Shown: positions 1 through 44,245 of the stretch, piece by piece | Layout: each line of letters opens with the position of its first letter | Position numbering within the stretch: position 1 is the stretch's first letter | Sequence record: PP920555.1 | Strand: one strand, 5' to 3' | DNA: 44,245 bases | From: Escherichia phage SM_W22 | Notes under the pieces: generated by a model | What the model was told of the DNA's origin: nothing | Databases searched by the model: none | What the model saw: the letters and a program-made list of their open reading frames with translations, nothing else | Translations under genes and position numbers: made by a program

Positions 1-22
1 ATGTTGCCGATGGTCGGCGCAT

Positions 23-595
23 ATGAACAAAAGGGCTTATATCATGGCAGAAATCAAAGTTAAGGGCCGACGCGCCAAACTGGACGGACGAGTAGCAGTA
101 ACCCCGCGCCGTAAACCAGGCGAGCAAACCGAGCACACCAATCTCGGACCTGAAATCGAGTACGGCAAGCGCCGTAAAGGCGGAAAATGTGGACGCCCTA
201 CTGACTACCGATCCGTTTACTGCGACCAGCTTCGCCGCTATTTTGCCGACGCCGACGCCTGGCAGGTAAACTACTCCGATAAAGGCGCTGCGCAAGTAAT
301 CCCCCGCAACAAAATGCCAACCTTCGGTCGATTTGCCGCTGAAATCGGCGTAGGCGTAGCTTGCCTGTACCGCTGGGCGCGAGCACATGAGGAGTTTGCC
401 GAAGCGATGGCGGACGCAATGGAACTGCAGAAAACTTTCCTGATGGAAGCCGGTGGCGTGACCATCGCGGCAGGCTTCGCTACGTTCCTGCTTAAAGCAA
501 ACCACGGCGTCCGCGACGATGTGCCGCTGGATGACGACGAAGATGATAACGGCGACGTCGTAGTGGAACCTACCGGCAAAGGCCAGGGTGAATAA
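23..595 (+). CDS. Terminase small subunit (putative); start may be the ATG at 44
   Basis: Small basic protein with HTH-like segment and acidic C-terminus, directly upstream of and overlapping (TAATG) the large terminase gene. Confidence 0.55.
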   Translation: MNKRAYIMAEIKVKGRRAKLDGRVAVTPRRKPGEQTEHTNLGPEIEYGKRRKGGKCGRPTDYRSVYCDQLRRYFADADAWQVNYSDKGAAQVIPRNKMPTFGRFAAEIGVGVACLYRWARAHEEFAEAMADAMELQKTFLMEAGGVTIAAGFATFLLKANHGVRDDVPLDDDEDDNGDVVVEPTGKGQGE

Positions 596-1980
596 TGCGT
601 AACTATGCGGCAGAACACCGCGCACTGGAACGCGCGATCGCAAAGCGCAACCGACCGCCGCGCCCGACACGCGTTGCGCAGGCCGTCCGCCTTTACCAGC
701 CCGATTGCCTTCCCCACCAGGTTGAACTACTGCGCGACACAAAGACTAAAATCCTCGGCCTGTGTTCCGGCTTCGGCGGTGGAAAGTCGTGGGTCGCTGC
801 GCGTAAGGTCATCCAGCTTTTAACCCTGAACCCCGGTCATGACGGCATCGTTACAGAACCGACTATTCCCCTCCTGGTTAAGATCATGTATCCGGAACTG
901 GAGAAGGCATTCGACGAGGCAGGCTTCCGGTGGAAGTTCAATAAGCAGGACAAGATCTATAACGTGCTTGTGAAAGGCAAATGGACCCGCGTTATCTGTG
1001 AGTCGATGGAGAACTACACCCGCCTTATCGGGGTTAACGCCGCGTGGATTGTTGCCGATGAATTCGATACCACGAAGCAAGACGTTGCGCTGGCGGCGTA
1101 TCACAAATTGCTCGGTCGTCTGCGTGCAGGCTTTGTACGCCAGTTCGTCATAGTGTCCACCCCGGAAGGCTACCGGGCGATGTACCAGATTTTCGAGGTG
1201 GAGAAGGATAGCCAAAAGCGCCTGATCCGGGCGAAGACCACCGACAACCACCATTTACCGGCAGACTTTATCGACACGCTGCGCAGTCAGTACCCGGCTA
1301 ACCTTATTGACGCGTACCTGAACGGCCTGTTTGTCAACCTTACATCGGGCGCGGTATACAAGATGTTTAATCGCGAGGAGAACGCCAGCACCGAAGAAGT
1401 ACAACCGGAAGACACGCTGATTATCGGTATGGACTTTAACGTCACGAAAATGGCGGCGGTCGTGTATGTAAGACGGCAGCGTACCACCGAGAACAAGGAG
1501 TTCCGCGACGAGATTCACGCCGTGGATGAATTCGTGGACCTGTTTGATACCCCGGCTATGATTGAAGCGATCGAGGAGCGCTACCCCGATCATTGCGCTG
1601 CCGGTCGTGTTGTCGTGTACCCGGATAGCAGCGGCAAATCCCGCAAAACGGTTAACGCTTCGTCGTCCGATATCGCGCAACTGGAGGATGCGGGCTTCGA
1701 GGTGGAATACGACAGCGTTAACCCGCCTGTGAAAGACCGATTGATCGCGATGAATACGATGATGTGCAACTCGAAGGGCGTGCGCCAGTATTTTGTCAAC
1801 CTGGATAAATGCCCTACACTAGCGAAATGTCTGGAACAGCAGGTTTACGACCTGAAGAAAGGCGAGCCGGATAAAACCGCCGGTGTGGACCACATGAACG
1901 ATGCCGCGGGTTATCCAATTGCGCACCTGTTCCCTGTGATTCGTCCAATCGCCGTTGTTCCTACCGTAGATTTCTACTAA
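595..1980 (+). CDS. terL: Terminase large subunit
   Basis: 461 aa; Walker A-like GFGGGKS near N-terminus, nuclease-like C-terminal half; position between TerS and portal. Confidence 0.88.
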   Translation: MRNYAAEHRALERAIAKRNRPPRPTRVAQAVRLYQPDCLPHQVELLRDTKTKILGLCSGFGGGKSWVAARKVIQLLTLNPGHDGIVTEPTIPLLVKIMYPELEKAFDEAGFRWKFNKQDKIYNVLVKGKWTRVICESMENYTRLIGVNAAWIVADEFDTTKQDVALAAYHKLLGRLRAGFVRQFVIVSTPEGYRAMYQIFEVEKDSQKRLIRAKTTDNHHLPADFIDTLRSQYPANLIDAYLNGLFVNLTSGAVYKMFNREENASTEEVQPEDTLIIGMDFNVTKMAAVVYVRRQRTTENKEFRDEIHAVDEFVDLFDTPAMIEAIEERYPDHCAAGRVVVYPDSSGKSRKTVNASSSDIAQLEDAGFEVEYDSVNPPVKDRLIAMNTMMCNSKGVRQYFVNLDKCPTLAKCLEQQVYDLKKGEPDKTAGVDHMNDAAGYPIAHLFPVIRPIAVVPTVDFY

Positions 1981-1991
1981 GGAAACCGACC

Positions 1992-3512
1992 ATGACCGTT
2001 AACGTTGACAACCAGCACCCGCTCTATGCGCGCATCGCGCCAGAGTGGAAAATGATCCGTGACTGCGTAGCAGGGGAGCGCGCCGTGAAGGCGTGCGGCC
2101 CATTGTACCTGCCTCATCCCGCCAGTGGCGACAATACTGACCCGAAAGCACGGGCGCGGTATAAGGCGTACAAGCAACGCGCTGTATTCCTGAACGCCAC
2201 CGCCCGCACACTTAACGCGCTGTTAGGCGTTGCCTTTGCTAAACCGGTAAGTCTGGACCTTTCCGGGGCGATGGCTGACCTGATTGACGACGTAGACGGC
2301 AGCGGTATGCCTCTGCCGCAACTCCTGCGCGGTGCTATGTCGGAAGTGCTGCAATCAGGACGTGCGGGCTTTATGGTGGACTACGACCGCCAGGCTAACT
2401 TTGATGAACTGGGTAACGTAGTTCCGCAGACAGCCGCCGAGATGGCGTCACACCGCCCGCTTATACGCCTGTACACGGCAGAACAGATCATCAACTGGCG
2501 GCAGACCCACGGCGTCGATACGCTAATTGTGCTGAAGGAAACGGACGAAATCAGCACCGAAGACCCGGACGACTTCGCAAACCACGAAGTAACAATCTGG
2601 ACCGAGCTTCGCATGATTAATGGTGCGGCACACGCCCGCCGCTGGTACTACAACGCGGACACGTCCGAGGTGCAAATGGATTTGCCGCGTGGATTCACCC
2701 GCACCGACCTGGTGCCGCTGGTGGATGCCTCCGGTAATGCGCTTACACAACTTCCGTTTTGCTGGTGTGGTGCGGTGGACAACAACGCAACGCCTGACGC
2801 CGCTCCGCTGGCGGATATCGCGTCCATCAACATTAAGCACTACAACGCCGAAGCGGACGTCGCCGAGATTGCGCACATCGTGGGCCAACCTACCCTCGTT
2901 GCGACGGGATTGACCCAATCATGGGCTGACAAGAACCTGAAGGGCGGCATTGCCCTCGGTGCGACTAAGGGCGTTATCCTGGGCCAGAACATGGACGCTA
3001 AACTGATTCAGGCCGAGGAGCGCAACTTGTCTGTTGCGCTGTGTGAGCGTCGCGAATTGCAAATGGCTAAACTTGGCGCGGCCCTTGTCGAGAAGGGGAC
3101 CGCACCTAAGACGGCAACCGAGGCGGCCTACGATGCGCAGACTGATAACAGTATCCTGTCGCTTATCGCCGGTAACGTTGAGAAGGCTTTCAACCGTGCG
3201 CTGCAAATCGTCCAGCTATTCACGGGCGACACCGCCGACCAGCGTGTGACGCTGAATAAGTTCTACACCGAAATCACTGTTGATGCTCAGCTTATGACCG
3301 CGATGATGTCGGGGGTGCAGACTGGTACGGTCCGCCTGGCTGACTTCATCAAGTGGATGATGGCGCAGGGCGTCATAGACGACTCGCAAACCGTCGAGCA
3401 GGTGGAAGACGAATTGCGAAATCAGAATCCATTGCCTCAAATGTCCCCTGATGCGGTAGAATCTACCGAAGAAGACCCGGACAAGGTAGCGGACAATGGC
3501 GAAGACAGTTAA
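1992..3512 (+). CDS. Portal protein
   Basis: 506 aa ORF immediately after terL with acidic C-terminal tail; canonical gene order. Confidence 0.8.
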   Translation: MTVNVDNQHPLYARIAPEWKMIRDCVAGERAVKACGPLYLPHPASGDNTDPKARARYKAYKQRAVFLNATARTLNALLGVAFAKPVSLDLSGAMADLIDDVDGSGMPLPQLLRGAMSEVLQSGRAGFMVDYDRQANFDELGNVVPQTAAEMASHRPLIRLYTAEQIINWRQTHGVDTLIVLKETDEISTEDPDDFANHEVTIWTELRMINGAAHARRWYYNADTSEVQMDLPRGFTRTDLVPLVDASGNALTQLPFCWCGAVDNNATPDAAPLADIASINIKHYNAEADVAEIAHIVGQPTLVATGLTQSWADKNLKGGIALGATKGVILGQNMDAKLIQAEERNLSVALCERRELQMAKLGAALVEKGTAPKTATEAAYDAQTDNSILSLIAGNVEKAFNRALQIVQLFTGDTADQRVTLNKFYTEITVDAQLMTAMMSGVQTGTVRLADFIKWMMAQGVIDDSQTVEQVEDELRNQNPLPQMSPDAVESTEEDPDKVADNGEDS

Positions 3513-4599
3513 TCAATATTTGGCGGATCGAATGATTCGCCGTCACATCTTCACCCAGCGCCTGAGCAATGATCAGGCGCGGAGGGTGCTGGCTATGTGG
3601 GAGAAGTTCCGGCCCACTTTACTTGGTAAGCTGACCGAGTTACTTGATGGCAAAAAGTCCATGAGCAACAAGGCACTTACCTCACTGTTAACGCAACTCG
3701 ACAAGACCGTCAAAACGGAACTGCGCGCCGAGTTTAAAGTGCTGGCGGAGAGCCTTCAGGAGTTCGCCGACACCGAGGCTGATTATCTCGCGGACACACT
3801 AACGGCAGCGATCCAGCCCGCTGTCGCCGTACCCGCTGTTGAAGTAGTTGGCGTTGTTACCGGCGCGCAGATTGCAGCGACGGCAATGAAAAACCCGTTC
3901 CAGGGTAATACTATGATGCAATGGCCTGATTCCCTTTCCGAGTGGACCAGGACGCAGATCGGGAATCAGGTGCGCGCCGGATTCATCCAGGGCAAGCCAA
4001 CGATGGAAATTATCGCGGACGTGAGGCGCGCGCTCGGCGGTCGTAGTGCGCAAGCAATCTCAAGCGTTGTTAAGTCCGCGGTCAACCACTATGCGGCGAC
4101 CGCCCGCGAATTAATGGTAAAAGCTAATGACGATATTCTCGAAGGTCGCCAATGGTTGGCTACATTGGACACGCATACTTCTCCCATGTGCCAGCTACGC
4201 GATCGCCTGTTTTATCCGGTTGATGTTACTCCCGACACCAAAGGAAAACGCGGCGGGAAAATGGTGGCTGGGTCACAATATGGCGCTGGTCCGGGCAAGC
4301 TGCATTATTGCTGCCGTTCGACGGAGACGTGGAAAGTCAAAGGTATGGAAGATTGGCCCAGTGGTAAGCGTCCGGCACTGAAGGCTGACGCGGGCCGATT
4401 GCTGAGTGAGCAGGTCGACGCGCAGACTGATTTCTTCTCCTGGGTGCAGCGCCAGCCGCGCCATATCCTGGAAGAATTATATGGAGTGCAACGCGCCGAC
4501 CAGATTATGCGCGGCGTGAAAGTGCCGAAGATGTTTACCGATTCTGGCGAACTGATGACTATTGCACAGCTTAAAAACCGGGGGTTATGGCGTGATTAA
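3496..4599 (+). CDS. Head morphogenesis protein (SPP1 gp7 / Mu F-like)
   Basis: 367 aa ORF overlapping portal stop; position and size typical of minor head/morphogenesis protein. Confidence 0.6.
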   Translation: MAKTVNQYLADRMIRRHIFTQRLSNDQARRVLAMWEKFRPTLLGKLTELLDGKKSMSNKALTSLLTQLDKTVKTELRAEFKVLAESLQEFADTEADYLADTLTAAIQPAVAVPAVEVVGVVTGAQIAATAMKNPFQGNTMMQWPDSLSEWTRTQIGNQVRAGFIQGKPTMEIIADVRRALGGRSAQAISSVVKSAVNHYAATARELMVKANDDILEGRQWLATLDTHTSPMCQLRDRLFYPVDVTPDTKGKRGGKMVAGSQYGAGPGKLHYCCRSTETWKVKGMEDWPSGKRPALKADAGRLLSEQVDAQTDFFSWVQRQPRHILEELYGVQRADQIMRGVKVPKMFTDSGELMTIAQLKNRGLWRD

Positions 4600-4900
4600 A
4601 TATGCAGCGATCGGACTGGTTATCGGTCTGGTGGTAGGATTCTGGCAGGGTGATTCCTACCGCGCTGCCGTTGTGGCGAGAGCAGCGCAAGAAGCGCAAG
4701 CGAAAGCCCAACGGCAGCAAACTAAGGTTGTCGAGGGGGCAGTGCAGGAAGAACAGGCCCGCGATGTGGAATACCGGACTATCACGAAAGAGGTTGTGAA
4801 ATATGTTACGCGTCCTAACCGTCCTGATTGCAGTTTTGATGCTGAGCGCGTGCGGATCAAGCAAAGCGCCATTGATGCCGCTAACCGAGTCGGTCTATAG
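4562..4900 (+). CDS. i-spanin (Rz-like); probable true start at GTG near 4592
   Basis: N-terminal hydrophobic TM segment (AAIGLVIGLVVGF) followed by charged coiled-coil region (AAQEAQAKAQRQQ); contains embedded lipoprotein ORF in +1 frame. Confidence 0.6.
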   Translation: MHSLKTGGYGVIKYAAIGLVIGLVVGFWQGDSYRAAVVARAAQEAQAKAQRQQTKVVEGAVQEEQARDVEYRTITKEVVKYVTRPNRPDCSFDAERVRIKQSAIDAANRVGL

Positions 4901-5033
4901 ACCGCCTTGCACCTTTGAGAATGCCTCGGCAGATCCAGACGAAGACTTGCTGGTTGATGTTAAGAATATGGAGTGTGGTGCGAAGCTGCGGGCGCAAGTG
5001 CTGGAGTTGCAGAAAATAATTCGGGGGCCGTGA
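4803..5033 (+). CDS. o-spanin (Rz1-like outer membrane lipoprotein)
   Basis: Signal peptide with lipobox LSAC, proline-rich mature part with Cys; overlaps i-spanin in different frame. Confidence 0.65.
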   Translation: MLRVLTVLIAVLMLSACGSSKAPLMPLTESVYRPPCTFENASADPDEDLLVDVKNMECGAKLRAQVLELQKIIRGP

Positions 5034-5048
5034 TGGCCCCCTTTCGTT
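5023..5048. terminator. Bidirectional intrinsic terminator between convergent genes
   Basis: GGGGGCC-gtgat-GGCCCCC hairpin followed by TTTCGTT; sits between plus spanin stop and minus ORF stop. Confidence 0.7.
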
Positions 5049-5811
5049 AGCGCGGAATACCGCAAATCTCGTTTAGTGTTTTCACGTCCAGCGCCACCGC
5101 CGTGGACTTCGGCTTGTCCGGGTAAGGAATGAACTGTTCAACTTCGGGCCACGCCTTGATCAGCTTCTTATCTGTATTGTGCATATCCAGCACGCCGGTA
5201 ACAGTTAGTTTGAACGCGTCATACTTAGCACGCAACTCACGGCGGGCCTTGTCGTTACGGTCCAGGCGCTTACAGAAATCATGGTCCGCCGGGTAGTCTA
5301 TACGACCGCGTGGCATATATATCGGCAGCGCTTTCCCGTCGTCATCGACTTCGCACACTGACGCTAACAAAATTTCCTCATACCCAGGCACAATATCGCC
5401 GAGATCGGGAGACAGTTTATTCATGTATTTATACTCCCCGTATCCGCGATATACTCGGACTCGGTGTCCGTCTCCGCTCAATGACACGGTACGGACGTTT
5501 CCGCCTGCGTTGATTTCGAAAGTGGCGTCGTAAACGCTGCCTACACCATATGGGCTGTCGGCGTCATGTCTATACGTCGCCTTGTTGGTGTACACACAGA
5601 CGCCGTACATCTGCGACGGGTCACCGCCGATTGCTGCAATGCGCTCACGTAGCTCGGCGAACGAATGAATGCCTTCCGGCATACAGTCCATCGTAATGGC
5701 GTACGCCAGATTTCGAGAGTCCATCATGATTGATTTGGCTTCGGTCGCGATTTCGTGGTCGCGCAGGATGTTAGCCAGAATCTGGTTTTTAATGTCTTTT
5801 GTCAGTCTCAT
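5047..5811 (-). CDS. Hypothetical protein (moron, opposite orientation to structural genes)
   Basis: 254 aa ORF with protein-like composition on minus strand inside plus-strand late module; no motif recognised. Confidence 0.55.
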   Translation of the reverse strand: MRLTKDIKNQILANILRDHEIATEAKSIMMDSRNLAYAITMDCMPEGIHSFAELRERIAAIGGDPSQMYGVCVYTNKATYRHDADSPYGVGSVYDATFEINAGGNVRTVSLSGDGHRVRVYRGYGEYKYMNKLSPDLGDIVPGYEEILLASVCEVDDDGKALPIYMPRGRIDYPADHDFCKRLDRNDKARRELRAKYDAFKLTVTGVLDMHNTDKKLIKAWPEVEQFIPYPDKPKSTAVALDVKTLNEICGIPR

Positions 5812-5854
5812 TTTTGTGTCCTCGTTGTTGGGGCTTTCGCCCCTGTTGGTTTAG

Positions 5855-6373
5855 TTAAAGTGCTTCTAGAATCTCGTAAAACTTATTTGCCAGCGCTTGG
5901 CGGCGTTCGAATTTTTCAGTGATAACCAATTCCGGGCGGTTAAATAGCTTTGCGTGGGTGTTCCAATTGAGGATTTCCGTTTCCATTATTTTCTTCCTGT
6001 CCAGCGCTTGGCGGCGTTCGAATTTTTCAGTGATAACCAATTCCGGGCGGTTAAATAGCTTTGCGTGGGTGTTCCAATTGAGGATTTCCGTTTCCATTAT
6101 TTTCTTCCTGTTGTAGTCGGTGTTTTTGATGCTAAATTCCTTGATAGCGTCATTAAGAAAATCAGTCATACACTCAACGTCTGTTCTCTTAACTTCGAAC
6201 GTACGGGACTCGATTGGGCTATTTGTGCGAAGTACGACGACTCCGCCGTGGTAGGTGTCGACTACCATATACTTATAAGTCACCCCATCCCACTCCGGAT
6301 CGAAAGGGCGCCCAAATACGTCGTCGGCTTTCCACACTTTCTGGTACGGTGTTTCTTTAATTAATGTTGGCAT
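5855..6373 (-). CDS. Hypothetical protein with internal 37-aa tandem duplication (moron)
   Basis: Track ORF 5855..6826 trimmed to Met at 6373 (upstream part is antisense of scaffold gene region); repeat KKIMETEILNWNTHAKLFNRPELVITEKFERRQAL occurs twice. Confidence 0.55.
   Translation of the reverse strand: MPTLIKETPYQKVWKADDVFGRPFDPEWDGVTYKYMVVDTYHGGVVVLRTNSPIESRTFEVKRTDVECMTDFLNDAIKEFSIKNTDYNRKKIMETEILNWNTHAKLFNRPELVITEKFERRQALDRKKIMETEILNWNTHAKLFNRPELVITEKFERRQALANKFYEILEAL
5890..6111. repeat. Perfect tandem direct repeat, 2 x 111 bp, in frame within minus-strand ORF
   Basis: Bases 5890-6000 and 6001-6111 read identical base for base; duplication also visible in translated ORF. Confidence 0.9.
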
Positions 6374-6401
6374 CTTGTTTACCTTCATATCTCTGTTGGT
6401 G

Positions 6402-6424
6402 TGCAACCAATATATGCAACCAAT
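6402..6424. promoter_or_regulatory. Two direct copies of TGCAACCAAT motif in divergent intergenic region
   Basis: TGCAACCAAT at 6402-6411 and 6415-6424, between minus moron start (6373) and scaffold start (6528). Confidence 0.4.
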
Positions 6425-6527
6425 ACGAGGATTGCAAGCGAATTTTGCGATTATTTTTATCACTGATAATATTAGAGGCGTGAAGTCGAGCGGGTGGCCT
6501 GCTCTGCCACAATCCCAGGGGGATAGC

Positions 6528-7232
6528 ATGAAACTTACTAAAGCAGAATATGACGCGTTGCCGGAAGGTATGAAGGCGCTTTTTGTTGCCGATGGCGACG
6601 GGTATAAATCAACTTTCATGACCGCAGAAGAAGTACAGGCGGAAATCAAGGGTCTGAAAGACAATAACGCGAAGCTGGTGAGCGAGAAGAAAGCAGAAGC
6701 CGAACGCCGCGCCGAAGCTGAGCGCCTTGCGAAAGAGAAAGAGGAAGCCGCCGCGCGCAAAAATGGCGACCTCGAAGCGATCGATAAATCCTGGAAGGAT
6801 AAGTTTGCGAAACACGAAGCAGACACATCTGGAAAAATCGAAGCCTACCGCAAGCAGATCCACGATCTAACCATCGGCAGCGCTGCCAAAGACCTGGCAT
6901 CGAAGCTGTTCGGTAAGAATGCTGGCATCATGCAACGTCACGTTATGGACCGCCTGACGCTGGAAGACGGCGAAGACGGCAGCTTGAAAGTGCGTGTCTT
7001 GCAGGATGGCAAACCGTCCGCGCTGACTATGGAAGAGCTTGAAAAAGAGTTCCGTAATAACGCCGATTTTGCATCCGTCCTGGCTGGCACGCCAGCCGGT
7101 GGCGCGCCTAGCAAACCGACGCAGGTTGTCGAAGATGTGAAGTCGAAAATCACTATGGGCCATAGCTTCGGCATCACTGACCTTACGAAACAGGCAGGTG
7201 ATATCATCGCTAAGATGGGCGACGACGAGTAA
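6528..7232 (+). CDS. Scaffolding protein (putative)
   Basis: Track ORF trimmed to Met preceded by AGGGGGA; K/E/A-rich coiled-coil protein immediately upstream of major capsid gene. Confidence 0.6.
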   Translation: MKLTKAEYDALPEGMKALFVADGDGYKSTFMTAEEVQAEIKGLKDNNAKLVSEKKAEAERRAEAERLAKEKEEAAARKNGDLEAIDKSWKDKFAKHEADTSGKIEAYRKQIHDLTIGSAAKDLASKLFGKNAGIMQRHVMDRLTLEDGEDGSLKVRVLQDGKPSALTMEELEKEFRNNADFASVLAGTPAGGAPSKPTQVVEDVKSKITMGHSFGITDLTKQAGDIIAKMGDDE

Positions 7233-7236
7233 GCAG

Positions 7237-7260
7237 ATTGCCCGCGAAAGCGGGCAATTT
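7237..7260 (+). terminator. Intrinsic terminator after scaffold gene
   Basis: TTGCCCGC-gaaa-GCGGGCAA hairpin followed by TTTT. Confidence 0.6.
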
Positions 7261-7329
7261 TGCGAGCGCGTAAATCTAAGGTAACATTAACGTCACTGGG
7301 CGAATGCTCACAACTCAAAGGATTTCGAT

Positions 7330-8430
7330 ATGTCTTTAACAGTGTTCCAGCGTAAACTCGTTACCGCGGTTACGCAAATGATCCCCGACAACCTGAACGT
7401 TTTCAACGCCGCCGCCAATGGCGCTGTTGTTCTCGGTACTGGTGAAGTGCTGAAGGATGTTATTGAGAAAATGTCCGTAGGCTTGATCGCCAACCTCGTT
7501 ACCGACCGTAACGCCTACGCCCCTGTCGGCACTCCGGCAACCGCGAAAGTTCTGGCGCGTATGCTGACCAACTCGGTTAACCTTTCCGCAAAAGTGGGTC
7601 CGGTAGCAATCACTAAGGCTATGATGGCTAAGATCGAAACCAACGTTAACAGCGTTGCGGCTGAGATTGCGGCACAGGCTACTCAAGCGATTATGCTGCA
7701 CTACCTGAAAGCTGGTATCGGCGCAAGTAAAGCGGCGATCGAAAGCAACGCAGCGGCAAAATACACCCAACCGGCGCGCGTTGATGGTGTTGGTGGTCGT
7801 ACCTTCCCGACCCTGGCAGACTTCCCGCTGGCGGCTTCTAAGTTCGGCGATCAGGCGTCTTTGATTAAGTCCTGGTTTATGGACGGCGTTACCTGGGCAA
7901 ACTTCATTGCGTACCAGGCACTCCCTTCCGCTGAACAGGTATTCGCAATTGGCGATCTACAGGTAATGGGTGATGGCCTGGGCCGTCGATTCATTATCTC
8001 CGATGCCGCTGCCGATGCTATGGGCGCTGGTAACATGCTGGGTCTGGTCCCTGGCGCGGTTGCAGTTACCACCAACGGCCTCGATATGCTGGCGCAGGAG
8101 AAAGGCGGTAACGAGAACATCGAACGCTGGTGGCAGGGCGAGTTCGACTTCAACGTGGCCGTTAAAGGCTACCGTCTGAAGGCGTCCGCTCGTACCCCGA
8201 TCGAAGGTGTGCGCTCGTTCAAACTGGACGATATTACCACTTCCGCTAACTGGGAACTGGACCAGGGCCAGGTAGACAACGCACCGGCAACCGTGCAGGA
8301 CGTTGGCGCTGTGGGTGATGGCGATACTAAAGGTCGTCGTAAGACCCCGGCCGCACAGGCAGTGCCTACCCGTCACATCAAGGAAACCGCTGGCGTACTG
8401 GTTACGCTGACGGCGACTACCGCGTCTTAA
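7330..8430 (+). CDS. Major capsid protein
   Basis: 366 aa ORF after scaffold, followed by strong terminator; size and position typical. Confidence 0.75.
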   Translation: MSLTVFQRKLVTAVTQMIPDNLNVFNAAANGAVVLGTGEVLKDVIEKMSVGLIANLVTDRNAYAPVGTPATAKVLARMLTNSVNLSAKVGPVAITKAMMAKIETNVNSVAAEIAAQATQAIMLHYLKAGIGASKAAIESNAAAKYTQPARVDGVGGRTFPTLADFPLAASKFGDQASLIKSWFMDGVTWANFIAYQALPSAEQVFAIGDLQVMGDGLGRRFIISDAAADAMGAGNMLGLVPGAVAVTTNGLDMLAQEKGGNENIERWWQGEFDFNVAVKGYRLKASARTPIEGVRSFKLDDITTSANWELDQGQVDNAPATVQDVGAVGDGDTKGRRKTPAAQAVPTRHIKETAGVLVTLTATTAS

Positions 8431-8447
8431 CGGGCGCACATCCCAAA

Positions 8448-8474
8448 TGGGCGGGCTTATGCCCGCCTTTTTTA
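8448..8474 (+). terminator. Intrinsic terminator after major capsid gene
   Basis: GGCGGGC-ttat-GCCCGCC hairpin followed by T8. Confidence 0.85.
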
Positions 8475-8488
8475 TAGGAGTGAATCTA

Positions 8489-8989
8489 ATGTATGGCGAC
8501 CCGCAAACCTTTGTCGATTATGCCGATGCGCGAGGCATTGAAATTACGCTGGGCGACGCAACGCGACACCTTACCATCGTTAATGACTTCCTTAACGGCA
8601 TCAACTGGATCGGCGAACAGGCGGACCAGACAGGAATAGACGCATGGCCCCGCATCAATTACCCATCGGACGGGAAGCCGGTGCGCGACACGCTAACCGA
8701 AGTCGTGGCGGTAGTGCCCGCCGGGCAGATCGTAGATTTTGCATCAATCCCCATTGCCGTCGAGCAAGCCGTTTACAGGTTGGCGATGTTGGTGGCGGAC
8801 GAGGTCGATATTTCTCCTGTTGGCAGTGGTAAGGAGACTATCCGCGAAACTGTCGGCCCGATCACGATGGAATATGACCCTGCGACGATTGGTAGCGGTG
8901 TCTCGTTCCCGTGGTGGGATGGCTTGCTGGGTCACTGGATTGGCTCAGACGGCAACGCAGCGGGTAATTTTGATGTATTCCGGGGGTAA
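8489..8989 (+). CDS. Putative head-tail connector / head completion protein
   Basis: Track ORF trimmed to Met with AGGAG RBS; position after capsid gene. Confidence 0.4.
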   Translation: MYGDPQTFVDYADARGIEITLGDATRHLTIVNDFLNGINWIGEQADQTGIDAWPRINYPSDGKPVRDTLTEVVAVVPAGQIVDFASIPIAVEQAVYRLAMLVADEVDISPVGSGKETIRETVGPITMEYDPATIGSGVSFPWWDGLLGHWIGSDGNAAGNFDVFRG

Positions 8990-9087
8990 TATGAATCCTG
9001 CATTACTGGCGGCTATTATCGCCGCAAATACTAAACGCCAACCAGAACCAGCGCCAGAACCGGAACCACCGGTACAGGAGGATGATA

Positions 9088-9441
9088 ATGGCGGGCTTTA
9101 ATTACGCGGGGTTAAAGCGGAAAGTCAATCCGCTGATTAAAAAGTTCGGCATGACGGCTACGGTGACGCGTCCGGGGTCGGTTGACCGCGTAGACGGCGA
9201 CGAAGTGATAATCCCGCCAACGTCGTTCGACGTCATCGGTCTTCGAGAGGAGTACAAGCCGAGCGAGATCGACGGGACGCGTATCGTTGCCGGTGATGTG
9301 AAGTTTTTGTGTCAGGCCGTCAAGCAGGTAAAGGTCGGGGATTTGGTTAGCCTGAACAATACAGACTACCGGGTTATCAATTCCAACCCACTGCAACCGG
9401 CGGGGACGACCATGCTGTTTCAACTACAGCTAAGGGGCTAA
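9088..9441 (+). CDS. Putative head-tail joining protein
   Basis: ORF with AGGAGG RBS about 10 nt upstream; position in neck gene block. Confidence 0.4.
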   Translation: MAGFNYAGLKRKVNPLIKKFGMTATVTRPGSVDRVDGDEVIIPPTSFDVIGLREEYKPSEIDGTRIVAGDVKFLCQAVKQVKVGDLVSLNNTDYRVINSNPLQPAGTTMLFQLQLRG

Positions 9442-9442
9442 C

Positions 9443-10036
9443 GTGGCTGAAGTCTACTCATTCGCCGCCACTATTGCTACGTGGGTGGATAAGACGAAGG
9501 AGAACAACGATAAGGCGGTGCGGGCGTACGGGATGCAAATACTCGGACGCCTTATTGAGATCTCCCCGGTGGGCGACCCTCGCCGGTGGAAAATTAACAG
9601 GGCTTACGCGCTGGCCCGCCAGCACGCGAACAAGGTGAACGCCGCGCAGCGTCGCAAGAATGGTGGCAAACTGAAGCGCGGGCAGAAAAAGCACGCCAGC
9701 GTGCTGGTATCATTCAAGACTAAAAACGGCAACGTCACGTTCCGCCAGCGTGGCTGGGCTGCGAAGAATTACACCGGCGGACGCTTCCGGGGAAACTGGC
9801 AGGTTACGTTCGACCGCCCGGCTGTTGGCGCTATTGACCGCGTGGACAAGGCCGGAACGGCAACATTAGCCGCTGGGCGTGAAGTGTTAGCGCACTATGA
9901 TTCGAGTGAATACGGGTCGATCTGGTTTACTAACAACGTGCCATACGCGCAGCGACTTGAGTATGGCTGGAGTAAACAAGCGCCCGCGGGGATTGTTCGC
10001 GTAGTAGCGGCAGAAATTAATTCGAAGGTGAAATAA
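9443..10036 (+). CDS. Putative neck / tail completion protein (HK97 gp10-like)
   Basis: 197 aa, GTG start per track; position in neck block; C-terminal EYGWSKQAP-like segment. Confidence 0.45.
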   Translation: MAEVYSFAATIATWVDKTKENNDKAVRAYGMQILGRLIEISPVGDPRRWKINRAYALARQHANKVNAAQRRKNGGKLKRGQKKHASVLVSFKTKNGNVTFRQRGWAAKNYTGGRFRGNWQVTFDRPAVGAIDRVDKAGTATLAAGREVLAHYDSSEYGSIWFTNNVPYAQRLEYGWSKQAPAGIVRVVAAEINSKVK

Positions 10037-10458
10037 TGAGCAATACTCTAATCCGCAAGGCGCTTAACCGCGTGGTAGAAGATTTATCGGTAAGCCTGAG
10101 CACCAGCCAGCGACCGATCCTTGTTAACTGGGAGAACGTGCAAGGGGACCACGCAAACGGCAGCGGTGTCTACCTGGAACCATATCTGCTTCCGGCCCCT
10201 ACCCAGTTTGTGGGCTTCCAGCAGAAGGGCCGGATCTATGCAGGCGTGTATCAGATTGCCGTGGTATTTCCTGCTGGCACGGGCACACAGTATGCGAGCG
10301 AACTGGCGGACGCCATTGCGACGTCAGACAAGTGGCAGGCCGTAAGGCTTACCGGCGCTGCATTCCAGCTTCAGGACGCGCCATACACCAGTTCAGTTAT
10401 TGAGGATGTTGATCGCGCCCGCATCGTGGTTACAGTACCCTACACCTGTTGCGCCTGA
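10036..10458 (+). CDS. Putative tail terminator / tail completion protein
   Basis: 140 aa ORF immediately preceding major tail protein gene. Confidence 0.4.
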   Translation: MSNTLIRKALNRVVEDLSVSLSTSQRPILVNWENVQGDHANGSGVYLEPYLLPAPTQFVGFQQKGRIYAGVYQIAVVFPAGTGTQYASELADAIATSDKWQAVRLTGAAFQLQDAPYTSSVIEDVDRARIVVTVPYTCCA

Positions 10459-10518
10459 TTTGGCGCAATTCTGCGCGTGCTGTATCATTAAACCGTATAT
10501 CTAAACAGGAGCTTTATT

Positions 10519-11244
10519 ATGGGTTATCAACTTCCCAACGGGTCCAGCGTCCAGATCGGGTCCGTATTAGGCAGCGGCATCGCGGTTACGGCAGCTACCA
10601 ACGCCGCGGCGTCAATCTCCGATCTTACGCAAGGTTGCGTAATTACCTGCGCGGCTTCGCATGGTCTGGTTGTTGGCGACGTTGTTATGTTCACTAAAAC
10701 CCCGTGGGTCCGAGCGCTTAACCGCGCATTCATCGTGGGTAAAGTGGACGCCAACGACGTTACGCTGGCGCGCTTCGACACCGAAGACGTCACAAAATAC
10801 CCGACAGGCGCTTTCAGCGTAGGCACTCCAGGCGAAGTGGTGAAGGTGTCTGGCTTTATCGACTTCCCTTTCATTACTAACGTTGCCGTGTCTGGTGGCG
10901 ACCAGCAGACGACTACCTTCCAGCCGTTGCAGGTGAACACCGCAATCAGTCTGAACACCACGAAAAACCCGTTGGTACAGACTTACACTTTCACCCACGA
11001 CGAAGAAGACCCGATCCGCCCAATCCTGGAAGACCTGGACGACACACAGAAAACCACTGTGATCAAGTTCACTAACCCAGCGGCAGCAAGCGGCAAAGGT
11101 GAGATCCGTATTTACCCGGCAAAGGTATCTTTCCAGAAGATTCCTTCCGCTGAAGTAAACAACGTGGAAACGGTGCAGTCCACTCTGACCATGCAGTCTG
11201 ATATGGTTATCTACCGTAAGGACCTGGTCGAGGCGATGTCTTGA
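10519..11244 (+). CDS. Major tail protein (tail tube)
   Basis: 241 aa, RBS ACAGGAG, followed by strong terminator and chaperone genes (lambda V-like position). Confidence 0.65.
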   Translation: MGYQLPNGSSVQIGSVLGSGIAVTAATNAAASISDLTQGCVITCAASHGLVVGDVVMFTKTPWVRALNRAFIVGKVDANDVTLARFDTEDVTKYPTGAFSVGTPGEVVKVSGFIDFPFITNVAVSGGDQQTTTFQPLQVNTAISLNTTKNPLVQTYTFTHDEEDPIRPILEDLDDTQKTTVIKFTNPAAASGKGEIRIYPAKVSFQKIPSAEVNNVETVQSTLTMQSDMVIYRKDLVEAMS

Positions 11245-11264
11245 TTTGGTCGCTTAAATAGCGA

Positions 11265-11289
11265 GTGTTAATATGGGGCCAGCAAGGCC
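11265..11289 (+). terminator. Intrinsic terminator after major tail protein gene
   Basis: GGGGCC-agcaa-GGCCCC hairpin followed by T8. Confidence 0.8.
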
Positions 11290-11315
11290 CCTTTTTTTTA
11301 TTGGAGAATACTACA

Positions 11316-11678
11316 ATGGCTAAAGCACCACTCTTCACACTTGACCCTAAACCAACATTTAAGCTGCCGATTGAGATCCCGCGCCCTGGTGAGAACGAAC
11401 CAGGCAAGATGACGTTTACCGTCCGCCACCGCCCTATCGACGAATTTTCGCAGACCATGCAGGACACCGAACGCAAGTTGTCGGAGTATGACGACAATGA
11501 CCCGGACGGCTTTAACGTTATGGTCGAGGCCATCATGCACGTCGCAGAAGGCTGGAATCTGCCGGACGAATTTAACGCGGAGAACGTCCGCCGCCTGGTG
11601 GTCAACTATCCACGCGCGTTCGGTGTGTTCCACACGTCGTACTATCTCGAACTGATGGGGTTGCGTGAAAAAAACTAA
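11316..11678 (+). CDS. Tail assembly chaperone (lambda G-like)
   Basis: Track ORF trimmed to Met after terminator; acidic protein upstream of tape measure; ends at slippery heptamer A AAA AAC. Confidence 0.65.
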   Translation: MAKAPLFTLDPKPTFKLPIEIPRPGENEPGKMTFTVRHRPIDEFSQTMQDTERKLSEYDDNDPDGFNVMVEAIMHVAEGWNLPDEFNAENVRRLVVNYPRAFGVFHTSYYLELMGLREKN

Positions 11679-11992
11679 TTGAGGCGGCGCGACGCTTTTA
11701 TGGCCCGCCGCCACCCTCCGAAGATTTAGCCGCAAGTTTATGGGGTGCGGCCCCCGAAGATGTTTGTCCGCCTGTTGCGCTATGGCCCGACAACGCGAAG
11801 GTAGTCGCAGTCTTCACAGATTGCTCCACGCAATGGCGCACCGGTTTTGGTGGCGCATACGGCATCGACTACGGCGTGCTGGAGTGGTTATTTAAGATGC
11901 ACGGTATCGAAAACGAACAGCGCGCGTTTAAAGATATCAAGCTAATGGAACGAATAGCGCTTGATGAGATGGCGCAGCAGAACCCCGCATAA
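11316..11992 (+). CDS. Tail assembly chaperone frameshift product (GT-like), predicted -1 frameshift at about 11669-11675
   Basis: Slippery heptamer A_AAA_AAC at last codons of G-like ORF; -1 frame is open for about 105 further codons with no start codon of its own. Confidence 0.5.
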
Positions 11993-11993
11993 T

Positions 11994-12375
11994 GAAGCGG
12001 GACAGGCGGGACGTCCCGTTTTGTCCCGCCTCTGTAAAACTGCATATCTACTCACTTCCACTGCATAAACTCAAAACGGGACAAGCGGGACGTCCCGTTT
12101 TGTCACGCCCTGTAAATATGCATACCTATGCAGATTTCGTGCATAAACCAAACGGGACAGAAAGCGGGACAAACAAGGGGCGGGACAAAGCGGGACAGCA
12201 CCCCATCCCCGCCAGTGCTGCCGCGGTTTTTAGCCGATCGGGACAGCGGGACAGCACCCCAGTCTTTCAGACTAGACGGGGGTCTATGGCCCCCCTCGTC
12301 TGAGACTGAATAAGGTTTGTTTTGAAATCGCTGATACAATATCCATCGGCAACTGCATAAAAAGGGGACTGCATA
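11994..12375. repeat. Iteron- and palindrome-rich noncoding region (copy A of duplicated element at about 12111-12313)
   Basis: About ten CGGGACA units, perfect palindrome CGGGACGTCCCG twice, CTGCATAA motifs; last roughly 200 bp near-identical to 39447-39654. Confidence 0.75.
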
Positions 12376-15018
12376 ATGGCAGATCAGGCAGCAGGCATCA
12401 CGCTAAAGGCGGATGTCGCACAAATCAGAACGGCGAATACTGTGCTGGATTCATTCGCACAGAAATCCGAGAACACAGAAAACAAGGTTAAGAAATTAAA
12501 CGACACTCTCGGCAAATCCAAAAAGGTGACGAGTGATGCCGCTGGCGGAATGGAGAAGCTGGCAAACGAATCGCAGCGCGCCGCCGATGGCATGACGAAA
12601 CAGGAGCGACTCGCCAACAGGTTAGGCATGTCGACTAAAAACCTGGGCTTTGCCTCGCGTAACGCCGCATTCCAGTTACAGGATATCGCAGTTACGCTTG
12701 AGATGGGGATGCCGGTACACCGCGTTATGCTTCAGCAGTTACCGCAGCTAACTGGGGCGTTCGGTGGATTGGGTAACACTCTGCGTTATGTTGCTGGCTT
12801 CCTCGGTCCAGTTGGGATCGGCCTTGCTGCGGTAACGGCAACGTTAGGCGTGGGCGTAGCAATTACGTCCCGCGCAGAGAACCAGGTCGCAGCGCTTAAC
12901 AAGACGCTGGCGCTGTCAGGTAACATTTCCGGCCTAACGGCAAACCAGATCCTGGTGCTATCCGAGAACGCCGAGCGCATGGGCGGATCATTCCGCAAGA
13001 CGCGTGACACAATCCAGGCGCTGGCGGCGGCGGGTGTGAAAGCGGGGGCGGACTTCGGCGCGCTGGCGAAGGTTGTGAATGACTTCGCGAAGGCGTCTAA
13101 TCAGCCGATCTCTGACGTGGTTGAATCCATCTCAAAATTGTCGAACGACCCAGTGGGCGGACTGCGTGCGCTGGCGGATAAGTATCATGTCGTTACCGAG
13201 GCGCAGATCCAGCAGGTGCAATCGCTTGTAGATATGGGGCGTGAAACGGACGCGGTTGCTCTGGCTAACAAAACAGCCGCTGCGTCGTTCTCCAGCATGA
13301 CCGATGAGGTAAAGTCCAACATGGGTACGCTTGAGCGGTCGATGAACGTAGTTACATCGGCAGCTAAATCTATGTGGGATGCCATCCTGGATGTGGGCCG
13401 CGCGCAGTCCTCGAATGAGTCCGAGATGAAAGCGCGTGAGTCCTTGCAGCGCATGACCACGGCGTACTATGCCGAGATGAGGGCGGTAAACGCTGCCGGT
13501 GGGGTGATGACCGAAGCGCAGAAAGCGCGTATTAACATGCTTTACAGCGAACTGGTCGCCCAGGAAAAGGTAGTAGCGTCGCTCACCCTTCGCAACCGTG
13601 CCGAGCGAGACAGCGCCAGCGCCGCGGATGAAGCAGCAAAGGCGAACGAGGAGGCAAACCGCGCCGCCCGCGACCGCGCCGCGTTTGAGAAGGAGTACGC
13701 AACCAACGCTAAGAAGCGCGCCGACGAGATCGCCCGCCTCAATTTGCTGAATAAGCGCGGCGTGATCGACGAGAAGGAACTGGCTGAGGCGGTGAAGCAG
13801 GTCAACGAGCGCTACAAAGACCCAGCACCGAAGAAGGCAGCGGCTGTTCGCGTGGATGCCGGCATGAAAATGCTGGAGGTCGCACGGAGCGAACTGGCAC
13901 AGCTTCGGGAATCAGGCAAGCAGATTGAGGCCAACTCCTCAACTCAGACCCGCACACAGCGCGCGCAAGCGGCCCTTAACAAGCTGATTGCCGATAATGA
14001 GCAGTTAATCGCAGCTAGTAAGGAAAGGGCACTCACGGCAGCAGAGAAGCAGCAATTAGTCGAATTTGGACGCGTGAAGGAAGTCCGCGAGCAGATCGTC
14101 GAAGAAGCCAAATTGCTGGACGCGAAAGAGAAGCAGGTCAAGGCGCACGCGCAGATCGATGCCTTCGTTAAGAACCAGAACGCAGAGCTAAAAGCCACCG
14201 CCGCGGGCTATGCACTTTCCACTCGCGAAGCGGCTAACCTTCGCGAAGAATTGCAGCTAATTGACCGCCTTCGTCGTGTTGGCGCTAACGATACCGATAT
14301 TGACCTGGCGGTGTCTAAGCTGCGCGAAGTGCAGGAAGCACAGACCGGGGCTAACGCCTCGCTATGGGATGGCTTCAGCCGCGGGCTTAAGGATAGCGTT
14401 GATGAAATGGGTAACGGATATACGCAGATGACGACACTCACAAAATTCACGTTCGGCGCTATGCAGGACACGATGAACGAGTTTTTCGAGACTGGTAAGC
14501 TGAACGCAAAGGATATGGTTAAGTCCATCCTGAGCGAATTAATCAAGCTGGCTACCTCGCAGGCGTTCAAGTCCATCGTTAGCGCTTTCGGTGGCGACGG
14601 CGGCAAAAACGGATTGTTCGGCGCTATCTTCTCTGGCCTTACTAAGAATGCGGACGGCGGAGCGTACGCAGGCGGCAATCTCGCGGCCTATTCGGGGAAA
14701 GTGGTAAGCCAGCCTACCTTTTTCAGTTATGGCGTCCAGGCGTTCGCTAGGGGCGCAGGATTGATGGGCGAGGCTGGTCCCGAGGCCATCATGCCGCTGA
14801 AGCGCGGGCCGGACGGGAAACTGGGCGTTGCCGCGTCTGGCGCAGGCGGTGGTATGGTCGTGACGACTAACGTTTACACGGGGGCCGGTAAAACGGATAC
14901 CAGTGTCAGCGGGCCGGATCCTCGTACCGCGCAGGCGTTCGGCAAGCAAATCACCGAGGCGGTGAAGGCCGAGATCGTGAAGGCGACGAAACCGGGTGGT
15001 GTACTTTACAAACGATGA
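12376..15018 (+). CDS. Tail tape measure protein
   Basis: 880 aa, long coiled-coil/Ala-rich protein with Gly-rich C-terminal region; position after chaperones. Confidence 0.88.
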   Translation: MADQAAGITLKADVAQIRTANTVLDSFAQKSENTENKVKKLNDTLGKSKKVTSDAAGGMEKLANESQRAADGMTKQERLANRLGMSTKNLGFASRNAAFQLQDIAVTLEMGMPVHRVMLQQLPQLTGAFGGLGNTLRYVAGFLGPVGIGLAAVTATLGVGVAITSRAENQVAALNKTLALSGNISGLTANQILVLSENAERMGGSFRKTRDTIQALAAAGVKAGADFGALAKVVNDFAKASNQPISDVVESISKLSNDPVGGLRALADKYHVVTEAQIQQVQSLVDMGRETDAVALANKTAAASFSSMTDEVKSNMGTLERSMNVVTSAAKSMWDAILDVGRAQSSNESEMKARESLQRMTTAYYAEMRAVNAAGGVMTEAQKARINMLYSELVAQEKVVASLTLRNRAERDSASAADEAAKANEEANRAARDRAAFEKEYATNAKKRADEIARLNLLNKRGVIDEKELAEAVKQVNERYKDPAPKKAAAVRVDAGMKMLEVARSELAQLRESGKQIEANSSTQTRTQRAQAALNKLIADNEQLIAASKERALTAAEKQQLVEFGRVKEVREQIVEEAKLLDAKEKQVKAHAQIDAFVKNQNAELKATAAGYALSTREAANLREELQLIDRLRRVGANDTDIDLAVSKLREVQEAQTGANASLWDGFSRGLKDSVDEMGNGYTQMTTLTKFTFGAMQDTMNEFFETGKLNAKDMVKSILSELIKLATSQAFKSIVSAFGGDGGKNGLFGAIFSGLTKNADGGAYAGGNLAAYSGKVVSQPTFFSYGVQAFARGAGLMGEAGPEAIMPLKRGPDGKLGVAASGAGGGMVVTTNVYTGAGKTDTSVSGPDPRTAQAFGKQITEAVKAEIVKATKPGGVLYKR

Positions 15019-15052
15019 TAAAATGGCCCTCACTACAACGTGGGGGCTTTTT

Positions 15053-15652
15053 ATGTCACAAGGTACAATCACACTAACGAAAGGAAGTAAGACCGTCACG
15101 GGCGCGGGAACGGCGTTCCTTAGCGAGATCGGGAAGGTACTCGTATTCGCCCGCATCGACGGCAACGACTACACCGGCAAAATTGCGGCATTCAACTCGA
15201 ACACGGTCATTACTCTGAAAGATAACTGGGCTGGGCCAACGAAATCCGGTGCGACATATGAGCTAATCGAAGCACACGACCCGCGATCAAACGAATGGCC
15301 CTATTACTGGCACATGCAATTGCAGGGCGGTGGCGACGTGCAGTTAGCTTTCCGGTCGGAGGAATTGCAATTCGGTAATGGCTACGGACAGAACATCGCG
15401 GACGGCCCGAACGCCGAAACGAAACAGTTCCCCGTGCAATTCGTCGGGCTGACTACTGACAAATGGTGCGACCCTAAACTGGTTTACAACTTCCTACGCG
15501 GGCACTTCGTAAAACCGTTCATTGTCACCGCGCCGGATGGCGAAACAGGTTTATTCGTGGTCGAGCGTTCGAGCTTGTCGTACACTGACAATGGGCACTA
15601 CACGGCAACCGTATCCGCTACCCTTAAGACTGCAATTGGATTCGTAAGATGA
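15053..15652 (+). CDS. Minor tail protein (lambda M-like position)
   Basis: Track ORF trimmed to Met with GGGGG RBS after tape measure stop; first gene of M-L-K-I-J-like block. Confidence 0.45.
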   Translation: MSQGTITLTKGSKTVTGAGTAFLSEIGKVLVFARIDGNDYTGKIAAFNSNTVITLKDNWAGPTKSGATYELIEAHDPRSNEWPYYWHMQLQGGGDVQLAFRSEELQFGNGYGQNIADGPNAETKQFPVQFVGLTTDKWCDPKLVYNFLRGHFVKPFIVTAPDGETGLFVVERSSLSYTDNGHYTATVSATLKTAIGFVR

Positions 15653-16437
15653 ATAAACTTTATCGCGAGGCGACGCGCTTTGACCCATCGGGTCGCGTTC
15701 GCCTGATTCACATTGACGCGCAGGACGTGGAACCAGGCGACGGTGCGATCGGCGCGGGCCATCACTATTTCCACTACTGCTTTATTCCGCACACTGCCGA
15801 GGATATTGCTGCCGCCGGTGGTGACGAGGATAAGCTAAAACCTAAATCAATCTTCTTCGGCGGGCAGGAGTTCGAATTTTGGCCCTTCGATTTGTCCGGC
15901 CTTAACTTCTCCACATCGACGGCGGCAGAACCGCAACTAACAATCGTCGATATTGGCGGCATAATCACCCGGCTGTCGCTGAATCACGACCAGCTACTTG
16001 GCGCGAAGGTTGAGATCATTGATACGTTCGCGAAGTTCCTGGACAACGGGACAGATCCAGACCCGACGCAGAAACGAGTTCAGGAGTATTACATCGACTC
16101 GCAGGTCGGGCGCAATCCGGGCAAGCAAATCACCTTCGCACTATCCTCACCTGCGGATATGGAAGGGCAGGTCGTACCCCGTCGCCAAATCATGAATATG
16201 TGCGAATGGGCGCTCAACGGGAAGTACGCCAGCGGGGACGGGTGCACCTGGAACCTTGCGAAGCCTGGTATCAAGTATTACGACGAGCGAGGTAATGAAG
16301 TCATCGCGAGGAACATGGACCGATGCGGCGGCTGTTTGTCCGACTGTTATCTTCGATTCGGGCAAGGGCTTGCGGACCCTAAAGCGGCGGTGCTGGACTT
16401 CGGCGGCTTTCCGGGGTCCAGATTAATTAAGGGGTAG
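15649..16437 (+). CDS. Minor tail protein L-like
   Basis: 262 aa; C-terminal Cys cluster (CGGCLSDC) as in lambda gpL; position. Confidence 0.65.
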   Translation: MNKLYREATRFDPSGRVRLIHIDAQDVEPGDGAIGAGHHYFHYCFIPHTAEDIAAAGGDEDKLKPKSIFFGGQEFEFWPFDLSGLNFSTSTAAEPQLTIVDIGGIITRLSLNHDQLLGAKVEIIDTFAKFLDNGTDPDPTQKRVQEYYIDSQVGRNPGKQITFALSSPADMEGQVVPRRQIMNMCEWALNGKYASGDGCTWNLAKPGIKYYDERGNEVIARNMDRCGGCLSDCYLRFGQGLADPKAAVLDFGGFPGSRLIKG

Positions 16438-16439
16438 TT

Positions 16440-17180
16440 ATGTTAACGAAGAAGGTTAAAAGCGATATCGCCGCACACGTCGCGGCCTGTCTGCCGGAAG
16501 AAGCCTGTGGCCTGGTTGTCATGGTGGGTCGTAAGCAAGTGTTCGTCCCATGTCTGAACGTATTCGAAGACCCGACCGGCGTGCGCTCACGCAAAGACGC
16601 TTTTACGATTAGTGATATGGCCTGGATGGATGCCGAGGATATGGGCGACGTCGTGCGCGTAGTCCACTCACACCCGGGTCAGCGCGAGTTAACCCCCTCA
16701 CTGGGCGACGTTAACGGATGCAACGGCAGCGGCGTAGTGTGGACCATCACTAACGAATATGGCGACTTTATTGAGATTGACCCGGAAGACCCGCCGCTGG
16801 TAGGCCGCCGATTTGTTCTCGGAATTACGGATTGTTACGGCCTCGTCATGGACTGGCACAAAAAGCAGGGAGTAAATTTGCCAGACTTCCGCGTGCCGTA
16901 TAACTGGTGGGAGACAGGCGAAAATCTGTATATGGATAACTGGTACGGCGCTGGATTCAGGGAATGCGAGGAGAATACGCCGGGGGCGATGGTCATCATG
17001 CAGATTAGCGCGCCAGTGCCTAACCACGCCGGGATATTCCTTCCAGGCAACCAACTCCTACACCATATCTACGGCAGTCTGTCGAGCGTGATACCCTTCC
17101 GGTCAGGATTTTTCCGGGACAATGTGGTTAAATGGGTACGTCATAAAGACCTACCGGGGAATATAACAGAATGGCAATGA
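16440..17180 (+). CDS. Tail assembly protein K-like (JAB/MPN + NlpC/P60)
   Basis: HSHP metal-binding motif (VVHSHPG) and downstream Cys/His-containing region; position after L. Confidence 0.7.
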   Translation: MLTKKVKSDIAAHVAACLPEEACGLVVMVGRKQVFVPCLNVFEDPTGVRSRKDAFTISDMAWMDAEDMGDVVRVVHSHPGQRELTPSLGDVNGCNGSGVVWTITNEYGDFIEIDPEDPPLVGRRFVLGITDCYGLVMDWHKKQGVNLPDFRVPYNWWETGENLYMDNWYGAGFRECEENTPGAMVIMQISAPVPNHAGIFLPGNQLLHHIYGSLSSVIPFRSGFFRDNVVKWVRHKDLPGNITEWQ

Positions 17181-17788
17181 CCACATTTAAATTATACGGC
17201 GTTTTAGGACGTCGATTCGGTAAAGTGCATAAGCTGGACTGCTTCACTCCGGGCGAGGGTATCACCGGCCTGTGCGTGAAGTTACCCGGCTTACAGGACT
17301 TTCTAATGTCGGCCCACCTGGACAATATGATGTTCAAGGTGCGCAAAGGCGACCACACGATGACCGGCTATGATGAGCTGGGCGAGTTCCACGGCAACCG
17401 CGTAGTTACCATCGCGCCGGTTATGACGGGCGCAAAAAGAGGGTTGGGACAATTGCTGGCGGGTGTCGCGATCGTAGTGGCGTCGTTCTATACGGGCGGA
17501 CTTGCTACTGCCGCTTTCGGGGCTTCGGCTGCAACCGCTGCCGCTATCGGGACGGCGACGTTTTCGTTCGGGATGTCGATGGCGCTGGGTGGCGTTATGC
17601 AATTGCTGTCGCCACAACCGAAAGGATTGCAGACAAGGCAGGACGTGGATAACAAAGCGTCGTACGCGTTCGGCGGGCCAGTGAATACAACAGCGCAAGG
17701 CACGGCGCTTGGTGTATTATGGGGCGAGCGTGAGATCGGCGGCGCTATTATTTCAGCCGGAATCGTAACCGAGGACTTGAACGAATGA
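17171..17788 (+). CDS. Tail assembly protein I-like
   Basis: 205 aa with Gly/Ala-rich C-terminal hydrophobic region, overlapping K stop and J start. Confidence 0.6.
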   Translation: MAMTTFKLYGVLGRRFGKVHKLDCFTPGEGITGLCVKLPGLQDFLMSAHLDNMMFKVRKGDHTMTGYDELGEFHGNRVVTIAPVMTGAKRGLGQLLAGVAIVVASFYTGGLATAAFGASAATAAAIGTATFSFGMSMALGGVMQLLSPQPKGLQTRQDVDNKASYAFGGPVNTTAQGTALGVLWGEREIGGAIISAGIVTEDLNE

Positions 17789-20700
17789 CGATTATCTACG
17801 ACGTCACAGGGCATAAAGGCGGCGGCGGCAAACAGCACACCCCACAGGAGACGCCAGATAGCCTGCATTCGCTGGCTAAAATCCGCATCTTGCTTGCGCT
17901 GGGGGAAGGGGAATTCGAAAGTATTACCAGCGCCAGCGAATTGCGGCAGCGTGTTTACCTTGATGGAACGCCGATCCAGAACGCTGACTTGTCCGAAAAC
18001 TTCCCTGGCGCGCGTGTGGAGTTCCGCCCCGGCACACAGCACCAGGATGTGATCCACGGATTTTCAGCGGTGGAAAGTGAGCAATCTGTCGGCGTAAAAC
18101 TGGAAAACGGTACGCCGTGGGTACGCCAGATTAACGATACCAGTCTGGACGCCGTTCGCATTCGCATCGGAATTCCGGCCCTGTACACTAACGAAGATAA
18201 TGGCGACCTGGTTGGCGGACGCATTGACTATAAGATCGTTGTGTATACGGATAACGCCGACCCGCGTGAGTTCAGATTCGCCGCCGTTGGTAAAACAATG
18301 TCGCTGTATGAGCGCGACCACCGCATCGAATTACCGCCGAACGTGAATACCGGCTGGCGCGTGGAGGTGCACCGCATAACGGCAGACTCCACATCGGCGA
18401 AAGTGGTGAACAATATTCAGGTACAATCAATTACTGAGATTATCGACGCCCGCCTGCGCTACCCGCTAACCGCGCTGTTATTCGTGGAGTTCGACGCTAA
18501 AGCGTTCCAGAACATCCCGCGCGTGTCCATTAAGTGCAAAGGCCGCAAAGTGCTGGTTCCGAACAACTACGACCCGATCAACCATACCTATTCGGGCGAC
18601 TGGGACGGGACGTTTAAACGCGCATGGACGGATAACCCTGCGTGGCACTGGTATGACATTTGTATTACTGAGCGCTTCGGCCTCGGTCGGCGTATCAAAC
18701 CGCAAATGCTAAACCGATACGCGCTCTACCAGATTGCGCAGCGCTGCGATCAGTTGGTCAGCGACGGCAACGGTGGCCGAGAAATCCGCTTTAAGAATGA
18801 TATGTACATTCAGTCACAGACGGATGCCTGGACCGTGCTTAAGGATTTAGCCGCCATCTTCGCCGGAATGACCTGGTGGGGCAACCAGATGTTGAATATC
18901 GTCAGTGACCAACCGGTCGCAGCAGTGTCGCACACTATCACCAACGCCTCGGTTATTGATGGGCGCTTCGACTACGCGTCCGGTAGCCAGAAAACTCGGT
19001 ACTCCACGTTCGCAGTAGCATACGGCAACCCGAAGAACCACTATGAAGATGCTATCGCAACGGGGCAACGTGTCGAACTGGTACGCCGCCATAAGATTAA
19101 CCGTCTCGATATTACGGCGATCGGCTGTACGCGTGAATCTGAAGCGCAGCGTCGCGGGCACTGGGCGCTAATTTCCAACCAGCTTGACCAGCAAGTTAGC
19201 TTTAAAGTTGGCATGGAAGGGTTATTCTTTATTCCCGGTAGCGTAGTCGCGATCGCGGATACAAACATTTCTGGCGGTTTTGAGACGCGCGGCGGTCGAC
19301 TGTTGTCGGACCCCGGAACTCGTACCGTGCTGAACACGGACAGCGAAATCACATTCCGCCCTGGCGATAAGTTCCTGGTACGCACCGATAGCGGTAATGT
19401 GGAGACTCGCGAGATCGCCAGCGTCAACGGCAACAAGGTAACGCTAAAAACCGCACTGGACGCCAACCCTATTCCTGACCAGCCGTTTTGCGTTGATGGC
19501 GACGATATCCAGTTGCAGAAATTCCGCATCACCGACCTGGAGTATGACGACTCTACGAGCACTTTCTCGGTGCGCGGGATTGAGTACAACGATAGCAAGT
19601 ATGATGCCGTTGATAATGGCGCGCGCCTTGATCCGGGTATCTTTACGCAAGTGCCTGACGGGGTAATGAAGGGGCCGGAATCCGTGACCATCACCCCGTC
19701 GCAGATTTCATCGCAAGGCCAGCTAATCACCAACGTGGATATTGTGTTCCCGCCGGTGAAGGATGCCGTTGTTTATGAGATCCAGTGGCGACGTACCAGC
19801 TTGCAGAATATGGCGGTCCAGTGGGGGAACGACTGGGTAAACATCCCTCGCACGGCATCGAACGGCGCTCACATCCCCAACGTGTTCTCCGGTAACTACC
19901 AGGCACGCGTCCGCGCAATCAGTATGGGCGAGATTTCATCCCCGTGGGTGTCGTCCGCTATCACGCCGGTGGAAGGTCGTCTCGGCGGTCTTAACGCGCC
20001 TATCATCACCAACGCGATTTCGGGCCTTCACCAAATTTTGTGGAAGTGGAACCACAACAACGCCGCGACGGATATTTCGTACACCGAGCTTGAAGTTCGC
20101 AAGACGGGTGAAACGGAATGGAAATTCCTAACCAACGTCCCATACCCGGGGTCGGAGTATGCGCAAACGTCGCTGGAGTTCGGCATCTATCAGCAGTTGC
20201 GCGCCCGTGTAGCGGATAAAATCGGCAACCTGTCGGACTGGTCGGCCCCGTTTGAAGGGCAGGTGAGTGACAATGTTGACGAGTATATGAAGGGGCTTGA
20301 CGACGCGTTTTTGACTTCAGAGGATGGTAAACGCTTCCAGGAAGCGATCGACACCATGCCGCAAGGCATTTATGAGGCCATGCTCACCGACGCGCAGCAA
20401 TTGTTCAACGCCCGCGCTGAGTATAAAGGGATTTATGCAGAAATCTCTGTCGCGTATAACGTGGCGGCAGATGCCCACCAGGCGGTAGCGCAACTGGAAA
20501 CGTTGATCGGTACTCGCCTTGATGACGCGGAAGCTGCGATCCACACGTTGCAGACCGCGCAGAGCACACAGGAACAAGCGTTCGCCCAGTACCAGCAAAC
20601 TGTTGCCGCTAAGTTCGGGGAACAGGAAGCCGCCATCCAGCAGGTACAAACGGCAACCGCAGACGTGGCGGGAGCGCTGGCGGAATATAAGACCCAGGTC

Positions 20701-21204
20701 GCTACACAGTTCGGTCAGCAGTCCGCCGCTATCGAGCAGAAGATGACGTCCTCGTTTAACCACTCTGGTGGTAGCGCCACGTATAGCCTTAAGGCTGGCG
20801 TGACATATAACGGGACTTATTATGATGCGGGTATGCAGCTTTCCGTTGTGACGTCTGGCAACGCGGTTAAATCGCGTATTGCGTTCAAGGCGGACCAGTT
20901 CTACATCATGCATCCGTCCAATGGGACGCTGTCGTCTGCGTTTATTGTGGACGGTGGCGCGGTGTATATCGACACGGCACGCATCAAGAACGCGTCCATC
21001 AACTTCGCGCAGATAACAGACACGCTGCAATCGAATAACTACGACGGCAGCACGCGCGGCTGGCGCTTAGGGAAAGATGGAACGTTTATCAACCTGGGCA
21101 CCGGTAGCGGCGGCGGGATGAAACAGACGAACACAAGAATCAGCGTGAAGGACGGAAACGGCGTTCTCCGCGTGCAGATTGGTGAGCTTACTGGTAGCTG
21201 GTAG
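17785..21204 (+). CDS. Host specificity protein J-like (central tail fiber / tip attachment)
   Basis: 1139 aa; N-terminus strongly resembles lambda gpJ-type proteins; canonical position. Confidence 0.85.
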   Translation: MTIIYDVTGHKGGGGKQHTPQETPDSLHSLAKIRILLALGEGEFESITSASELRQRVYLDGTPIQNADLSENFPGARVEFRPGTQHQDVIHGFSAVESEQSVGVKLENGTPWVRQINDTSLDAVRIRIGIPALYTNEDNGDLVGGRIDYKIVVYTDNADPREFRFAAVGKTMSLYERDHRIELPPNVNTGWRVEVHRITADSTSAKVVNNIQVQSITEIIDARLRYPLTALLFVEFDAKAFQNIPRVSIKCKGRKVLVPNNYDPINHTYSGDWDGTFKRAWTDNPAWHWYDICITERFGLGRRIKPQMLNRYALYQIAQRCDQLVSDGNGGREIRFKNDMYIQSQTDAWTVLKDLAAIFAGMTWWGNQMLNIVSDQPVAAVSHTITNASVIDGRFDYASGSQKTRYSTFAVAYGNPKNHYEDAIATGQRVELVRRHKINRLDITAIGCTRESEAQRRGHWALISNQLDQQVSFKVGMEGLFFIPGSVVAIADTNISGGFETRGGRLLSDPGTRTVLNTDSEITFRPGDKFLVRTDSGNVETREIASVNGNKVTLKTALDANPIPDQPFCVDGDDIQLQKFRITDLEYDDSTSTFSVRGIEYNDSKYDAVDNGARLDPGIFTQVPDGVMKGPESVTITPSQISSQGQLITNVDIVFPPVKDAVVYEIQWRRTSLQNMAVQWGNDWVNIPRTASNGAHIPNVFSGNYQARVRAISMGEISSPWVSSAITPVEGRLGGLNAPIITNAISGLHQILWKWNHNNAATDISYTELEVRKTGETEWKFLTNVPYPGSEYAQTSLEFGIYQQLRARVADKIGNLSDWSAPFEGQVSDNVDEYMKGLDDAFLTSEDGKRFQEAIDTMPQGIYEAMLTDAQQLFNARAEYKGIYAEISVAYNVAADAHQAVAQLETLIGTRLDDAEAAIHTLQTAQSTQEQAFAQYQQTVAAKFGEQEAAIQQVQTATADVAGALAEYKTQVATQFGQQSAAIEQKMTSSFNHSGGSATYSLKAGVTYNGTYYDAGMQLSVVTSGNAVKSRIAFKADQFYIMHPSNGTLSSAFIVDGGAVYIDTARIKNASINFAQITDTLQSNNYDGSTRGWRLGKDGTFINLGTGSGGGMKQTNTRISVKDGNGVLRVQIGELTGSW

Positions 21205-21206
21205 TA

Positions 21207-21228
21207 TAGGGGCTTCGGCCCCTTTTTA
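21207..21228 (+). terminator. Intrinsic terminator after J-like gene
   Basis: AGGGGC-ttcg-GCCCCT hairpin followed by TTTTT. Confidence 0.75.
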
Positions 21229-21240
21229 ACGAGGTTATTT

Positions 21241-21543
21241 ATGGCATTCGGTATCGCAACGTGGGACGCGCAAGGACGCCCAAACAACTACGGCATTAAA
21301 CCGGTAAGCGTGATCGGAAGGATTCATCTTGCGGAAGGACAAAAATCAGGCGCATGGTCATTCCCTGTACCGGCGGGGATGAAGGTCGGATACGTGGTCG
21401 CACTGGATAAAGGCGCGGTCGGGCCAGGCCGCAGAATAACCGCCAGCGGGAACACTATCACGGTTTCCGCGGCAAGTGCGGTAGGTGGCGGGGTTTACTC
21501 CGCATCTGAATGTGACGTTATTGTTTTTGTGGAGCGAGCATAA
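21241..21543 (+). CDS. Hypothetical protein (tail-associated?)
   Basis: 100 aa ORF after J terminator; no motif recognised. Confidence 0.45.
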   Translation: MAFGIATWDAQGRPNNYGIKPVSVIGRIHLAEGQKSGAWSFPVPAGMKVGYVVALDKGAVGPGRRITASGNTITVSAASAVGGGVYSASECDVIVFVERA

Positions 21544-22217
21544 TGGCTAATTACGGCGCGTTGATTGACTTACCAAACGGCAACCCGTTTATCACACCAG
21601 AATCGACGCCGTTTTGTCTATTCCGCCGTGTGGTTGTTGGGTCTTCGGCTAACGGCACTGCGCAGTCGGCGGCTGCCGATATTAATTTGGGTGGTGACTA
21701 CCCTGCAATAGCGTTTGTGAAAACTACGCACACCGCCCAGCCGACCGTCGTAGGGTCTTCTCGCGTTGGTAATGTGGTGAAGGTGAGCGCCAGCAATCCA
21801 TTCGGGAAAGGCTTCACGATGACGGCTTACATCTTTGCCATATTCCCACAGACCCTTCCGCGGTGGGGCTTCGCTATTTGGGATAAGACGGGGAAGCTAG
21901 TGCTTACTAATGAGAGTCGCGTACTAAGCGATTTAGTTACCGTCGGATCGCCAGGCGCTAACGGGGGGATTAACATTGACCAGACGCTAAATGGCAGCTA
22001 CGCCGTCGCTCCGGGCATATTGGGGTCTACGCTGATCCGGTTTTTTGTGCAGGGCCAGCCGCAAGTAATATCGGTAACGGCGTACACGGGGGCCAGATTT
22101 GATGGGTCGCGAACGCGTATATCGGCAGCGTCGGCGGGGAACGCCACGGGGGATGTGGTGGGGTATACTAACAACGGCAACGCGATTATGGCGATTAACA
22201 CGGCCAATTATGATTGA
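21543..22217 (+). CDS. Hypothetical protein (tail-associated?)
   Basis: 224 aa ORF, ATGA-coupled to upstream ORF; Gly/Ser/Thr/Asn-rich like fibre accessory proteins. Confidence 0.45.
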   Translation: MANYGALIDLPNGNPFITPESTPFCLFRRVVVGSSANGTAQSAAADINLGGDYPAIAFVKTTHTAQPTVVGSSRVGNVVKVSASNPFGKGFTMTAYIFAIFPQTLPRWGFAIWDKTGKLVLTNESRVLSDLVTVGSPGANGGINIDQTLNGSYAVAPGILGSTLIRFFVQGQPQVISVTAYTGARFDGSRTRISAASAGNATGDVVGYTNNGNAIMAINTANYD

Positions 22218-22239
22218 AGAAAATCCCCTTTCGGGGATT
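22216..22239 (-). terminator. Hairpin terminator between convergent genes (T-run on minus strand)
   Basis: AATCCCC-tttc-GGGGATT hairpin with A-run on plus side (T-run for minus transcript). Confidence 0.6.
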
Positions 22240-22456
22240 ATTCGCAGGTGGTGTTTTTGAAATGGTCTACCGACACGTACTGGAAGCTAAACGGATAACC
22301 CGCCCTTAGCATTTTATGCCCGGAGAAGTCCGCAACACCATACACAGGGACCACATAATCCATGCCGCTATTCTGGTATGTGGCGTCGCAGACTTTAGCG
22401 GGCATGTCGGCACAACCTGACAAAAGAACCGCACAAATCATAATTAAAGTTTTCAT
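22238..22456 (-). CDS. Small lipoprotein, candidate superinfection-exclusion / receptor-blocking protein (T5 Llp / Cor-like by architecture)
   Basis: Signal peptide MKTLIMICAVLLSGC with lipobox; about 57 aa mature protein with 2 further Cys; antisense and divergent from tail fiber gene. Confidence 0.6.
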   Translation of the reverse strand: MKTLIMICAVLLSGCADMPAKVCDATYQNSGMDYVVPVYGVADFSGHKMLRAGYPFSFQYVSVDHFKNTTCE

Positions 22457-22512
22457 GGTATCATCCTCTATATATTTGGTTGAGTTTTAGTATTACACCG
22501 CTCAACCAGGAT

Positions 22513-22522
22513 TGCAACCAAT
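22513..22522. promoter_or_regulatory. TGCAACCAAT motif upstream of tail fiber gene
   Basis: Motif in 82 bp divergent intergenic region between lipoprotein and fiber genes. Confidence 0.35.
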
Positions 22523-22538
22523 TTATGAGGATTTAGCT

Positions 22539-24128
22539 ATGGCAGCGGGTACGCTATCCGTAACGAACAATAGCACGGCGGTAGTAGGAGTCGGCACAAC
22601 GTTTACCGCGTTTAAAGCTGGCGACTTCTTAACGCTGGTGGTAGGACAAGTGCCTTACACAGTGGCGATCGCATCAATCGAAAGTAACACGGCGCTTACG
22701 CTGGTGTTGCCGTTCGACGGCCCAACGGCAACCGGCCTTGCTTGGGATGGTGTTAAGCGCGATACCATGTCGCTGGCAACGATGGGCGTTACCGTACAGG
22801 CCCAAAAAGCATTGCGCTTGATGATTGCAGATGAAAACAACTGGCGTGCAATCTTCGGCGATGCTGAAGAAATCACAGTCACGCTCCCGAACGGGCAAGT
22901 TATGCAGGGTATGTCGTGGGGCTACCTGTCGTCTTTGCTGAAGGAAGTAGACCCCGTTGAGATGCGCAACCTGCAACAACAAGCCGCCGCATCGGAAGCA
23001 GCCGCGCAAGGATTTCGCAATGAGGCCGAACAATTCGCTAATAGTGTTAACCCGGAAAACCTACTTGCGAAGGCCAACAACTTAAGTGATGTTGCGGATG
23101 TGGCTGTGGCGCGCGAAAACATTGGTGTAGACCGCCTAACGCAAAACATAACCAGCGGCGAAACACAAATCAGGACTGCGGCGAAGAATAAATGGATCTT
23201 CGTTAAGGAAAATGGCGACTGGGGTGGGTGGGATAATGCCAACAATAAAGCTATGCCGCTGCCGATTGCATTCGGTGGTACGGGGCGCGGCGATAACGTC
23301 GCCGAGTTCCGCCAATTCAAATCAAACGGCGACACCCAAGATGGGTTAATCATTACGCAGAACGGGTCTGGATTTGGTGGTGTATGCTGGGGGGATTCCG
23401 CCGATAAAGTACGCTGGCGCATGGGGATTAACGACGCCGCGGGTAATTTTAAGTTGCACTCATATGACGCGTCGGGCGCGTACCGCGATACCTTTATGGA
23501 GATCTCTGGATCGGGGATAAGCGGCATGGTGTGTCATCGAGATATCACGGTCCGCCCAACAGAGACAGCTCCAGTGTTGTCTTTCGTCCTAAACAACGGA
23601 AAAGCTACCGTCCCGGCTGGTAACGTCCGCACGATGTGGGATACGGTTAACATCAATAGTAATCTAATCTATAAATATTTTGAGAAGGGCGACGGCACGG
23701 GCTTTACGATCAATTGGCCTTCATCTGGTGGTGTTCTTGCCTTGCAAGGCACATCGGGGCGGGACTTTAAGAAAGATATTGTCGATGCAGACGTTACAGA
23801 AGCGGTTGCACGCATTGAACAAATGCGCATGGTGCGCTACGTGTATAAGGACGATGTGCAGGAGCGCGTCCGCTTCGGCATCATTGCCGAGGAAGCAGAA
23901 GAGATCGCGCCTCAATACATCAAACACCGTGAGGAGACGTACGATGTGGAGGTGGACCCCGAGACTAACTCCATCGTCGGGGGTAAGACGCGCGACCGTC
24001 CGTCGGTAGACGTTAACCCTATCGTGATGGACTTGATGGGGTGCGCACAATATGCGATCGCTGAGTGTAAACGCCTGGCGGCGGAAGTGGAGGATTTGAA
24101 AGCCGAGATCGCGGCGCTGAAGAAATAA
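22539..24128 (+). CDS. Tail fiber protein with C-terminal intramolecular chaperone (peptidase S74-like) domain
   Basis: Track ORF trimmed to Met with GAGGA RBS; fibre-like N-terminus; C-terminal GRDFKKDI...YVYKDD segment and terminal coiled coil typical of autocleaving chaperone domains. Confidence 0.65.
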   Translation: MAAGTLSVTNNSTAVVGVGTTFTAFKAGDFLTLVVGQVPYTVAIASIESNTALTLVLPFDGPTATGLAWDGVKRDTMSLATMGVTVQAQKALRLMIADENNWRAIFGDAEEITVTLPNGQVMQGMSWGYLSSLLKEVDPVEMRNLQQQAAASEAAAQGFRNEAEQFANSVNPENLLAKANNLSDVADVAVARENIGVDRLTQNITSGETQIRTAAKNKWIFVKENGDWGGWDNANNKAMPLPIAFGGTGRGDNVAEFRQFKSNGDTQDGLIITQNGSGFGGVCWGDSADKVRWRMGINDAAGNFKLHSYDASGAYRDTFMEISGSGISGMVCHRDITVRPTETAPVLSFVLNNGKATVPAGNVRTMWDTVNINSNLIYKYFEKGDGTGFTINWPSSGGVLALQGTSGRDFKKDIVDADVTEAVARIEQMRMVRYVYKDDVQERVRFGIIAEEAEEIAPQYIKHREETYDVEVDPETNSIVGGKTRDRPSVDVNPIVMDLMGCAQYAIAECKRLAAEVEDLKAEIAALKK

Positions 24129-24134
24129 ATAGAA

Positions 24135-24158
24135 GGGGCCATGCGGCCCCTTTTTTAG
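24135..24158. terminator. Bidirectional intrinsic terminator between late and replication modules
   Basis: GGGGCC-atgc-GGCCCC hairpin followed by T6; convergent gene ends on both sides. Confidence 0.8.
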
Positions 24159-24730
24159 TTTGAGTTTTCCCAATCCATTTTACGCCGCACCAGAGGGCTT
24201 TCGTAATATTCCTTGCCCTCCACTTCCACTAAGGGCCAATCATTAACAATCACGTAAGGCTCCGCGATATCTTCAATAACGCCGTGCGCGCTTTGCGGCC
24301 CTAACGACACACCAACCAGGATAACACCGGCAACACGACGGGCAAGATACTCGCGAGCGCAGCGTGCCTCTACCAGTCCGCGACGGATGCCGCTGGTGGC
24401 CTTAACTTCGTAGGTCCATACGGCATCGATCACATGCTCGCGGAAGTCGGGGCCGGACTTAACTTTGCGCTTGCCGACCATGATGATATCGCCGCGGTCA
24501 ATGGTATTGGCGCTAAACAGGCCGGTACGCATTAGCAAGCCTTGAGGAATACAACTGCGCCCTCCTGCCTGCCCTTCAAGATACATGCCTGCAAACATCT
24601 CGCCCAGCACACCGACCAGTCGGCTTTGCTTGCACACGTCAGACTTTAAGCGCCACTGGTCAAACTCGATGCTTGCTATCATTGCCGCCAGGTGGAATTG
24701 TTTACCGGATATTTCATATTCGCCGTACAT
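24155..24730 (-). CDS. Putative PD-(D/E)XK nuclease (possibly endonuclease I-like junction resolvase)
   Basis: 191 aa; GPDF...(about 12 aa)...YEVKATSG pattern resembles PD...(D/E)xK core; last gene of minus operon. Confidence 0.4.
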   Translation of the reverse strand: MYGEYEISGKQFHLAAMIASIEFDQWRLKSDVCKQSRLVGVLGEMFAGMYLEGQAGGRSCIPQGLLMRTGLFSANTIDRGDIIMVGKRKVKSGPDFREHVIDAVWTYEVKATSGIRRGLVEARCAREYLARRVAGVILVGVSLGPQSAHGVIEDIAEPYVIVNDWPLVEVEGKEYYESPLVRRKMDWENSN

Positions 24731-24772
24731 TGTGATCCCCTCATTGATGCGGGCCTAAGCCCGCGATTAGAA

Positions 24773-25327
24773 TTATTTCAGTGCGCCAGTCACCAGTGTT
24801 TTTTCCATGTTGCGGAAGTCTTCCGGCGTCATGAGGATTTTGGACCCATCCTCGCCAGTGAGCACGACCATAGGCTGGACGTCCTGGGCTACGACGCCGA
24901 AATCGGCGGCTTTAACAGTCTTCCCGAACGAGGCTACCACACCCTCGGCAACGCGCATTGCACTGTTATACGCATTAATCTCGCCGTCAAGACGCACGGA
25001 CAGATCTTTGAGGCTTTCAAACTGTTCTGCCGTTGTATCGATCTGAATCTCGTCGTGTACGGTCATGTACGACTCGCCCAGCAAAGCCGCATACGCTACC
25101 AGGTCGACGATATTGTCTTCCTGGTGCTTACGGTGCTGGCGCACCAGCTTCAGGCAGATCAGGAAGGTCCATGCTTCTTGCTCGGTCAGGTCGCGACCGG
25201 TAAGCGCGTTAAACACGGCGGCAATTTGTTTCGCGCTGCGTTCCTCTTTCGCGTTGTCATAGCCGTTTGCTTTCCCGCGCTGTTCCATAGTGGTGGCGGC
25301 GTTTTTGCAGTATTCGTATGCTTTCAT
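24773..25327 (-). CDS. Hypothetical protein
   Basis: 184 aa ORF with protein-like composition; no motif confidently recognised. Confidence 0.5.
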   Translation of the reverse strand: MKAYEYCKNAATTMEQRGKANGYDNAKEERSAKQIAAVFNALTGRDLTEQEAWTFLICLKLVRQHRKHQEDNIVDLVAYAALLGESYMTVHDEIQIDTTAEQFESLKDLSVRLDGEINAYNSAMRVAEGVVASFGKTVKAADFGVVAQDVQPMVVLTGEDGSKILMTPEDFRNMEKTLVTGALK

Positions 25328-25379
25328 GATGTTTTCCTTTTTAGTGGGAGGCGGTATTGCCCCCGACGAGTTAACTATA

Positions 25380-25403
25380 TTGCAACCAACCTATTGGTTG
25401 CAA
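25380..25403. promoter_or_regulatory. Palindromic pair of TTGCAACCAA motifs
   Basis: TTGCAACCAA-ccta-TTGGTTGCAA perfect inverted repeat; third partial copy TTGCAACG about 10 bp downstream. Confidence 0.45.
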
Positions 25404-25723
25404 GTGAATTTTGCAACGTTTATTGCGTAAATTTTCGGAACCAGATCGCCACACGCCCGACGAATTGCCGCGATGTTCTTCTCGCAATCTTCAATGATGA
25501 CCAGTTCCGACACGTCTGCGTAGCAGACCATTTTGAACACGGCGCACGCCTTAAACTCTGGCGGCGGGGTGTCGTCCAGCATGTGGCGCATGAACAATCG
25601 ACCTACGGGGAAGACCTTCAGTTGTTCGGCGGTCGTGTCCCAACATTCGCGCTGCCGGTTTGTCAGATACGCGATCTCGAAGCCTTGCTCTTTGTACATG
25701 CGCAGCAGCGGCAGCATATCCAT
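25391..25723 (-). CDS. HAD-like hydrolase C-terminal portion (gene appears frameshifted relative to upstream ORF 25551..25937)
   Basis: LPLLRMYKEQGFEIAYLTNRQ and MLDDTPP resemble HAD motifs II-IV; an N-terminal VDRDPAVVD motif-I-like segment lies in another frame upstream. Confidence 0.4.
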   Translation of the reverse strand: MDMLPLLRMYKEQGFEIAYLTNRQRECWDTTAEQLKVFPVGRLFMRHMLDDTPPPEFKACAVFKMVCYADVSELVIIEDCEKNIAAIRRACGDLVPKIYAINVAKFTCNQ

Positions 25724-25917
25724 GTTCAGATCTTCGCGGACGTGCGCTTCGCGCAGTAAAGGAGTTGCACACGAAATGGCAACGCTGAGTCATGACAAGC
25801 CAACCGGTGAGGTCAAGGCCCAGGATGTATTCGGGGCGAGACGCGCGCACCACACGATTGCGTCGCGGGTCAATACCGTAGTCTTTTTGCATTTGGTCTA
25901 CTACCGCGGGGTCGCGG

Positions 25918-26403
25918 TCAACGATTAAGATATTCAAGGAGTTCTCCTTCGCTCATTATTTCAATTTGTGCGCTGCCGATGGGCGGCGCTTCGTCAAATA
26001 TTATCAATTGCTGGCATTTGTTATTGCTCGGCCCGACTTCACCGGTGACGGCGTGAATGAATCTAATCCGCCAGTCCAGAAGAATTATCAGGTTTGCAGT
26101 CTTCCGGGCCATCCTCGCCCACTTCGTCGACGTGTCCTGATTCAGCAGCATGACAGTCCGGCGTCCGTGCGCCGCGCACTCTACCCACGGCAGCGGATCG
26201 GAATACGGCGGATTGCACCACTTCCACCCTTTCAACTCGGACCAGTCCACATCAAGCGCGCTATGTTCTGCTGTGAAGTAACGCGGTAGCAGGTGGTTGG
26301 CATCGCTTGCCGCCATATCGTAACGGAATCGGTATTTCCGACGAAGCGGTTTGAATAAAGCTGGCGGCGTGCGCCAGCTATCTTTTTGCTCACTCTCCGT
26401 CAT
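25918..26403 (-). CDS. DNA N6-adenine methyltransferase (phage Dam family)
   Basis: WRTPPALF near N-terminus and NPPYS catalytic motif; track ORF trimmed to Met at 26403 giving a 14-nt overlap with upstream gene. Confidence 0.75.
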   Translation of the reverse strand: MTESEQKDSWRTPPALFKPLRRKYRFRYDMAASDANHLLPRYFTAEHSALDVDWSELKGWKWCNPPYSDPLPWVECAAHGRRTVMLLNQDTSTKWARMARKTANLIILLDWRIRFIHAVTGEVGPSNNKCQQLIIFDEAPPIGSAQIEIMSEGELLEYLNR

Positions 26404-26854
26404 TCTGCGGGTCCAGTGCGTAAAGGGCAATCTTTTCGCCTTTGCCTCGGGTAAGTACGCGCTGGACCCGCGCCATCTCATCCTTGCCAAGAGGTCGGCA
26501 ATCGGAATAGTAGCTGCCGTTCGCACGCCACGCTACCAGCACCAGGTCTTTCCTGTCGATCGAAGACCGGCGACCCTTCGGGCGCACGTATTCCTCGGCC
26601 CGTTTGCAATGCTCGCGCAGGCCGTCGGCGGTGATGCGGTTTAGCGCAACGCTGGTTGTGTATCCGGTGCGCTGCATAATCCCCATCAATTCGAAAAGTA
26701 GTTCGAAGCGCTCCTCTATCTCCTGGCGCACTTTCTTCTCGCCTTCGTATAGCGCCTGGTTGGTGTCCGCCAGCGCGCTGACGCGTTCGACCTGTTCGCG
26801 GGCTTCGAGGCATTGCGCGGCCCAGTAATTTTTCTCTTCTTGTAAAATTTTCAT
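26390..26854 (-). CDS. Hypothetical protein (coiled-coil N-terminus)
   Basis: 154 aa ORF; no motif recognised. Confidence 0.5.
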   Translation of the reverse strand: MKILQEEKNYWAAQCLEAREQVERVSALADTNQALYEGEKKVRQEIEERFELLFELMGIMQRTGYTTSVALNRITADGLREHCKRAEEYVRPKGRRSSIDRKDLVLVAWRANGSYYSDCRPLGKDEMARVQRVLTRGKGEKIALYALDPQNDGE

Positions 26855-26908
26855 CGTGTTGTCTCCAGGTATTAAAAAAGGCGTCCAAACCGGACACCCT
26901 TAAGATAA

Positions 26909-26935
26909 TGCAACCAATATGATTATGCAACCAAT
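26909..26935. promoter_or_regulatory. Two direct copies of TGCAACCAAT
   Basis: Copies at 26909-26918 and 26926-26935 in intergenic gap upstream of minus gene starting at 26854. Confidence 0.4.
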
Positions 26936-27253
26936 TTACGCATAAAAGTTCGGGTCGCGTGCGACGTCTACCAGGTAAAGGTTGCTTATGCGGTTGCCGT
27001 AGTGCCCTGGAGTGCGCTGGCGGCACACAACGGCGAAGCCTGGAGGGATTGTATTGCCCGTCTCAATAATCCACGCCACGCGTGCGCCAGACAGCGTCTT
27101 GCCGTTGTATTCGATACGTGTTCCGCCATCGGCGGTATTGAGGTTGCCAATTTTGCAGCCGGTGGACTTCAGACGAATGACGCCGGTTTTGCTGTCGTAG
27201 GAGAATAACTGGTTAGTCATTGCAACCGAAAAATCGATGGCTTCGAATGTCAT
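26936..27253 (-). CDS. HNH_3-like domain protein (possibly catalytically degenerate)
   Basis: GNRISNLYLV matches the NNRIENLRLV-type C-terminal HNH signature; expected upstream D-H replaced by R-Q. Confidence 0.4.
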   Translation of the reverse strand: MTFEAIDFSVAMTNQLFSYDSKTGVIRLKSTGCKIGNLNTADGGTRIEYNGKTLSGARVAWIIETGNTIPPGFAVVCRQRTPGHYGNRISNLYLVDVARDPNFYA

Positions 27254-27960
27254 TTTAAATTTTCCTCGTTAACCGCTATCGCGAAGCCGCGCGGAGTGAG
27301 CGACCGGATTAATTTTGTGCGGGCTGATTTGCCTCCGAGGCGACTATACTGCTTCGAGTACCCTTTTTCAACGAATACAGGCTTTTTCTCTGGCATACGA
27401 AAGCCGTTGCCGGTCCATAAGCAGGTCCGCTTCGGATATGAATCGCGCGCGTTGATGTATTCCGGGAACAACGGGTGCACGTCATCCTCCGGCAGATAGC
27501 CGCCATACTCCCACGGATCAAACGAGTGGTCTGGCTTACGCCACTGTGTGGAAAGCACACTGCGCGGATTCTCAATCATATACGGCACTTCGAAGAAGTC
27601 ACCCAGGTAAGCTGCGATCTTCGCGGTGCGCACCGCCTTAAGCTGGAAGGCCGGGTCTTTAGCACGCTTGCGCGGGAAAGCTGGCGCGCCGCTCACTGCC
27701 AGATCCGTACACGGGGGGAAAGCATAAATGATATCCGGCGTACCGAAATCGCCATTCATCGCTCGGTCCACGAAGTCCAGATCGATAAACTCATTGCGAT
27801 ACCGGATCCCGCGACCATAAATCCGGTAGTCAAGGTATGACCCGTGATCAGCTTCGGAGTAGTTAAAACAGTAGCACTTATGCCCCATCTCGGCAGCACG
27901 CTCAATCATCAAGCCGCTGCCGTCAAACAGTGACCAGATTGTCATTTTCGCAATAGTCAT
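27250..27960 (-). CDS. DNA (cytosine-5)-methyltransferase-like protein, short form
   Basis: Motif I-like LFDGSG, motif IV-like FPPCT (PC catalytic Cys), motif VI-like ENP, motif IX-like RSLTPRGF; only 236 aa so target recognition region minimal. Confidence 0.5.
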   Translation of the reverse strand: MTIAKMTIWSLFDGSGLMIERAAEMGHKCYCFNYSEADHGSYLDYRIYGRGIRYRNEFIDLDFVDRAMNGDFGTPDIIYAFPPCTDLAVSGAPAFPRKRAKDPAFQLKAVRTAKIAAYLGDFFEVPYMIENPRSVLSTQWRKPDHSFDPWEYGGYLPEDDVHPLFPEYINARDSYPKRTCLWTGNGFRMPEKKPVFVEKGYSKQYSRLGGKSARTKLIRSLTPRGFAIAVNEENLK

Positions 27961-29381
27961 TTGCGCGCCTTCTTAGCTTTCATGTATTCCATCAAGTCGT
28001 CCTGAATGTCTCGCTTACTGTCGCGACGCTCGGCGACCAATTCGTCCAGTGTCCCGCGAGCCTGGATAATGTAGACGAATACTGGTCGAGGGTGTCCGGC
28101 TTGCATCTGGCGAACCGGCCCGATACGTTCAACGATCTGCGAAAAGTGTTCAAAGTTCCAGGTGTCGGAGAAGATTGCCAGGTGATGACCGCCGTCCTGC
28201 AAGTTAAGGCCGTGGCCCGCCGATGCCGGGTGTGCAAACATGATGGGGATCTCGCCCCTGTTCCATGCTTCCATATCCTTATTGCCCTGCTTACCTTTAC
28301 CCAACGCAACGCCGTGCGGGAATTTCTTCTTGAGACGTGCCAGATCATGCTTGTACTGGTAGGCAACGAGCAACGGTGCGCCGTTCAACTCCTCCACGAT
28401 ACTTTCCAGCGCGTCCAGTTTAGCGTCGTGAATTTTCACCCATTCGTCGGTGCGCTCGCCGTCTTCGTCGACCTTATACACGGCCCCGGAAGCAAGCTGA
28501 AGGCACTTAATAGTCTTCGAAGCAGCGTTCGCCGCCTCCACCGTTCCGCTTTCCAGTTCGGCAAATAGCTCGCTTTCAAACTGGTCGTAAATCTTGCGGG
28601 CTTTCTTCGGCAGGTCCACAACAACCGGCGTATAGATTGGCTTGTCACACCCGAAGTATTCAGCCGCATCAACGGTTAGCGACACGTCGGACAGTCGTTG
28701 TTGTATTTCTTTCTCGGAGTTCTTAAGCGGGGCGTGCTGCATCGTGAAGCTGCCAGGCTTAACAGGCTTGCTAATAAACCAGCGGTCCGTGAACGCCTTA
28801 TAGCTACTGCCGAGACGTTCGCCGCCGTCGACAAACCACGTCTGACCCCATAGGTCTTTCAGCCCGTTCGGTGCGGGTGTGCCAGTCAGGTTAATCCAGC
28901 GCTTGACGTGCTTATGTGCGATCGCTGCCAGCGCACGGGCGCGCTTACTTCCCTGCTTGCTTCTATAGCCTTTCAGCTTAGTGGATTCATCGGCAACCAC
29001 GACCGTAAAGGGCCACTCGTCGCCGCAATACTCAACAAGCCACTCAACTACATCATAGTTAATACAAACCACGTTAGCGTCGCTCTCAAGCGCAGCGATG
29101 CGGTCCTTCTCTGACCCAGTGCCATCTACTACCAGCAGGGCTGGGAAGCGCCATTTTTCCTGTTCCGGGGGCCATGTGCCAGATGCAACGCGCAGCGGGG
29201 CCAGCACCAGTACGCGGTCATCCTGGTTGGACAGGATGCCGGTCTGGAACATTTTATTCAGCGCCCACATAGTCGCACCGGTTTTACCAGACCCCATTGT
29301 CGCCCATATATTGCATCGCTTATGCTTGAGGATGAACGCGGTTATCAACTTCTGATATTCGCGACGTCGGAAACGTGCCAT
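27957..29381 (-). CDS. SNF2/DEAD-like ATP-dependent helicase
   Basis: Walker A GSGKT, DExx box VVADEST, helicase C-terminal motifs; start placed at MARFRR (track ORF extends to 29471). Confidence 0.75.
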   Translation of the reverse strand: MARFRRREYQKLITAFILKHKRCNIWATMGSGKTGATMWALNKMFQTGILSNQDDRVLVLAPLRVASGTWPPEQEKWRFPALLVVDGTGSEKDRIAALESDANVVCINYDVVEWLVEYCGDEWPFTVVVADESTKLKGYRSKQGSKRARALAAIAHKHVKRWINLTGTPAPNGLKDLWGQTWFVDGGERLGSSYKAFTDRWFISKPVKPGSFTMQHAPLKNSEKEIQQRLSDVSLTVDAAEYFGCDKPIYTPVVVDLPKKARKIYDQFESELFAELESGTVEAANAASKTIKCLQLASGAVYKVDEDGERTDEWVKIHDAKLDALESIVEELNGAPLLVAYQYKHDLARLKKKFPHGVALGKGKQGNKDMEAWNRGEIPIMFAHPASAGHGLNLQDGGHHLAIFSDTWNFEHFSQIVERIGPVRQMQAGHPRPVFVYIIQARGTLDELVAERRDSKRDIQDDLMEYMKAKKARK

Positions 29382-29385
29382 ATCT

Positions 29386-29604
29386 TTATCCCGCCTTTTT
29401 CCAGACTTCGGTTTCACTGTTCCAGTTCCTTTTTGTGGCGTCGTAGTTGGTGCTGTGCCCGATGTGTACACCCGTCGCCCGGAAGCTCTTAAATTTTTGC
29501 CAGCACACCGTCAACGGCAGCGGGTGATTCATGCCCGCGATAAACCATACGCGATCGCCTGGTTTGCATTCGCCCAGTGTGGTGAGTCGGTAGCGTTCTT
29601 TCAT
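29386..29604 (-). CDS. Hypothetical small protein
   Basis: 72 aa from ATG with GGAGAC RBS; follows a minus-strand terminator. Confidence 0.4.
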   Translation of the reverse strand: MKERYRLTTLGECKPGDRVWFIAGMNHPLPLTVCWQKFKSFRATGVHIGHSTNYDATKRNWNSETEVWKKAG

Positions 29605-29616
29605 CGTCATGTCTCC

Positions 29617-29641
29617 CAAAAATGGCGGGACAAGCCCGCCG
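29617..29641 (-). terminator. Intrinsic terminator (minus strand)
   Basis: On minus strand GGCGGGC-ttgt-CCCGCC followed by ATTTTT. Confidence 0.5.
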
Positions 29642-29647
29642 TATTAA

Positions 29648-29821
29648 TTATTTTTGCTCTGCGCGGTAGCGGCGCTGCCGTTCGCGCTCTTTTTTATTGC
29701 GGCACGATTTGCACTCCGCCCGATACCCGTCCGGGCTACGCGCAGTCTTGCCGGTGTATTTGTGGAACTGGGATAGCGGTTTAACGCAGCCGCAATTACT
29801 GCAACGTTTTTCTTCGATCAT
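29648..29821 (-). CDS. Zinc-ribbon protein (CxxC...CxxC)
   Basis: 57 aa from Met with GAGGA RBS; CSNCGC...ECKSC motif similar to N-terminal Zn modules of phage nucleases. Confidence 0.45.
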   Translation of the reverse strand: MIEEKRCSNCGCVKPLSQFHKYTGKTARSPDGYRAECKSCRNKKERERQRRYRAEQK

Positions 29822-29861
29822 CTCTAAAATCCTCGATATGGCTAACCGGCACACTATACCG

Positions 29862-30140
29862 CTATGCGACCAACTCAGCAACCAATAAATCACAGTCGGC
29901 TATGTTGTCAATAACGCGAACGTCGGCGCCGCGGCGAGCCATCCGCTCATGCTCTCGCACCTGGTGCGGCTTCGGTTTTCCTCCTGGGCGCTTCACTTCG
30001 ACGAATACTATGATGCCGTTGATGATGATAATCAGGTCGGGCGCACCTGCGCGCCCCTCCCATGCCACTTTGCGGCAGAATCCACCCACCGCTTTCACCC
30101 GACGCATCAGGTAGCGTTGAATCTTGCCTTCTGGAGTCAT
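29862..30140 (-). CDS. VRR-NUC domain nuclease
   Basis: GAPDLIII...VFVEVKRPGGKP...Q pattern of PD-(D/E)XK VRR-NUC domain; 92 aa. Confidence 0.65.
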   Translation of the reverse strand: MTPEGKIQRYLMRRVKAVGGFCRKVAWEGRAGAPDLIIIINGIIVFVEVKRPGGKPKPHQVREHERMARRGADVRVIDNIADCDLLVAELVA

Positions 30141-30328
30141 TTGGTTTGCAACTCCACGTTGCGCAGACAGAGGTCAACCGGTATGTCCGACCGACCGGTT
30201 AGCGCCAGCGCCAGGTTTTCAGGCGTGACAAGTGCCGTTATGGTTTTGCCACGTTCCAGTCTAATGACGATTCGAATCTCGTCTTTGTCCGCCGCGCCCG
30301 CGCGCATTATGCTAATTTCTGCTTTCAT
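30137..30328 (-). CDS. Hypothetical small protein
   Basis: 63 aa from internal Met of track ORF 30137..30400 (upstream part overlaps DNA polymerase end). Confidence 0.35.
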   Translation of the reverse strand: MKAEISIMRAGAADKDEIRIVIRLERGKTITALVTPENLALALTGRSDIPVDLCLRNVELQTK

Positions 30329-30359
30329 AATCTTATTTCCGTTAAATGCAACATTTCCG

Positions 30360-32651
30360 CTACTTGCGGTAGCGATACATGCAATCGCCTTCCGCGGCAA
30401 GCGGGAACCCTTTCGCCCAAATCGGCAGGTCGCACATCAGCGCGCAAAGTTCCTCGACAGTGTAGTCGTCAGTGTCTGGAACTTCGGTTATCAATTCATC
30501 ATGCACCGATAGAACGATTTCATAGCCCGCAGCTTCAACGCCAGGCATTGACCAGGCGAGAATATCACGGCACAACGCCTGTACTATGTTCTCCGTCAGT
30601 TTGCCGCCGTAGGTATACTGGAAGCCCCACTGGCGCGTCGTCTGATTCTCGCCCTGATATTTAATGCGGGTGCTGGTGCGTTTCTTGCCGGTATCTTCGT
30701 CGATCTCGGTCGTCACTGACAGCGCAATGCCTGGATAACTCATAATACGCCCCGACGGCAACTCAATTTTCAACCACCACCCCGCGGCGTTCGGGTCGTC
30801 GCGTTCCTCGTCGAAGGTTGGGTCATGCTTCGCCTTCGTGCGGACTATCTTGAGCGCTTTCTTACCATCCGGGCGAACGTTCGCGCCAGCCCAGTACGCT
30901 TTGCCCGGATTGCGGATTGCACACAACACCGCGTCCTCAAGCTCGGCCCAAAAGGCTACCGTCTTCGGGTGCGCCTCACGCCACATACGTTTGATTGCGT
31001 CACAAGTAAGCCATACGTTTTTCGGCAGTATGTAAGTCGGGCGCTCGTCCTTCTTGCCCGGCTTCGGCGGTCGCTTCGCTTCGTTAATTCGGGCGTACTC
31101 ATAACCCCGTTTAGCCGCTGCCCAAATGTGATCGGGGAATGTGCCCTTCATGACGTCCGCCATCGCGTAAAGGTCGAGGCCCAGGTTTTTAGCGAACTGC
31201 AAGAACGCAGCCACGCCGCCGCCATAGCCAAGTCCCAACTCACACGCCTTACCAATCTGGCGTAGGTCTTTGCGGTTGGCTTTAATGTATTCCGGGTCAA
31301 GGCCGAACATCTTACCGGCAGTTTCACAATAAATATCGCGACCGGCCCTAAACACCATTAGCGCGGTTTTCTCACCAGCGATCCAGGCGAGGCCACGCCC
31401 TTCCACGTTAGAGTAGTCCGCTACGACAAACTTCTTGCCCTTAGCCGGGATAATGCACCCGCGAACGGTCGAGGCTGTTAGCTTAGATATGTCATACGCC
31501 CAGTGCGCGGTCCCGCGTAACAGGGAATTGATGCCGTTGGTGAGCATGTGCGACCGGACCCAAAACGAGACGTCGCTCTCGCCTTCGCGGCGCTTAATCT
31601 TCCCTTCGTGGTCGTCGCTATACTCGCCGCGTGCCAGGTTTTGAGGCTGGAAGCCTTTACCGGCCCAGCGTAGCGTGCGCTTTGCACCACCATACTGAAG
31701 ACACCCACGGCGTCTACCATCGGCAGACAGACCATTAACGAGCGGATTGTACTTAGTCGATGCCGTTGACGACGCGCCGAGGCGCATTTCGATAAGCGCT
31801 TTGCCTTCGTCGGGGAAGTCCGGGTCTTCAAGCAAGTCGTTAAGTGTGGATTTCTGCGCGTTGTGGATCGTGAACGCCGGGGCGATATCACGCAGGATTG
31901 GCAGGAAGTCATTGCCTGTCAGCTTACCGCCAAATCGCTCCCAGGCTTCTTCCTTCAATTCTTCCTTATGCGCCTGTACCGCTTTGATCGCGGCGTTCGC
32001 CAGGTCAACGTCAACGTAGAAGCCGCGGTCGTTAATCAACTGGTCGATGAGCAGGATTTCATCTTCCTTCGGTGAGTTGCCCCAGTCCGGTATGCGCCAG
32101 TAGACTTCACGCATGGCAACAATATCCAGCGCGGCATAGCGCAAGAATTTGGCCCATTCTTCGGGGTGCGTCTCGCGTGTGTAGCGGCGGATTTTGTAGG
32201 TCTTAGGGGTGGGCTTACAGAATCGTTTAATCAGCGCCTTGCCTGCCTTATCTTTCGCGTGCTCTGCGTCAACGCCCAGCACCTGACACTGCATATCGAG
32301 GCTACCAGGCAGCGCGTGGCGAAAGGCCATAATCATTGTGTCTTCGATCTGGCTTACCGGCAGGTCAATACCCCACTTCTCGCGGATAACCAAGCGGTCA
32401 AACAGGAGGCCGTTAGCCATCACGATTTTTGCTTTCTTGCGGGATACCTGACGGAGCGCCTTGCGCAGTTCACGCGGCATTGTTGGGGATTCAGTAGCAT
32501 CCCATATCTGCACGCGGCCCTCGTCGATGGCGTATGTGCAAATCATAATCTCGGTGGTTGGGTGCTCTGCGTAGGCGTACGCCCCTACTTTCTTCAGGTC
32601 CACCCCGCTAAATGTCTCGGTGTCGAGAAACAGGCGTTCGAAGTCTTTCAT
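30360..32651 (-). CDS. DNA polymerase, family A, with 3'-5' exonuclease domain
   Basis: 763 aa; N-terminal exonuclease motif DTETFSG, C-terminal polymerase region with conserved acidic motifs (VHDELI). Confidence 0.9.
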   Translation of the reverse strand: MKDFERLFLDTETFSGVDLKKVGAYAYAEHPTTEIMICTYAIDEGRVQIWDATESPTMPRELRKALRQVSRKKAKIVMANGLLFDRLVIREKWGIDLPVSQIEDTMIMAFRHALPGSLDMQCQVLGVDAEHAKDKAGKALIKRFCKPTPKTYKIRRYTRETHPEEWAKFLRYAALDIVAMREVYWRIPDWGNSPKEDEILLIDQLINDRGFYVDVDLANAAIKAVQAHKEELKEEAWERFGGKLTGNDFLPILRDIAPAFTIHNAQKSTLNDLLEDPDFPDEGKALIEMRLGASSTASTKYNPLVNGLSADGRRRGCLQYGGAKRTLRWAGKGFQPQNLARGEYSDDHEGKIKRREGESDVSFWVRSHMLTNGINSLLRGTAHWAYDISKLTASTVRGCIIPAKGKKFVVADYSNVEGRGLAWIAGEKTALMVFRAGRDIYCETAGKMFGLDPEYIKANRKDLRQIGKACELGLGYGGGVAAFLQFAKNLGLDLYAMADVMKGTFPDHIWAAAKRGYEYARINEAKRPPKPGKKDERPTYILPKNVWLTCDAIKRMWREAHPKTVAFWAELEDAVLCAIRNPGKAYWAGANVRPDGKKALKIVRTKAKHDPTFDEERDDPNAAGWWLKIELPSGRIMSYPGIALSVTTEIDEDTGKKRTSTRIKYQGENQTTRQWGFQYTYGGKLTENIVQALCRDILAWSMPGVEAAGYEIVLSVHDELITEVPDTDDYTVEELCALMCDLPIWAKGFPLAAEGDCMYRYRK

Positions 32652-32818
32652 TGCTTTATCCTCACTACGGCGTCAGCGCTGCCGATCATGGAGAAGATGC
32701 CGTCGGACAGGGCGATCTCTTCTCCATTGTTGCGAATCTCGGCAACTGTGAAATACTCGCCCAGCAATTTGGACCATACCTGCATTCCGACTTTTACTTC
32801 GCTGGCTTTAATACGCAT
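32648..32818 (-). CDS. Small hypothetical protein upstream of DNA polymerase (coordinates approximate)
   Basis: About 56 codons with AGGA RBS; stop overlaps polymerase ATG (ATGA); below track size cutoff. Confidence 0.3.
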   Translation of the reverse strand: MRIKASEVKVGMQVWSKLLGEYFTVAEIRNNGEEIALSDGIFSMIGSADAVVRIKQ

Positions 32819-32833
32819 TTTTCATTGTCCTAT

Positions 32834-32857
32834 TAAAAAGCCCGCATTAAGCGGGCT
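32834..32857 (-). terminator. Intrinsic terminator after SSB gene (minus strand)
   Basis: AGCCCGC-attaa-GCGGGCT hairpin with A5 on plus side (T-run for minus transcript). Confidence 0.7.
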
Positions 32858-32876
32858 TGAATAGTGGGCTTTGCCC

Positions 32877-33659
32877 TTAACGGCGGCGACGTTTACGTGG
32901 CGCTTCGTCTTCGTCGTCGTCCTCATCTTCGTCATCGCGTGGCTTACGACGTTTGCGAGGTTTTTCATCTTCCTCATCGTCGTCGTCATCGCGGCGCTTG
33001 GATTTCTTGGACTTGCGCGGCTTGTCATCTTCATCATCGTCATCACGACGTTTTGACTTTTTGGACTTACGCGGGCTTTCGTCTTTGTCGTCGTTGTCCA
33101 GGTCTTCATCGGAGCAAGAAGACCCGCCACCGCCGAAGGCTTCACCGTCATCACGGAAGCGTAAACCCAGCAAGCCAGCACCGAGTCCCTTGCCGTTGGT
33201 GTTGTTCCACGCCCAAATATCAAGGGACACGTTGCAATAACAACCAGAGTAGATCTCCTGGCCTTCAATCTCGTCGCCGTCGATGGTCAGACCTTGTTCA
33301 GTCTGCTTCTCGCCGAGTGACGTTTGAATGATTGGTTGTTTGAACGATTTGGCGTTGATATACAACATGCCTTCGAATTCTTCGGTTACTTCATCGCGCT
33401 CGTCGCCGTCGCGCACTGCGCATTCCTTAGAATCCTGGGCGTAGTGGCGGTCCATCCACTTATCGGCATTCTTCTCGGATTTCAGCTTGTCGGTGAGCAC
33501 TGCGCGCGCTGCCGCTTCCACTTTGTCCACCTGCGGATCTTCTTTATCCAGAAGAATCACGGCACGGTATGCCGGTTTTTGTCCATCCTGTTTAGGGGTA
33601 TCACGTTCCCAAATTTTCAGGAAGCATACGCGCACATTTTTCAGGTTGACTTTAGCCAT
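32877..33659 (-). CDS. Single-stranded DNA-binding protein (DUF2815-like) with repetitive charged C-terminal tail
   Basis: N-terminus MAKVNLKNVRV typical of phage SSB of this family; C-terminus has tandem DDDDEDDKPRKSKKSKRR-like repeats. Confidence 0.55.
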   Translation of the reverse strand: MAKVNLKNVRVCFLKIWERDTPKQDGQKPAYRAVILLDKEDPQVDKVEAAARAVLTDKLKSEKNADKWMDRHYAQDSKECAVRDGDERDEVTEEFEGMLYINAKSFKQPIIQTSLGEKQTEQGLTIDGDEIEGQEIYSGCYCNVSLDIWAWNNTNGKGLGAGLLGLRFRDDGEAFGGGGSSCSDEDLDNDDKDESPRKSKKSKRRDDDDEDDKPRKSKKSKRRDDDDDEEDEKPRKRRKPRDDEDEDDDEDEAPRKRRRR

Positions 33660-33714
33660 TTTCCAATTCCTCATTTTCACATGTATCGGGGTTATTGGAA
33701 GCCACCCCGTTCGG

Positions 33715-33738
33715 CTTGGTTGCCAATTTACTTGGTTG
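33715..33738. promoter_or_regulatory. Two copies of TTGGTTGC (reverse complement of GCAACCAA) upstream of SSB gene
   Basis: Copies at 33715-33723 and 33730-33738, in gap between minus genes. Confidence 0.35.
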
Positions 33739-33749
33739 CGCTTAAGCGG

Positions 33750-33992
33750 TCAAGCATTTTCATTAAAAATATTTCTGGTCACGTAGTTGGTAGCGTTCTC
33801 GATCCAGCTTAACGGCGGGCGGTCGATGTTCTTCTCCACCCAATCGACGGCAACTTCGCTATAGCCGTCATCCAGCCAGCGGGTCGGATGGCGAATCATC
33901 CACGCCACCATTAACACGCCTTGCACGCAATGCAGGATAAAGCCCAGCGCTCCGAGCAAAAACATCAATAAGATTGCGAATACTTTATTCAT
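33750..33992 (-). CDS. Small membrane protein
   Basis: 80 aa with N-terminal hydrophobic TM segment (AILLMFLLGALGFIL). Confidence 0.45.
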   Translation of the reverse strand: MNKVFAILLMFLLGALGFILHCVQGVLMVAWMIRHPTRWLDDGYSEVAVDWVEKNIDRPPLSWIENATNYVTRNIFNENA

Positions 33993-35415
33993 TGCTTAAG
34001 TCCTCGTCAGTAGCTTCCGACCACGCAGGGCGCGGGTCGTCGATTGGTGCTAACACCGGTTTAGCTGGTGCGCGCGTGATTTTATCACACAGCTTCGCCC
34101 ACACTTTCGGTTTTTCGTCCTTCAGTACCTTCTCGGCATCGGTAGGGCTGAGCAATGTTTCTTTGTACATCACATCGCGCTTGATCCGGGCCTTCGTGAA
34201 GATTTCAATCACTTCGCTTTCGTCTGCCCACTTGCGAATCCCTTCCTTACCGGCAACCATCTTGAGGCCCAGCGATTCGCCATCGCCCGCCATAACCGCT
34301 TTGAATACCGCGGACTCGATAGCCTTGATGTGCTGGCGCATTGCGTCAAGACCTTCATATGCCTTGCGCAGTTCCGCGGCGGTCATAGCGCCTGGGGCCG
34401 CTTCTTTCTTGCCACGCTTCGCACGTCGTGCCGCTTTGCGGGCTTCGCGGGCCATATTGCGGTCGTGATTGGCGCATTCTTCCTCTGTCGCAATACTTAC
34501 GTCGTCGCCCAGGTCTTCGTCTGTTGCCGTTGGTGGGGTCATCGTGTCGATTGCAGCCTTAGCGCGGGCACTACACTGATCCGCAAATCTGCACCACTGA
34601 CACGCATCAACGCTCGGTCGGAAGTCTGCGCGGGTGAGTCCCTTCTTGCCTCGGGAATACGCCTCCAGTGCGGCAATAGCGCGCTTGGATGCAAACTTCG
34701 CGAATATCTCCAGCGCTTCTACCGAAATATCCCACTCCGACGCCCCGCCGCAATACGGCTGGAAGATAACCAGGCGAACGGTCGTAATGTCGTACATAGT
34801 TTGCAGCTTGCGTAGCAGGCCGAGCGCGTACAACATAAGCTGTTTGTTTTCTTTCGCCTCGACCTTATGCCGCCCGGTCTTCAGGTCGCCAACAATCAGC
34901 ATGTACGTTCCATCGGTCTTTTTCATGACCATGACCATATCGGCGGTACCGAACGTTTTAATCCTGTTGCCGTCGATCTCGTAGCCTGAGTGAAGGACGC
35001 GGGTCAGATCGGCGCGCATCTCAAGCTGGACAAACTCTGCCACTTCGAGGAGCGGGCGCCAGTGGTCGATGTACGCGTCGCACTGTTTCACCATATCGTC
35101 GTTGACCAGCACGCCGCCTTTCGGTGCTTTCGGGTGCGCCTTTACCGGCCCCTTACCTTCGTTCTCGACGTAACACCCTTTGTACGTCTTAGCGGTTATC
35201 AGCTTCTCACCGGCGATAATACGGTTGAGCACGACTTCAGATACGGTGTGCATACTCGTACCGTTAATCGCCGCTTGCCCGGATTCGTTCGGGATACCCT
35301 GTTCTACCACCAAGGCGGCGGGGCAACCCATCCATTTTTTAGCACCGGACGGGCCGAGTAATGAGTGTTCCGTATTGCTACCGGATTGCGTTTTACGTTT
35401 TGGTTTAATCGCCAT
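33985..35415 (-). CDS. PD-(D/E)XK exonuclease (DUF2800 / Cas4-like, with Cys cluster)
   Basis: 476 aa; nuclease core plus Cys cluster (CGG...CQWCRFADQC); paired with DUF2815-like SSB as in other phages. Confidence 0.65.
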   Translation of the reverse strand: MAIKPKRKTQSGSNTEHSLLGPSGAKKWMGCPAALVVEQGIPNESGQAAINGTSMHTVSEVVLNRIIAGEKLITAKTYKGCYVENEGKGPVKAHPKAPKGGVLVNDDMVKQCDAYIDHWRPLLEVAEFVQLEMRADLTRVLHSGYEIDGNRIKTFGTADMVMVMKKTDGTYMLIVGDLKTGRHKVEAKENKQLMLYALGLLRKLQTMYDITTVRLVIFQPYCGGASEWDISVEALEIFAKFASKRAIAALEAYSRGKKGLTRADFRPSVDACQWCRFADQCSARAKAAIDTMTPPTATDEDLGDDVSIATEEECANHDRNMAREARKAARRAKRGKKEAAPGAMTAAELRKAYEGLDAMRQHIKAIESAVFKAVMAGDGESLGLKMVAGKEGIRKWADESEVIEIFTKARIKRDVMYKETLLSPTDAEKVLKDEKPKVWAKLCDKITRAPAKPVLAPIDDPRPAWSEATDEDLSNE

Positions 35416-35594
35416 TATTCCACCCGTGTAAACTGGACAATTACATATTTCACATTCGCCAGGCCAGCTTTTTCGACTCGGCGCTTAACTTCATTTTGCG
35501 CGTCCACAAAGCAATTGCTTGCGTTGGTGTTTTCAACAATAAAAGAAGTGTGATCGTTTAATTCGTGGCATGTTGCCAGGACGAAGAATTTCAT
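35415..35594 (-). CDS. Small hypothetical protein (coordinates approximate)
   Basis: About 59 codons; start overlaps upstream stop (TAATGA) and stop overlaps exonuclease ATG, suggesting translational coupling. Confidence 0.3.
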   Translation of the reverse strand: MKFFVLATCHELNDHTSFIVENTNASNCFVDAQNEVKRRVEKAGLANVKYVIVQFTRVE

Positions 35595-35845
35595 TATTTT
35601 GTCTCCCAGCGGTCAATTGTTTTTGCTTCGGATGCAACGGCGAAGCGAACGTATTCCAGATTGGAGTCGGCCCAAATATAAAAGTCGGGATTAGTAAAGG
35701 TGGTGCGCTTAATTTGCGCGGGAGTGTTGCGGCGTTTATCAATTACGGCAACGCGCGATTGAAAGCTGCCGATGCGTTCGAATAGCCAATAGTACGGGCG
35801 CTGGTCGCGGGAGTCCACCGCCTCAATTAGCGTGAAGCGTGCCAT
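35594..35845 (-). CDS. Hypothetical protein
   Basis: 83 aa track ORF with protein-like composition; competing overlapping ORF 35533..35742 is Pro-rich and judged spurious. Confidence 0.5.
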   Translation of the reverse strand: MARFTLIEAVDSRDQRPYYWLFERIGSFQSRVAVIDKRRNTPAQIKRTTFTNPDFYIWADSNLEYVRFAVASEAKTIDRWETK

Positions 35846-35893
35846 TGTCTCGTCCTCTAAAAATAGGCCCGCTAATCTGCAGGCCGGAATATA

Positions 35894-36322
35894 TTAATCT
35901 TCCAGTTCGAAATAGGTTTCGACGATTTCTTTTAGCTCTTTGTGGAAGTCTTCGACGTCGTCATCTTCCAGCTTGGCGATTGATTTGATCTCGAACGATT
36001 CCAGCAGGTCGTCGAATTCGTCGTTCGCATCGTCGTCGTCACCACCGGCAATAATCGCGGCATACTGTTTGATCTCGTCGCGCATCTCTGCCAGCGGATC
36101 GGCATCTTTCTTGCCTTTGCCTTTTGCCGGTGCTTTTTTAGACTTAGCCGGTTTTTCGTCTTCAGCTTCATCGTCGTCATCTTCGACAACTTCTTTTTTG
36201 GCCTTAGACGGCTTCTTATCTTCCTGTTTACCAACGGCAGCGCCAACGGTTTCATAATGCTTTGCAATGGTTTCCAGTGCTACTACTCCGCGAGTGATCA
36301 GGTTTACGATTTGCTCAAACAT
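35894..36322 (-). CDS. Acidic early protein (first gene of leftward early operon)
   Basis: Track ORF trimmed to Met at 36322; about 142 aa with long D/E runs interrupted by a K-rich segment. Confidence 0.5.
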   Translation of the reverse strand: MFEQIVNLITRGVVALETIAKHYETVGAAVGKQEDKKPSKAKKEVVEDDDDEAEDEKPAKSKKAPAKGKGKKDADPLAEMRDEIKQYAAIIAGGDDDDANDEFDDLLESFEIKSIAKLEDDDVEDFHKELKEIVETYFELED

Positions 36323-36727
36323 GGTATATCTCCGATTGGTTAAGTTTAGGTGTCGGCAGTTAACTTCGTCGGTGGCCTTAACATATTGCCAGGTTACGCG
36401 TTCTCCCGTTCGGGTAGTGGACCTGGTTATATAATCACGGTTGGGAATCCTGACACTTCGATCCGGCCCCTGCGTTGCCCCTCTCCAGTTTGCGTCCTGC
36501 ATCCTGTCGACGGAGTGAATGATAGATTGGTTGCAGGATGGGTGTCAACAACTAATTTCAAAAAAAAAAAAGCGCCGAGGCAAAATGCACCGGCGCTAAC
36601 CAATAAGAGACAATGAGACGGGAATTATTATTACACGCGTGCGCGCCCGTTTCAATATCCAAAGGATTTGACACCTTGTGGTTTTAGGTGTAGTTTCATT
36701 GGTCATTAACCAACAGGAGACTGAATT
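36323..36727. promoter_or_regulatory. Divergent early control region
   Basis: About 400 bp noncoding between divergent operons; contains TTGACA -35-like hexamer, ATTGGTTGCA motif (36526-36535), A12 tract and hairpin. Confidence 0.45.
36559..36597 (-). terminator. Terminator-like hairpin with 12-A tract (T12 on minus strand)
   Basis: AGCGCCG-13 nt loop-CGGCGCT preceded on plus strand by A12; oriented to stop leftward transcription. Confidence 0.35.
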
Positions 36728-37057
36728 ATGAATATCAAAGAAGCAATTGAAGTGTTATCTAATGCAATCCGCGGCGAAGCGGGTAAATCCTGGTATTACA
36801 CAAATGCGGTGGATACTCTGTTATTTGAAGTGTCCAGATTATCGCGTGCTGAGAAGGAGCTTACCGCGAAGCTGGAATTGCTCAACGGCACGGCAGCAAG
36901 CAAGCTGCAAAAACACAATGAAGAAATGGAAGAATACAAAAAACAGGTTATCCGTCTACGTGAGGAAGGTAAATCCTGGGCGATGATTGCCGAGTTGACC
37001 GGAATTAATCAGAGCACAGTGCGCTCCTGGGTACGCAATAATAAAACTTCTAAGTAA
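36728..37057 (+). CDS. HTH DNA-binding protein (putative transcriptional regulator)
   Basis: 109 aa; C-terminal helix-turn-helix-like segment SWAMIAELTGINQSTVRSWV; first gene of rightward operon; RBS CAGGAGA. Confidence 0.55.
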   Translation: MNIKEAIEVLSNAIRGEAGKSWYYTNAVDTLLFEVSRLSRAEKELTAKLELLNGTAASKLQKHNEEMEEYKKQVIRLREEGKSWAMIAELTGINQSTVRSWVRNNKTSK

Positions 37058-37067
37058 GGCCACGGCA

Positions 37068-39332
37068 ATGAGCTTAATTAAATTCGCTGTAACAAGACCC
37101 GCTAAAAAAGGCGAAAAAGCCAGGGCGGAAAACTTCCAGATGACGACCGATGAATTTTTCGAATTTATCAAAGATGCGAAAGAGATATCGTCGGTGCATA
37201 TCAACAAGACGGAAGATAAAGCCGAGTATGCGCGCCGCAAGCGTAAGGCCGATGGCATCGTGGCGTATACCAGTGACGGATTGCGTCGTAAGACCAGTGC
37301 GGTGGACCTCTCGATCCTGTTCTTTGATATTGACCGCACCGACACCCGCACCCTGCGCCGCTGCCGTAAGGCGTTCATCGACTCGGGTCTGGAACACGTA
37401 TTTCACACCACCACCGGCGACCGCCACCCGCTGAAGGGCGGCACGCGTTGCGCCCGTTTCCTGGTGCTCACTGACAAGCCTGTACCGGCTGAAGACCTGG
37501 GCCGCGTCCAGTATGCACTATTACACCAACTGGGTCTGTCAGATGTGGACTTCGACGATTGCACGAAAGATACAAACCGCCTGATGTACCTGCCACACCA
37601 GCAGTCCGTTATTAAGTGCCACTATGGCAAGCGCGCCAATGTGCGTCGTCTACTCCGTCGGGCGGACAAGCTGGGGGTGGAAAAAGAGGAAGTACGCCGC
37701 GAGCTTACCCAGGGCGACGACGCAGTGGCAGACGGCATTCTGGACTGGTGCTTCCAGGCCGGATTCGAGGAGTTATCTTCTGGTCGCGGTTATGAAGTGC
37801 CGTGCCCGAACGAACATCTGCACAGCGGCGAAGGGTCGACGGCTATCATGGTCAAGGATGGCGAGATCCGTTTCAAGTGTATGCACACCGGCAACGAGTG
37901 TTGCTCGGAGCTGAACAGACACCAGCACCTGGCGCTACGTCTTATCGGGATCCCGGACCACCTGAACGTCGAGCCACACAACATGTCCCGTAAGCAAATC
38001 GCCGCCATCCTCCCCGGACTGGACGACGAGGAAGTGGAATCGTGCTATGAACATATCGTTGATGCGGTCGGAGACGGCGACGAGTACGGCGGATGTACCG
38101 ACGCTGACCTGGATAACGAACCGGTCGCACTGTTCAGTAAGCACGACCCGATCATAGAAGGCCTGGTCAACTTCAAATCGACCTGGTATATGGCTGGCGA
38201 GTCGAACATCGGTAAATCGTTCTACGTGCTGGGGCAAATGGGTGCGGTTGCCGCGGGGATTCCGTTCGGCGGTGCGAAGGTCGTCCAGTCCCATTGCTTC
38301 TATTTCGACGCGGAAGGTGGCGAAGCCTCCAACCAGCGTAAGGAAGCATTGCAGATCAAATACGAGCACGACCTCGACAAGCTGCACATTATCGATCTGC
38401 AATCACGCGGCTGGGATATCACCAGCAAATCCGGCTTGCGTGAAGTTATCAGCTTCATCAACCGCACCGCTAACGGCGAACCGGTTGGCCTGGTGGCGTT
38501 CGACTCACTCAACCAGACGGTTGCGCTGCGGTCCGCCGATGCCAAACCGTTCGACGAGAACAACGCCAGCGATATGGGCGAAGTGGTCAAGGCGCTGAAG
38601 GCCATCGCGGAAAATACAGGCGGCAGTGCGGGCGTCATCCACCACCCGGCGAAGGGTGCAAACGGCAGCAGATCACCCCGCGGGTCCGGCGCGCTGCATG
38701 GTGCTGTCGATTCTGCGTTCTTCCTGGAGCAACCGGACGACAATCAACCAGGCCAATTGAACCTGTATCACGAAAAGGCACGTAACGGCATCAAGCAAGC
38801 GCCGCGTGGCTTCGTCCTGCTCAAGTGCAAGGTGAAGGTAGATCTCCGCAAGTCCGAGGCGTTCGAATCGCACCAGTCCACCAGCACCGGGCCTGACTTC
38901 GGCGACGTCGTTGCCGGTTGGGACGTCAAGCCGATTGCCTCCACGCCACGCGACGAGACTCTGTACCTCGTACCGGTCGCCCTGGCACCGTTCGCCATCG
39001 AACAGGCGAAGGCCGCAGGAAAAGCCGCGGTTAAGGAAGAGAACACCGCAGGACCGCGCACCGAAAAAGAAAAGGTACTTTACGCGGCCCTGGAAAAACT
39101 GATGGAAGATAACCCGGACCATACTGGTTTCAGTAAATCGGCAATCGTCCGCCAGGCGGGATTGGCAAAAGGTGGAACATCGACGAAGGCAATCGACGAT
39201 ATGGTCGAGCGCGGCGTACTCGGTTTTTATACCGATCCGCACACCGGGGCCATCTATGGGTCGTCTAATATCGTCATAAAAACAAACATACCAACCACAC
39301 TTTCGGCGACCGACGACGACTTAAAAGATTAA
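37068..39332 (+). CDS. DNA primase / replicative helicase (primase-polymerase N-domain plus RecA-like ATPase)
   Basis: 754 aa; N-terminal region with DxD (FFDIDRTD) and Cys/His cluster, central Walker A-like GESNIGKS. Confidence 0.7.
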   Translation: MSLIKFAVTRPAKKGEKARAENFQMTTDEFFEFIKDAKEISSVHINKTEDKAEYARRKRKADGIVAYTSDGLRRKTSAVDLSILFFDIDRTDTRTLRRCRKAFIDSGLEHVFHTTTGDRHPLKGGTRCARFLVLTDKPVPAEDLGRVQYALLHQLGLSDVDFDDCTKDTNRLMYLPHQQSVIKCHYGKRANVRRLLRRADKLGVEKEEVRRELTQGDDAVADGILDWCFQAGFEELSSGRGYEVPCPNEHLHSGEGSTAIMVKDGEIRFKCMHTGNECCSELNRHQHLALRLIGIPDHLNVEPHNMSRKQIAAILPGLDDEEVESCYEHIVDAVGDGDEYGGCTDADLDNEPVALFSKHDPIIEGLVNFKSTWYMAGESNIGKSFYVLGQMGAVAAGIPFGGAKVVQSHCFYFDAEGGEASNQRKEALQIKYEHDLDKLHIIDLQSRGWDITSKSGLREVISFINRTANGEPVGLVAFDSLNQTVALRSADAKPFDENNASDMGEVVKALKAIAENTGGSAGVIHHPAKGANGSRSPRGSGALHGAVDSAFFLEQPDDNQPGQLNLYHEKARNGIKQAPRGFVLLKCKVKVDLRKSEAFESHQSTSTGPDFGDVVAGWDVKPIASTPRDETLYLVPVALAPFAIEQAKAAGKAAVKEENTAGPRTEKEKVLYAALEKLMEDNPDHTGFSKSAIVRQAGLAKGGTSTKAIDDMVERGVLGFYTDPHTGAIYGSSNIVIKTNIPTTLSATDDDLKD

Positions 39333-39345
39333 ATTCTGCGCGCGT

Positions 39346-39442
39346 TGGTTGCCGATATGTGGATCCCCATATCGCTAAAAGACTAAATTTTGCGCGCATT
39401 GGTTGCCATTTTGAGTGTTTTTATCCAGTCGCATTGGTTGCC
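39346..39442. repeat. Three direct copies of GCGC(G/A)TTGGTTGCC-containing repeat flanking a GGATCC-centred palindrome
   Basis: TAAATTcTGCGCGCgTTGGTTGCC and TAAATTtTGCGCGCaTTGGTTGCC 54 bp apart, third GCATTGGTTGCC copy downstream; GATATG-tggatcccc-CATATC hairpin between. Confidence 0.6.
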
Positions 39443-39446
39443 GTGT

Positions 39447-39654
39447 AGTGTAAATATAATGAATAGTTATGCAGTTTTGCTGCATAAAGTAAGCGGGACA
39501 AAAAGCGGGACAAACAAGGGGCGGGACAAAGCGGGACAGCACCCCCGTCCCGCCAGTGCTGCCGCGGTTTTTAGCCGATCGGGACAGCGGGACAGCACCC
39601 CAGTCTTTCAGACTAGACGGGGGTCAATGGCCCCCCTCGTCTGAGACTGAATAA
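39447..39654. repeat. Copy B of duplicated roughly 205 bp iteron element (GCGGGACA repeats)
   Basis: Aligns by eye at roughly 90-95% identity with 12111-12313, including five GCGGGACA units and a GC-rich terminal hairpin. Confidence 0.75.
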
Positions 39655-39804
39655 AATCCGGAGATTGCAAAATACACGGCAACATGATGCGAAGTGCGGT
39701 CGTCGATGAACTAGGCAACCAATGCGGGTTGTATTATGCTGAGTGAAAAATGCAGTTTGCAGCCACAGCAGATAGCGATCAACTTTTTCATACGCGTGAT
39801 TAAT

Positions 39805-39844
39805 ATTGGTTGCATCCGTGCCAGCACCCTGCTATATTGGTTGC
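39805..39844. promoter_or_regulatory. Two direct copies of ATTGGTTGCA upstream of 39869 gene
   Basis: Copies at 39805-39814 and 39835-39844, 30 bp apart; a further GCAACCAAT at 39714-39723. Confidence 0.4.
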
Positions 39845-39868
39845 ACATCAACATGAGGACTGAACAAA

Positions 39869-40345
39869 ATGAAATTTCCAGTAATCATCAAAGACGGTAA
39901 ATCAACTATCACCTTCACCAGCAACGACCACGGCACTTACGAGAGCGGCGCGGCTTGCATGTCCACCCTGGAAGATATGATGATTCGTGTTAATTCAGGT
40001 AAAGCCTCAATTATTACCACCCTCGCGGAGAGTACCAAAATGAAAGCACTAATCTGGAATTACTCACTGGCCCTGGCAAAGCTGAACGAAGCGAAGGCGC
40101 TGAACGGCAACGTAGACCGTGCGCGCCAGTTTGCGACACTGGCACACCAGTCAATCATGTGTGCGCTAGACGATATGGACGCCAGCATGGATGGCCTGGG
40201 TCCGCTGCGTAAGGCAATCCATGAATACGCGCTGGCATTCTCCCGTGAGCGCCTGGCTTATCGCTTCGGTATTGGCGAGAAGGCAGTGACAAACGTCGCC
40301 AGGATTAAAGCCCAGCGTGAGCTATTCGCCCAGCTTGCGAAATAA
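39869..40345 (+). CDS. Hypothetical protein
   Basis: 158 aa ORF with RBS GAGGA; no motif recognised. Confidence 0.5.
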   Translation: MKFPVIIKDGKSTITFTSNDHGTYESGAACMSTLEDMMIRVNSGKASIITTLAESTKMKALIWNYSLALAKLNEAKALNGNVDRARQFATLAHQSIMCALDDMDASMDGLGPLRKAIHEYALAFSRERLAYRFGIGEKAVTNVARIKAQRELFAQLAK

Positions 40346-40354
40346 GGGGCTAAA

Positions 40355-40624
40355 ATGGGACGTAGACGAGCAAAACAGCTTTCGTGGCATATTCCCCTGC
40401 ATTGCATACGAATATGGGCTGAGAATGCAGTTGAGGGCGATTCTGTGTACTGGTGCTATCGCGACGACGTAAAGCCGTTGACGCAGACTCGCTACTTGCA
40501 CCAGTTCGCAGCACAACACGATTTCAGGGTGCGGACTTCCTTGCAACCAATGGGGATTCGTATTACATTACGCCGGAAGCCCGCCGTTGAGCGGGTAGGC
40601 AAACACTGGAGACTGAGCAAATGA
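40355..40624 (+). CDS. Hypothetical protein
   Basis: 89 aa basic ORF; contains TTGCAACCAAT motif near its 3' end. Confidence 0.4.
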   Translation: MGRRRAKQLSWHIPLHCIRIWAENAVEGDSVYWCYRDDVKPLTQTRYLHQFAAQHDFRVRTSLQPMGIRITLRRKPAVERVGKHWRLSK

Positions 40625-41166
40625 AATTACTATTCCGCCGCAACCACGACGGCTGTATCGTGGAGCCGGTCCAGGTAATGGCCTTGACTAAGAACGTGCT
40701 CCTATGCCACCAGGCAAGCGGCAAAGTATTCCGCACGCCAACCAGCACGCTGCCGCAGTTCTTCACAGTCCACACCCACGATATTGAGCGCGGCGATGTG
40801 CCGCGTAATATTCGCGACGGGCAACTGTGGGTCGTCGAGTACACCTCCCAGCACGGCTTGCGTATGCAGACCCGCAAGGGCGGCGTATCGGGCAACATGA
40901 TTAGGGGTATGACGTACTTCGGGCTAATCCACTACGAGCGCGTGGGGCGCAAGTACAGACTCCGCAAGTCGCAGCCAGCCTATGCGACCTACGACGCCCA
41001 CCAGGTGCAAGCGAAGATGGGCCGTGCCATACACGAAATCGTCAATCGCTTTGATGCCGTCACGAATGCACAGCGCCATGCGCAGGAATATGGCGTGGGG
41101 CTTATCCGGGTAGAACAAGACGGCAGCATGAAAGCTATCGACCCGCGCTCGGTGATTCTGAAATGA
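40621..41166 (+). CDS. Hypothetical protein
   Basis: 181 aa ORF, ATGA-coupled to upstream ORF. Confidence 0.5.
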   Translation: MKLLFRRNHDGCIVEPVQVMALTKNVLLCHQASGKVFRTPTSTLPQFFTVHTHDIERGDVPRNIRDGQLWVVEYTSQHGLRMQTRKGGVSGNMIRGMTYFGLIHYERVGRKYRLRKSQPAYATYDAHQVQAKMGRAIHEIVNRFDAVTNAQRHAQEYGVGLIRVEQDGSMKAIDPRSVILK

Positions 41167-41385
41167 GCGCGTCTATCCGTGATATGCTGATGCATAACCG
41201 ATTTGAGATAGGCGGTCGGGTATTTCGCAATTACTTCGTGGCGCGTGCATGGGCGCGCCATATTGGCAAACCGGAAGGGGCAATTCGATGCTATACGTCT
41301 TCGCGGTAGTATGTGGCGGTAGTCTGGCGGCCCTGGTGCTGTTGGCGTCGGTTATTAGTCTGGTTAAATACCTATGGGGCAGATT

Positions 41386-41673
41386 ATGATTCATGATGTG
41401 ATTTATTGGTTTGGTTTGATCTGCGGGCTGTGCCTGCTTACCGCGGTGCTGTTGGGCATCCTGATGTTCGTCGTATGGCCTGCAGTGGAAGCCGCCAGCA
41501 TTACCCGCATGACGTTCGAGGTATACAAGCGCCGCGGGATCACGGAGCACCCGACCAGGTTGCGCATGTGGTGGCTGTGGTATCGGGATATGATAGGCGG
41601 GCGAACATTCGAGGCCGTCCGGTCGAGTGGATGGGAGTGGAAAGGCGTCGGCAAGTGGTCCATTTTCGATTAA
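41386..41673 (+). CDS. Small membrane protein
   Basis: Track ORF trimmed to Met; hydrophobic TM segment (WFGLICGLCLLTAVLLGILMFVVW). Confidence 0.45.
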   Translation: MIHDVIYWFGLICGLCLLTAVLLGILMFVVWPAVEAASITRMTFEVYKRRGITEHPTRLRMWWLWYRDMIGGRTFEAVRSSGWEWKGVGKWSIFD

Positions 41674-41690
41674 TTATGCAAGCGTGATAT

Positions 41691-41725
41691 AGTCCCAGTG
41701 AGCTAAAACTTACTGGGACTTTTTT
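41691..41725 (+). terminator. Hairpin plus T-run immediately upstream of holin gene
   Basis: AGTCCCAGT-12 nt loop-ACTGGGACT perfect 9-bp stem followed by TTTTT, ending at holin ATG. Confidence 0.5.
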
Positions 41726-42016
41726 ATGGATAAGCTAAACGAGTGGTTATTTGCCCTCGCATGTCTGGCAGGCGGCTTCGTAGGCGCACGCATTCACGGC
41801 GAGGCTACGAAAGGGCCGCTAAACTTCGTGTTATATATCGTAGTTGGCTTCCTGTGTGCCATCTTTGGTGCGCCAGCTATCGCCGAGTGGGCTGGCTTAT
41901 CTGGCGAGCGCACTGTCGCCGGTTTGGGCTTCGTAACTGCAATCTTCTGGATGCCAATAGCAGCCCGGATCAGGGAGACTATTGAGTCGTTCCGACTTCC
42001 GGGGGGCGCAAAATGA
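41726..42016 (+). CDS. Holin-like membrane protein
   Basis: 96 aa with three hydrophobic segments and charged C-terminus; directly upstream of second membrane protein and endolysin. Confidence 0.5.
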   Translation: MDKLNEWLFALACLAGGFVGARIHGEATKGPLNFVLYIVVGFLCAIFGAPAIAEWAGLSGERTVAGLGFVTAIFWMPIAARIRETIESFRLPGGAK

Positions 42017-42258
42017 TTATCTCCGTCCTGTTGTTTGTTATCATAGGGGCTTCGTCCCTGTTTAACGTGTATGCGCCGTCCGTCCAGGATGGCATTTTAG
42101 GCCGGGTGCTGTATCTGTTAACGGCAATGACCTGTATTGTCGGTCTGTTGCAAACGGGAGACGTATCTGACGCCACCTGGACCGCGTTAATCTGGCTGTT
42201 TGCATTGCGCACACTGCGTAATGCTGTTTTGAATGGGGTAAAACATGCGATTCAGTGA
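42013..42258 (+). CDS. Second holin/antiholin-like membrane protein
   Basis: 81 aa, two to three hydrophobic segments; overlaps neighbours (ATGA). Confidence 0.45.
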   Translation: MIISVLLFVIIGASSLFNVYAPSVQDGILGRVLYLLTAMTCIVGLLQTGDVSDATWTALIWLFALRTLRNAVLNGVKHAIQ

Positions 42259-42736
42259 CAACGGTCTGAGATTTACGGCAGCATGGGAGCAATTCAGCCC
42301 AGTGCCGTATTTCGCGACTAAGAAAGAGCAGGCCCGCGGCCTGTATACCTGGGGCTATGGTCACACCGGCACTAATCCGCCGCGGAGCATTACCCGTGCG
42401 GAAGCACTGGAGCTACTCAAGCGCGACGTGGCGTATGCCGAAAACTGGGTGAACAAGTACGCACACCCGAGCATCAATCAGGCGCAATTCGACGCGCTGG
42501 TGGACCTGGTTATCAATGCCGGTCCTGGTCCGATCATGCCGGACGACGTCGCTGGTGACTTCGACGATGCGATCCGCCTGGGTGACTGGGCAAAAGTCCG
42601 TGCTACATTGCCACAATTCCGCAAGCAAGGCGGGGTGGTGCTCAAGGGGCTTGTCCGTCGTGCAATCGGCAGGCAAGCGCTATTCGATGGTAAGCAGTGG
42701 GACGTTGCCGAGCGAATCGGTCGTAACGCTGCATAA
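42245..42736 (+). CDS. Endolysin, lysozyme (GH24-like)
   Basis: 163 aa; TWGYGHTG and FDALVDLVINAG segments match phage lysozyme family signature with N-terminal catalytic Glu. Confidence 0.8.
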   Translation: MRFSDNGLRFTAAWEQFSPVPYFATKKEQARGLYTWGYGHTGTNPPRSITRAEALELLKRDVAYAENWVNKYAHPSINQAQFDALVDLVINAGPGPIMPDDVAGDFDDAIRLGDWAKVRATLPQFRKQGGVVLKGLVRRAIGRQALFDGKQWDVAERIGRNAA

Positions 42737-42752
42737 TACGAGGTGACACGAT

Positions 42753-42920
42753 ATGTTAAAAAGTATTCTTGATCATAATGCGGACGCGCTCGCCGCGCTG
42801 GCTAAAACCGAAGACCCTGGCGCACGCGCTATCATCGCGGACACTATCAGCCATGCAGGCGTCTTTGACGCGAAGCTGCCTAGCCCGCCGCCACAGGAAG
42901 AATCTGACCCAGTGACGTAA
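42753..42920 (+). CDS. Small hypothetical protein (coordinates approximate)
   Basis: About 55 codons after AGGTGA RBS, ending just before terminator; below track cutoff. Confidence 0.3.
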   Translation: MLKSILDHNADALAALAKTEDPGARAIIADTISHAGVFDAKLPSPPPQEESDPVT

Positions 42921-42926
42921 ACAATC

Positions 42927-42951
42927 AAGCCCGGTTAATTCCGGGCTTTTT
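42927..42951 (+). terminator. Intrinsic terminator after lysis cassette
   Basis: AGCCCGG-ttaatt-CCGGGCT hairpin followed by T6. Confidence 0.75.
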
Positions 42952-43015
42952 TATTTATTGCCCCAGTACCGTGGTATATTGCATCCAGGTCATCTCAATC
43001 TGGAAGTAAATTAAT

Positions 43016-44158
43016 ATGCACCCGCAAACTAAAATCACCGACGAGCAATTGATCGCAGAATTGCAATCCGGCACTACCGCGAAAGAGATTGCGAAGAAGT
43101 ACGGCCTTTCCCTACGAAATGTCTACATGCGCAAAGCCCGCCTGTCGAAGAAAGGTATTGGTCATGGTAACGATGCCGTAATCCGTAAGCGCGTTGCCGA
43201 TGGCTTTGGCGTTAAGCGCGTATCCGCCCTGGTGCGCGGCAATGGTGAAGAGGTCATGTCGTGGGTTATCACTGAGCAGGACAAGGAGCGCCAGCTTGAA
43301 GCAATGCGCGCCGTTGTCGAGGGTATGAACAGCGAAATCACACCGGCAGCACCAGTAAGCGCCCCGCCAGTCCCGATCCAGGCACTTGACCTACTTAACC
43401 TGTACACCGTGTCCGACTTCCACCTGGGCATGTTGGCCTGGGGCGAGGAGACTGGCGAAGACTGGGATATGGCGATTGCCGAAGACCTGTTCTACCGCTG
43501 GTTTGTCGAAGCCTTCGCACGCGCACCGGACGCAGGCACCGCCGTAATTAATATTCTCGGTGATATGGCGCACTTTGATAGCCTCGATGCCGTCACCCCA
43601 GCCAGCGGGCACGTACTGGACGCGGATACTCGCTACCAGAAGCTGGTCCGCTACATGATTCGCATGGTGCGCAACGTGGTGGAACTGGCGCTGCAAAAAC
43701 ACCACAAAGTCAAACTGCTAATCGTCCAGGGGAATCATGACGAGTCTGGCATGATTTGGCTGGCTGAGATGTTCAATACTCTGTACGAGAACGAGCCGCG
43801 CGTCGATGTGGATACGTCCCCGGACGTGTACAAAATGGTGCAACACGGCAAGACCACGCTATTCTTCCACCACGGGCATAAGGCGCGTTTTGACGCTATT
43901 GAAACCGTCATGATTTCAAAATTCAGACAAGCGTTCGGATCCAGCGAGTACAGCTACGCGCATGTAGGCCACTTGCACCACCAGAAGATTGTTGAATCCC
44001 GCAACATGATTGTTGAGCAGCACCGGACACTCGCAGCGAAAGACGCATATGCCAGCCGCGGCGGTTGGATGTCCGGTCGTAGTGCCAACGTAATCACCTA
44101 TAGCGCCAACTACGGCGAAGTAGCGCGCTTAACCATTAGCCCGGAAATGTTGAAGTAA
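43016..44158 (+). CDS. HTH domain fused to calcineurin-like metallophosphoesterase
   Basis: N-terminal HTH-like TAKEIAKKYGLSLRNVY; C-terminal GDMAHFD, GNHDE and HHGH metallophosphoesterase motifs. Confidence 0.6.
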   Translation: MHPQTKITDEQLIAELQSGTTAKEIAKKYGLSLRNVYMRKARLSKKGIGHGNDAVIRKRVADGFGVKRVSALVRGNGEEVMSWVITEQDKERQLEAMRAVVEGMNSEITPAAPVSAPPVPIQALDLLNLYTVSDFHLGMLAWGEETGEDWDMAIAEDLFYRWFVEAFARAPDAGTAVINILGDMAHFDSLDAVTPASGHVLDADTRYQKLVRYMIRMVRNVVELALQKHHKVKLLIVQGNHDESGMIWLAEMFNTLYENEPRVDVDTSPDVYKMVQHGKTTLFFHHGHKARFDAIETVMISKFRQAFGSSEYSYAHVGHLHHQKIVESRNMIVEQHRTLAAKDAYASRGGWMSGRSANVITYSANYGEVARLTISPEMLK

Positions 44159-44199
44159 CGGCAGCCAGTAATCCTCCCAGCCTGCCGATTTGGTGGGCT

Positions 44200-44216
44200 T
44201 TTTTGTGCCTGTTATA
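44200..44216 (+). promoter_or_regulatory. Possible promoter (extended -10 TGTTATAAT) reading toward terminase genes across window junction
   Basis: TGnTATAAT-like sequence CTGTTATAATCC near window end; terminase ORF starts at window start. Confidence 0.3.
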
Positions 44217-44245
44217 ATCCCACTTAGATGGCAGGGCCGTCTCCT

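What the first reader, a model, noticed from the sequence alone, without database searches (positions are those of the whole stretch)
25391..25937. HAD-like hydrolase gene split across two reading frames
ORF 25551..25937 begins protein-like (LIVDRDPAVVD resembles a deoxyribonucleotidase-type HAD motif I) and then degenerates into Arg/Ala-rich low-complexity sequence. The overlapping ORF 25391..25723 in another frame carries HAD motif II-IV-like segments, and its frame is open upstream to about 25790. One frame change near 25790 would give an intact enzyme of about 180 aa. This is a pseudogene, a sequencing indel or a programmed frameshift.
Basis: seen in the sequence. Interest (0 to 1): 0.45.

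Follow-up and report, generated by a model that had tools for sequence, protein, structure and literature searches.

The report
Deletion fusing ksap1 and phosphatase genes
This is not one enzyme gene broken by a frameshift: a 145-base deletion in an E. coli phage genome has joined the tail of a small gene (ksap1, a published trigger of the bacterial Avs2 immune sensor) to a beheaded neighbouring phosphatase gene, and whether the phage gains anything from this is untested.

Summary
The two overlapping minus-strand ORFs exist as described, and the second one is HAD-like. They are remnants of two separate genes, not halves of one.

The window is a Dhillonvirus-type coliphage genome. In about 140 relatives the locus holds ksap1 (74 aa) and a 156-aa phosphatase of the T4 Pnkp type, overlapping by ATGA. 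The window lacks 145 bp between two AAGCGC(N)CGT repeats, with the junction at 25744-25749.

- **Lost from ksap1:** the last 8 codons and the stop.
- **Lost from the phosphatase:** codons 1-38, which carry the start and the real motif I (DLDGV).
- **Result:** 145 = 3n+1, so ksap1 (66 native residues) reads on into 62 out-of-frame Arg/Ala-rich residues. The phosphatase remnant has no nucleophile and is dead.

"LIVDRDPAVVD" is strand 1 of Ksap1, not HAD motif I. No single frame change restores an enzyme.

Ksap1 is the published trigger of Klebsiella and E. coli Avs2, and laboratory escape phages carry deletions at this locus. Independent natural deletions across the same junction occur in phage Bas16 and in metagenome contigs. 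An immune-escape reading is therefore plausible but untested here; neutral loss is equally possible.

This junction was found nowhere else. It is a new allele of a known locus, of modest interest.

The parts
25551..25937 (-). Fusion ORF of 128 aa: ksap1 codons 1-66 followed by 62 out-of-frame codons read from the phosphatase remnant, then a stop
   Evidence: ORF list. It matches phrog_10685 over positions 1-66 of 74, E 1.7e-40. It is 86% identical over 66 aa to SECphi18 Ksap1. A strong AAGGAG lies 6 nt before the TTG start.
25740..25937 (-). Native part of ksap1 (residues 1-66), the Avs2-stimulating protein. The predicted C-terminal helix (62-73) is cut after residue 66.
   Evidence: Alignments A1 and A4, translation, AlphaFold model of the family with pLDDT 95.6, and identity with the published Ksap1 locus.
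25744..25749 (-). Deletion junction. One copy of AAGCGC (minus strand) remains where relatives have two copies 145 bp apart (AAGCGCCCGT and AAGCGCACGT).
   Evidence: Alignment A1 and the script, which gives a repeat spacing of 145 and the flanking sequences. No other record joins these flanks.
25551..25739 (-). Out-of-frame Arg/Ala-rich tail of the fusion ORF (62 codons plus stop). It is a by-product of reading the phosphatase remnant in the wrong frame.
   Evidence: Translation. The tail has no counterpart in any of 51 Ksap1 homologues, all of them 74 aa.
25391..25747 (-). 5'-truncated remnant of the Pnkp-type HAD phosphatase gene: codons 39-156 plus stop. The start codon, D7, D9, R19 and W33 are gone.
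   Evidence: Translations. phrog_415 E 1.9e-20. It is 98% identical to the intact 156-aa P0001.
25374..25403 (-). Conserved palindrome TTGCAACCAA-N4-TTGGTTGCAA overlapping the phosphatase stop codon and a promoter-like site for the next gene. Context only; the deletion does not touch it.
   Evidence: the sequence is invariant in alignment A1.

Best explanation
**What is there.** The region holds what is left of two adjacent, separately translated genes of a Dhillonvirus operon on the minus strand: Dam methyltransferase, ksap1, phosphatase, DUF6378 gene.

**The event.** A 145-bp deletion occurred between two short direct repeats (AAGCGC exact, 9 of 10 over AAGCGCNCGT). That repeat structure is the signature of replication slippage or microhomology-mediated recombination. 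The deletion removed the last 8 codons and the stop of ksap1. It also removed the first 38 codons of a 156-aa HAD phosphatase of the T4 Pnkp type. Those 38 codons include the start codon, the nucleophile Asp and acid/base Asp of motif I (DLDGV), and an invariant Arg.

**Consequences for the ORFs.** Because 145 = 3n+1, ksap1 now reads through into the phosphatase remnant in the wrong frame. This gives a 128-aa ORF: 66 native residues plus 62 residues of nonsense. The remaining 118 phosphatase codons have no native start and no catalytic aspartates, so the enzyme is lost. Up to this point the account is shown by the sequence comparisons.

**Inferred steps.**
- The deletion is recent, because the remnant shows no further decay.
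- Ksap1 function is probably impaired, because its conserved C-terminal helix is cut.
- The phage tolerates both losses, as relatives with similar lesions do.
For: **Two genes in relatives.** Relatives carry two genes, 225 nt and 471 nt, overlapping by ATGA. Alignment A1 shows a clean 145-bp gap in the window flanked by the repeats.

**Prevalence of the intact gene.** 159 of 189 phage records cover at least 80% of the 156-aa protein. All 14 IMG/VR loci have it intact.

**The phosphatase family.**
- phrog_415, E 6e-37.
- AlphaFold model with pLDDT 95.3.
- Best structural matches are Pnkp1 and the T4 Pnkp 3'-phosphatase domain, 5uj0 with TM 0.72/0.78.
- A profile of the family against PDB hits Pnkp1 at E 5e-18 and T4 Pnkp at 2e-12.
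- In that alignment D7, D9 and R19 align to T4 Asp165, Asp167 and Arg176.
- Asp165 is the covalent nucleophile and Asp167 the general acid/base in T4 Pnkp (PMC3592404).
- D7, D9, R19, R69 and D125 are invariant in 39 homologues.

**The segment is truly gone.** The deleted 145 bp and the N-terminal 38 residues occur nowhere else in the window.

**Assembly quality.** Apart from these two genes, every SM_A8 gene aligns full length or nearly so in the window, except a handful that are absent, replaced, or differ in repeat copy number. Nothing else looks frameshifted, so this is not an error-ridden assembly.

**Recency.** The remnant differs from phage TheodorHerzl by 13 synonymous and 0 non-synonymous codon changes, and dN/dS against other relatives is about 0.01-0.08.

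**Comparable lesions in viable phages.** Bas16 has a 337-bp deletion, phage rolling a 100-bp deletion, and SM_A8 a nonsense codon at position 119.
Against: No reads were available, so a mis-assembly or a minority variant captured as the consensus cannot be excluded. The junction is unique to this window in every collection searched, so there is no independent confirmation. A weak GAAG lies 8 nt before the internal ATG at 25723, so low-level translation of a 110-aa fragment cannot be excluded, although it would lack the nucleophile.
Confidence: 0.9

Rival explanations
1. The deletion is an adaptive immune-escape allele. It was selected because it disrupts the C-terminal helix of Ksap1, the protein that Avs2 sensors bind to trigger abortive infection. 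The phosphatase was lost as collateral damage.
For: **Published biology.** Ksap1 is the 74-aa protein between the methyltransferase and the phosphatase. KpAvs2 binds it directly. All six laboratory escapers were mutated in ksap1, including partial deletions of ksap1 together with part of a neighbouring gene (PMC11564622). EcAvs2 is also activated by Ksap1, and the flanking helices are predicted to face the sensor (bioRxiv 10.64898/2026.04.30.721860).

**This window.** The deletion cuts helix 62-73. It removes the invariant residues E71 and L73 and the near-invariant L69, I70 and K74.

**Natural parallels.**
- Independent deletions cross the same ksap1-phosphatase junction in Bas16, whose Ksap1 neither binds nor activates KpAvs2.
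- Such deletions also occur in two ENA samples and one Logan assembly.
- A ksap1 frameshift at about codon 58 occurs in IMG/VR locus L017.
Against: There is no functional test. The residues known to matter (L39, L47, T50, F60) are all retained; only K30 is V. Phage rolling and SM_A8 have lesions in the phosphatase alone with ksap1 intact, so the phosphatase decays on its own, and neutral loss explains the window equally well. Bas16 Ksap1 also differs by point substitutions, so its non-recognition cannot be pinned on the truncation.
Confidence: 0.3
2. It is a sequencing or assembly artefact: the real phage has both genes intact.
For: The junction was found in no other record, and no read data could be checked.
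Against: A 6-10 bp repeat is far too short to collapse in an assembly. Apart from these two genes, no SM_A8 gene looks frameshifted in the window; the few that do not align full length are absent, replaced, or differ in repeat copy number. A 145-bp loss bounded by a direct repeat is typical of real deletions. Similar real deletions exist in deposited isolates.
Confidence: 0.07
3. It is a programmed ribosomal frameshift or a single-base indel in one HAD gene of about 180 aa.
For: The two ORFs overlap in different frames, and the N-terminus has a superficial hhhhDxD pattern.
Against: The two parts are separate genes in all relatives. The true motif I lies in the missing 145 bp. The DxD pattern of Ksap1 is not conserved. 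The HAD profile does not recognise Ksap1. Joining the frames near 25790 would insert an out-of-frame ksap1 translation that has no homology to the phosphatase family.
Confidence: 0.01

Closest known systems
Ksap1 (KpAvs2-stimulating protein 1) of Dhillonvirus phages such as SECphi18, and the ksap1 deletion escapers described by Bechon et al. 2024 (PMC11564622)
   Same: The synteny is the same: Dam methyltransferase, then the 74-aa gene, then the phosphatase. The retained 66 residues are 86% identical to SECphi18 Ksap1. The lesion is a deletion covering part of ksap1 and part of a neighbouring gene, as in the published escapers.
   Different: This is a different phage lineage and a different deletion, found in a deposited-type genome rather than selected in the laboratory. 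Only the last 8 residues are replaced, and a 62-aa tail is added. The effect on Avs2 recognition is untested.
3'-phosphatase domain of T4 polynucleotide kinase-phosphatase, and Pnkp1 (DxDxT acylphosphatase / HAD superfamily; PDB 5uj0, 1ltq, 4xrp)
   Same: Intact orthologues share the fold (TM 0.72/0.78 to 5uj0). They share the DxDGT/V, S/T-x-R, K and DD motifs in the same order. The family profile hits Pnkp1 at E 5e-18.
   Different: The phage protein is a stand-alone phosphatase domain of 156 aa with no kinase domain, and its substrate is unknown. In the window the first 38 residues, including both catalytic aspartates, are deleted, so only a dead remnant remains.
Escherichia phage GeorgBuechner (Bas16) ksap1-phosphatase junction deletion
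   Same: It is a natural deletion that starts within the codons of the Ksap1 C-terminal helix and runs into the phosphatase gene.
   Different: It is 337 bp rather than 145 bp, with different end points. Its Ksap1 ends at 64 aa instead of being extended by an out-of-frame tail.

Membership tests
HAD superfamily, T4 Pnkp-type 3'-phosphatase (phrog_415) | Motif I DxDx(T/V), carrying the nucleophile Asp and the acid/base Asp | tested here: not met
   Motif I is present as DLDGV (D7, D9) in all intact orthologues and aligns to T4 Asp165/Asp167. It is absent from the window in every frame because it lies in the deleted 145 bp.
HAD superfamily, T4 Pnkp-type 3'-phosphatase (phrog_415) | Motif II (S/T), motif III (K) and motif IV (acidic pair), in order | tested here: met
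   The remnant keeps LTNR (T67, R69), K104 and IIEDC (D125).
HAD superfamily, T4 Pnkp-type 3'-phosphatase (phrog_415) | Significant sequence match to family models | tested here: met
   phrog_415 gives E 1.9e-20 for the remnant and 6e-37 for the intact orthologue. The family profile against Pnkp1 gives E 5e-18. Pfam models stay below their gathering scores: PF03767 scores 23.8 against a cut-off of 27, and PF25109 scores 12.7 against 27.6.
HAD superfamily, T4 Pnkp-type 3'-phosphatase (phrog_415) | Rossmannoid HAD fold | tested here: met
   This was tested on the intact orthologue P0001 only: AlphaFold pLDDT 95.3, and Foldseek top hits 4xru, 5uj0 and 1ltq. The window's remnant lacks strand 1 and the first helices.
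HAD superfamily, T4 Pnkp-type 3'-phosphatase (phrog_415) | Phosphatase activity on 3'-phosphate ends or nucleotides | not testable with these tools
   This needs an enzyme assay. No published assay of the Dhillonvirus protein was found.
Ksap1 (phrog_10685) | Sequence similarity to SECphi18 Ksap1, and position between the Dam methyltransferase and the phosphatase in a Dhillonvirus | tested here: met
   57 of 66 residues are identical. phrog_10685 gives E 1.7e-40. Synteny is shown.
Ksap1 (phrog_10685) | Complete 74-aa protein with a conserved C-terminal helix | tested here: not met
   51 of 52 homologues are exactly 74 aa. E71 and L73 are invariant. The helix spans 62-73. The window replaces residues 67-74 with a 62-aa tail.
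Ksap1 (phrog_10685) | Binds and activates Avs2 | not testable with these tools
   This needs co-expression toxicity or plaque assays. It is published only for the SECphi18, Bas17 and Pal009 proteins.
Programmed ribosomal frameshift | Two frames of one gene, joined at a conserved slippery site in orthologues | tested here: not met
   Orthologues have two complete genes, each with its own stop and start. The overlap of frames in the window is created by a deletion that is unique to it.

The most novel reading that the evidence does not exclude
The 145-bp deletion is a naturally selected escape allele. By breaking the C-terminal helix of Ksap1, the phage avoids detection by Avs2-type NLR-like sensors in wild hosts. 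The repeated, independent deletions across the ksap1-phosphatase junction (this window, Bas16, metagenome contigs) would then record an ongoing arms race, in which a conserved phosphatase is sacrificed.
Probability: 0.3. Interest if true: 0.55.

Novelty: new member of a known kind. Interest (0 to 1): 0.3.

Why it matters
For annotation, the 128-aa and 110-aa ORFs should not be called a frameshifted HAD hydrolase. They are a C-terminally altered ksap1 and a dead phosphatase remnant.

For biology, this phage lacks a phosphatase that nearly all Dhillonviruses keep under strong purifying selection. It also carries an altered copy of the one protein known to betray these phages to Avs2.

If the allele escapes Avs2, it would be a natural counterpart of the laboratory escapers. 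It would also be a ready-made reagent for asking what Ksap1 and the phosphatase do for the phage.

Tried and rejected
- **Single HAD gene with a frameshift.** Rejected by the orthologue alignment.
- **Ksap1 N-terminus as a cryptic HAD motif I.** Rejected because hhalign gives 10% probability and places the match at motif IV, and because D9 is not conserved.
- **Missing 145 bp moved elsewhere in the genome.** blastn and tblastn find only chance matches.
- **Low-quality assembly.** Apart from these two genes, every SM_A8 gene aligns full length or nearly so in the window, except a handful that are absent, replaced, or differ in repeat copy number.
- **Other carriers of the same junction.** None was found in 133 matching GenBank phage records, in IMG/VR or in JGI metagenomes. 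No gene with exactly the 128-aa product is on record.
- **Exact coordinates of the published escaper deletions.** The supplementary tables of PMC11564622 are not held, so the window's deletion could not be compared base by base with the deletions the paper calls delta-1 and delta-2.
- **Single-sequence search of the intact phosphatase against PDB.** It gave nothing significant. The family profile was needed.

Full report
**Observation.** On the minus strand the window has a 128-aa ORF (25551..25937, TTG start) and a 110-aa ORF (25391..25723) in another frame. The frame of the second ORF is open up to 25789, after a stop at 25790-25792. The first ORF begins MNILIVDRDPAVVD... and ends in an Arg/Ala-rich stretch. 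The coordinates and the description are therefore correct.

**What relatives show.** The window is a complete-looking genome of the genus Dhillonvirus (HK578-like E. coli siphophages). It is collinear with phage SM_A8 and 93-94% identical to it at the DNA level.
- In relatives, the 701 bases around the finding correspond to about 846 bases.
- Gluttony_ev152, UDS3lw and TheodorHerzl annotate two genes here: a 74-aa hypothetical protein, and a 156-aa 'putative phosphatase / polynucleotide kinase-phosphatase / nucleotidase'. The two overlap by ATGA.
- The alignment shows one clean 145-bp gap in the window.
- In relatives the gap is bounded by AAGCGCCCGT and AAGCGCACGT, exactly 145 bp apart. The window keeps one hybrid copy at 25744-25749.
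- This repeat pair exists only in the sub-lineage whose ksap1 is closest to the window's.

**What was lost.**
- From the upstream gene: codons 67-74 and the stop.
- From the phosphatase: codons 1-38, namely MKLLICDLDGVINGSSDARADLVPGIKTKSTFWAKWHK.
- Since 145 = 3n+1, the upstream gene runs on in the wrong frame for 62 codons. That is the Arg/Ala-rich tail.
- The missing DNA and peptide occur nowhere else in the window.

**The phosphatase.** The intact orthologue matches phrog_415 at E 6e-37, and the window's remnant matches it at 1.9e-20. Pfam HAD models are hit only below threshold.
- An exhaustive HMMER search found 45 relatives. In an alignment of 39 of them, D7, D9, R19, R69 and D125 are invariant, and W33, T77 and K104 nearly so.
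- The AlphaFold model has pLDDT 95.3. Its best PDB matches are Pnkp1 and the T4 Pnkp 3'-phosphatase domain (5uj0: TM 0.72/0.78, rmsd 2.5 A).
- The family profile hits Pnkp1 at E 5e-18 and T4 Pnkp at 2e-12. It aligns D7, D9 and R19 to T4 Asp165, Asp167 and Arg176.
- In T4 Pnkp, Asp165 forms the covalent phospho-intermediate and Asp167 is the general acid/base (PMC3592404).

The window's remnant therefore lacks the catalytic core and cannot be an active enzyme.

**The upstream gene is ksap1.** It matches phrog_10685. Of 52 homologues, 51 are exactly 74 aa.
- A literature search identified it. Bechon et al. [quoted passage not shown]
- Klebsiella pneumoniae Avs2 binds it directly and becomes activated. 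All six escape phages were mutated in ksap1: partial deletions of the locus, a frameshift, L47R or T50P (PMC11564622).
- The SECphi18 gene at that position has K30, L39, L47, T50 and F60, as in the paper. It is 86% identical to the window's first 66 residues.
- A 2026 preprint reports that E. coli Avs2 is also activated by Ksap1, and that its beta-sheet and flanking helices face the sensor.

**Structure of Ksap1.** The AlphaFold model of the family (pLDDT 95.6) is a small alpha/beta protein. Strand 1 covers residues 2-6 and the C-terminal helix covers residues 62-73.
- The pattern 'ILIVD' is thus the first strand of a Rossmann-like fold. That explains the resemblance to HAD motif I. The second Asp is Ser in several members, and the HAD profile does not recognise the protein.
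- The deletion cuts the terminal helix after residue 66. It removes the invariant E71 and L73 and the near-invariant L69, I70 and K74.

**Is the deletion real, and is it old?**
- Apart from these two genes, every SM_A8 gene aligns full length or nearly so in the window. The exceptions are a handful that are absent, replaced, or differ in repeat copy number. Nothing else looks frameshifted, so the assembly is not error-ridden.
- A repeat of 6-10 bp cannot cause an assembly collapse.
- The remnant still looks like a gene under purifying selection: 13 synonymous and 0 non-synonymous codon differences from TheodorHerzl, and dN/dS of about 0.01-0.08 against other relatives. The event is therefore recent.
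- The junction was not found in any of 133 matching phage records, in IMG/VR or in JGI metagenomes. The 128-aa product is not on record. Without reads, an artefact cannot be formally excluded.

**Recurrence at the locus.**
- The phosphatase is intact in most genomes: 159 of 189 records at 80% coverage or more, and 14 of 14 IMG/VR loci.
- Independent lesions do exist. Bas16 GeorgBuechner has a 337-bp deletion running from Ksap1 helix codons into the phosphatase, leaving a 64-aa Ksap1.
- Phage rolling has a 100-bp deletion inside the phosphatase.
- SM_A8 has a nonsense codon at position 119.
- Two ENA samples carry an in-frame ksap1(1-34)::phosphatase(120-156) fusion, and one Logan assembly carries another fusion.
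- IMG/VR locus L017 has a ksap1 frameshift.
- The published paper reports that Bas16 is not restricted by KpAvs2 and that its Ksap1 neither binds nor activates the sensor.

**Interpretation.**
- Shown here: a microhomology-bounded 145-bp deletion fused two genes and killed the phosphatase.
- Inferred: Ksap1 function is probably impaired, and the phage tolerates both losses.
- Open: whether the allele was selected for escape from Avs2-like sensors (I put this at about 0.3) or is neutral decay of dispensable genes. The phosphatase-only lesions in rolling and SM_A8 show that decay happens without ksap1 involvement. The known contact and escape residues L39, L47, T50 and F60 are retained in the window.

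**Novelty and score.** Both genes, their arrangement and the phenomenon of ksap1-locus deletions are published. This particular allele is new in the collections searched. It is a new member of a known kind, and interest is modest (0.3).

Noticed in passing
window 25374-25403: A perfect palindrome TTGCAACCAA-N4-TTGGTTGCAA overlaps the phosphatase stop codon and a minus-strand promoter-like site (TTGCAA-18-TATAGT) upstream of the DUF6378 gene. It is invariant in the relatives aligned. It may be an operator or promoter element.
   Followed up: no
L006 (SM_A8, PP920553.1) 25261-25731: The closest overall relative has a TAA nonsense codon at position 119 of the phosphatase, just before motif IV. 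This is an independent inactivation of the same gene.
   Followed up: partly
L004 (GeorgBuechner/Bas16) 1020-1440; L005 (rolling) 1071-1412: Two deposited Dhillonvirus isolates carry their own deletions at this locus. One is 337 bp across the ksap1-phosphatase junction. The other is 100 bp inside the phosphatase.
   Followed up: yes
L022 1501-1716, L023 48-263, L024 319-528: Metagenome and Logan contigs encode in-frame fusions of the Ksap1 N-terminus to the phosphatase C-terminus. One is a 476-bp deletion with CGTGTC microhomology, seen in two ENA samples.
   Followed up: partly
L017 (IMGVR_UViG_645948515_000001) about 1280-1504: ksap1 is frameshifted at about codon 58, apparently within a GTGTGTGTG run, which changes the C-terminal helix. 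The indel itself was not aligned against a reference.
   Followed up: partly
L021 (SECphi18, NC_073071.1) 680-904: RefSeq names Ksap1 (gp51) 'acid phosphatase', the same name as the neighbouring gp50. This looks like an annotation spill-over.
   Followed up: no
window about 30137-30436, 42747-42920, and the counterparts of SM_A8 5852-6166 and 40606-40740: Gene content differs from SM_A8 at several places. The HNH endonuclease (SM_A8 29765-30475) is absent. Two small genes have no counterpart. One ORF is 57 aa against 98 aa in SM_A8, apparently one copy of a repeat of about 43 aa.
   Followed up: no
ksap1 versus phosphatase across loci L001-L021: Ksap1 evolves several times faster than the adjacent phosphatase: dN/dS is about 0.1-0.25 against about 0.01-0.08. 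This fits pressure on Ksap1 from host sensors, but it was not tested formally.
   Followed up: partly

What the first reader, a model, noticed from the sequence alone, without database searches (positions are those of the whole stretch)
25918..27960. Two orphan DNA methyltransferases (Dam-like and short C5-cytosine-like) in replication module
A Dam-family adenine methyltransferase (NPPYS motif) and a 236-aa protein with C5-methyltransferase-like motifs I (LFDGSG), IV (FPPCT, not the usual PCQ), VI (ENP) and IX but almost no target recognition domain lie 850 bp apart. No restriction endonuclease partner is evident. Likely anti-restriction self-modification; the unusual PCT variant and minimal size could mean altered specificity or a different base modification.
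Basis: partly seen in the sequence, partly recalled or inferred. Interest (0 to 1): 0.55.

Follow-up and report, generated by a model that had tools for sequence, protein, structure and literature searches.

The report
Two known orphan phage DNA methyltransferases
This coliphage (genus Dhillonvirus) carries a small adenine methyltransferase gene and a very small cytosine-C5 methyltransferase gene with no partner nuclease; both are real, but both are already annotated in about 150 related phages, and a relative of the cytosine enzyme has been shown to make 5-methylcytosine, so the finding is ordinary.

Summary
Observation confirmed; nothing here is new. The window is a complete Dhillonvirus (HK578-like) coliphage genome, about 92% identical over this region to Oekolampad/Bas18, where the same two genes are annotated "Dam-like N6-adenine" and "Dcm-like C5 cytosine" methyltransferase.

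- **Gene A (25918-26403, minus strand, 161 aa):** it matches Pfam PF05869 "Dam" at E 1e-35, has an NPPY motif, and is 37% identical to the only methyltransferase annotated in the first 50 kb of VT2-Sakai, taken here (not verified) to be the GATC-specific M.EcoVT2Dam.
- **Published evidence:** a relative whose mutated residues (C82/E128/K175/K176) fall in the same register as the 54%-identical Bas07 protein is phage K42 "Dcm". It puts 5mC on retron Ec86 msDNA and triggers that defence.
- **No partner nuclease:** the adjacent HNH-like ORF is confined to Dhillonvirus.

The "different base modification" idea finds no support: 0 of 118 related loci carry CmoA or CmoY. It has not been tested chemically. 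Target sequences and an anti-restriction benefit remain inferred.

The parts
25918..26403 (-). Dam-like (PF05869-type) N6-adenine DNA methyltransferase, 161 aa. The mechanical ORF runs on to a GTG at 26526.
   Evidence: Pfam PF05869 E 9.8e-36. PHROG 111 E 2.5e-55. PADLOC 'orphan methyltransferase' E 3.9e-11. 37% identity, E 8e-25, to VT2-Sakai orf32. The start is supported by Oekolampad bas18_0032, also 486 nt, and by the sequence.
26203..26214 (-). NPPY catalytic motif (motif IV) of the adenine methyltransferase
   Evidence: Translation. It aligns with NPPY of VT2-Sakai orf32.
27250..27960 (-). Minimal C5-cytosine DNA methyltransferase ('Dcm-like'), 236 aa. An alternative start at Met6 would give 231 aa.
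27913..27927 (-). Motif I, F12-D-G-S-G16 (SAM-binding loop)
   Evidence: F12, G14, S15 and G16 are invariant in A1. The motif aligns with FAGLGG of M.HhaI and FAGGGG of SpCmoX.
27706..27720 (-). Motif IV, F81-P-P-C84-T85 (catalytic cysteine)
   Evidence: C84 is invariant and T85 at least 90% conserved across 33-55% identical relatives. It aligns with FPCQ of M.HhaI and SPPCS of SpCmoX. It corresponds to C82 mutated in the K42 Dcm study.
27565..27573 (-). Motif VI, E130-N-P132 (the ENV equivalent)
   Evidence: E130 and P132 are invariant. It aligns with ENV of SpCmoX in a relaxed hhalign run. It corresponds to E128 of K42 Dcm.
27427..27444 (-). D173-S-Y175-P-K177-R178, leading into the last core strand; probable motif VIII equivalent (substrate contacts)
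   Evidence: Y175 is invariant; D173 and K177 are at least 90% conserved. K177/R178 correspond to K175/K176 mutated in K42 Dcm.
27271..27306 (-). C-terminal motif R219-S-L-T-P-R224-G-F-A-I-A-V (motif IX/X equivalent; register unresolved)
   Evidence: Translation. R219, S220, P223 and G225 are at least 90% conserved. Relaxed hhalign runs place it either on motif IX or on motif X of SpCmoX.
26936..27253 (-). HNH-like 105-aa ORF between the two methyltransferase genes, sharing an ATGA overlap with the Dcm-like stop. Context only, not a partner nuclease.
   Evidence: PHROG 99 E 2.6e-16. Pfam HNH_3 only E 0.07. 161 phage records (157 Dhillonvirus-type plus 4 Edwardsiella phages). No PADLOC hit.
26390..26854 (-). 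154-aa ORF of unknown function between the two methyltransferase genes (context)
   Evidence: PHROG 10530 labelled 'DNA ligase', but there is no Pfam, NCBIfam or PADLOC support. A GenBank annotator wrote 'Possible DNA ligase but no evidence'.

Best explanation
These are two stand-alone (orphan) DNA methyltransferases, co-transcribed with the replication genes (DNA polymerase I, SNF2 helicase) of a lytic Dhillonvirus.

The 161-aa enzyme is a PF05869-type N6-adenine methyltransferase. It most likely makes G(m6A)TC.

The 236-aa enzyme is a stripped-down C5-cytosine methyltransferase. Cys84 attacks C6 of a flipped-out cytosine, Glu130 (in ENP) protonates N3, and a methyl group is taken from SAM. 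About 50 C-terminal residues replace the usual target-recognition domain and motifs IX and X.

Together they would fully modify newly replicated phage DNA regardless of host Dam/Dcm capacity. This would block restriction enzymes that are sensitive to these marks. The cost is that the phage becomes visible to methylation-sensing defences such as retron Eco1 (Ec86).

Shown here: family membership, fold, conserved catalytic residues and the lack of a partner nuclease. Taken from the literature: 5mC formation by a homologue. Inferred: the target sequences (GATC; CCWGG-like) and the anti-restriction benefit.
For: **Identity of the phage and existing annotation**
- The region is 92.9% identical to Oekolampad/Bas18. 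152 of 160 matching phage records cover at least 80% of it, and many annotate both enzymes.

**Dam-like enzyme**
- PF05869 E 1e-35. The best PADLOC model is 'orphan methyltransferase'.
- 37% identity to VT2-Sakai orf32. M.EcoVT2Dam and M.EcoT1Dam are reported to be GATC-specific.

**Dcm-like enzyme**
- PHROG 757 E 3e-84. The family has 1,936 representatives at 50% clustering.
- 19 of 32 close relatives match PF00145, the best at 28.5 bits against a cut-off of 22.
- C84, E130 and P132 are invariant across relatives down to 33% identity.
- Phage K42 Dcm (711 bp; C82/E128/K175/K176) raises 5mC on Ec86 msDNA by LC-MS. A mutant lacking these residues does not. Escape mutants of the phage disrupt the gene.
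- The Bas07 homologue is 54% identical to the window protein at an offset of exactly -2. This puts those residues on C84/E130/K177/R178.

**Operon structure and context**
- ATGA overlaps link helicase to Dcm-like and Dcm-like to HNH-like. A 14-nt overlap precedes the Dam-like start.
- 41 of 80 related viral loci also carry a Dam-like gene within 10 kb.

**Genome composition**
- GATC (154 sites) and CCWGG (153 sites) remain abundant. Several 6-bp palindromes are absent: AAGCTT 0 against 16.6 expected, CAGCTG 0 against 13.4, GGGCCC 0 against 12.9. This is consistent with site avoidance for some restriction targets and modification for others.
Against: - The window's own Dcm-like protein has no Pfam or NCBIfam hit. 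Sequence similarity to solved C5 methyltransferases is not significant (E about 1).
- Profile alignments are reliable only over motifs I to IV.
- The CCWGG specificity is assumed by the Ec86 authors from E. coli Dcm, plus site mutagenesis of the msDNA. It was not mapped.
- The enzyme has no domain resembling the E. coli Dcm recognition domain.
- No methylome of any Dhillonvirus turned up in the literature searches.
- BASEL data show no clear restriction resistance in these phages for the systems tested.
- The host already has Dam and Dcm, so any benefit depends on the host and on timing.
Confidence: 0.85

Rival explanations
1. The mini C5 enzyme transfers something other than a methyl group. 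For example, it might use host-made carboxy-SAM to form 5-carboxymethylcytosine, as the cyanophage enzyme CmoX does.
For: - CmoX is defined by SPPC plus Arg350 in place of M.HhaI Asn304.
- The window protein has FPPC followed by a small hydroxyl residue (T; CmoX has S), and conserved arginines (R219, R224) in the motif IX/X region.
- E. coli's own CmoA can supply Cx-SAM to a DNA carboxymethyltransferase.
- The K42 study assayed only 5mC.
Against: - The K42 homologue raises 5mC in vivo in a cmoA+ host.
- DNMT3A/B rank alongside or above CmoX in the fold searches and use SAM.
- 0 of 80 close and 0 of 38 distant related viral loci carry CmoA or CmoY homologues within 10 kb. By contrast the CmoX study found 4,257 CmoA sequences on the contigs of its 5,615 candidates.
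- tblastn finds no similarity between SpCmoX and the mini-family genes themselves. The two SpCmoX hits among the distant loci (L107, L125) lie at other coordinates than the mini-family match, so they are separate genes.
- Which arginine, if any, matches R350 could not be resolved.
Confidence: 0.04
2. The Dcm-like gene and the overlapping HNH-like ORF form a small restriction-modification pair, so the methyltransferase is not an orphan.
For: The two ORFs are translationally coupled through an ATGA overlap. The 105-aa protein matches the PHROG 99 'HNH endonuclease' family at E 2.6e-16.
Against: - The HNH-like ORF is found in 161 phage records (157 Dhillonvirus-type plus 4 Edwardsiella phages), and in 7 of 80 related loci. 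The methyltransferase family is in 1,511 records.
- Bas07 has the methyltransferase without it.
- Pfam HNH_3 gives only E 0.07 over 18 residues.
- There is no PADLOC restriction-enzyme hit.
- It is annotated as a homing endonuclease in relatives.
Confidence: 0.02
3. The enzymes are active methyltransferases, but their main role is not anti-restriction. They might keep fast-replicating phage DNA fully Dam-methylated to avoid MutH nicking, regulate packaging or gene expression, or counter other defences.
For: - The genes sit inside the replication operon.
- BASEL found no simple link between methyltransferase genes and restriction resistance, and Dhillonvirus phages are comparatively restriction-sensitive.
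- The K-12 host already supplies Dam and Dcm marks (established knowledge).
- Dam-like and Dcm-like genes co-occur in half of the related loci. That points to a conserved joint role, of unknown kind.
Against: - The restriction systems tested in BASEL do not target GATC or CCWGG, so they do not probe the relevant protection.
- Strong avoidance of several 6-bp palindromes shows that the genome is under restriction pressure.
- There is no direct evidence for any regulatory role.
Confidence: 0.2
4. The 236-aa protein is an inactive relic, or it acts on RNA as DNMT2 does, rather than on DNA.
For: - It is very small, with no recognisable target-recognition domain.
- It has no Pfam hit.
Against: - The catalytic Cys, Glu and ENP are invariant across a family of about 1,900 clusters. 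That implies purifying selection for catalysis.
- The homologue methylates msDNA in vivo and this depends on those residues.
- DNA methyltransferases (DNMT3, M.HhaI) score higher than DNMT2.
Confidence: 0.03

Closest known systems
Phage K42 / KarlJaspers (Bas06-like, Drexlerviridae) 'Dcm', the trigger of retron Ec86/Eco1 (bioRxiv 10.1101/2023.08.16.553469)
   Same: - Same gene length (711 bp).
- Same family: the Bas07 homologue is 54% identical to the window protein.
- The catalytic and substrate residues fall in the same register. C82/E128/K175/K176 map to C84/E130/K177/R178.
- Also an orphan gene in a small siphovirus of E. coli.
   Different: - A different phage group (Dhillonvirus rather than Drexlerviridae) and different neighbouring genes.
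- R178 replaces the second lysine.
- Whether this phage triggers Eco1 has not been tested. The K42 sequence itself was not available, so the link runs through Bas07.
DNMT3A/DNMT3B catalytic domain (eukaryotic de novo C5 methyltransferases)
   Same: - Motif IV is followed by D-L-S/A (PCNDLS against PPCTDLA), as the HMMER alignment with DNMT3B shows.
   Different: - Only 12-16% identity, and the sequence E-value is not significant (1.4).
- DNMT3 enzymes are larger: the matched PDB chains are 270-440 residues against 236 here.
Canonical bacterial C5 methyltransferases (Pfam PF00145: M.HhaI, M.HaeIII, E. coli Dcm)
   Same: - Motifs I, IV (Pro-Cys) and VI (E-N-x) are present.
- Relatives pass the PF00145 threshold over motifs I to IV.
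   Different: - About 90-240 residues shorter.
- PC-T instead of PC-Q, and ENP instead of ENV.
- Motif VIII reads PK(K/R)T rather than QxRxR.
- There is no target-recognition domain, and motifs IX/X are compressed into about 20 residues.
- The window protein itself fails PF00145.
- The name 'Dcm-like' describes the chemistry, not a shared recognition domain.
SpCmoX, the DNA cytosine C5-carboxymethyltransferase of Synechococcus phage S-B43 (PDB 8YF3; PMC12783734)
   Same: - A Pro-Pro-Cys motif followed by a small hydroxyl residue.
- A conserved arginine near the C-terminal cofactor-closing region.
   Different: - 372 aa, with a full recognition domain and a clear PF00145 hit.
- It is encoded next to CmoA and an amide ligase. 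The mini family never is, in 118 loci.
- FPPC rather than SPPC.
- The homologue of the window protein makes 5mC.
PF05869 phage 'Dam' methyltransferases (M.EcoVT2Dam of Stx phages; M.EcoT1Dam)
   Same: - Pfam hit at E 1e-35.
- 37% identity to VT2-Sakai orf32, including the W-x-T-P and NPPYS motifs.
- Similar small size (161 against 175 aa) and orphan status.
   Different: - Below the NCBIfam TIGR01712 equivalog cut-off (85.8 against 97 bits).
- Unrelated in sequence family to E. coli Dam.
- GATC specificity is extrapolated from relatives 35-37% identical. One such relative, M.Btr190III, shows off-target activity.

Membership tests
C5-cytosine DNA methyltransferase superfamily (Pfam PF00145) | Score above the Pfam gathering threshold | tested here: inconclusive
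   The window protein has no hit even at E<=10. 19 of 32 relatives at 57-84% identity do hit, and three checked individually score above the cut-off of 22 bits (28.5, 25.4, 24.7), covering motifs I to IV only.
C5-cytosine DNA methyltransferase superfamily (Pfam PF00145) | Motif I FxGxG (SAM-binding loop) | tested here: met
   F12-D-G14-S-G16. It is invariant among close relatives and aligns with motif I of M.HhaI, M.HaeIII, DNMT3B and SpCmoX.
C5-cytosine DNA methyltransferase superfamily (Pfam PF00145) | Motif IV Pro-Cys with the catalytic cysteine | tested here: met
   P83-C84. C84 is invariant across relatives of 33-55% identity and aligns with C81 of M.HhaI and C98 of SpCmoX. The next residue is T, not Q.
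C5-cytosine DNA methyltransferase superfamily (Pfam PF00145) | Motif VI ENV glutamate | tested here: met
   E130-N131-P132. E130 and P132 are invariant. A relaxed hhalign run pairs it with ENV of SpCmoX. Variant: ENP.
C5-cytosine DNA methyltransferase superfamily (Pfam PF00145) | Motif VIII QxRxR | tested here: inconclusive
   There is no QxRxR. The conserved Y175-P-K177-(K/R)178-T179 before the last core strand is the probable equivalent (K175/K176 in the K42 study). No reliable alignment was obtained.
C5-cytosine DNA methyltransferase superfamily (Pfam PF00145) | Variable target-recognition domain between motifs VIII and IX | tested here: not met
   Only about 34 residues (185-218) lie between the last core strand and the C-terminal motif. 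In addition, a conserved insert of about 20 residues sits in the beta6-beta7 region.
C5-cytosine DNA methyltransferase superfamily (Pfam PF00145) | Motifs IX and X (the C-terminal helix that closes the cofactor site) | tested here: inconclusive
   A single conserved segment, R219-S-x-T-P-R-G-F-A-x-A-V, is present. Alternative hhalign registers put it on motif IX or on motif X of SpCmoX.
C5-cytosine DNA methyltransferase superfamily (Pfam PF00145) | Class I methyltransferase fold closest to solved C5 methyltransferases | tested here: met
   [not shown]
C5-cytosine DNA methyltransferase superfamily (Pfam PF00145) | Forms 5-methylcytosine in DNA from SAM | not testable with these tools
   Literature only: K42 Dcm raises 5mC on msDNA by LC-MS, and the quadruple mutant does not.
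PF05869 phage 'Dam' N6-adenine methyltransferases | Score above the Pfam gathering threshold | tested here: met
   123.4 bits against a cut-off of 28.1, E 9.8e-36, covering profile positions 4-150 of 169.
PF05869 phage 'Dam' N6-adenine methyltransferases | (D/N)PP(Y/F) catalytic motif | tested here: met
   N64-P-P-Y67 at 26203-26214. It aligns with NPPY of VT2-Sakai orf32.
PF05869 phage 'Dam' N6-adenine methyltransferases | NCBIfam TIGR01712 equivalog cut-off | tested here: not met
   85.8 bits against a cut-off of 97.05. It belongs to the Pfam family but not to the narrower equivalog.
PF05869 phage 'Dam' N6-adenine methyltransferases | GATC specificity | not testable with these tools
   Reported for M.EcoVT2Dam and M.EcoT1Dam. 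The window protein is 37% identical to VT2-Sakai orf32. This is an extrapolation only.
CmoX DNA cytosine C5-carboxymethyltransferases | SPPC motif | tested here: not met
   The window protein has FPPC. Distant relatives have mostly PPCT or APCT. The definition comes from PMC12783734.
CmoX DNA cytosine C5-carboxymethyltransferases | Arginine at the position of M.HhaI Asn304 (SpCmoX R350) | tested here: inconclusive
   R219 (at least 90% conserved) and R224 are candidates. The alignment register is unresolved.
CmoX DNA cytosine C5-carboxymethyltransferases | Genomic association with CmoA (Cx-SAM synthase) and/or an amide ligase (CmoY) | tested here: not met
   tblastn with SpCmoA and SpCmoY gives 0 of 80 and 0 of 38 loci (1.37 + 0.55 Mb). 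The positive control on S-B43 was found.
Type II restriction-modification system | A cognate restriction endonuclease gene next to the methyltransferase and co-distributed with it | tested here: not met
   The only adjacent nuclease-like ORF (HNH-like) is confined to 161 phage records (Dhillonvirus plus 4 Edwardsiella phages) and matches no PADLOC nuclease model. The other nuclease annotated in the relative is a PD-(D/E)XK protein located in the replication/recombination gene block.

The most novel reading that the evidence does not exclude
The mini C5 enzyme (FPPC-T, conserved arginines in the cofactor-closing C-terminus, no recognition domain) might not be a plain CCWGG methylase. It could accept host carboxy-SAM and so install some 5-carboxymethylcytosine. 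More modestly, it could modify a very short or structure-dependent target, such as hairpin or imperfect sites like the one in Ec86 msDNA. Either would give enterobacterial phages a cytosine mark that has gone unnoticed, because only 5mC has been assayed.
Probability: 0.05. Interest if true: 0.6.

Novelty: already known. Interest (0 to 1): 0.15.

Why it matters
This matters mainly as a correct annotation. The phage should carry m6A and 5mC marks. Those marks affect restriction digests, cloning, nanopore basecalling, sensitivity to type IV restriction, and probably triggering of retron Eco1.

The one open scientific point concerns the minimal C5 family as a whole. It is present in at least 1,500 sequenced phages, yet its target sequence has never been mapped, and how an enzyme with almost no recognition domain picks its sites is unknown.

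Tried and rejected
- **Direct domain searches on the 236-aa protein.** Pfam, NCBIfam and PADLOC gave nothing. The assignment had to come through PHROG, relatives and the fold.
- **Sequence searches against the PDB.** Neither the single sequence nor two profiles gave significant hits; the best relevant ones were DNMT3B at E 1.4 and M.HaeIII at E 0.11. The Dam-like protein had none.
Only motifs I to IV aligned reliably. Relaxed and global modes gave two conflicting registers for the C-terminus. Whether an arginine matches CmoX R350 therefore stays open.
- **HNH-like ORF as a cognate nuclease.** Rejected on its distribution.
- **Cx-SAM pathway association.** Rejected in 118 loci.
- **Failed locus searches.** The search for related loci failed with the broad alignment A3 and found nothing for P0141.
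- **Literature searches for a methylome of Dhillonvirus or Drexlerviridae.** Nothing was found. The search for "Dcm-like" returned cardiology papers.
- **Site counts.** GATC and CCWGG counts neither prove nor disprove methylation.
Full report
**What the window is.** The 4 kb around the finding is 92.9% identical to Escherichia phage Oekolampad (Bas18, genus Dhillonvirus). 152 of 160 matching phage records cover at least 80% of it. The Oekolampad annotation is colinear with the window from the small terminase onwards, so the window is a complete, or nearly complete, HK578-like siphovirus genome. In Oekolampad the two genes are already named "Dam-like N6-adenine methyltransferase" and "Dcm-like C5 cytosine methyltransferase". 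Many other records carry equivalent names.

**The observation.** Both ORFs are on the minus strand. The Dam-like ORF runs mechanically from a GTG at 26526. The Pfam match begins at residue 43 of that ORF. The ATG at 26403 overlaps the stop of the upstream 154-aa ORF by 14 nt and gives the same 486-nt length as the Oekolampad gene. The gene is therefore 25918-26403 (161 aa). NPPY is at 26203-26214. The second ORF, 27250-27960 (236 aa), starts in an ATGA overlap with the SNF2 helicase stop and ends in an ATGA overlap with the next ORF.

**The adenine enzyme.**
- Pfam PF05869 "Dam" gives E 9.8e-36. PHROG 111 gives E 2.5e-55. The best PADLOC model is "orphan methyltransferase".
- It falls short of the narrower NCBIfam equivalog TIGR01712 (85.8 against 97 bits).
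- Relatives occur in 1,771 phage records.
- It is 37% identical (E 8e-25) to orf32 of VT2-Sakai. orf32 is the only methyltransferase annotated in the first 50 kb of that phage.
- M.EcoVT2Dam is reported to target GATC. So is M.EcoT1Dam, and a 35%-identical relative of the latter shows off-target activity.
- GATC specificity for the window enzyme is therefore a reasonable extrapolation, not a result. I did not independently verify that orf32 is M.EcoVT2Dam.

**The cytosine enzyme: family.**
- The window protein itself has no Pfam, NCBIfam or PADLOC hit and no significant sequence match in the PDB.
- It nevertheless belongs to a very large, tightly conserved family. PHROG 757 gives E 2.9e-84. 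There are 2,896 homologues in the 90%-clustered database, 1,936 representatives at 50% clustering and 1,511 phage records. These include Drexlerviridae and other Escherichia, Klebsiella, Salmonella and Vibrio phages, among them several large genomes of about 136-165 kb.
- Of 32 close relatives, 19 match PF00145. Three checked individually exceed the gathering threshold over motifs I to IV.
- Across relatives down to 33% identity, the invariant residues are C84, G91, E130, P132, P149, Y175, W182 and P190. T85, N131, R141, K177, T179, R219, S220, P223 and G225 are at least 90% conserved.

**The cytosine enzyme: fold and motif mapping.**
- An AlphaFold model built on the alignment is confident (pLDDT 90.8, pTM 0.89).
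- Foldseek's best PDB matches are all eukaryotic DNMT-type C5 methyltransferases, mostly DNMT3A/B (E about 2e-7).
- The secondary structure shows the last core strand at residues 179-184. Only about 50 residues follow it.

**Experimental anchor from the literature.** A preprint on retron Ec86 (Eco1) isolated escape mutants of phage K42, a relative of KarlJaspers/Bas06. All of them disrupted a 711-bp "dcm" gene.
- Expressing that gene was toxic only in the presence of the retron.
- LC-MS showed increased 5mC on msDNA with the wild-type protein, but not with the C82A/E128A/K175A/K176A protein.
- Later papers cite this as established.
- The Bas07 homologue, also 236 aa, is 54% identical to the window protein at a constant offset of -2. 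The mutated residues therefore map onto C84, E130, K177 and R178.
- This is indirect, because I could not obtain the K42 sequence itself. It still makes SAM-dependent C5 methylation of DNA the best-supported activity.
- The CCWGG target in that study was assumed from E. coli Dcm and supported only by mutating the msDNA site. It has not been mapped.

**Orphan status.**
- The 105-aa ORF between the two genes matches the PHROG "HNH endonuclease" family, but Pfam HNH_3 gives only E 0.07.
- It occurs in 161 phage records, of which 157 are at least 80% identical (Dhillonvirus-type) and four are Edwardsiella phages. It is found in 7 of 80 loci related through the methyltransferase.
- Bas07 has the methyltransferase without it, and it hits no PADLOC nuclease model. 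It is not a cognate restriction enzyme.
- The other nuclease annotated in the relative is a PD-(D/E)XK protein in the replication/recombination gene block.
- In 41 of 80 related loci a Dam-like gene lies within 10 kb of the mini C5 gene, so the pairing is common.

**The "different modification" idea.** A natural DNA C5-carboxymethyltransferase, CmoX, was described in 2025.
- It is defined by SPPC plus Arg350 in place of M.HhaI Asn304.
- E. coli CmoA can supply its cofactor.
- The window protein has FPPC-T and conserved arginines in its C-terminal motif, and SpCmoX is a top structural hit. I therefore tested the idea.
- Against it: SpCmoA and SpCmoY homologues are absent from all 80 close and 38 distant related viral loci, with the positive control on S-B43 found.
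- SpCmoX shows no BLAST similarity to the mini-family genes themselves. Its two hits among the distant loci lie at other positions, so they are separate genes.
- DNMT3A/B rank alongside or above CmoX in the fold searches and use SAM. The homologue yields 5mC.
- Relaxed hhalign runs put the C-terminal motif on either motif IX or motif X, so the arginine equivalence is unresolved.
- I rate this reading at about 5%.

**Function.** Anti-restriction self-modification is plausible but untested.
- GATC (154 sites) and CCWGG (153 sites) are abundant. Several 6-bp palindromes are absent or nearly so: AAGCTT 0 against 16.6 expected, CAGCTG 0 against 13.4, GGGCCC 0 against 12.9, GCATGC 0 against 10. This fits a genome under restriction pressure that avoids some sites and could modify others. 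Host-like composition may explain part of the pattern.
- BASEL saw no simple relation between methyltransferase genes and restriction resistance in Drexlerviridae. It describes Dhillonvirus phages as less resistant than Queuovirinae. The systems tested there do not target GATC or CCWGG.
- A known cost is that the homologue triggers retron Eco1.

**Verdict.** Both genes are already annotated across the genus, and the unusual one belongs to a family with published biochemical and genetic evidence. Novelty: already known. The remaining open points are the true target motif of the minimal C5 family and how it recognises DNA without a recognition domain.

Noticed in passing
window about 25690-25700 (minus-strand genes 25391-25937): Relative to Oekolampad the window lacks 145 bp. 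The missing stretch holds the stop of the 74-aa bas18_0031 homologue and the first ~40 codons of the HAD-type 'putative phosphatase', including its DLDG motif. As a result the small ORF runs on out of frame (128 aa) and the phosphatase ORF is cut to 110 aa. This is probably a natural inactivating deletion.
   Followed up: partly
window 26936-27253 (-): The HNH-like 105-aa ORF is 95-100% conserved across Dhillonvirus and translationally coupled to the Dcm-like gene. Only a weak, partial HNH_3 match remains (E 0.07 over 18 residues). It behaves like a genus core gene rather than a mobile homing endonuclease, and it may be catalytically degenerate.
   Followed up: partly
whole window: Several 6-bp palindromes are strongly avoided: AAGCTT 0/16.6, CAGCTG 0/13.4, GGGCCC 0/12.9, GCATGC 0/10.0, GCCGGC 1/16.3, GGCGCC 3/22.1, CGGCCG 1/11.9. 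So are CTAG (11/50) and GGCC (166/238). GCGC, TCGA and CCWGG occur at about the expected frequency. The counts were not compared with host composition.
   Followed up: no
window 26390-26854 (-): The 154-aa ORF falls in PHROG 10530, which is labelled 'DNA ligase'. It has no Pfam, NCBIfam or PADLOC support, and one GenBank annotator noted 'Possible DNA ligase but no evidence'. The label looks unreliable.
   Followed up: no
window 26855-26935, against Oekolampad 26573-26815: The window lacks the 243-nt hypothetical gene (bas18_0034) that Oekolampad carries between the 154-aa ORF and the HNH-like ORF.
   Followed up: no
GenBank records MG065648.1 and OQ221563.1 (hits H11, H21): Records named 'Campylobacter phage A144' and 'Acinetobacter phage NJ01' are about 91-92% identical to this E. 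coli Dhillonvirus region over the full 4 kb. The host labels probably reflect contamination or mis-assignment.
   Followed up: no
window 24773-25327 (-): This DUF6378 protein (Pfam E 1e-9) matches PHROGs labelled 'phosphofructokinase', a dubious label. It lies in the same operon, downstream of the methyltransferases.
   Followed up: no

What the first reader, a model, noticed from the sequence alone, without database searches (positions are those of the whole stretch)
26936..27253. HNH_3-like protein lacking the canonical catalytic His
The C-terminus GNRISNLYLV matches the conserved HNH_3 signature, but the upstream D-H pair that supplies the catalytic histidine is replaced (VCRQRTPGHYG). It could be an inactivated homing endonuclease remnant, a DNA-binding adaptor or a variant active site.
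Basis: partly seen in the sequence, partly recalled or inferred. Interest (0 to 1): 0.4.

Follow-up and report, generated by a model that had tools for sequence, protein, structure and literature searches.

The report
Catalytically dead HNH-like phage protein
A small, strongly conserved core gene of Dhillonvirus coliphages encodes the front part of an I-HmuI/HNH_3-type homing nuclease that has lost its catalytic Asp-His pair and its metal-binding helix. The database label 'HNH endonuclease' is therefore probably wrong, and the protein most likely only binds DNA.

Summary

In 89 canonical relatives the positions H57, D76, H77 and R93 are 87-89/89 conserved. This protein has A, V, C and Y there, plus a 2-residue insertion (G83-H84) in the loop. 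The chain ends 3 residues after N102, so the model has no core alpha-helix.

It is not a decaying remnant. It is present in 157 phage records (156 carry a Dhillonvirus-type terminase) and dN/dS is 0.06 (0.04 over the degenerate motif).

Best reading (0.55): a domesticated, non-catalytic DNA-binding module. A variant active site using the conserved loop His/Tyr, as in PacI, is not excluded (0.2).

Side finding: the motif TTGGTTGCA occurs 11 times (0.9 expected), almost only in intergenic DNA. A tandem pair abuts this gene's stop codon in four divergent lineages. Whether this protein binds the motif is untested.

Ordinary-to-moderate interest; new variant of a known kind.

The parts
26936..27253 (-). 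ORF of 105 aa (stop codon included): degenerate I-HmuI/HNH_3-like protein. It is 100 % identical to the orthologues in phages bob, JLBYU37 and Opt212.
27263..27267 (-). Shine-Dalgarno GAGGA, 9 nt upstream of the ATG. The ATG overlaps the TGA stop of the upstream Dcm-like gene (ATGA, 27250-27253). This overlap is conserved in L005-L020.
   Evidence: read from sequence
27089..27205 (-). Residues 17-55: N-terminal antiparallel beta-sheet (strands 17-19, 26-28, 44-49, 52-55). It corresponds to the N-terminal sheet of I-HmuI and carries the family signature Y19, T23 and G24 ('YDxxTG').
27059..27088 (-). Residues 56-65: helix 'GARVAWIIET'. The family's 'HR.AW' is 'AR.AW' here (H57 to Ala). This is the only stretch that Pfam HNH_3 still matches.
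27023..27028 (-). Codons V76-C77 at the end of beta-1. They occupy the position of the catalytic Asp-His (D74-H75 of I-HmuI).
26999..27007 (-). Codons G83-H84-Y85. G-H is a 2-residue insertion in the loop relative to all 89 canonical relatives. 'GHY' is conserved in Dhillonvirus, L020, eiAU and P0006.
26978..26995 (-). Codons N87-L92 'NRISNL': the retained HNH_3 signature (loop Asn and start of beta-2). It is followed by Y93, where the family has Arg.
26948..26950 (-). Codon N102. It aligns with the metal-binding Asn at the start of the core helix, but only 3 residues follow and the model shows coil there.
26908..26935 (-). Two direct copies of ATTGGTTGCAT, 17 bp apart, starting at the base after the stop codon. 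Together they read as a sigma-70-like promoter TTGCAT-17-TATCTT with the second copy inside the spacer. The 11-mers are conserved across Dhillonviruses while the 6-nt spacer varies.
26874..26901 (-). 10-bp GC-rich hairpin plus U-run (-14.5 kcal/mol) between the tandem motif and the RBS of the next gene. Compensatory changes are seen in L017, L018 and L020.
27250..27960 (-). Upstream, translationally coupled Dcm-like DNA methyltransferase (PHROG_757; no Pfam hit).
26390..26854 (-). Downstream gene (154 aa, PHROG_10530) served by the promoter-like tandem motif.

Best explanation
The gene encodes a domesticated, catalytically disabled descendant of an I-HmuI/HNH_3-type phage homing nuclease. It keeps the N-terminal beta-sheet and the beta-hairpin of the His-Me finger. 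It has lost the general-base His, the preceding Asp metal ligand, two other near-invariant residues (H57, R93), most of the core alpha-helix, and the C-terminal AP2/HTH DNA-binding domain that its relatives carry.

It is kept as a small, slightly basic protein of the early DNA-metabolism operon (SNF2 helicase, Dcm-like methylase, this gene). It most likely acts by binding DNA without cutting it.

Shown: homology, fold, loss of the catalytic residues, core-gene status and purifying selection.
Inferred: DNA binding, and absence of nuclease activity.
For: Homology and fold.

Catalytic positions replaced: D76 to V, H77 to C, H57 to A and R93 to Y, against 87-89/89 conservation in canonical relatives. 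The same D-H column corresponds to D74-H75 of I-HmuI. The Cys at position 77 is Leu in the 55 %-identical homologue L020, so it is not a conserved replacement nucleophile.

No helix after beta-2 in a confident model, and the chain ends 3 residues after N102. Canonical relatives are 160-180 aa with AP2.

Core gene: 157 phage records carry it at >=80 % identity, against 156 records with a Dhillonvirus-type terminase (>=90 %). This is not the patchy distribution of a mobile endonuclease.

Purifying selection: dN/dS is 0.057 overall and 0.043 over codons 70-105.

Support for a DNA-binding role in the lineage:
- The eiAU homologue has an N-terminal I-HmuI NUMOD-like stretch (E 3e-4).
- P0009 carries a C-terminal HTH-like stretch.
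- Relatives exist in which a degenerate module precedes an intact one in the same chain (P0012, P0013, P0016, P0020).

Precedent: His-Me fingers that lost the His but kept DNA or substrate binding, namely Smad MH1 and the ENPP nuclease-like domain (PMC5714182).

Charge: 11 K/R against 8 D/E (read from sequence).
Against: No experiment or computation here shows DNA binding. Its target and its biological role are unknown.

The conserved loop G-H-Y and the retained N87, N91 and N102 could still form an unconventional active site.

The protein lacks any accessory DNA-binding domain, so its affinity and specificity might be low on its own. It could instead work through protein contacts.
Confidence: 0.55

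Rival explanations
1. It is an active nuclease or nickase with a relocated active site. The conserved loop residues H84 and/or Y85 replace the missing beta-1 histidine (as the loop Tyr does in PacI), and N102 or a nearby acidic residue holds the metal.
For: 'GHY' is a subfamily-specific insertion conserved across four lineages at 37-55 % identity. H84 is also kept in P0009. N87, N91 and N102 are retained. PacI is a documented His-less His-Me nuclease that uses a loop Tyr (PMC5714182). Strong purifying selection on this segment (dN/dS 0.043) is compatible with catalysis.
Against: The Asp ligand before the His is V, T, R or I (not conserved). The region after beta-2 is not conserved between lineages (DPNFYA vs EDIRLDE vs EDYFNE) and is coil in the model. 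Y85 is Ala in P0009. There are no PacI-like zinc-binding cysteines: only C33 and C77 are present, and both vary.
Confidence: 0.2
2. It is a protein-binding adaptor or regulatory subunit, for example of the translationally coupled Dcm-like methyltransferase or of the SNF2 helicase. The old nuclease scaffold would serve as an interaction surface.
For: The ATGA start/stop overlap with the Dcm-like gene is conserved from the window to the divergent L020. In eiAU the homologue also sits between the helicase and two methyltransferases. In L149 it follows the SNF2 helicase. The Dcm-like protein is short (236 aa) and has no Pfam-recognisable domain.
Against: The Dcm-like protein has no tblastn homologue in eiAU, so the specific pairing is not conserved. 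Adjacency can be explained by conserved synteny of the replication module. There is no co-evolution or complex-prediction evidence.
Confidence: 0.12
3. It is a decaying pseudogene, or a frameshifted remnant of a homing endonuclease with no function.
For: The catalytic residues are lost and the C-terminus is truncated relative to 160-180-aa relatives. One orthologue (SSL-2009a, P0005/L019) is frameshifted from residue ~72.
Against: dN/dS is 0.057 across 14 distinct alleles with dS about 0.56. An intact ORF of constant length is present in 161/162 records. It has a conserved SD and translational coupling. The other two frames contain no D-H motif.
Confidence: 0.03

Closest known systems
I-HmuI (PDB 1U3E) and the Pfam HNH_3 (PF13392) / His-Me finger 'group 2' homing endonucleases
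   Different: It lacks the Asp-His dyad (V76-C77), H57, R93, the core alpha-helix and every accessory DNA-binding domain. It is below the Pfam threshold. It is a genus-wide core gene rather than a sporadic mobile gene. It has a 2-residue 'GH' insertion in the loop.
Phage HNH_3-AP2 endonucleases (nearest sequence relatives, e.g. P0018, P0015, P0019; 'YDPETG...AHRxAW...IDHxN...DNRxxNLR...EN')
   Same: Collinear over residues 7-100 at 29-36 % identity. Same phage habitat.
   Different: Those are 160-180 aa, pass PF13392, keep D-H/R/N, and carry a C-terminal AP2-type domain.
Smad MH1 domain and the ENPP nuclease-like domain (inactivated His-Me fingers; PMC5714182)
   Same: These are His-Me finger scaffolds that lost the catalytic His and were retained for DNA or substrate binding. 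This is the mode of action proposed here.
   Different: They are eukaryotic and have no detectable sequence relationship. MH1 keeps a zinc site and a DNA-binding hairpin that has been shown experimentally. Nothing has been shown for this protein.
PacI restriction endonuclease (His-less His-Me finger using a loop Tyr)
   Same: No His at the end of beta-1, and a conserved aromatic/His pair (H84-Y85) in the loop.
   Different: PacI has two Cys4 zinc sites, an intact core helix and works as a dimer. None of these features is evident here.
Eiauvirus gp17/'gp31' (Edwardsiella phage eiAU) and metagenomic P0006 and P0009
   Same: Same subfamily: D-H lost, 'GHY' (or 'TH') loop insertion, position next to the SNF2 helicase. 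They come from phages that also carry the TGGTTGCA motif.
   Different: 37-43 % identity. eiAU has an N-terminal NUMOD-like extension and P0009 has a C-terminal HTH-like extension. The Dhillonvirus protein is the bare module.

Membership tests
Pfam HNH_3 (PF13392) | Score at or above the curated gathering threshold (24.8 bits) | tested here: not met
   13.2 bits, E 0.071, and only profile positions 5-21 of 46 are matched. The Dhillonvirus orthologues also carry no precomputed Pfam domain.
HNH_3 / I-HmuI-like superfamily (homology) | Significant profile-profile and fold similarity | tested here: met
   hhalign 99.5 %, E 5e-23. PHROG_99 E 2.6e-16. 1U3E is the only significant PDB hit.
His-Me finger (HNH) nuclease | Catalytic His at the C-terminal end of beta-strand 1 | tested here: not met
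   C77 here, against His in 89/89 canonical relatives. It is Leu in L020.
His-Me finger (HNH) nuclease | Acidic or His metal ligand immediately before the catalytic His | tested here: not met
   V76, against Asp in 88/89. It is T, R or I in subfamily relatives.
His-Me finger (HNH) nuclease | Asn/His metal ligand in the first turn of the core alpha-helix | tested here: inconclusive
   N102 aligns with the family Asn (82/89). However, the model has no helix there, only 3 residues follow, and the position is not conserved in eiAU or P0006.
His-Me finger (HNH) nuclease | beta-beta-alpha fold | tested here: inconclusive
   The beta-hairpin (73-77 and 92-96) is modelled with high confidence, but the alpha element is absent. 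This is a predicted structure, not an experimental one.
His-Me finger (HNH) nuclease | Loop Asn of the H-N-H motif | tested here: met
   N87 (87/89) and N91 (89/89) are retained.
Free-standing homing endonuclease | Sporadic, mobile distribution among otherwise collinear genomes | tested here: not met
   157 records have the gene against 156 with a Dhillonvirus terminase. The position is fixed between the Dcm-like gene and the downstream promoter.
Free-standing homing endonuclease | Accessory DNA-binding modules (NUMOD, AP2, HTH) | tested here: not met
   No further domain in the 105 aa. Relatives do have them: AP2, NUMOD-like in eiAU, HTH-like in P0009.
Free-standing homing endonuclease | Site-specific nicking or cleavage of a cognate target | not testable with these tools
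   Needs a nuclease assay.
Inactivated His-Me finger retained as DNA binder (Smad MH1-like mode) | Sequence-specific or non-specific DNA binding without cleavage | not testable with these tools
   Inferred only, from the fold, the net charge (+3) and the domain partners of relatives.
PacI-like His-less His-Me nuclease | Loop Tyr substituting for His, plus structural zinc sites | tested here: inconclusive
   Y85 is conserved in 4 lineages but is Ala in P0009. There is no Cys4 zinc site: only C33 and C77 are present, and both are variable.

The most novel reading that the evidence does not exclude
The dead HNH module may be the sequence-specific factor that recognises the (A/T)TGGTTGCA repeats. 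These repeats overlie the -35 hexamer and the spacer or +1 region of many promoters in Dhillonvirus, Eiauvirus and related phages. On this reading a homing endonuclease was domesticated into a phage transcription regulator and still sits directly next to what may have been its ancestral target, the tandem repeat that abuts its own stop codon.

Evidence that leaves this open:
- The motif occurs 11x in the window against 0.9 expected and 14x in eiAU against 0.3. It occurs 1x in Jerseyvirus PK1, which lacks the gene although its replication module is as similar to the window's as eiAU's is.
- A tandem pair follows the stop codon in Dhillonvirus, L020, L148 and L149.
- The gene is one of only four non-structural proteins shared by the window and eiAU but not PK1.

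Evidence against:
- Conventional HTH candidates exist: the sigma-70 region-4-like protein at 36728-37057 and the Cro-like eiAU gp29.
- eiAU has no motif next to its homologue.
- All motif-positive genomes examined were found through the protein itself.
Probability: 0.13. Interest if true: 0.62.

Novelty: new variant of a known kind. Interest (0 to 1): 0.33.

Why it matters
More than 100 GenBank records of Dhillonvirus phages label this gene 'HNH endonuclease' or 'homing endonuclease'. These phages are widely used in E. coli phage-therapy and defence-system work, for example BASEL Bas14-18. The evidence says the canonical nuclease chemistry is gone, yet the gene is a strongly constrained core gene.

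This corrects an annotation that matters for safety and mobility assessments, and for interpreting defence systems triggered by phage nucleases. It also gives a clean natural example of a homing-nuclease scaffold recruited to a non-catalytic role in a virus.

If the protein turns out to read the TGGTTGCA promoter-associated repeats, it would link homing-endonuclease domestication to phage gene regulation. That would parallel the proposed origin of AP2 transcription factors.

Tried and rejected
- Single-sequence AlphaFold2 gave pLDDT 41 and was useless. I replaced it with an MSA-based model.
- phmmer of the protein against PDB sequences found nothing, and NCBIfam found nothing.
- Word-indexed searches with the protein or the subfamily profile returned only 5-8 proteins, so the subfamily is small. 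The exhaustive phmmer search gave 17 hits, and three of them (P0007, P0010, P0014) are spurious repeat-protein matches.
- Frameshift explanation: the other two frames over the motif contain no D-H. Only SSL-2009a is frameshifted.
- A partner with an intact HNH_3 domain in the same genome: none is annotated in the near-identical phage bob.
- Methyltransferase-partner idea: the Dcm-like protein has no homologue in eiAU, so I downgraded it.
- A scan of IMG/VR for paired TTGGTTGCA motifs returned at least 120 stretches, mostly on contigs not otherwise met in this work, and could not be used for a phylogenetic profile.
- Literature: no functional study of this gene was found in Dhillonvirus papers.
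- I could not relate the window's HTH protein to eiAU gp54.

Full report
WHAT IS THERE

The finding's coordinates are exactly a minus-strand ORF, 26936..27253. It is 105 aa, starts with ATG, and the coordinates include the stop codon. The sequence is MTFEAIDFSVAMTNQLFSYDSKTGVIRLKSTGCKIGNLNTADGGTRIEYNGKTLSGARVAWIIETGNTIPPGFAVVCRQRTPGHYGNRISNLYLVDVARDPNFYA.

A GAGGA Shine-Dalgarno lies 9 nt upstream. The ATG overlaps the TGA stop of the upstream gene (ATGA), which suggests translational coupling.

The window is a Dhillonvirus (HK578-like) E. coli siphophage. The 1.6 kb around the gene matches 157 phage records. The protein is 100 % identical to those of phages bob, JLBYU37 and Opt212, and the terminase is 100 % identical to that of JLBYU37. 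GenBank records call the gene 'putative HNH endonuclease', 'putative homing endonuclease' or 'hypothetical protein'.

IS IT HNH_3-LIKE?

By Pfam's own criterion it is not. HNH_3 scores 13.2 bits (cut-off 24.8), and the match covers only residues 58-75, the stretch before the catalytic motif. NCBIfam and PDB sequence searches are empty.

Homology is nevertheless secure:
- PHROG_99 'HNH endonuclease', E 2.6e-16 over residues 7-97.
- An exhaustive phmmer search reaches canonical PF13392 proteins (P0015, P0018, P0019).
- A profile of the subfamily aligns to a profile of 30 canonical proteins with 99.5 % probability, E 5e-23, over 87 columns.

With a 97-sequence alignment, AlphaFold2 gives a confident model (pLDDT 87.9, pTM 0.82). 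Its elements are helix 10-16, strands 17-19, 26-28, 44-49 and 52-55, helix 56-65, strand 73-77, a short turn at 84-87, and strand 92-96. After that it is coil to the end.

WHAT IS MISSING

The canonical family profile aligns to I-HmuI so that the family's 'IDH' is V73-D74-H75 of I-HmuI. From my own knowledge of Shen et al. 2004, D74 and N96 bind the metal and H75 is the general base. The general rule is given in PMC5714182: a catalytic His at the end of beta-1, an acidic or His ligand before it, and an Asn or His in the first turn of the helix.

In 89 canonical relatives the relevant columns compare with this protein as follows:

| Position | Canonical relatives | This protein |
|---|---|---|
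| 57 | H 88/89 | A57 |
| 76 | D 88/89 | V76 |
| 77 | H 89/89 | C77 |
| 87 | N 87/89 | N87 |
| 88 | R 74/89 | R88 |
| 91 | N 89/89 | N91 |
| 92 | L 89/89 | L92 |
| 93 | R 87/89 | Y93 |
| 102 | N 82/89 | N102 |

A 2-residue insertion (G83-H84) sits in the loop between the strands. [quoted passage not shown] So is the C-terminal AP2 domain that most relatives carry; they are 160-180 aa.

The Cys at the His position is not a conserved substitute. It is Leu in the 55 %-identical homologue on contig L020.

IS IT A DECAYING REMNANT? NO.

tblastn finds the protein at >=80 % identity in 157 phage records (161 of 162 hits cover >=80 % of it). A Dhillonvirus-type terminase (>=90 %) is found in 156 records. 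It is a core gene at a fixed position: SNF2 helicase, Dcm-like methylase, this gene, then the Dam methylase region.

Across 14 distinct alleles, Nei-Gojobori dN/dS is 0.057 (dS 0.56). For codons 70-105, the degenerate motif itself, it is 0.043. Against the most divergent allele (L018), dS is saturated while dN is 0.11.

The only broken copy is in SSL-2009a, which is frameshifted from about residue 72.

No other HNH_3 protein is annotated in the near-identical phage bob, so it is not the silent partner of an active paralogue in cis.

THE SUBFAMILY

Relatives that also lack D-H are:
- The Eiauvirus protein gp17/'gp31' (P0008, 40 % identity), next to the helicase and two methyltransferases.
- Metagenomic P0006 (43 %).
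- P0009 (37 %).
- P0017 (40 %).

Dhillonvirus, L020, eiAU and P0006 share the 'GHY' loop insertion. P0009 keeps the His ('TH'), and P0017 has no insertion.

eiAU's protein has an N-terminal stretch that hits Pfam 'I-HmuI NUMOD-like' (E 3e-4, below threshold). P0009 has a C-terminal HTH-like stretch (E 0.044). Several two-module proteins (P0012, P0013, P0016, P0020) carry a degenerate first module and an intact second one.

So degenerate HNH_3 modules recur, and they keep company with DNA-binding elements.

MECHANISM

Best reading (0.55): a domesticated, non-catalytic DNA-binding module. The canonical one-metal His-Me chemistry needs the beta-1 His and a helix ligand (PMC5714182). Here the His, the adjacent Asp and most of the helix are missing, while the sheet and hairpin that face DNA in I-HmuI are conserved. 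The protein is mildly basic (11 K/R against 8 D/E). Smad MH1 and the ENPP nuclease-like domain are precedents for such loss of catalysis with retained binding.

Rival 1 (0.2): a relocated active site. PacI lacks the His and uses a loop Tyr, and here a conserved H84-Y85 sits in that loop. Against this:
- The Asp position is hydrophobic or variable.
- The post-beta-2 segment is not conserved between lineages.
- Y85 is Ala in P0009.
- There are no zinc-site cysteines.

Rival 2 (0.12): a protein adaptor for the coupled Dcm-like methylase or the helicase. The ATGA overlap is conserved, but the Dcm-like protein has no homologue in eiAU.

Rival 3 (0.03): a pseudogene. The selection data refute this.

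A LEAD FOUND ON THE WAY

Directly after the stop codon lie two copies of ATTGGTTGCAT, 17 bp apart (26908-26935, minus strand). A 10-bp hairpin with a U-run follows (-14.5 kcal/mol), then the RBS of the next gene.

In 15 further Dhillonvirus-like loci the two 11-mers are conserved (a few carry single-base differences) while the 6-nt spacer between them varies freely. The hairpin shows compensatory changes.

The 11-mer (up to 1 mismatch) occurs 11 times in the window against 0.92 expected, and 0 of 100 shuffles reach that count. Of the 12 sites listed, 11 lie wholly or largely in the 10 % of the window that is non-coding. The 9-mers carrying it (GCAACCAAT / ATTGGTTGC) are the most frequent 9-mers in the window and in phage bob. 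The core TTGGTTGCA occurs 14 times in Edwardsiella phage eiAU, with 0.3 expected. It occurs once in Jerseyvirus PK1. PK1's helicase and polymerase are as similar to the window's as eiAU's are, but PK1 lacks the HNH-like gene.

Several pairs read as sigma-70-type promoters, TTGCAT-17-TATATT, with the second copy in the spacer or over the -10/+1 region. That is an operator-like layout.

In two further divergent lineages the HNH-like gene is again followed, within a few bases of its stop, by a tandem AATGGTTGC(A/G) pair 12 bp apart (L148 for P0006, L149 for P0009).

The HNH-like protein is one of only four non-structural proteins shared by the window and eiAU but absent from PK1. The others are Dam, a 57-aa Lar-like protein and a DUF6378 protein.

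This makes the protein a candidate reader of the motif, but only a candidate, for three reasons:
- The window also encodes a 109-aa protein with a sigma-70 region-4 / HTH_23 domain (36728-37057), and eiAU has a Cro-type HTH at the syntenic place.
- eiAU has no motif beside its homologue.
- Every motif-positive genome I examined was reached through the protein itself, so the association is partly circular.

I put this reading at about 0.13.

COMPARISON AND NOVELTY

The protein works like an inactivated His-Me finger (the Smad MH1 mode). By descent it belongs to the I-HmuI/HNH_3 lineage. It fails the defining features of an HNH nuclease (catalytic His, Asp ligand, Pfam threshold) and of a homing endonuclease (mobility, accessory DNA-binding domains). 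It should therefore not be filed as a member of either functional class.

I found no paper that discusses this gene. It is a new variant of a known kind. It is useful mainly as an annotation correction and as a tidy example of nuclease domestication in a phage. Its interest rises only if the link to the promoter-associated repeats is confirmed.

Noticed in passing
window 6401-6424(-), 22512(-), 25380-25403 (inverted pair), 26908-26935(-), 36526(+), 39713(-), 39805-39846(+), 40541(-): The motif ATTGGTTGCAT (core TTGGTTGCA) occurs 11 times with up to 1 mismatch, against 0.92 expected, and almost only in intergenic DNA. It often comes in pairs that overlay a TTGCAT-17-TATATT promoter. It is the most over-represented 9-mer here, in phage bob and in Edwardsiella phage eiAU (14 copies), and is nearly absent from Jerseyvirus PK1. 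It is probably the operator or promoter element of an unidentified phage regulator.
   Followed up: partly
window 26874-26935 (-); L005-L020, L148 600-700, L149 3580-3680: A tandem motif, then a hairpin with U-run, then an RBS directly follow the stop codon of the HNH-like gene. The repeats are conserved while the spacer varies, and the hairpin shows compensatory changes. The same layout (tandem AATGGTTGC(A/G), 12 bp apart) follows the homologues P0006 and P0009. The predicted transcription start would fall inside the left arm of the hairpin. Read-through transcripts would then terminate while transcripts started at the promoter would not.
   Followed up: partly
window 36728-37057 (+): This 109-aa protein is annotated 'DNA recombination nuclease inhibitor gamma' in phage bob and 'transposase' in PHROG_9366. 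It actually hits Sigma70_r4_2 (29.1 bits, above threshold) and HTH_23. It is a small sigma-region-4-like DNA binder next to a divergent promoter region, and a conventional candidate for the factor that reads the -35-containing motif.
   Followed up: partly
window 27250-27960 (-): The 'Dcm-like C5 methyltransferase' is only 236 aa and has no Pfam hit at E<0.01, although PHROG_757 'DNA methyltransferase' matches at 2.9e-84. FxGxG-, PC- and ENP-like motifs are visible by eye, but there seems to be little room for a target-recognition domain. Its stop overlaps the start of the HNH-like gene.
   Followed up: no
window 26390-26854 (-): This 154-aa ORF is labelled 'DNA ligase' by PHROG_10530 and in some GenBank records, but it has no Pfam support and is far too short for a ligase. 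It is probably an annotation artefact. In Oekolampad and bob the region is split into two or replaced by different small ORFs (77 % identity over only 95 aa), so this slot is variable.
   Followed up: no
L019 / P0005 (Escherichia phage SSL-2009a): The orthologue is frameshifted from about residue 72 (…IPPALPLCAVSARQAITATG…). This is either an old sequencing error or the only naturally disrupted copy among 162 records.
   Followed up: no
window 27245-27253 vs L005-L018: The window, bob, JLBYU37, Opt212 and EP23 lack two codons after the ATG (MTF… instead of MNT(T/A)F…). This gives 105 aa instead of 107 aa.
   Followed up: yes
proteins P0012, P0013, P0016, P0020: These two-module proteins have a degenerate HNH_3-like first copy (D-H replaced by SF, LF, AH or MH) and an intact second copy. 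This suggests that degenerate modules can serve as DNA-binding or positioning partners of an active module.
   Followed up: no
phage records MG065648.1 (Campylobacter phage A144), GQ502199.1 (Sodalis phage SO-1), and the Acinetobacter and Salmonella entries: These records are attributed to non-E. coli hosts but carry this gene at 95-96 % protein identity; over the 1.6-kb region A144 is 89.5 % identical at the DNA level. They look like Dhillonviruses, so host mis-attribution or contamination of these records is likely.
   Followed up: no
window 29648-29821 (-): This 57-aa protein (Lar-like restriction alleviation / Endo VII-like zinc-ribbon hits in PHROGs) is conserved in eiAU (62 % identity) but absent from PK1. 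It is another small candidate nucleic-acid binder in the same operon. Weak copies of the motif lie just upstream (29864, 29876).
   Followed up: no
proteins P0007, P0010, P0014: Long repeat proteins (HYR-like or fibronectin-like repeats) scored E 1e-15 to 1e-4 in the phmmer search through many short repeated stretches. These are compositional or repeat artefacts, not homologues.
   Followed up: yes

What the first reader, a model, noticed from the sequence alone, without database searches (positions are those of the whole stretch)
36559..36650. Promoter-proximal terminator with 12-A tract in the early control region
On the minus strand a hairpin (AGCGCCG...CGGCGCT) is followed by T12, oriented to stop leftward transcription, yet it lies about 240 bp upstream of the first leftward early gene, just downstream of a candidate leftward promoter (TTGAAA -35-like, TGTAATAAT extended -10-like). 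This could be an attenuator requiring antitermination, the terminator of a tiny sRNA, or an insulator. The A12/T12 tract is also a slippage-prone homopolymer.
Basis: partly seen in the sequence, partly recalled or inferred. Interest (0 to 1): 0.45.

Follow-up and report, generated by a model that had tools for sequence, protein, structure and literature searches.

The report
Terminator of a tiny phage RNA gene
The hairpin and T12 run are a real, conserved transcription terminator, but it ends a separate ~57-base RNA gene lying between the phage's two early promoters rather than attenuating the early genes, and that RNA could pair with the ribosome-binding sites of the first gene on each side.

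Summary
The window is a Dhillonvirus (HK578-like E. coli siphophage). On the minus strand, a GC-rich hairpin (36597..36572) is followed by T12 (36571..36560) and preceded by TTGAAA-17-TGTAATAAT (36655..36627).

The leftward early genes therefore have their own promoter, and the attenuator reading fails.

The upstream promoter, a 22-nt unstructured tail, the hairpin and the U-tract form a self-contained ~57-nt transcription unit.
- It is present in 154 GenBank Dhillonvirus records.
- Its stem shows compensatory changes.
- The T-tract is 8-13 long.
- The hexamers and tail are invariant, while the discriminator varies.

The tail is complementary to a 15-nt motif, TAACCAAYARGAGAC. This motif covers the Shine-Dalgarno regions of the first rightward gene and, with two mismatches, the first leftward gene.

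My best reading is a small RNA gene, probably an anti-ribosome-binding-site regulator. Its terminator also insulates the leftward promoter, and its T-tract lies at that promoter's UP-element position. Nothing is tested experimentally.

In passing, I found a ~160-nt covariation-supported structured leader RNA (36513..36353). It has no Rfam match and is shared with other phage genera.

The parts
36650..36655 (-). -35 hexamer TTGAAA of the small-RNA promoter (P_s)
   Evidence: Found by the promoter scan. One of 6 columns varies among 18 distinct Dhillonvirus sequences. Annotated as a consensus promoter in the HK578 GenBank record.
36627..36635 (-). Extended -10 TGTAATAAT of P_s (hexamer AATAAT 36632..36627)
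   Evidence: One search reports a TG before the -10. None of the 9 columns varies.
36620..36626 (-). Discriminator between the -10 and the predicted start site; it is variable and contains indels
   Evidence: Six of 7 columns vary. The 1-nt indels here also rule out the 24-codon + strand ORF.
36560..36619 (-). Predicted small RNA of about 57 nt. The start at G36619 or C36620 is inferred from the -10 position and from where conservation begins. The 3' end lies within the U-tract.
   Evidence: The start site is an inference and has not been mapped.
36598..36619 (-). Single-stranded 5' tail GUCUCAUUGUCUCUUAUUGGUU (candidate seed)
   Evidence: Unpaired in the minimum-free-energy and centroid folds. 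One of 21 columns varies. The 10-nt core CUCAUUGUCU is retained in the divergent L016.
36572..36597 (-). Terminator stem-loop: an outer GC stem of 7-8 bp, an internal loop, and a 3-bp apical stem
   Evidence: Folds. Compensatory changes GCGCCG/CGGCGC -> TCCCCG/CGGGGA in L004 and L136, and ATCCCCAG/CTGGGGAT in L016. Annotated as a terminator in the CS16 and WF5505 records.
36560..36571 (-). T12 tract: the terminator U-tail, which also lies at about -48..-59 of the leftward promoter P_L (UP-element position)
   Evidence: It is the only homopolymer of 9 or more in the window. Its length is 8-13 in relatives. The UP-element role is an inference from position.
36519..36548 (-). Leftward early promoter P_L: TTGACA (36548..36543), 18 bp, TATCAT (36524..36519)
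   Evidence: Matches 11 of 12 positions in the scan. Conserved in all loci including L016. Annotated as a promoter in HK578.
36707..36721 (+). TAACCAACAGGAGAC: the Shine-Dalgarno region of the first rightward gene (ATG 36728) and a candidate target of the RNA tail
   Evidence: Motif search, direct repeat D2, and duplex dG -17.9.
36328..36342 (-). TAACCAATCGGAGAT: the Shine-Dalgarno region of the first leftward gene (ATG 36322) and the second candidate target
   Evidence: Third copy of the motif, inverted repeats I1 and I2, and duplex dG -17.9.
36668..36696 (+). Rightward early promoter P_R: TTGACA (36668-36673), 17 bp, TAGTTT (36691-36696). It lies back-to-back with P_s and overlaps the inverted repeat ACACCT-N9-AGGTGT.
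   Evidence: Read. The equivalent site is annotated in HK578 and scanned there as TTGACA-17-TAGTAT.
36353..36513 (-). Context: the structured leader RNA at the 5' end of the P_L transcript.
   Evidence: Covariance model hit of 99.8 bits, E = 1.9e-18. Covariation counts.

Best explanation
The hairpin plus T12 is a genuine Rho-independent terminator. Together with the conserved sigma-70 promoter about 60 nt upstream (TTGAAA-17-TGTAATAAT), it forms a self-contained gene for a ~57-nt RNA. That RNA has a 22-nt unstructured 5' tail, then the terminator hairpin, then a U-tail.

The unit is wedged between the divergent early promoters P_R and P_L of a Dhillonvirus. It is not a leader of the leftward genes, which are served by their own near-consensus promoter starting 11 bp past the T-tract.

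**Shown by sequence and comparison**
- the promoter-like elements;
- the terminator structure and its covariation;
- genus-wide conservation;
- the invariant tail.

**Inferred**
- The RNA is actually made.
- Its tail pairs with the 15-nt motif UAACCAAYNRGAGAY, which spans the Shine-Dalgarno sequences of the first rightward gene (an HTH protein) and the first leftward gene. Pairing would block 30S binding and damp translation of both first cistrons as the RNA accumulates.
- The terminator keeps polymerases from P_s from running over P_L.
- The T-tract at -48..-59 doubles as an UP-like element for P_L.
For: **Structure**
- Searches give a free tail plus a hairpin in four lineages, with dG -16 to -20 kcal/mol and z -3.3 to -4.4.

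**Promoters**
- One search finds P_s at 10 of 12 with TG, and P_L at 11 of 12.
- HK578 record annotators flagged the same three promoters.
- Other annotators flagged the terminator.

**Conservation**
- The unit occurs in 154 phage records at 86-100% identity. All belong to the Dhillonvirus group, although a few carry other host names.
- Stem changes are compensatory in L004 and L136. In L016 the stem has an entirely different sequence but the same architecture.
- One search gives the variable columns per segment: tail 1 of 21, -10 plus TGT 0 of 9, -35 1 of 6, discriminator 6 of 7, inter-promoter spacer 8 of 14. This is the pattern expected for a promoter driving a sequence-constrained transcript.
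- L016 keeps a promoter (TTGCGC-17-TATTAT), a 10-nt tail core, a hairpin, T13 and then P_L, although blastn finds no similarity.

**Target complementarity**
- The motif has 3 copies in the window against 0.15 expected. None of 100 shuffles reached 3.
- The two copies outside the RNA gene sit on the Shine-Dalgarno regions of the two flanking first genes, in sense orientation, 5-6 nt before the AUG.
- Duplex dG is -17.9 for each, at the 1.2 percentile of all genome windows.
- The rightward gene's translation-initiation region (TIR) ranks first of 58 annotated TIRs in Teewinot.
- Complementarity recurs in most lineages, with shuffle p from 0.003 to 0.04. It is near perfect in WF5505 (-23.1).
- L016's different tail pairs with its own leftward TIR (-19.6, p = 0.017).
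Against: - No transcript data exist. I found no Dhillonvirus transcriptome or start-site study, so promoter activity and the RNA itself are predictions.
- Duplex energies are only moderately unusual. About 1% of random genome windows score as well, and the margin over other TIRs is small.
- Pairing is weak in the L004/L136 lineage (p = 0.24 and 0.06-0.08). It is also weak for the replaced first rightward gene of HK578-type phages (p = 0.08-0.23) and for L016's rightward TIR (p = 0.12).
- The tail never varies while the rightward TIR does, so there is no true covariation between RNA and target.
- Part of the complementarity is generic pairing of a C/U-rich tail with purine-rich Shine-Dalgarno sequences.
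- YAACCAAY upstream of the Shine-Dalgarno sequence also occurs after the leader RNA in phages not known to carry this RNA. The motif may therefore have another role.
- In L016 the T-run lies 20 nt from the -35 rather than 11 nt, so an UP-element role for the T-tract is not a conserved requirement.
- Host targets could not be searched.
Confidence: 0.6

Rival explanations
1. Pure insulator and promoter accessory. The terminator exists only to stop leftward polymerases from the back-to-back promoter P_s, or from antisense transcription of the rightward operon, before they run over P_L. Its T-tract serves as P_L's UP element. The short RNA is a by-product with no sequence-specific role.
For: - The terminator ends 11 bp upstream of the -35 of a near-consensus promoter.
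- The T-tract occupies -48..-59. A/T tracts there are known to stimulate sigma-70 promoters through alpha-CTD (own knowledge of UP elements).
- A preprint listed reports widespread promoter-terminator coupling in bacteria. I saw only the start of its abstract; the paper could not be opened.
- Target complementarity is statistically modest.
Against: - This does not explain why the 22-nt tail is the most conserved non-hexamer segment of the whole control region (1 of 21 variable columns), more so than P_L's own hexamers.
- It does not explain why a promoter that needs insulating is itself conserved in all 154 genomes.
- In L016 the T-run is displaced by 9 bp relative to P_L.
Confidence: 0.2
2. 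A DNA-level element. The three copies of TAACCAAYARGAGAC are binding sites for a phage or host protein (operators, iterons, or origin-associated sites next to the helicase-primase gene). The A12 tract acts as a bend or unwinding element. The hairpin is incidental or forms a cruciform.
For: - The motif is repeated.
- The region sits at the divergent switch, where cumulative GC skew has a local minimum.
- The first rightward gene encodes an HTH protein.
- Cornellvirus-like relatives carry direct repeats and an A-run plus hairpin just upstream of the helicase-primase gene.
Against: - Two of the three copies coincide exactly with Shine-Dalgarno regions in sense orientation, 5-6 nt before the AUG. 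That geometry fits RNA, not DNA.
- The stem changes keep base pairing rather than sequence.
- The skew minimum is equally explained by the switch in transcription direction.
- A different inverted repeat, ACACCT-N9-AGGTGT over P_R, is the more obvious operator.
Confidence: 0.1
3. Attenuator. P_s is the early leftward promoter, and the terminator is a promoter-proximal stop that must be overcome by an antitermination factor before the leftward genes are expressed, as at lambda P_R'-tR'.
For: - The terminator lies between P_s and the leftward genes.
- The phage has no RNA polymerase of its own in the annotated relative, so it depends on host polymerase.
- The leftward operon does contain at least one further terminator-like site, at 35885..35866.
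Against: - A stronger promoter (11 of 12) lies between the terminator and the genes and is conserved everywhere.
- The 22-nt tail offers no alternative fold that competes with the terminator.
- A perfect U8-U13 tract with a GC stem is a strong constitutive terminator design.
Confidence: 0.05

Closest known systems
Rho-independent (intrinsic) terminators
   Same: A GC-rich stem-loop is followed directly by a long U-tract. It acts in one direction only, since there is no T-run on the other side. Pairing is kept through compensatory changes.
   Different: Nothing unusual apart from the tract length (12 here, 8-13 in relatives) and the position: about 57 nt from one promoter and 11 bp before the next.
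Small antisense RNAs of phage control regions: P22 Sar and lambda OOP (own knowledge)
   Same: These are short RNAs of about 60-80 nt, each with its own constitutive promoter and a strong terminator. They are encoded inside a phage regulatory region. Sar masks the ribosome-binding site of a neighbouring gene.
   Different: Sar and OOP are cis-antisense and overlap their targets. This RNA gene does not overlap either candidate target: the motif copies lie 110 nt away (rightward gene) and about 270 nt away (leftward gene). Complementarity comes from a repeated 15-nt motif. The host phage is virulent-type and encodes no integrase in the annotated relative.
Hfq-dependent trans-acting sRNAs, including phage-encoded ones (for example the lambda sRNA described in bioRxiv 10.1101/2024.10.31.621285, seen by title and abstract start only)
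   Same: A conserved single-stranded seed, an A/U-rich stretch next to a terminator hairpin, and a poly-U tail of 8 or more. Imperfect pairing of 14 of 15 positions across a Shine-Dalgarno sequence.
   Different: Hfq binding is untested. No Rfam family matches; the best hits score 13-24 bits against gathering thresholds of 43-72. There is no homologue in E. coli genomes. The candidate targets are phage genes rather than host genes.
Lambda P_R'-tR' (6S RNA) promoter-proximal termination with Q antitermination (own knowledge)
   Same: A short terminated transcript is made from a constitutive phage promoter.
   Different: Here an independent promoter follows the terminator, so downstream genes do not depend on read-through.
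UP elements and terminator-promoter coupling
   Same: A T-tract followed by AAATTAG spans about -59 to -38 of P_L. This is the region contacted by alpha-CTD at UP-element promoters (own knowledge).
   Different: This rests on position only. The spacing is not kept in L016 and there is no functional test.

Membership tests
Rho-independent terminator | Stable GC-rich stem-loop in the transcript | tested here: met
   dG -16.9 kcal/mol, z = -3.25. The outer stem has 7-8 bp, 6 of them G-C.
Rho-independent terminator | U-rich tract immediately 3' of the stem | tested here: met
   U12 starts at the last stem position. It is at least 8 long in all relatives.
Rho-independent terminator | Pairing maintained in evolution | tested here: met
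   Two double (compensatory) changes in L004 and L136. The stem sequence is wholly replaced in L016 with the same architecture.
Rho-independent terminator | Termination demonstrated in vivo or in vitro | not testable with these tools
   No transcript 3'-end data were found.
Sigma-70 promoter (P_s) | -35 and -10 hexamers at 16-18 bp spacing, with an optional TG extension | tested here: met
   TTGAAA-17-AATAAT, 10 of 12, with TG present.
Sigma-70 promoter (P_s) | Hexamers conserved while the spacer and discriminator drift | tested here: met
   Variable columns: -10 plus TGT 0 of 9, -35 1 of 6, spacer 4 of 14, discriminator 6 of 7.
Sigma-70 promoter (P_s) | Mapped transcription start | not testable with these tools
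   No 5'-end data. The start at 36619 or 36620 is inferred.
Transcription attenuator / antitermination-controlled leader | The terminator is the only route from the promoter to the regulated genes, with no promoter in between | tested here: not met
   TTGACA-18-TATCAT (11 of 12) lies between the terminator and the genes and is conserved.
Transcription attenuator / antitermination-controlled leader | Alternative antiterminator fold, leader peptide, or factor-binding site upstream of the terminator | tested here: not met
   The tail is unpaired in the minimum-free-energy and centroid folds. No conserved ORF is present, because indels shift the frame.
Trans-acting base-pairing sRNA (Hfq type) | Independent promoter plus an intrinsic terminator with a long poly-U | tested here: met
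Trans-acting base-pairing sRNA (Hfq type) | Conserved single-stranded seed | tested here: met
   One of 21 tail columns varies. The tail is unpaired. A 10-nt core is kept in L016.
Trans-acting base-pairing sRNA (Hfq type) | Complementarity to target mRNAs at functional sites, beyond chance | tested here: inconclusive
   The motif has 3 copies against 0.15 expected, and both extra copies lie on Shine-Dalgarno regions. However, the duplex energies are only at the 1.2 percentile, pairing is weak in some lineages, and there is no RNA-target covariation.
Trans-acting base-pairing sRNA (Hfq type) | Hfq (or other chaperone) binding and a regulatory effect | not testable with these tools
   This needs co-immunoprecipitation, RIL-seq and reporter fusions.
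Cis-antisense RNA (Sar/OOP type) | The RNA gene overlaps its target gene on the opposite strand | tested here: not met
   The RNA spans 36619..36560. The rightward mRNA is predicted to start near 36702 and the leftward mRNA near 36512. There is no overlap.
UP element of P_L | A/T-rich tract at about -40 to -60 | tested here: met
   T12 lies at -48..-59 and AAATTAG at -46..-40.
UP element of P_L | Position conserved, with alpha-CTD-dependent stimulation | tested here: inconclusive
   The spacing is kept within Dhillonvirus but shifted by 9 bp in L016. Stimulation is not testable here.

The most novel reading that the evidence does not exclude
A virulent-type siphophage carries a trans-acting 'anti-ribosome-binding-site' small RNA. 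It appears to have arisen from a duplicated copy of the first rightward gene's translation-initiation region, read from the opposite strand. With a single 15-nt seed it represses translation of the first cistron of both divergent early operons. Together with the newly recognised ~160-nt structured leader on the leftward mRNA, this would make the early switch of these phages largely RNA-based.
Probability: 0.3. Interest if true: 0.65.

Novelty: new member of a known kind. Interest (0 to 1): 0.45.

Why it matters
Dhillonviruses are common E. coli phages. They appear in the BASEL collection and in many phage-therapy isolates, yet I found no transcript map for them. If the ~57-nt RNA is real, it would be a simple example of a virulent-type phage using one small RNA to set the translation level or timing of the first genes on both arms of its early region.

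There are practical consequences as well.
- Genome annotators currently place spurious ORFs over this region.
- Anyone engineering these phages should avoid breaking the terminator/promoter composite.
- The corrected anatomy (three promoters, one terminator, one structured leader) explains the long "empty" 400-bp intergenic region.

Tried and rejected
- **Rfam.** The control region gave only sub-threshold, terminator-driven hits: L20_leader at 23.8 bits against a gathering score of 58.7, and STnc480, ncS54 and VrrA lower still. I rejected these. There is no tRNA or tmRNA.
- **Other sequence collections.** blastn of the RNA unit against E. coli genomes gave no match. Against phages it matched only the Dhillonvirus group.
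- **Perfect complementarity within the phage.** Only three 9-mers were found, against roughly 6 expected from my own estimate. This is not informative.
- **A + strand 24-codon ORF starting at ATG 36613 behind the motif copy.** Rejected, because 1-nt indels in the discriminator shift its frame in several relatives and no rightward promoter precedes it.
- **Relatives of the divergent locus L016 in GenBank.** None found.
- **Literature.** Searches for Dhillonvirus transcription data and for the sequences themselves gave nothing usable. The promoter-terminator coupling preprint could not be opened. A paper on Hfq and phages does not mention these phages.
- **Formal pair counting on the terminator hairpin.** MAFFT could not place L016 in register, because its loop differs by one base. 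Hairpin covariation is therefore reported from direct reading.
- **RNAalifold on a MAFFT alignment of the leader.** It missed the covarying helices. A hand-drawn structure with covariance-model realignment was needed.
- **A 16-mer scan of bacterial genomes.** It gave about 120 chance hits. Of the 100 loci searched with the model, only one matched, and that is a sortkaff-like phage contig inside a MAG.
- **GC skew.** The minimum at the locus is confounded by the switch in transcription direction.

Full report
**What the window is.** The control region matches Escherichia phage vB_EcoD_Teewinot at 99.3% identity and about 190 other phage records. The window is a Dhillonvirus, an HK578-like siphophage of E. 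coli of about 44 kb. Genes run rightward from about 36.7 kb through the end of the window and on to about 24 kb. They run leftward from about 36.3 kb down to about 24 kb. The finding therefore lies in the roughly 400-bp divergent early control region. This region separates a leftward gene (ATG 36322, 142 aa, no Pfam hit) from a rightward gene (ATG 36728, 109 aa, HTH_23/Sigma70_r4_2-like). The rightward gene is followed by the helicase-primase gene.

**Checking the observation.**
- A12 lies at 36560-36571 on the + strand.
- The stem arms are 36572-36577 and 36591-36596.
- On the minus strand this gives AGCGCCGGUGCAUUUUGCCUCGGCGCU followed by U12.
- The predicted RNA folds as a free 5' tail plus this hairpin, with dG -16.9 kcal/mol and z -2.6 to -3.25.
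- The scan finds TTGAAA-17-AATAAT with an upstream TG at 36655..36627.
- A12 is the only homopolymer of 9 or more in 44 kb, against an iid expectation of 0.0014 for 12 or more.

Its -35 begins 11 bp after the T-tract.

**Comparative evidence that the terminator is real.** I collected 18 distinct Dhillonvirus versions of the region from IMG/VR and GenBank, plus one very divergent relative, L016, whose intergenic DNA has no blastn similarity.
- All carry the hairpin followed by a T-run of 8-12; L016 has 13.
- In L004 and L136 the stem GCGCCG/CGGCGC becomes TCCCCG/CGGGGA, two positions changed on both sides.
- In L016 the stem is ATCCCCAG/CTGGGGAT. The architecture is the same: outer stem, small internal loop, 3-bp apical stem and U-rich loop.
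- Two independent GenBank annotations already mark a terminator here (CS16, WF5505).
- The HK578 record marks all three promoters by consensus.

**Why this is not an attenuator.** The leftward genes have their own conserved promoter downstream of the terminator. The 22-nt segment between the predicted start and the hairpin has no competing fold. It has no conserved ORF either.

**Why this looks like a small RNA gene.** Variation among the 18 sequences is not uniform.

| Segment | Variable columns |
|---|---|
| P_s extended -10 (TGT + hexamer) | 0 of 9 |
| P_s -35 | 1 of 6 |
| P_s spacer | 4 of 14 |
| Discriminator (36620-36626) | 6 of 7, with indels |
| Tail (36619 down to 36599) | 1 of 21 |
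| DNA between the P_s and P_R -35 boxes | 8 of 14 |
| Rightward 5' UTR | 25 of 30 |

- Conservation that resumes where transcription should begin is the signature of a promoter driving a sequence-constrained transcript.
- The tail GUCUCAUUGUCUCUUAUUGGUU is the most conserved non-hexamer segment of the region.
- L016 keeps the same layout: TTGCGC-17-TATTAT, a tail sharing the 10-nt core CUCAUUGUCU, a hairpin, T13, then P_L.
- The unit occurs in 154 GenBank records. All belong to the Dhillonvirus group, although a few carry other host names. It is absent from E. coli genomes.
- No Rfam family matches.

**A candidate function.**
- The + strand of the tail region reads TAACCAATAAGAGAC (36597-36611).
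- A search for TAACCAAYARGAGAC with up to 2 mismatches finds three copies in the window, against 0.15 expected. None of 100 shuffles reached three.
- The other two copies are TAACCAACAGGAGAC (36707-36721, + strand) and TAACCAATCGGAGAT (36342..36328, minus strand). Each lies in sense orientation over the Shine-Dalgarno sequence of a first gene, rightward and leftward respectively, and ends 5-6 nt before the AUG.
- The RNA tail can therefore pair with 14 of 15 positions of each translation-initiation region (TIR). dG is -17.9 for both, at the 1.2 percentile of all 55-nt windows of the genome.
- The rightward TIR ranks first of 58 annotated TIRs in Teewinot.
- The pairing recurs in most lineages, with shuffle p between 0.003 and 0.04, and is essentially perfect in WF5505 (-23.1).
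- L016's different tail, which contains ACUCCU, pairs with its own leftward TIR (-19.6, p = 0.017).
- Two adjacent direct repeats, of 15 and 12 nt, suggest an origin for the RNA gene: a duplicated copy of the rightward TIR, now transcribed from the opposite strand.

**Limits of the functional inference.**
- The energies are only moderately unusual.
- Pairing is weak in the L004/L136 lineage, in HK578-type phages whose first rightward gene has been replaced, and for L016's rightward TIR.
- The tail is invariant, so RNA-target covariation cannot be shown.
- No perfect complement longer than 9 nt exists in the phage.
- Host targets could not be screened.

The existence of the small transcription unit is therefore well supported. 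Its mode of action is a reasoned hypothesis.

**Secondary roles.**
- A terminator 11 bp before P_L would prevent polymerases from P_s running across P_L.
- Taking the P_L start as 36512, the T-tract covers -48..-59 and AAATTAG covers -46..-40. This is the zone of UP elements (own knowledge).
- The spacing is kept within the genus but not in L016, so I treat the UP role as plausible but secondary.

**Rivals.** Four alternatives are listed with scores: a pure insulator with a by-product RNA, a DNA-level protein-binding or origin element, the attenuator, and chance.
- The DNA-level idea draws some support from the repeats, from the skew minimum, and from similar A-run/hairpin/direct-repeat arrangements upstream of the helicase-primase gene in Cornellvirus-like relatives.
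- Against it, the Shine-Dalgarno-centred sense-strand geometry fits RNA.

**Side finding.** Directly downstream of P_L, the leftward mRNA begins with a ~160-nt element (36513..36353).
- It is missing from some Dhillonviruses, where 12 nt replace it.
- It is present at 77-94% identity, over part of its length, in unrelated phages:
  - Drexlerviridae (slyngel, Motto and others);
  - Murrayvirus Lumpael;
  - Sortsnevirus sortkaff;
  - Serratia phage MQ-4.
- In each locus examined it directly follows a -10-like hexamer and precedes a same-strand gene by 20-40 nt.
- A covariance model finds exactly one copy per genome. The window copy scores 99.8 bits, E = 1.9e-18.
- On the model-guided alignment, 94% of cells pair, against 21-41% when partners are slid.
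- 14 of 30 pairs show compensatory double changes, and one long helix shows only GC-to-GU changes, which points to RNA on this strand. This alignment was fitted to the structure, which favours it.
- It has no Rfam match and its core sequence strings are not in the searched literature.
- Its function is unknown. A put-like cis antiterminator, a riboswitch or a 5' stabiliser are candidates.

**Verdict.** The feature is an ordinary terminator by mechanism. Its context is a conserved ~57-nt RNA gene between three early promoters, with complementarity to both flanking ribosome-binding sites. That makes it a plausible new member of the class of phage regulatory small RNAs. It needs a Northern blot or start-site map to settle.

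Noticed in passing
window 36353-36513 (minus strand): A ~160-nt structured RNA lies at the very 5' end of the leftward early transcript. It is an indel polymorphism within Dhillonvirus. It is also shared with Drexlerviridae, Murrayvirus, Sortsnevirus and uncultured phage contigs, in each locus examined right after a -10 box and just before a gene. Covariation is strong: 14 of 30 pairs carry double changes, and 94% of cells pair against 21-41% when partners are slid. There is no Rfam 15 match, and the single hit in bacterial genomes is a phage contig. See.
   Followed up: partly
window 36671-36691 (+ strand): The inverted repeat ACACCT-N9-AGGTGT overlaps the -35 and spacer of the rightward promoter P_R. 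The first rightward gene (36728-37057) encodes an HTH_23/Sigma70_r4_2-like protein, so this may be its operator. The protein is variously annotated as 'transposase' or 'resolvase' in GenBank.
   Followed up: no
window 35894-36502 (minus strand): The long 202-aa ORF, used as the gene model in Teewinot and some other records, starts inside the structured leader. The conserved start is ATG 36322 (MFEQ..., with GGAGA 6 nt upstream). It aligns with the start in leader-less relatives and in L016. Small 'hypothetical protein' calls over 36558-36706 in some records also look spurious.
   Followed up: partly
L155-L162, L134 (Cornellvirus-like relatives), about 100-125 nt upstream of the helicase-primase start: A leftward-facing hairpin plus T8-10, with a covarying stem, sits upstream of the helicase-primase gene. 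Next to it lies a conserved CCUACCUCUGC, and a roughly 23-nt direct repeat of the helicase 5' UTR lies inside the putative leftward unit. Predicted duplexes with the helicase TIR are -23 to -35 kcal/mol. No scan-grade leftward promoter was found, so this could be operators rather than a second anti-TIR RNA.
   Followed up: partly
window 35866-35885 (minus strand): A terminator-like hairpin, GGCCTGCAGATTAGCGGGCC followed by TATTTTT, lies just after the first leftward gene and before the next one. Read-through of it would be needed for the downstream leftward replication genes. This is relevant to a possible antitermination role for the leader RNA.
   Followed up: no
L165 (slyngel) and L167 (Lumpael), about 60-70 nt upstream of their leader copies: The sequences TAGCACTTTTTGTTAAAAC and TAGCACGAATTGCTAAAGC match the 21-nt direct repeat aaATAGCACnnnTTGnTAAAA. 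That repeat is reported at 21 sites in phage TLS (PMC11447400), where its role is undefined. Here it lies upstream of the -10 box that precedes the leader.
   Followed up: no
L243 (contig QFQS01000013.1, labelled 'MAG: Cereibacter sphaeroides', 42,764 bp): This contig carries a leader copy whose covariance-model score (208.4 bits) equals that of phage sortkaff. The contig has the length of such a phage genome, so it is probably a phage contig binned into a bacterial MAG.
   Followed up: no
sortkaff, Lumpael and L177 TIRs downstream of their leader copies (L168, L167, L177): YAACCA(A/G)(C/A) precedes the Shine-Dalgarno sequence of the gene after the leader in these unrelated phages as well. The sequences seen are UCAACCAACC and UUAACCAGAC. 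The AACCAA part of the Dhillonvirus motif may therefore have a role, as a translation enhancer or a partner of the leader, that is independent of the small RNA.
   Followed up: no

What the first reader, a model, noticed from the sequence alone, without database searches (positions are those of the whole stretch)
39333..39480. Origin-like repeat cluster immediately after primase gene
Three direct repeats containing GCGC(G/A)TTGGTTGCC (two are 24 bp units TAAATTyTGCGCGCrTTGGTTGCC, 54 bp apart) flank a palindrome centred on GGATCC, followed by AT-rich sequence. Direct repeats plus palindrome plus AT-rich stretch next to primase is classic replication-origin architecture.
Basis: partly seen in the sequence, partly recalled or inferred. 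Interest (0 to 1): 0.55.

Follow-up and report, generated by a model that had tools for sequence, protein, structure and literature searches.

The report
Phage replication-origin-like repeat module after primase
The repeats are real, but they are the variable outer edge of a conserved, probably replication-origin module lying just after a coliphage's helicase-primase gene; its real core is next door and is copied once more in the tail genes.

Summary
The window is a complete Dhillonvirus (HK578/SO-1-like) coliphage genome. The described repeats exist: three direct CGC(G/A)TTGGTTGCC sites, a 22-bp palindrome and an AT-rich stretch, far beyond chance.

They are not the best origin-repeat candidates. 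TTGGTTGC is the most enriched word in the genome (20 copies; 1.9 expected). It mostly overlaps the -35/spacer of promoter-like sites. In close relatives the segment carries 1-3 copies in either orientation. The palindrome is present in only 8 of 18.

The conserved core lies just downstream (39444-39649). It comprises an AT-rich element, seven CGGGAC(A) repeats (one inverted) and an invariant GC-rich hairpin. A 93%-identical 196-nt copy sits before the tape-measure gene (12118-12313). These two loci correspond to "region B" and "region A" in the SO-1 GenBank record.

Across relatives the layout is kept, but the inner repeat switches (CGGGACA, GTGGCAA, GTGCCAA, GGTGCCA, GGGGAGA, AGGGATA and others). 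It switches together with the predicted winged-helix domain at the C-terminus of the helicase-primase.

Best reading: an origin of the kind known from staphylococcal SaPI islands, satellite phage P4 and plasmid pRN1. TTGGTTGCC sites would be accessory operator-like sites. No experiment exists. Interest is moderate: a new member of a known kind.

The parts
36728..37057 (+). Small helix-turn-helix protein gene (109 aa, called 'transposase' in relatives), first gene of the operon. It is a candidate binder of TTGGTTGC.
   Evidence: Pfam HTH_23 and Sigma70_r4_2 over residues 65-105. NCBIfam gives only sub-threshold sigma region-4 and IS-type HTH matches. It is present upstream of the primase in all Dhillonvirus-like relatives but absent from eiAU.
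37068..39332 (+). Helicase-primase gene (754 aa). It combines an N-terminal primase-polymerase domain of the archaeo-eukaryotic primase (AEP) fold, a Cys/His cluster, a RepA-like RecA-fold helicase and a C-terminal winged helix.
   Evidence: AAA_25 over residues 357-531. Weak sequence match to RSF1010 RepA, 1g8y. The AF2 N-terminal model (pLDDT 84) best matches the cyanophage S-2L PrimPol AEP domain, E 1.5e-5. Invariant D87/D89, H120, D163 and C246/H252/C271/H273/C279.
39063..39278 (+). Coding region of the predicted C-terminal winged-helix domain (about residues 666-737), the proposed binder of the inner repeats.
   Evidence: AF2 shows H-H-H-strand-strand topology with pLDDT 79-88 for most of the domain (75 at its C-terminal end). 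All top Foldseek PDB hits are winged-helix proteins (MarR, IclR, H1, ORC), but E is 5e-3 or weaker. Helix 2/helix 3 residues change with the repeat type.
39322..39407 (+). Two 32-nt units starting 54 nt apart (39322-39353 and 39376-39407), each with a TTGGTTGCC site and a copy of the primase 3' end and stop codon. The first unit is followed by the palindrome. This stretch is an insertion/duplication polymorphism.
   Evidence: D2, 91%. The 54-nt stretch is absent from the 113-nt, 97-nt and 77-nt forms in relatives.
39353..39374 (.). 22-bp palindrome CGATATGTGGA|TCCCCATATCG, not conserved.
   Evidence: I14. In LM40P1 it is a perfect palindrome with a changed centre, GAATTC. It is present in only 8 of 18 relatives.
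39430..39442 (+). The TTGGTTGCC site (CGCATTGGTTGCC) next to the AT-rich element. This is the one copy kept in all 17 close relatives (77-nt form L034 has two inverted copies). It overlaps GTTGCCGTGTA (39437-39447), which is an inverted repeat of 39673-39683.
   Evidence: (I11).
39444..39490 (.). AT-rich element. It contains TGAATAGTTATGCA (39460-39473) and the inverted repeat TTATGCAG-N5-CTGCATAA (39467-39487). It is the proposed DNA-unwinding element.
   Evidence: GC 32.5%. GAATAGTTATGCA is identical in Shemara, L028, L030 and L033, whose primases are 37-44% identical. The arms are invariant in 19 sequences, and the loop occurs in both orientations.
39491..39594 (+). Inner repeat array. CGGGACA lies at 39494, 39506, 39522 and 39532, inverted GTCCCG at 39547-39552, and CGGGACA at 39580 and 39588.
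   Evidence: The repeats are invariant in 19 aligned copies while the spacers vary. The layout is conserved across genera while the repeat sequence changes.
39601..39649 (+). GC-rich imperfect hairpin (CAGTCT...AGACGGGGG-loop-CCCCCCTCGTCT...AGACTG) with no U/T tract after it.
   Evidence: Fold. Almost invariant in 19 copies. Other genera have a hairpin of different sequence at the same place. It is not terminator-like.
39673..39683 (-). TACACGGCAAC, the inverted partner of 39437-39447. The core CACGGCA(A/G)CA is kept downstream of the hairpin in all genera examined.
   Evidence: (I11).
39714..39726 (-). Inverted copy of CGCATTGGTTGCC. It brackets the core together with the upstream sites.
   Evidence: (I4, I5). 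It is conserved in LM40P1 as a 15-17-nt inverted repeat but absent from L034.
39803..39845 (+). Promoter-like site of the downstream gene (39869-40345): two ATATTGGTTGCA sites, -35 TTGCAT (39809-39814), a 17-nt spacer and -10 TATATT (39832-39837).
   Evidence: (D6). The same geometry appears in LM40P1, L034, L042 and L043. The strict consensus scan did not call it.
11994..12313 (+). 'Region A', a paralogous module between the tail chaperone genes and the tape-measure gene. It has 79-nt units x2.1 (11998-12159) made of CGGGAC repeats and AT-rich TGCATAA elements, then the 196-nt copy of the region B core (12118-12313) including the hairpin.
   Evidence: It is annotated as repeat_region 'region A' in SO-1. 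An analogous region A with lineage-specific motifs exists in eiAU.

Best explanation
The segment 39333-39480 is the variable upstream flank of a replication-origin-like module spanning about 39333-39730. The module lies immediately 3' of the gene of a self-loading helicase-primase.

**Shown here**
- The protein has an AEP-fold primase-polymerase domain, a RepA-like helicase domain and a predicted C-terminal winged helix.
- The module has a fixed layout: 1-3 TTGGTTGCC sites, an AT-rich element with a small palindrome, four direct, one inverted and two direct CGGGAC(A) repeats, then a GC-rich hairpin.
- A second copy of the core lies in the tail operon (region A).
- Across relatives the layout stays while the inner repeat sequence switches together with the helix-turn-helix residues of the winged helix.

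**Inferred**
- The winged-helix domains bind the inner repeats and the protein oligomerises there.
- It melts the neighbouring AT-rich element, loads itself as the replicative helicase and primes with its own AEP domain.
- The phage DNA polymerase (30360-32651) extends.
- The hairpin may act as an assembly or priming signal, as the stem-loop origin of pRN1 does.
- Region A would be a second origin or a distant cis element like the P4 cis replication region (crr).

- The TTGGTTGCC repeats are sites for a different, unidentified sequence-specific protein. In Dhillonviruses the candidate is the small HTH protein encoded just upstream.
- Elsewhere in the genome the same motif overlaps the -35/spacer of at least five promoter-like sites.
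- At the module these sites bracket the core. They probably modulate origin firing or read-through transcription rather than define the origin.
- The palindrome is a dispensable insertion.
For: **Position and repeats**
- The 536-bp gap lies directly after the helicase-primase ORF.
- CGGGACA occurs 20 times against 6 expected. Fifteen of these lie in two clusters only.
- TRF finds a 12-nt period at 39491-39538 and 79-nt units at 11998-12159.

**Conservation pattern typical of protein-binding sites**
- In 19 aligned A and B copies the repeats, the TATGCA/TGCATAA arms and the hairpin are invariant.
- Spacers and loops vary, with 1-nt indels.

**Same layout, different repeat, in other genera**
- GGGGAGA in Shemara, AGGGATA in L028, TCCGACA in L030, GGGGATG in L033 and ACTCGCAA in L035.
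- Relative positions are conserved: 3-4 direct, 1-2 inverted, then 2 direct about 45-55 nt later.
- In these genera the repeats flank the AT-rich GAATAGTTATGCA element.

**Switching within the Dhillonvirus-like clade**
- Here TTGGTTGCC, the AT-rich element and the hairpin stay constant while the inner repeat switches with winged-helix helices 2 and 3.
- SKSAI../T(S/N)T(K/T)AI goes with CGGGACA.
- SRRAIL/SSTKPIND goes with GTGGCAA (L041, and L042 predicted beforehand).
- SARQIM/STSKPVYD goes with GTGCCAA.
- SK(S/A)AIM/ST(S/T)TAINAL goes with GGTGCCA (L044, L045).

**Protein folds**
- Winged-helix fold of the C-terminus.
- AEP PrimPol fold of the N-terminus.
- AAA_25/RepA-like helicase.
- The winged helix is the most divergent domain between Shemara, L028 and L030: 49-65% identity against 81-89% for the enzymatic domains.

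**Independent lineage**
- Eiauvirus eiAU has a different C-terminal domain. It also has a region B after the primase and a region A before the tape-measure gene, sharing their own motifs.

**Published analogues**
- SaPI Rep has a C-terminal winged helix, 6-12 iterons immediately downstream of rep, an AT-rich centre and iterons in both orientations (PMC9371898).
- pRN1 has a small repressor, a prim-pol/helicase/winged-helix protein and a stem-loop origin downstream of the gene, an arrangement also noted in phages (PMC4234260).

**TTGGTTGC as a separate, genome-wide motif:**
Against: - No experimental evidence of origin activity exists for any relative, and none was found in the paper library.
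- The winged-helix fold matches are weak (best E 5e-3).
- The covariation between winged helix and repeat is confounded by shared descent. L041/L042 and L044/L045 are close relatives of each other. Other phage proteins were not screened for the same covariation.
- The module always runs in the direction of transcription. It sits at the head of the long rightward gene block (lysis, packaging, structural genes), and its copy sits inside the tail operon. An RNA-level element would show the same pattern.
- The hairpin is invariant in sequence, so its structure cannot be tested by covariation.
- A group of relatives with 43-44% identical primases (L024-L027, L029, L031) has no such module after the gene.
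- No DnaA boxes were found, and no IHF consensus match was noticed by eye in the conserved GAATAGTTATGCA element (no scan was run).
- GC skew follows transcription direction and says nothing about an origin.
Confidence: 0.55

Rival explanations
1. One reading: the three TTGGTTGCC direct repeats and the palindrome are themselves the origin iterons or cruciform. The initiator binds them and opens the AT-rich stretch that follows.
For: - The repeats are real, clustered and adjacent to the AT-rich element.
- At least one TTGGTTGCC site is kept at this place in all Dhillonvirus-like relatives.
- Related TTGGNNGC sites with a lineage-specific central dinucleotide recur in the module of other lineages: TTGGCAGC in L038, TTGGCCGC in L039, and TTGGCTGC in L040, Shemara and L033.
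- In eiAU, GCAACCAAC is the main repeat of regions A and B.
- The sites bracket the core in opposite orientations.
Against: - The motif is genome-wide, with 20 copies, mostly at promoter-like sites.
- Copy number (1-3), orientation and spacing vary between close relatives, and the palindrome is absent from 10 of 18.
- L028 and L030 keep the winged helix and the module but have no TTGGNNGC site.
- The motif stays constant while the winged helix changes.
- Region A of this window has none.
Confidence: 0.12
2. A transcription-control module rather than an origin. The repeats would act in one of two ways. Either they bind a regulator on DNA, or they act in the RNA as an antitermination or processing element comparable to lambda nut or HK022 put. 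One copy would sit at the start of the rightward lysis/packaging/structural gene block and one inside the tail operon. TTGGTTGC sites would be operators of the same circuit.
For: - Both copies run in the direction of transcription. Region B precedes the promoter of the rightward block, and region A lies between the tail chaperone and tape-measure genes.
- TTGGTTGC overlaps the -35/spacer of several promoter-like sites, including the one at 39803-39845.
- A perfect TATAAT lies at 39455-39460.
- The core folds significantly better than shuffles (z -3.69).
- Lineage-specific recognition elements present in two copies per genome are also what nut sites look like (own knowledge).
Against: - No Rfam match was found even at E 1.
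- The consensus scan called no promoter in 39200-39950, and the TATAAT is not kept in LM40P1, L021 or L034.
- No U-tract follows the hairpin, and there is essentially no covariation support (term -0.44).
- Repeats occur in both orientations, and eiAU carries part of its module inverted.
- Wherever the module occurs it follows the helicase-primase gene (relatives L024-L031 have the gene without it), and its repeat tracks that protein's winged helix.
Confidence: 0.2
3. A packaging (pac) or recombination site. The short repeats would be bound by the small terminase or a recombinase. P1 pac has hexamer repeats on both sides of the cut site (own knowledge).
For: - The Dhillonvirus BF9 packages by a P1-type headful mechanism (PMC10059673).
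- Several GenBank records are linearised inside region B, and the eiAU record starts inside region A.
- The 3' half of region B in this window is identical to region A, which suggests gene conversion between the two.
Against: - The module lies 4.6 kb from the small terminase gene (23-595).
- The record starts coincide with predicted ORF starts (39736 is the ATG of a predicted small ORF) or with repeat-induced assembly breaks, not with mapped ends.
- Two pac sites 27 kb apart would be odd.
- The repeat type tracks the primase winged helix.
Confidence: 0.05
4. Small protein-coding genes, as annotated in relatives. ORFs 39390-39644 and 11992-12303 share a frame and a stop codon.
For: - Both ORFs exist and end at the equivalent TGA.
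- Bas84 and Shemara annotate small hypothetical proteins here.
Against: - One-nucleotide indels between relatives break the frame inside the shared part.
- Conservation follows the 7-nt repeats and hairpin, not codons.
- There is no shared start codon.
Confidence: 0.02

Closest known systems
SaPI (staphylococcal pathogenicity island) Rep-ori replicons
   Same: - The helicase initiator has a C-terminal winged-helix domain.
- 6-12 short (5-6 nt) iterons lie immediately downstream of the initiator ORF, with an AT-rich region and iterons in both orientations.
- Iteron sequence and initiator specificity differ between related elements.
- In SaPI5 the primase is fused to Rep (PMC9371898).
   Different: - Here the helicase is a RecA-fold RepA/AAA_25 type rather than the AAA+ type of SaPI Rep, and the primase is an AEP PrimPol fused at the N-terminus.
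- In region B of this phage the AT-rich element has inner repeats on one side only and TTGGTTGCC sites on the other.
- A conserved GC-rich hairpin follows.
- A second copy sits 27 kb away.
- Binding and origin activity are untested.
Satellite phage P4 alpha protein with ori and crr (own knowledge, not checked in a paper here)
   Same: - One polypeptide combines primase, helicase and a C-terminal winged-helix origin-binding domain.
- Short repeats occur in both orientations in two separate clusters several kb apart, one made of tandem longer units. Compare the 79-nt units of region A.
   Different: - P4 alpha uses a different primase fold and an SF3 helicase.
- The sequences are unrelated.
- Whether region A is needed in cis, as crr is, is unknown.
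Plasmid pRN1 orf56/orf904 replicon and similar phage replication proteins (e.g. Bordetella phage BIP-1)
   Same: - A small DNA-binding repressor gene is followed by a prim-pol/helicase/winged-helix protein gene.
- The origin lies in the non-coding stretch just downstream of that gene and contains an essential stem-loop (PMC4234260).
   Different: - The pRN1 origin is a roughly 100-nt stem-loop without described iterons, and its helicase is SF3.
- Here short repeats dominate, and the hairpin is about 49 nt.
RSF1010/IncQ oriV with RepA, RepB' and RepC (own knowledge)
   Same: - The helicase domain belongs to the same family as RSF1010 RepA (AAA_25; weak 1g8y match).
- IncQ oriV combines iterons, a GC-rich stretch, an AT-rich stretch and hairpin priming signals.
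   Different: - In IncQ the three functions are separate proteins, and the iterons are 20-22 bp.
- Here they appear fused in one protein, and the repeats are 7 nt.
GenBank annotation of Sodalis phage SO-1 (GQ502199): repeat_region 'region A' and 'region B'
   Same: - These are the same two loci: region A at 11214-11597 before the tape-measure gene and region B at 40178-40657 after the helicase/primase.
- They were already noted as made of direct, inverted and palindromic repeats and as similar to each other.
   Different: - It is a sequence annotation only.
- It contains no dissection into repeat classes, no comparison across genera and no link to the winged-helix domain.

Membership tests
Iteron origin served by a self-loading primase/helicase initiator (SaPI Rep-ori, P4 alpha-ori, pRN1 ORF904 type) | The initiator is a helicase, with or without a primase, that carries a sequence-specific DNA-binding (winged-helix) domain. 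| tested here: met
   AAA_25 helicase. AEP PrimPol fold, E 1.5e-5. The C-terminal winged-helix topology has pLDDT 79-88 for most of the domain (75 at its C-terminal end), and all top PDB fold hits are winged-helix proteins, but E is 5e-3 or weaker.
Iteron origin served by a self-loading primase/helicase initiator (SaPI Rep-ori, P4 alpha-ori, pRN1 ORF904 type) | Several short repeats lie immediately downstream of the initiator ORF, in both orientations, next to an AT-rich stretch. | tested here: met
   Six CGGGACA and one inverted GTCCCG at 39494-39594. The AT-rich element at 39444-39490 has GC 32.5%. In region A and in Shemara, L028, L030 and L033 the repeats flank the AT-rich element on both sides.
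Iteron origin served by a self-loading primase/helicase initiator (SaPI Rep-ori, P4 alpha-ori, pRN1 ORF904 type) | Cognate specificity: the repeat sequence differs between relatives and matches changes in the initiator's DNA-binding domain. | tested here: met
   Four repeat types match four winged-helix types within the Dhillonvirus-like clade, and six more occur in other genera. One assignment (L042) was predicted from the winged helix before the DNA was read. The test is confounded by shared descent.
Iteron origin served by a self-loading primase/helicase initiator (SaPI Rep-ori, P4 alpha-ori, pRN1 ORF904 type) | The initiator binds the repeats specifically and melts the origin. | not testable with these tools
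   Needs EMSA, footprinting or permanganate probing.
Iteron origin served by a self-loading primase/helicase initiator (SaPI Rep-ori, P4 alpha-ori, pRN1 ORF904 type) | The segment supports replication in cis when the initiator is supplied. | not testable with these tools
   Needs plasmid amplification, marker-frequency or 2D-gel experiments.
P4-type two-site origin (ori plus crr) | A second cluster of the same repeats lies kilobases away in the same genome. | tested here: met
   Nine CGGGACA copies lie at 11998-12253, and the 196-nt repeat is 93% identical. This holds in SO-1 and LM40P1 and, with other motifs, in eiAU. The cis requirement was not tested.
DnaA-dependent (oriC-like) origin | A cluster of DnaA boxes TTATNCACA. 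| tested here: not met
   There is no exact box in the window. One-mismatch sites number 28 against 26 expected, and none lies in region B.
Lambda-type origin | Iterons lie inside the initiator gene. | tested here: not met
   All repeats lie after the stop codon at 39330-39332.
Operator sites of a phage transcription regulator (for the TTGGTTGC motif) | The same motif recurs at several promoters, overlapping the -35, spacer or -10. | tested here: met
   There are 20 copies, at least 16 in non-coding DNA. They occur in pairs at 6403/6416, 25382/25394, 26910/26927, 33716/33732 and 39806/39837. TTGCA(A/T) serves as the -35, 17 nt from a TAnnnT. The positions are conserved in LM40P1.
Operator sites of a phage transcription regulator (for the TTGGTTGC motif) | A cognate DNA-binding protein is identified. 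| tested here: inconclusive
   The gp47-like HTH co-occurs with TTGGTTGC in all Dhillonvirus-like phages. However, eiAU and L035 have the motif with an XRE-type protein and no gp47 homologue.
Known structured RNA or intrinsic terminator | A match to a curated RNA family, or a hairpin followed by a U-tract, or covariation support. | tested here: not met
   Rfam gave nothing at gathering score or at E 1. No U-tract follows the hairpin. Only 2 of 38 pairs show compensatory change, and the covariation term is -0.44.
Protein-coding small ORF | The reading frame is preserved among relatives. | tested here: not met
   One-nucleotide indels lie within the shared part.

The most novel reading that the evidence does not exclude
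Regions A and B together would form a two-site replication system in a virulent siphovirus, that is, an origin plus a distant cis element or two origins. A fast-switching code between the winged helix and the inner repeat would set replicon specificity between co-infecting relatives. A second, independently co-evolving site family (TTGGNNGC) would tie the origin to the phage's promoters through one regulator, for example by looping around the origin core.
Probability: 0.25. Interest if true: 0.6.

Novelty: new member of a known kind. Interest (0 to 1): 0.42.

Why it matters
Dhillonviruses and their relatives (Cornellvirus, Eiauvirus and many uncultured phages) are common coliphages and Salmonella phages. 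They are used in reference collections and in therapy work, and their origins of replication are unmapped.

If the reading is right, it has four uses:

- It gives the origin, the initiator domain that reads it, and a natural table of cognate initiator-repeat pairs. That table could guide phage engineering and phage-dependent replicons, and could help explain replication incompatibility between related phages.
- It shows that several small 'hypothetical protein' ORFs annotated in these two regions of public genomes are probably spurious.
- It flags a genome-wide operator-like motif, TTGGTTGC, whose binder is unknown.
- For the scan itself, it shows that a locally striking repeat can be the least conserved part of a module.

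Tried and rejected
- **DnaA boxes.** No exact box and no enrichment at one mismatch.
- **ArgR box.** TGAATAGTTATGCA resembles the ARG box as I recall it (12 of 14 positions; two copies 21 nt apart in Shemara and L028). In the window such matches are not enriched: 3 against 1.1 expected, reached by 11% of shuffles. It remains only a weak lead.
- **Known RNAs.** Rfam at gathering score and at E 1, and tRNA/tmRNA searches, found nothing.
- **Intrinsic terminator.** The hairpin has no U-tract. The consensus scan called no promoter in 39200-39950.
- **GC skew as an origin indicator.** It follows transcription direction only.
- **Coding.** Rejected because of frame-breaking indels.
- **Physical genome ends in region B.** Several records are linearised there, but at a predicted ORF start. 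A Dhillonvirus is reported to package by headful with a permuted genome.
- **gp47 as the universal TTGGTTGC binder.** eiAU has 21 copies of the motif and no gp47 homologue. No other shared small DNA-binding protein was found among proteins common to the window and eiAU.
- **Protein searches.** A search with the C-terminal 154 aa alone gave one trivial hit. A PDB sequence search with a profile gave no primase or winged-helix hit.
- **Region A of a GTGGCAA-type phage.** Pattern scans of viral and metagenome contigs found nothing. The test of whether region A switches its repeat together with region B could therefore not be done within the Dhillonvirus-like clade.
- **MITE or transposon reading.** This was suggested by the 13-bp inverted repeats bracketing about 300 bp next to a gene called 'transposase'. 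It was rejected because region A lacks those ends and the 109-aa protein is only an HTH.
Full report
**What the window is**

The 44,245-bp window is a complete genome of a Dhillonvirus (HK578/SO-1-like siphovirus of E. coli). The stretch 37000-40400 is 90-94% identical to more than 140 such phages.

Gene order:
- Packaging, head and tail genes lie on the + strand (1 to about 24.1 kb).
- A DNA-metabolism block lies on the - strand (24.2-36.5 kb).
- A rightward block follows. It starts with a 109-aa helix-turn-helix protein (36728-37057) and a 754-aa helicase-primase (37068-39332). After a 536-bp gap come small genes, lysis genes and a phosphoesterase.

The finding lies at the start of that gap.

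**Checking the observation**

All stated features are present.
- CGCGTTGGTTGCC lies at 39341, and CGCATTGGTTGCC at 39395 and 39430.
- Two longer units start 54 nt apart (39322-39353 and 39376-39407, 91% identical). They include the last primase codons and the stop codon.
- The palindrome CGATATGTGGA|TCCCCATATCG lies at 39353-39374.
- GC reaches a minimum of 32.5% at 39440-39479.
- TTGGTTGC occurs 20 times against 1.9 expected, reached by 0 of 100 shuffles. The exact 13-mer occurs only in this gap.

- There is an inverted copy at 39714-39726 and two ATATTGGTTGCA copies at 39803-39845.
- An array of CGGGACA repeats starts at 39494.
- A 196-nt stretch (39459-39654) is repeated at 12118-12313 with 93% identity.

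ATTGGTTGCA is the most enriched 10-mer of the genome. At least 16 of the 20 TTGGTTGC copies lie in non-coding DNA, which makes up roughly a tenth of the genome (after correcting ORF starts by eye).

Most copies come in pairs: 6403/6416, 25382/25394 (inverted), 26910/26927, 33716/33732 and 39806/39837. In several pairs the 3' part, TTGCA(A/T), sits where a -35 hexamer would be, 17 nt from a TAnnnT. Examples are TTGCAT-17-TATATT at 39809-39837 and TTGCAA-17-TATATT at 6380-6441 on the - strand. The same geometry recurs in relatives.

The positions are conserved in LM40P1, whose primase is 83% identical. The copies after the primase gene end in C rather than A (TTGGTTGCC) and lack this promoter geometry.

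Eighteen Dhillonvirus-like sequences were compared.

| Form | Sequences | TTGGTTGCC-type sites | Palindrome |
|---|---|---|---|
| 167 nt, as in the window | 7 | three; in L001, L012 and L022 one or two are mutated to TTGGTCGCC | present |
| 110 nt | 1 (LM40P1) | two | present, centre changed to GAATTC, perfectly palindromic |
| 97 nt | 1 | one | absent |
| 77 nt | 1 (L034) | two, inverted | absent |

The extra 54 nt of the long form duplicate the 3' end of the primase gene. Further relatives (66-70% identical primases) have two sites 15 nt apart, or three in mixed orientation.

The palindrome and the particular 'three direct repeats' arrangement are therefore dispensable. At least one TTGGTTGCC site next to the AT-rich element is always kept.

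**The conserved core**

Nineteen copies were aligned: region B of 16 phages and region A of three. The invariant columns fall into three groups.
- The arms TATGCA/TGCATAAA of a small palindrome inside the AT-rich element.
- The CGGGACA repeats: four direct, one inverted GTCCCG, then two direct.
- CAGTCTTTCAGACTAGACGGGGG...CCCCC..CGTCTGAGACTG, a GC-rich imperfect hairpin at 39601-39649 (fold).

Spacers and loops vary and carry 1-nt indels. These indels also rule out the small ORFs 39390-39644 and 11992-12303, which share a frame and a stop codon.

The 7-nt loop of the small palindrome occurs as GTTTTAT/GTTTTGC in some phages and as the reverse complement ATAAAAC in others. The element has therefore flipped during evolution.

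As single-stranded DNA the core folds better than shuffles (z -3.69). The consensus fold has almost no covariation, and there is no Rfam match.

**Region A**

- The segment between the tail chaperone genes and the tape-measure gene (11994-12375) holds nine CGGGACA copies.
- It has 79-nt units (x2.1) in which repeat clusters alternate with AT-rich TGCATAA elements.
- It then carries the 196-nt copy of the core, including the hairpin.
- The SO-1 GenBank record already marks both loci as repeat regions 'A' and 'B' that resemble each other.
- A-A identities between phages (83-90%) exceed B-B identities (74-85%).
- In this window the 3' half of B is identical to A, which points to gene conversion.

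**Relatives in other genera**

The primase was used to fetch relatives from GenBank phages, IMG/VR and Logan/ENA assemblies.

The same layout follows the primase gene in phages whose primases are only 37-48% identical:
- an AT-rich element (identical GAATAGTTATGCA in five lineages);
- 3-4 direct repeats, 1-2 inverted, and two more about 45-55 nt later;
- a GC-rich hairpin of different sequence;
- CACGGCA(A/G)CA, then a sigma-70-like promoter.

| Lineage | Inner repeat |
|---|---|
| Shemara | GGGGAGA |
| L028 | AGGGATA |
| L030 | TCCGACA |
| L033 | GGGGATG |
| L035, L039 | ACTCGCAA / TTGCGA |

One group of relatives (L024-L027, L029, L031) lacks the module. Their primase gene is followed by terminators and convergent genes.

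Eiauvirus eiAU, whose primase has a different C-terminal domain, has a 900-bp region B and a region A before its tape-measure gene. These share their own motifs: GCAACCAAC, CGCCCCG and a hairpin.

**The protein and the covariation**

- The N-terminal 350 residues model with pLDDT 84. They match the AEP domain of cyanophage S-2L PrimPol (E 1.5e-5), followed by other AEP polymerases.
- The middle is AAA_25, the RSF1010 RepA family.
- Residues about 666-737 model as helix-helix-helix-strand-strand with pLDDT 79-88 for most of the domain (75 at its C-terminal end). All top fold hits are winged-helix DNA-binding domains, although the E-values are weak.
- Between Shemara, L028 and L030 the enzymatic domains are 81-89% identical, but the winged helix is only 49-65% identical, and their repeats differ.

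Within the Dhillonvirus-like clade, TTGGTTGCC, the AT-rich element, the hairpin and the upstream gp47-like gene all stay the same. There the inner repeat changes with helices 2 and 3 of the winged helix.

| Winged-helix helix 2 / helix 3 | Inner repeat | Loci |
|---|---|---|
| SKSAI(V/L)(R/K)QAG / T(S/N)T(K/T)AI | CGGGACA | window, LM40P1, L034 |
| SRRAIL / SSTKPIND | GTGGCAA | L041, L042 |
| SARQIM / STSKPVYD | GTGCCAA | L043 |
| SK(S/A)AIM / ST(S/T)TAINAL | GGTGCCA | L044, L045 |

The L042 assignment was predicted from its winged helix before its DNA was read. This is the pattern expected of a cognate initiator-repeat pair. It is weakened by shared descent, and other proteins were not screened.

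**A second site family**

TTGGNNGC also varies by lineage: TT in Dhillonvirus, eiAU and L035; CA in L038; CC in L039; CT in Shemara, L033 and L040; none in L028 or L030. It does not track the winged helix.

Its binder is unknown.
- The gp47-like HTH is a candidate in Dhillonviruses.
- All other lineages instead have an XRE-type HTH at that position.
- eiAU has 21 TTGGTTGC copies without a gp47 homologue.

**Best explanation**

The gap after the helicase-primase gene is most likely the phage's replication origin, or one of two. It is of the kind described for three systems:
- SaPI Rep: winged helix, 6-12 iterons immediately downstream of rep, AT-rich centre (PMC9371898).
- pRN1 ORF904: small repressor, prim-pol/helicase/winged-helix protein and a stem-loop origin downstream of the gene, also noted in phages (PMC4234260).
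- P4 alpha with ori and crr (my own knowledge).

Shown here are the anatomy, the conservation pattern, the folds and the covariation. Inferred steps are binding of the winged helix to the inner repeats, self-loading, melting of the AT-rich element, self-priming, and a role for the hairpin.

The palindrome is an insertion of no conserved role. I put this at 0.55.

**Rivals**

- **DNA- or RNA-level transcription-control element (0.2).** It fits the co-orientation with transcription and the placement at the head of, and inside, the late gene block. It lacks promoter conservation, a terminator, an Rfam match and covariation support.
Its lineage-specific relatives in other genera keep it alive. The genome-wide spread, the variability, and L028/L030 count against it.
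- **A pac or recombination site (0.05)** and **coding ORFs (0.02)** are unlikely.

**Novelty and score**

No paper in the library describes these repeats or an origin for these genera. The only prior notice found is the SO-1 GenBank annotation.

The logic is well known from SaPIs, P4 and pRN1. I therefore rate this as a new member of a known kind, with some unusual traits:
- an AEP PrimPol, a RepA-type helicase and a winged helix in one chain;
- a second copy in the tail operon;
- two independently co-evolving site families.

Interest is 0.42.

Noticed in passing
window 12118-12313 vs 39459-39654: A 196-nt direct repeat (93% identical) lies 27 kb apart. The 3' half of the region B copy is identical to region A in this phage, whereas SO-1 (75%) and LM40P1 (83%) are more diverged. 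This suggests recent gene conversion between the two loci.
   Followed up: yes
window, whole genome (e.g. 6403/6416, 25382/25394, 26910/26927, 33716/33732, 36527, 39806/39837): TTGGTTGC is the most enriched word in the genome (20 copies) and also in the distantly related Edwardsiella phage eiAU (21 copies). It mostly occurs in pairs overlapping promoter-like -35/spacer regions. Its binding protein is unidentified.
   Followed up: partly
window, whole genome: ACGGCA(A/G)C occurs 50 times, against about 3.4 expected from base composition. It has a strong strand bias (38 on the + strand, 12 on the - strand) that does not reverse in the - strand gene block. AACGGCAAC is also enriched in eiAU. One copy (39676) belongs to the conserved CACGGCAACA element after the hairpin. 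This could be a polar signal (Chi-like or priming-related) or a codon effect; it was not resolved.
   Followed up: partly
window 39467-39487 and relatives (alignment A2, columns 10-28): The 7-nt loop of the palindrome TTATGCA-N7-TGCATAA occurs as GTTTTAT/GTTTTGC in some phages and as its reverse complement ATAAAAC in others. This is a 'flip-flop' inversion of the whole element, consistent with hairpin formation or template switching at this site.
   Followed up: partly
window 5855-6440, tandem repeat 5890-6111: A perfect 111-nt tandem duplication (2.0 copies) lies inside a - strand ORF (about 5855-6382, no Pfam match). This ORF sits in an insertion of roughly 570 nt relative to phage Bas84. 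It has its own TTGGTTGCA-pair promoter-like site at 6394-6441. The neighbouring - strand gene 5047-5811 is an Nmad5 (nucleotide-modification-associated) protein.
   Followed up: partly
window 39390-39644, 39736-39900, 11992-12303; Bas84 38970-39197, 39317-39481, 11149-11620; Shemara 38192-38904: Small 'hypothetical protein' ORFs annotated across regions A and B in public records are probably spurious. Relatives carry frame-breaking 1-nt indels, and conservation follows the repeats, not codons.
   Followed up: yes
L004 4835/4856, L028 5310/5331, L030 5174/5195; window 39460-39473: TGAATAGTTATGCA resembles the E. coli ArgR box as I recall it (12 of 14 positions). In Cornellvirus-like relatives it occurs twice exactly 21 nt apart, the spacing of paired ARG boxes. 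In the window such matches are not statistically enriched.
   Followed up: partly
L037 (eiAU, KF772233) 26895-27791 and 42121-43015 plus 1-221: The eiAU GenBank record is linearised inside its region A. Its region B contains two inverted copies of GGGGCACTTATTGATTTATAAGG about 230 nt apart, together with CGCCCCG repeats.
   Followed up: no
window 32904-33048 and 36017-36191 (- strand genes): Runs of TTCGTC/ATCGTC repeats encode acidic D/E-rich tracts in the ssDNA-annealing protein gene and in the 202-aa gp46-like gene (35894-36502). The latter is the first gene of the leftward operon and is conserved in eiAU and Shemara. Its function is unknown.
   Followed up: no
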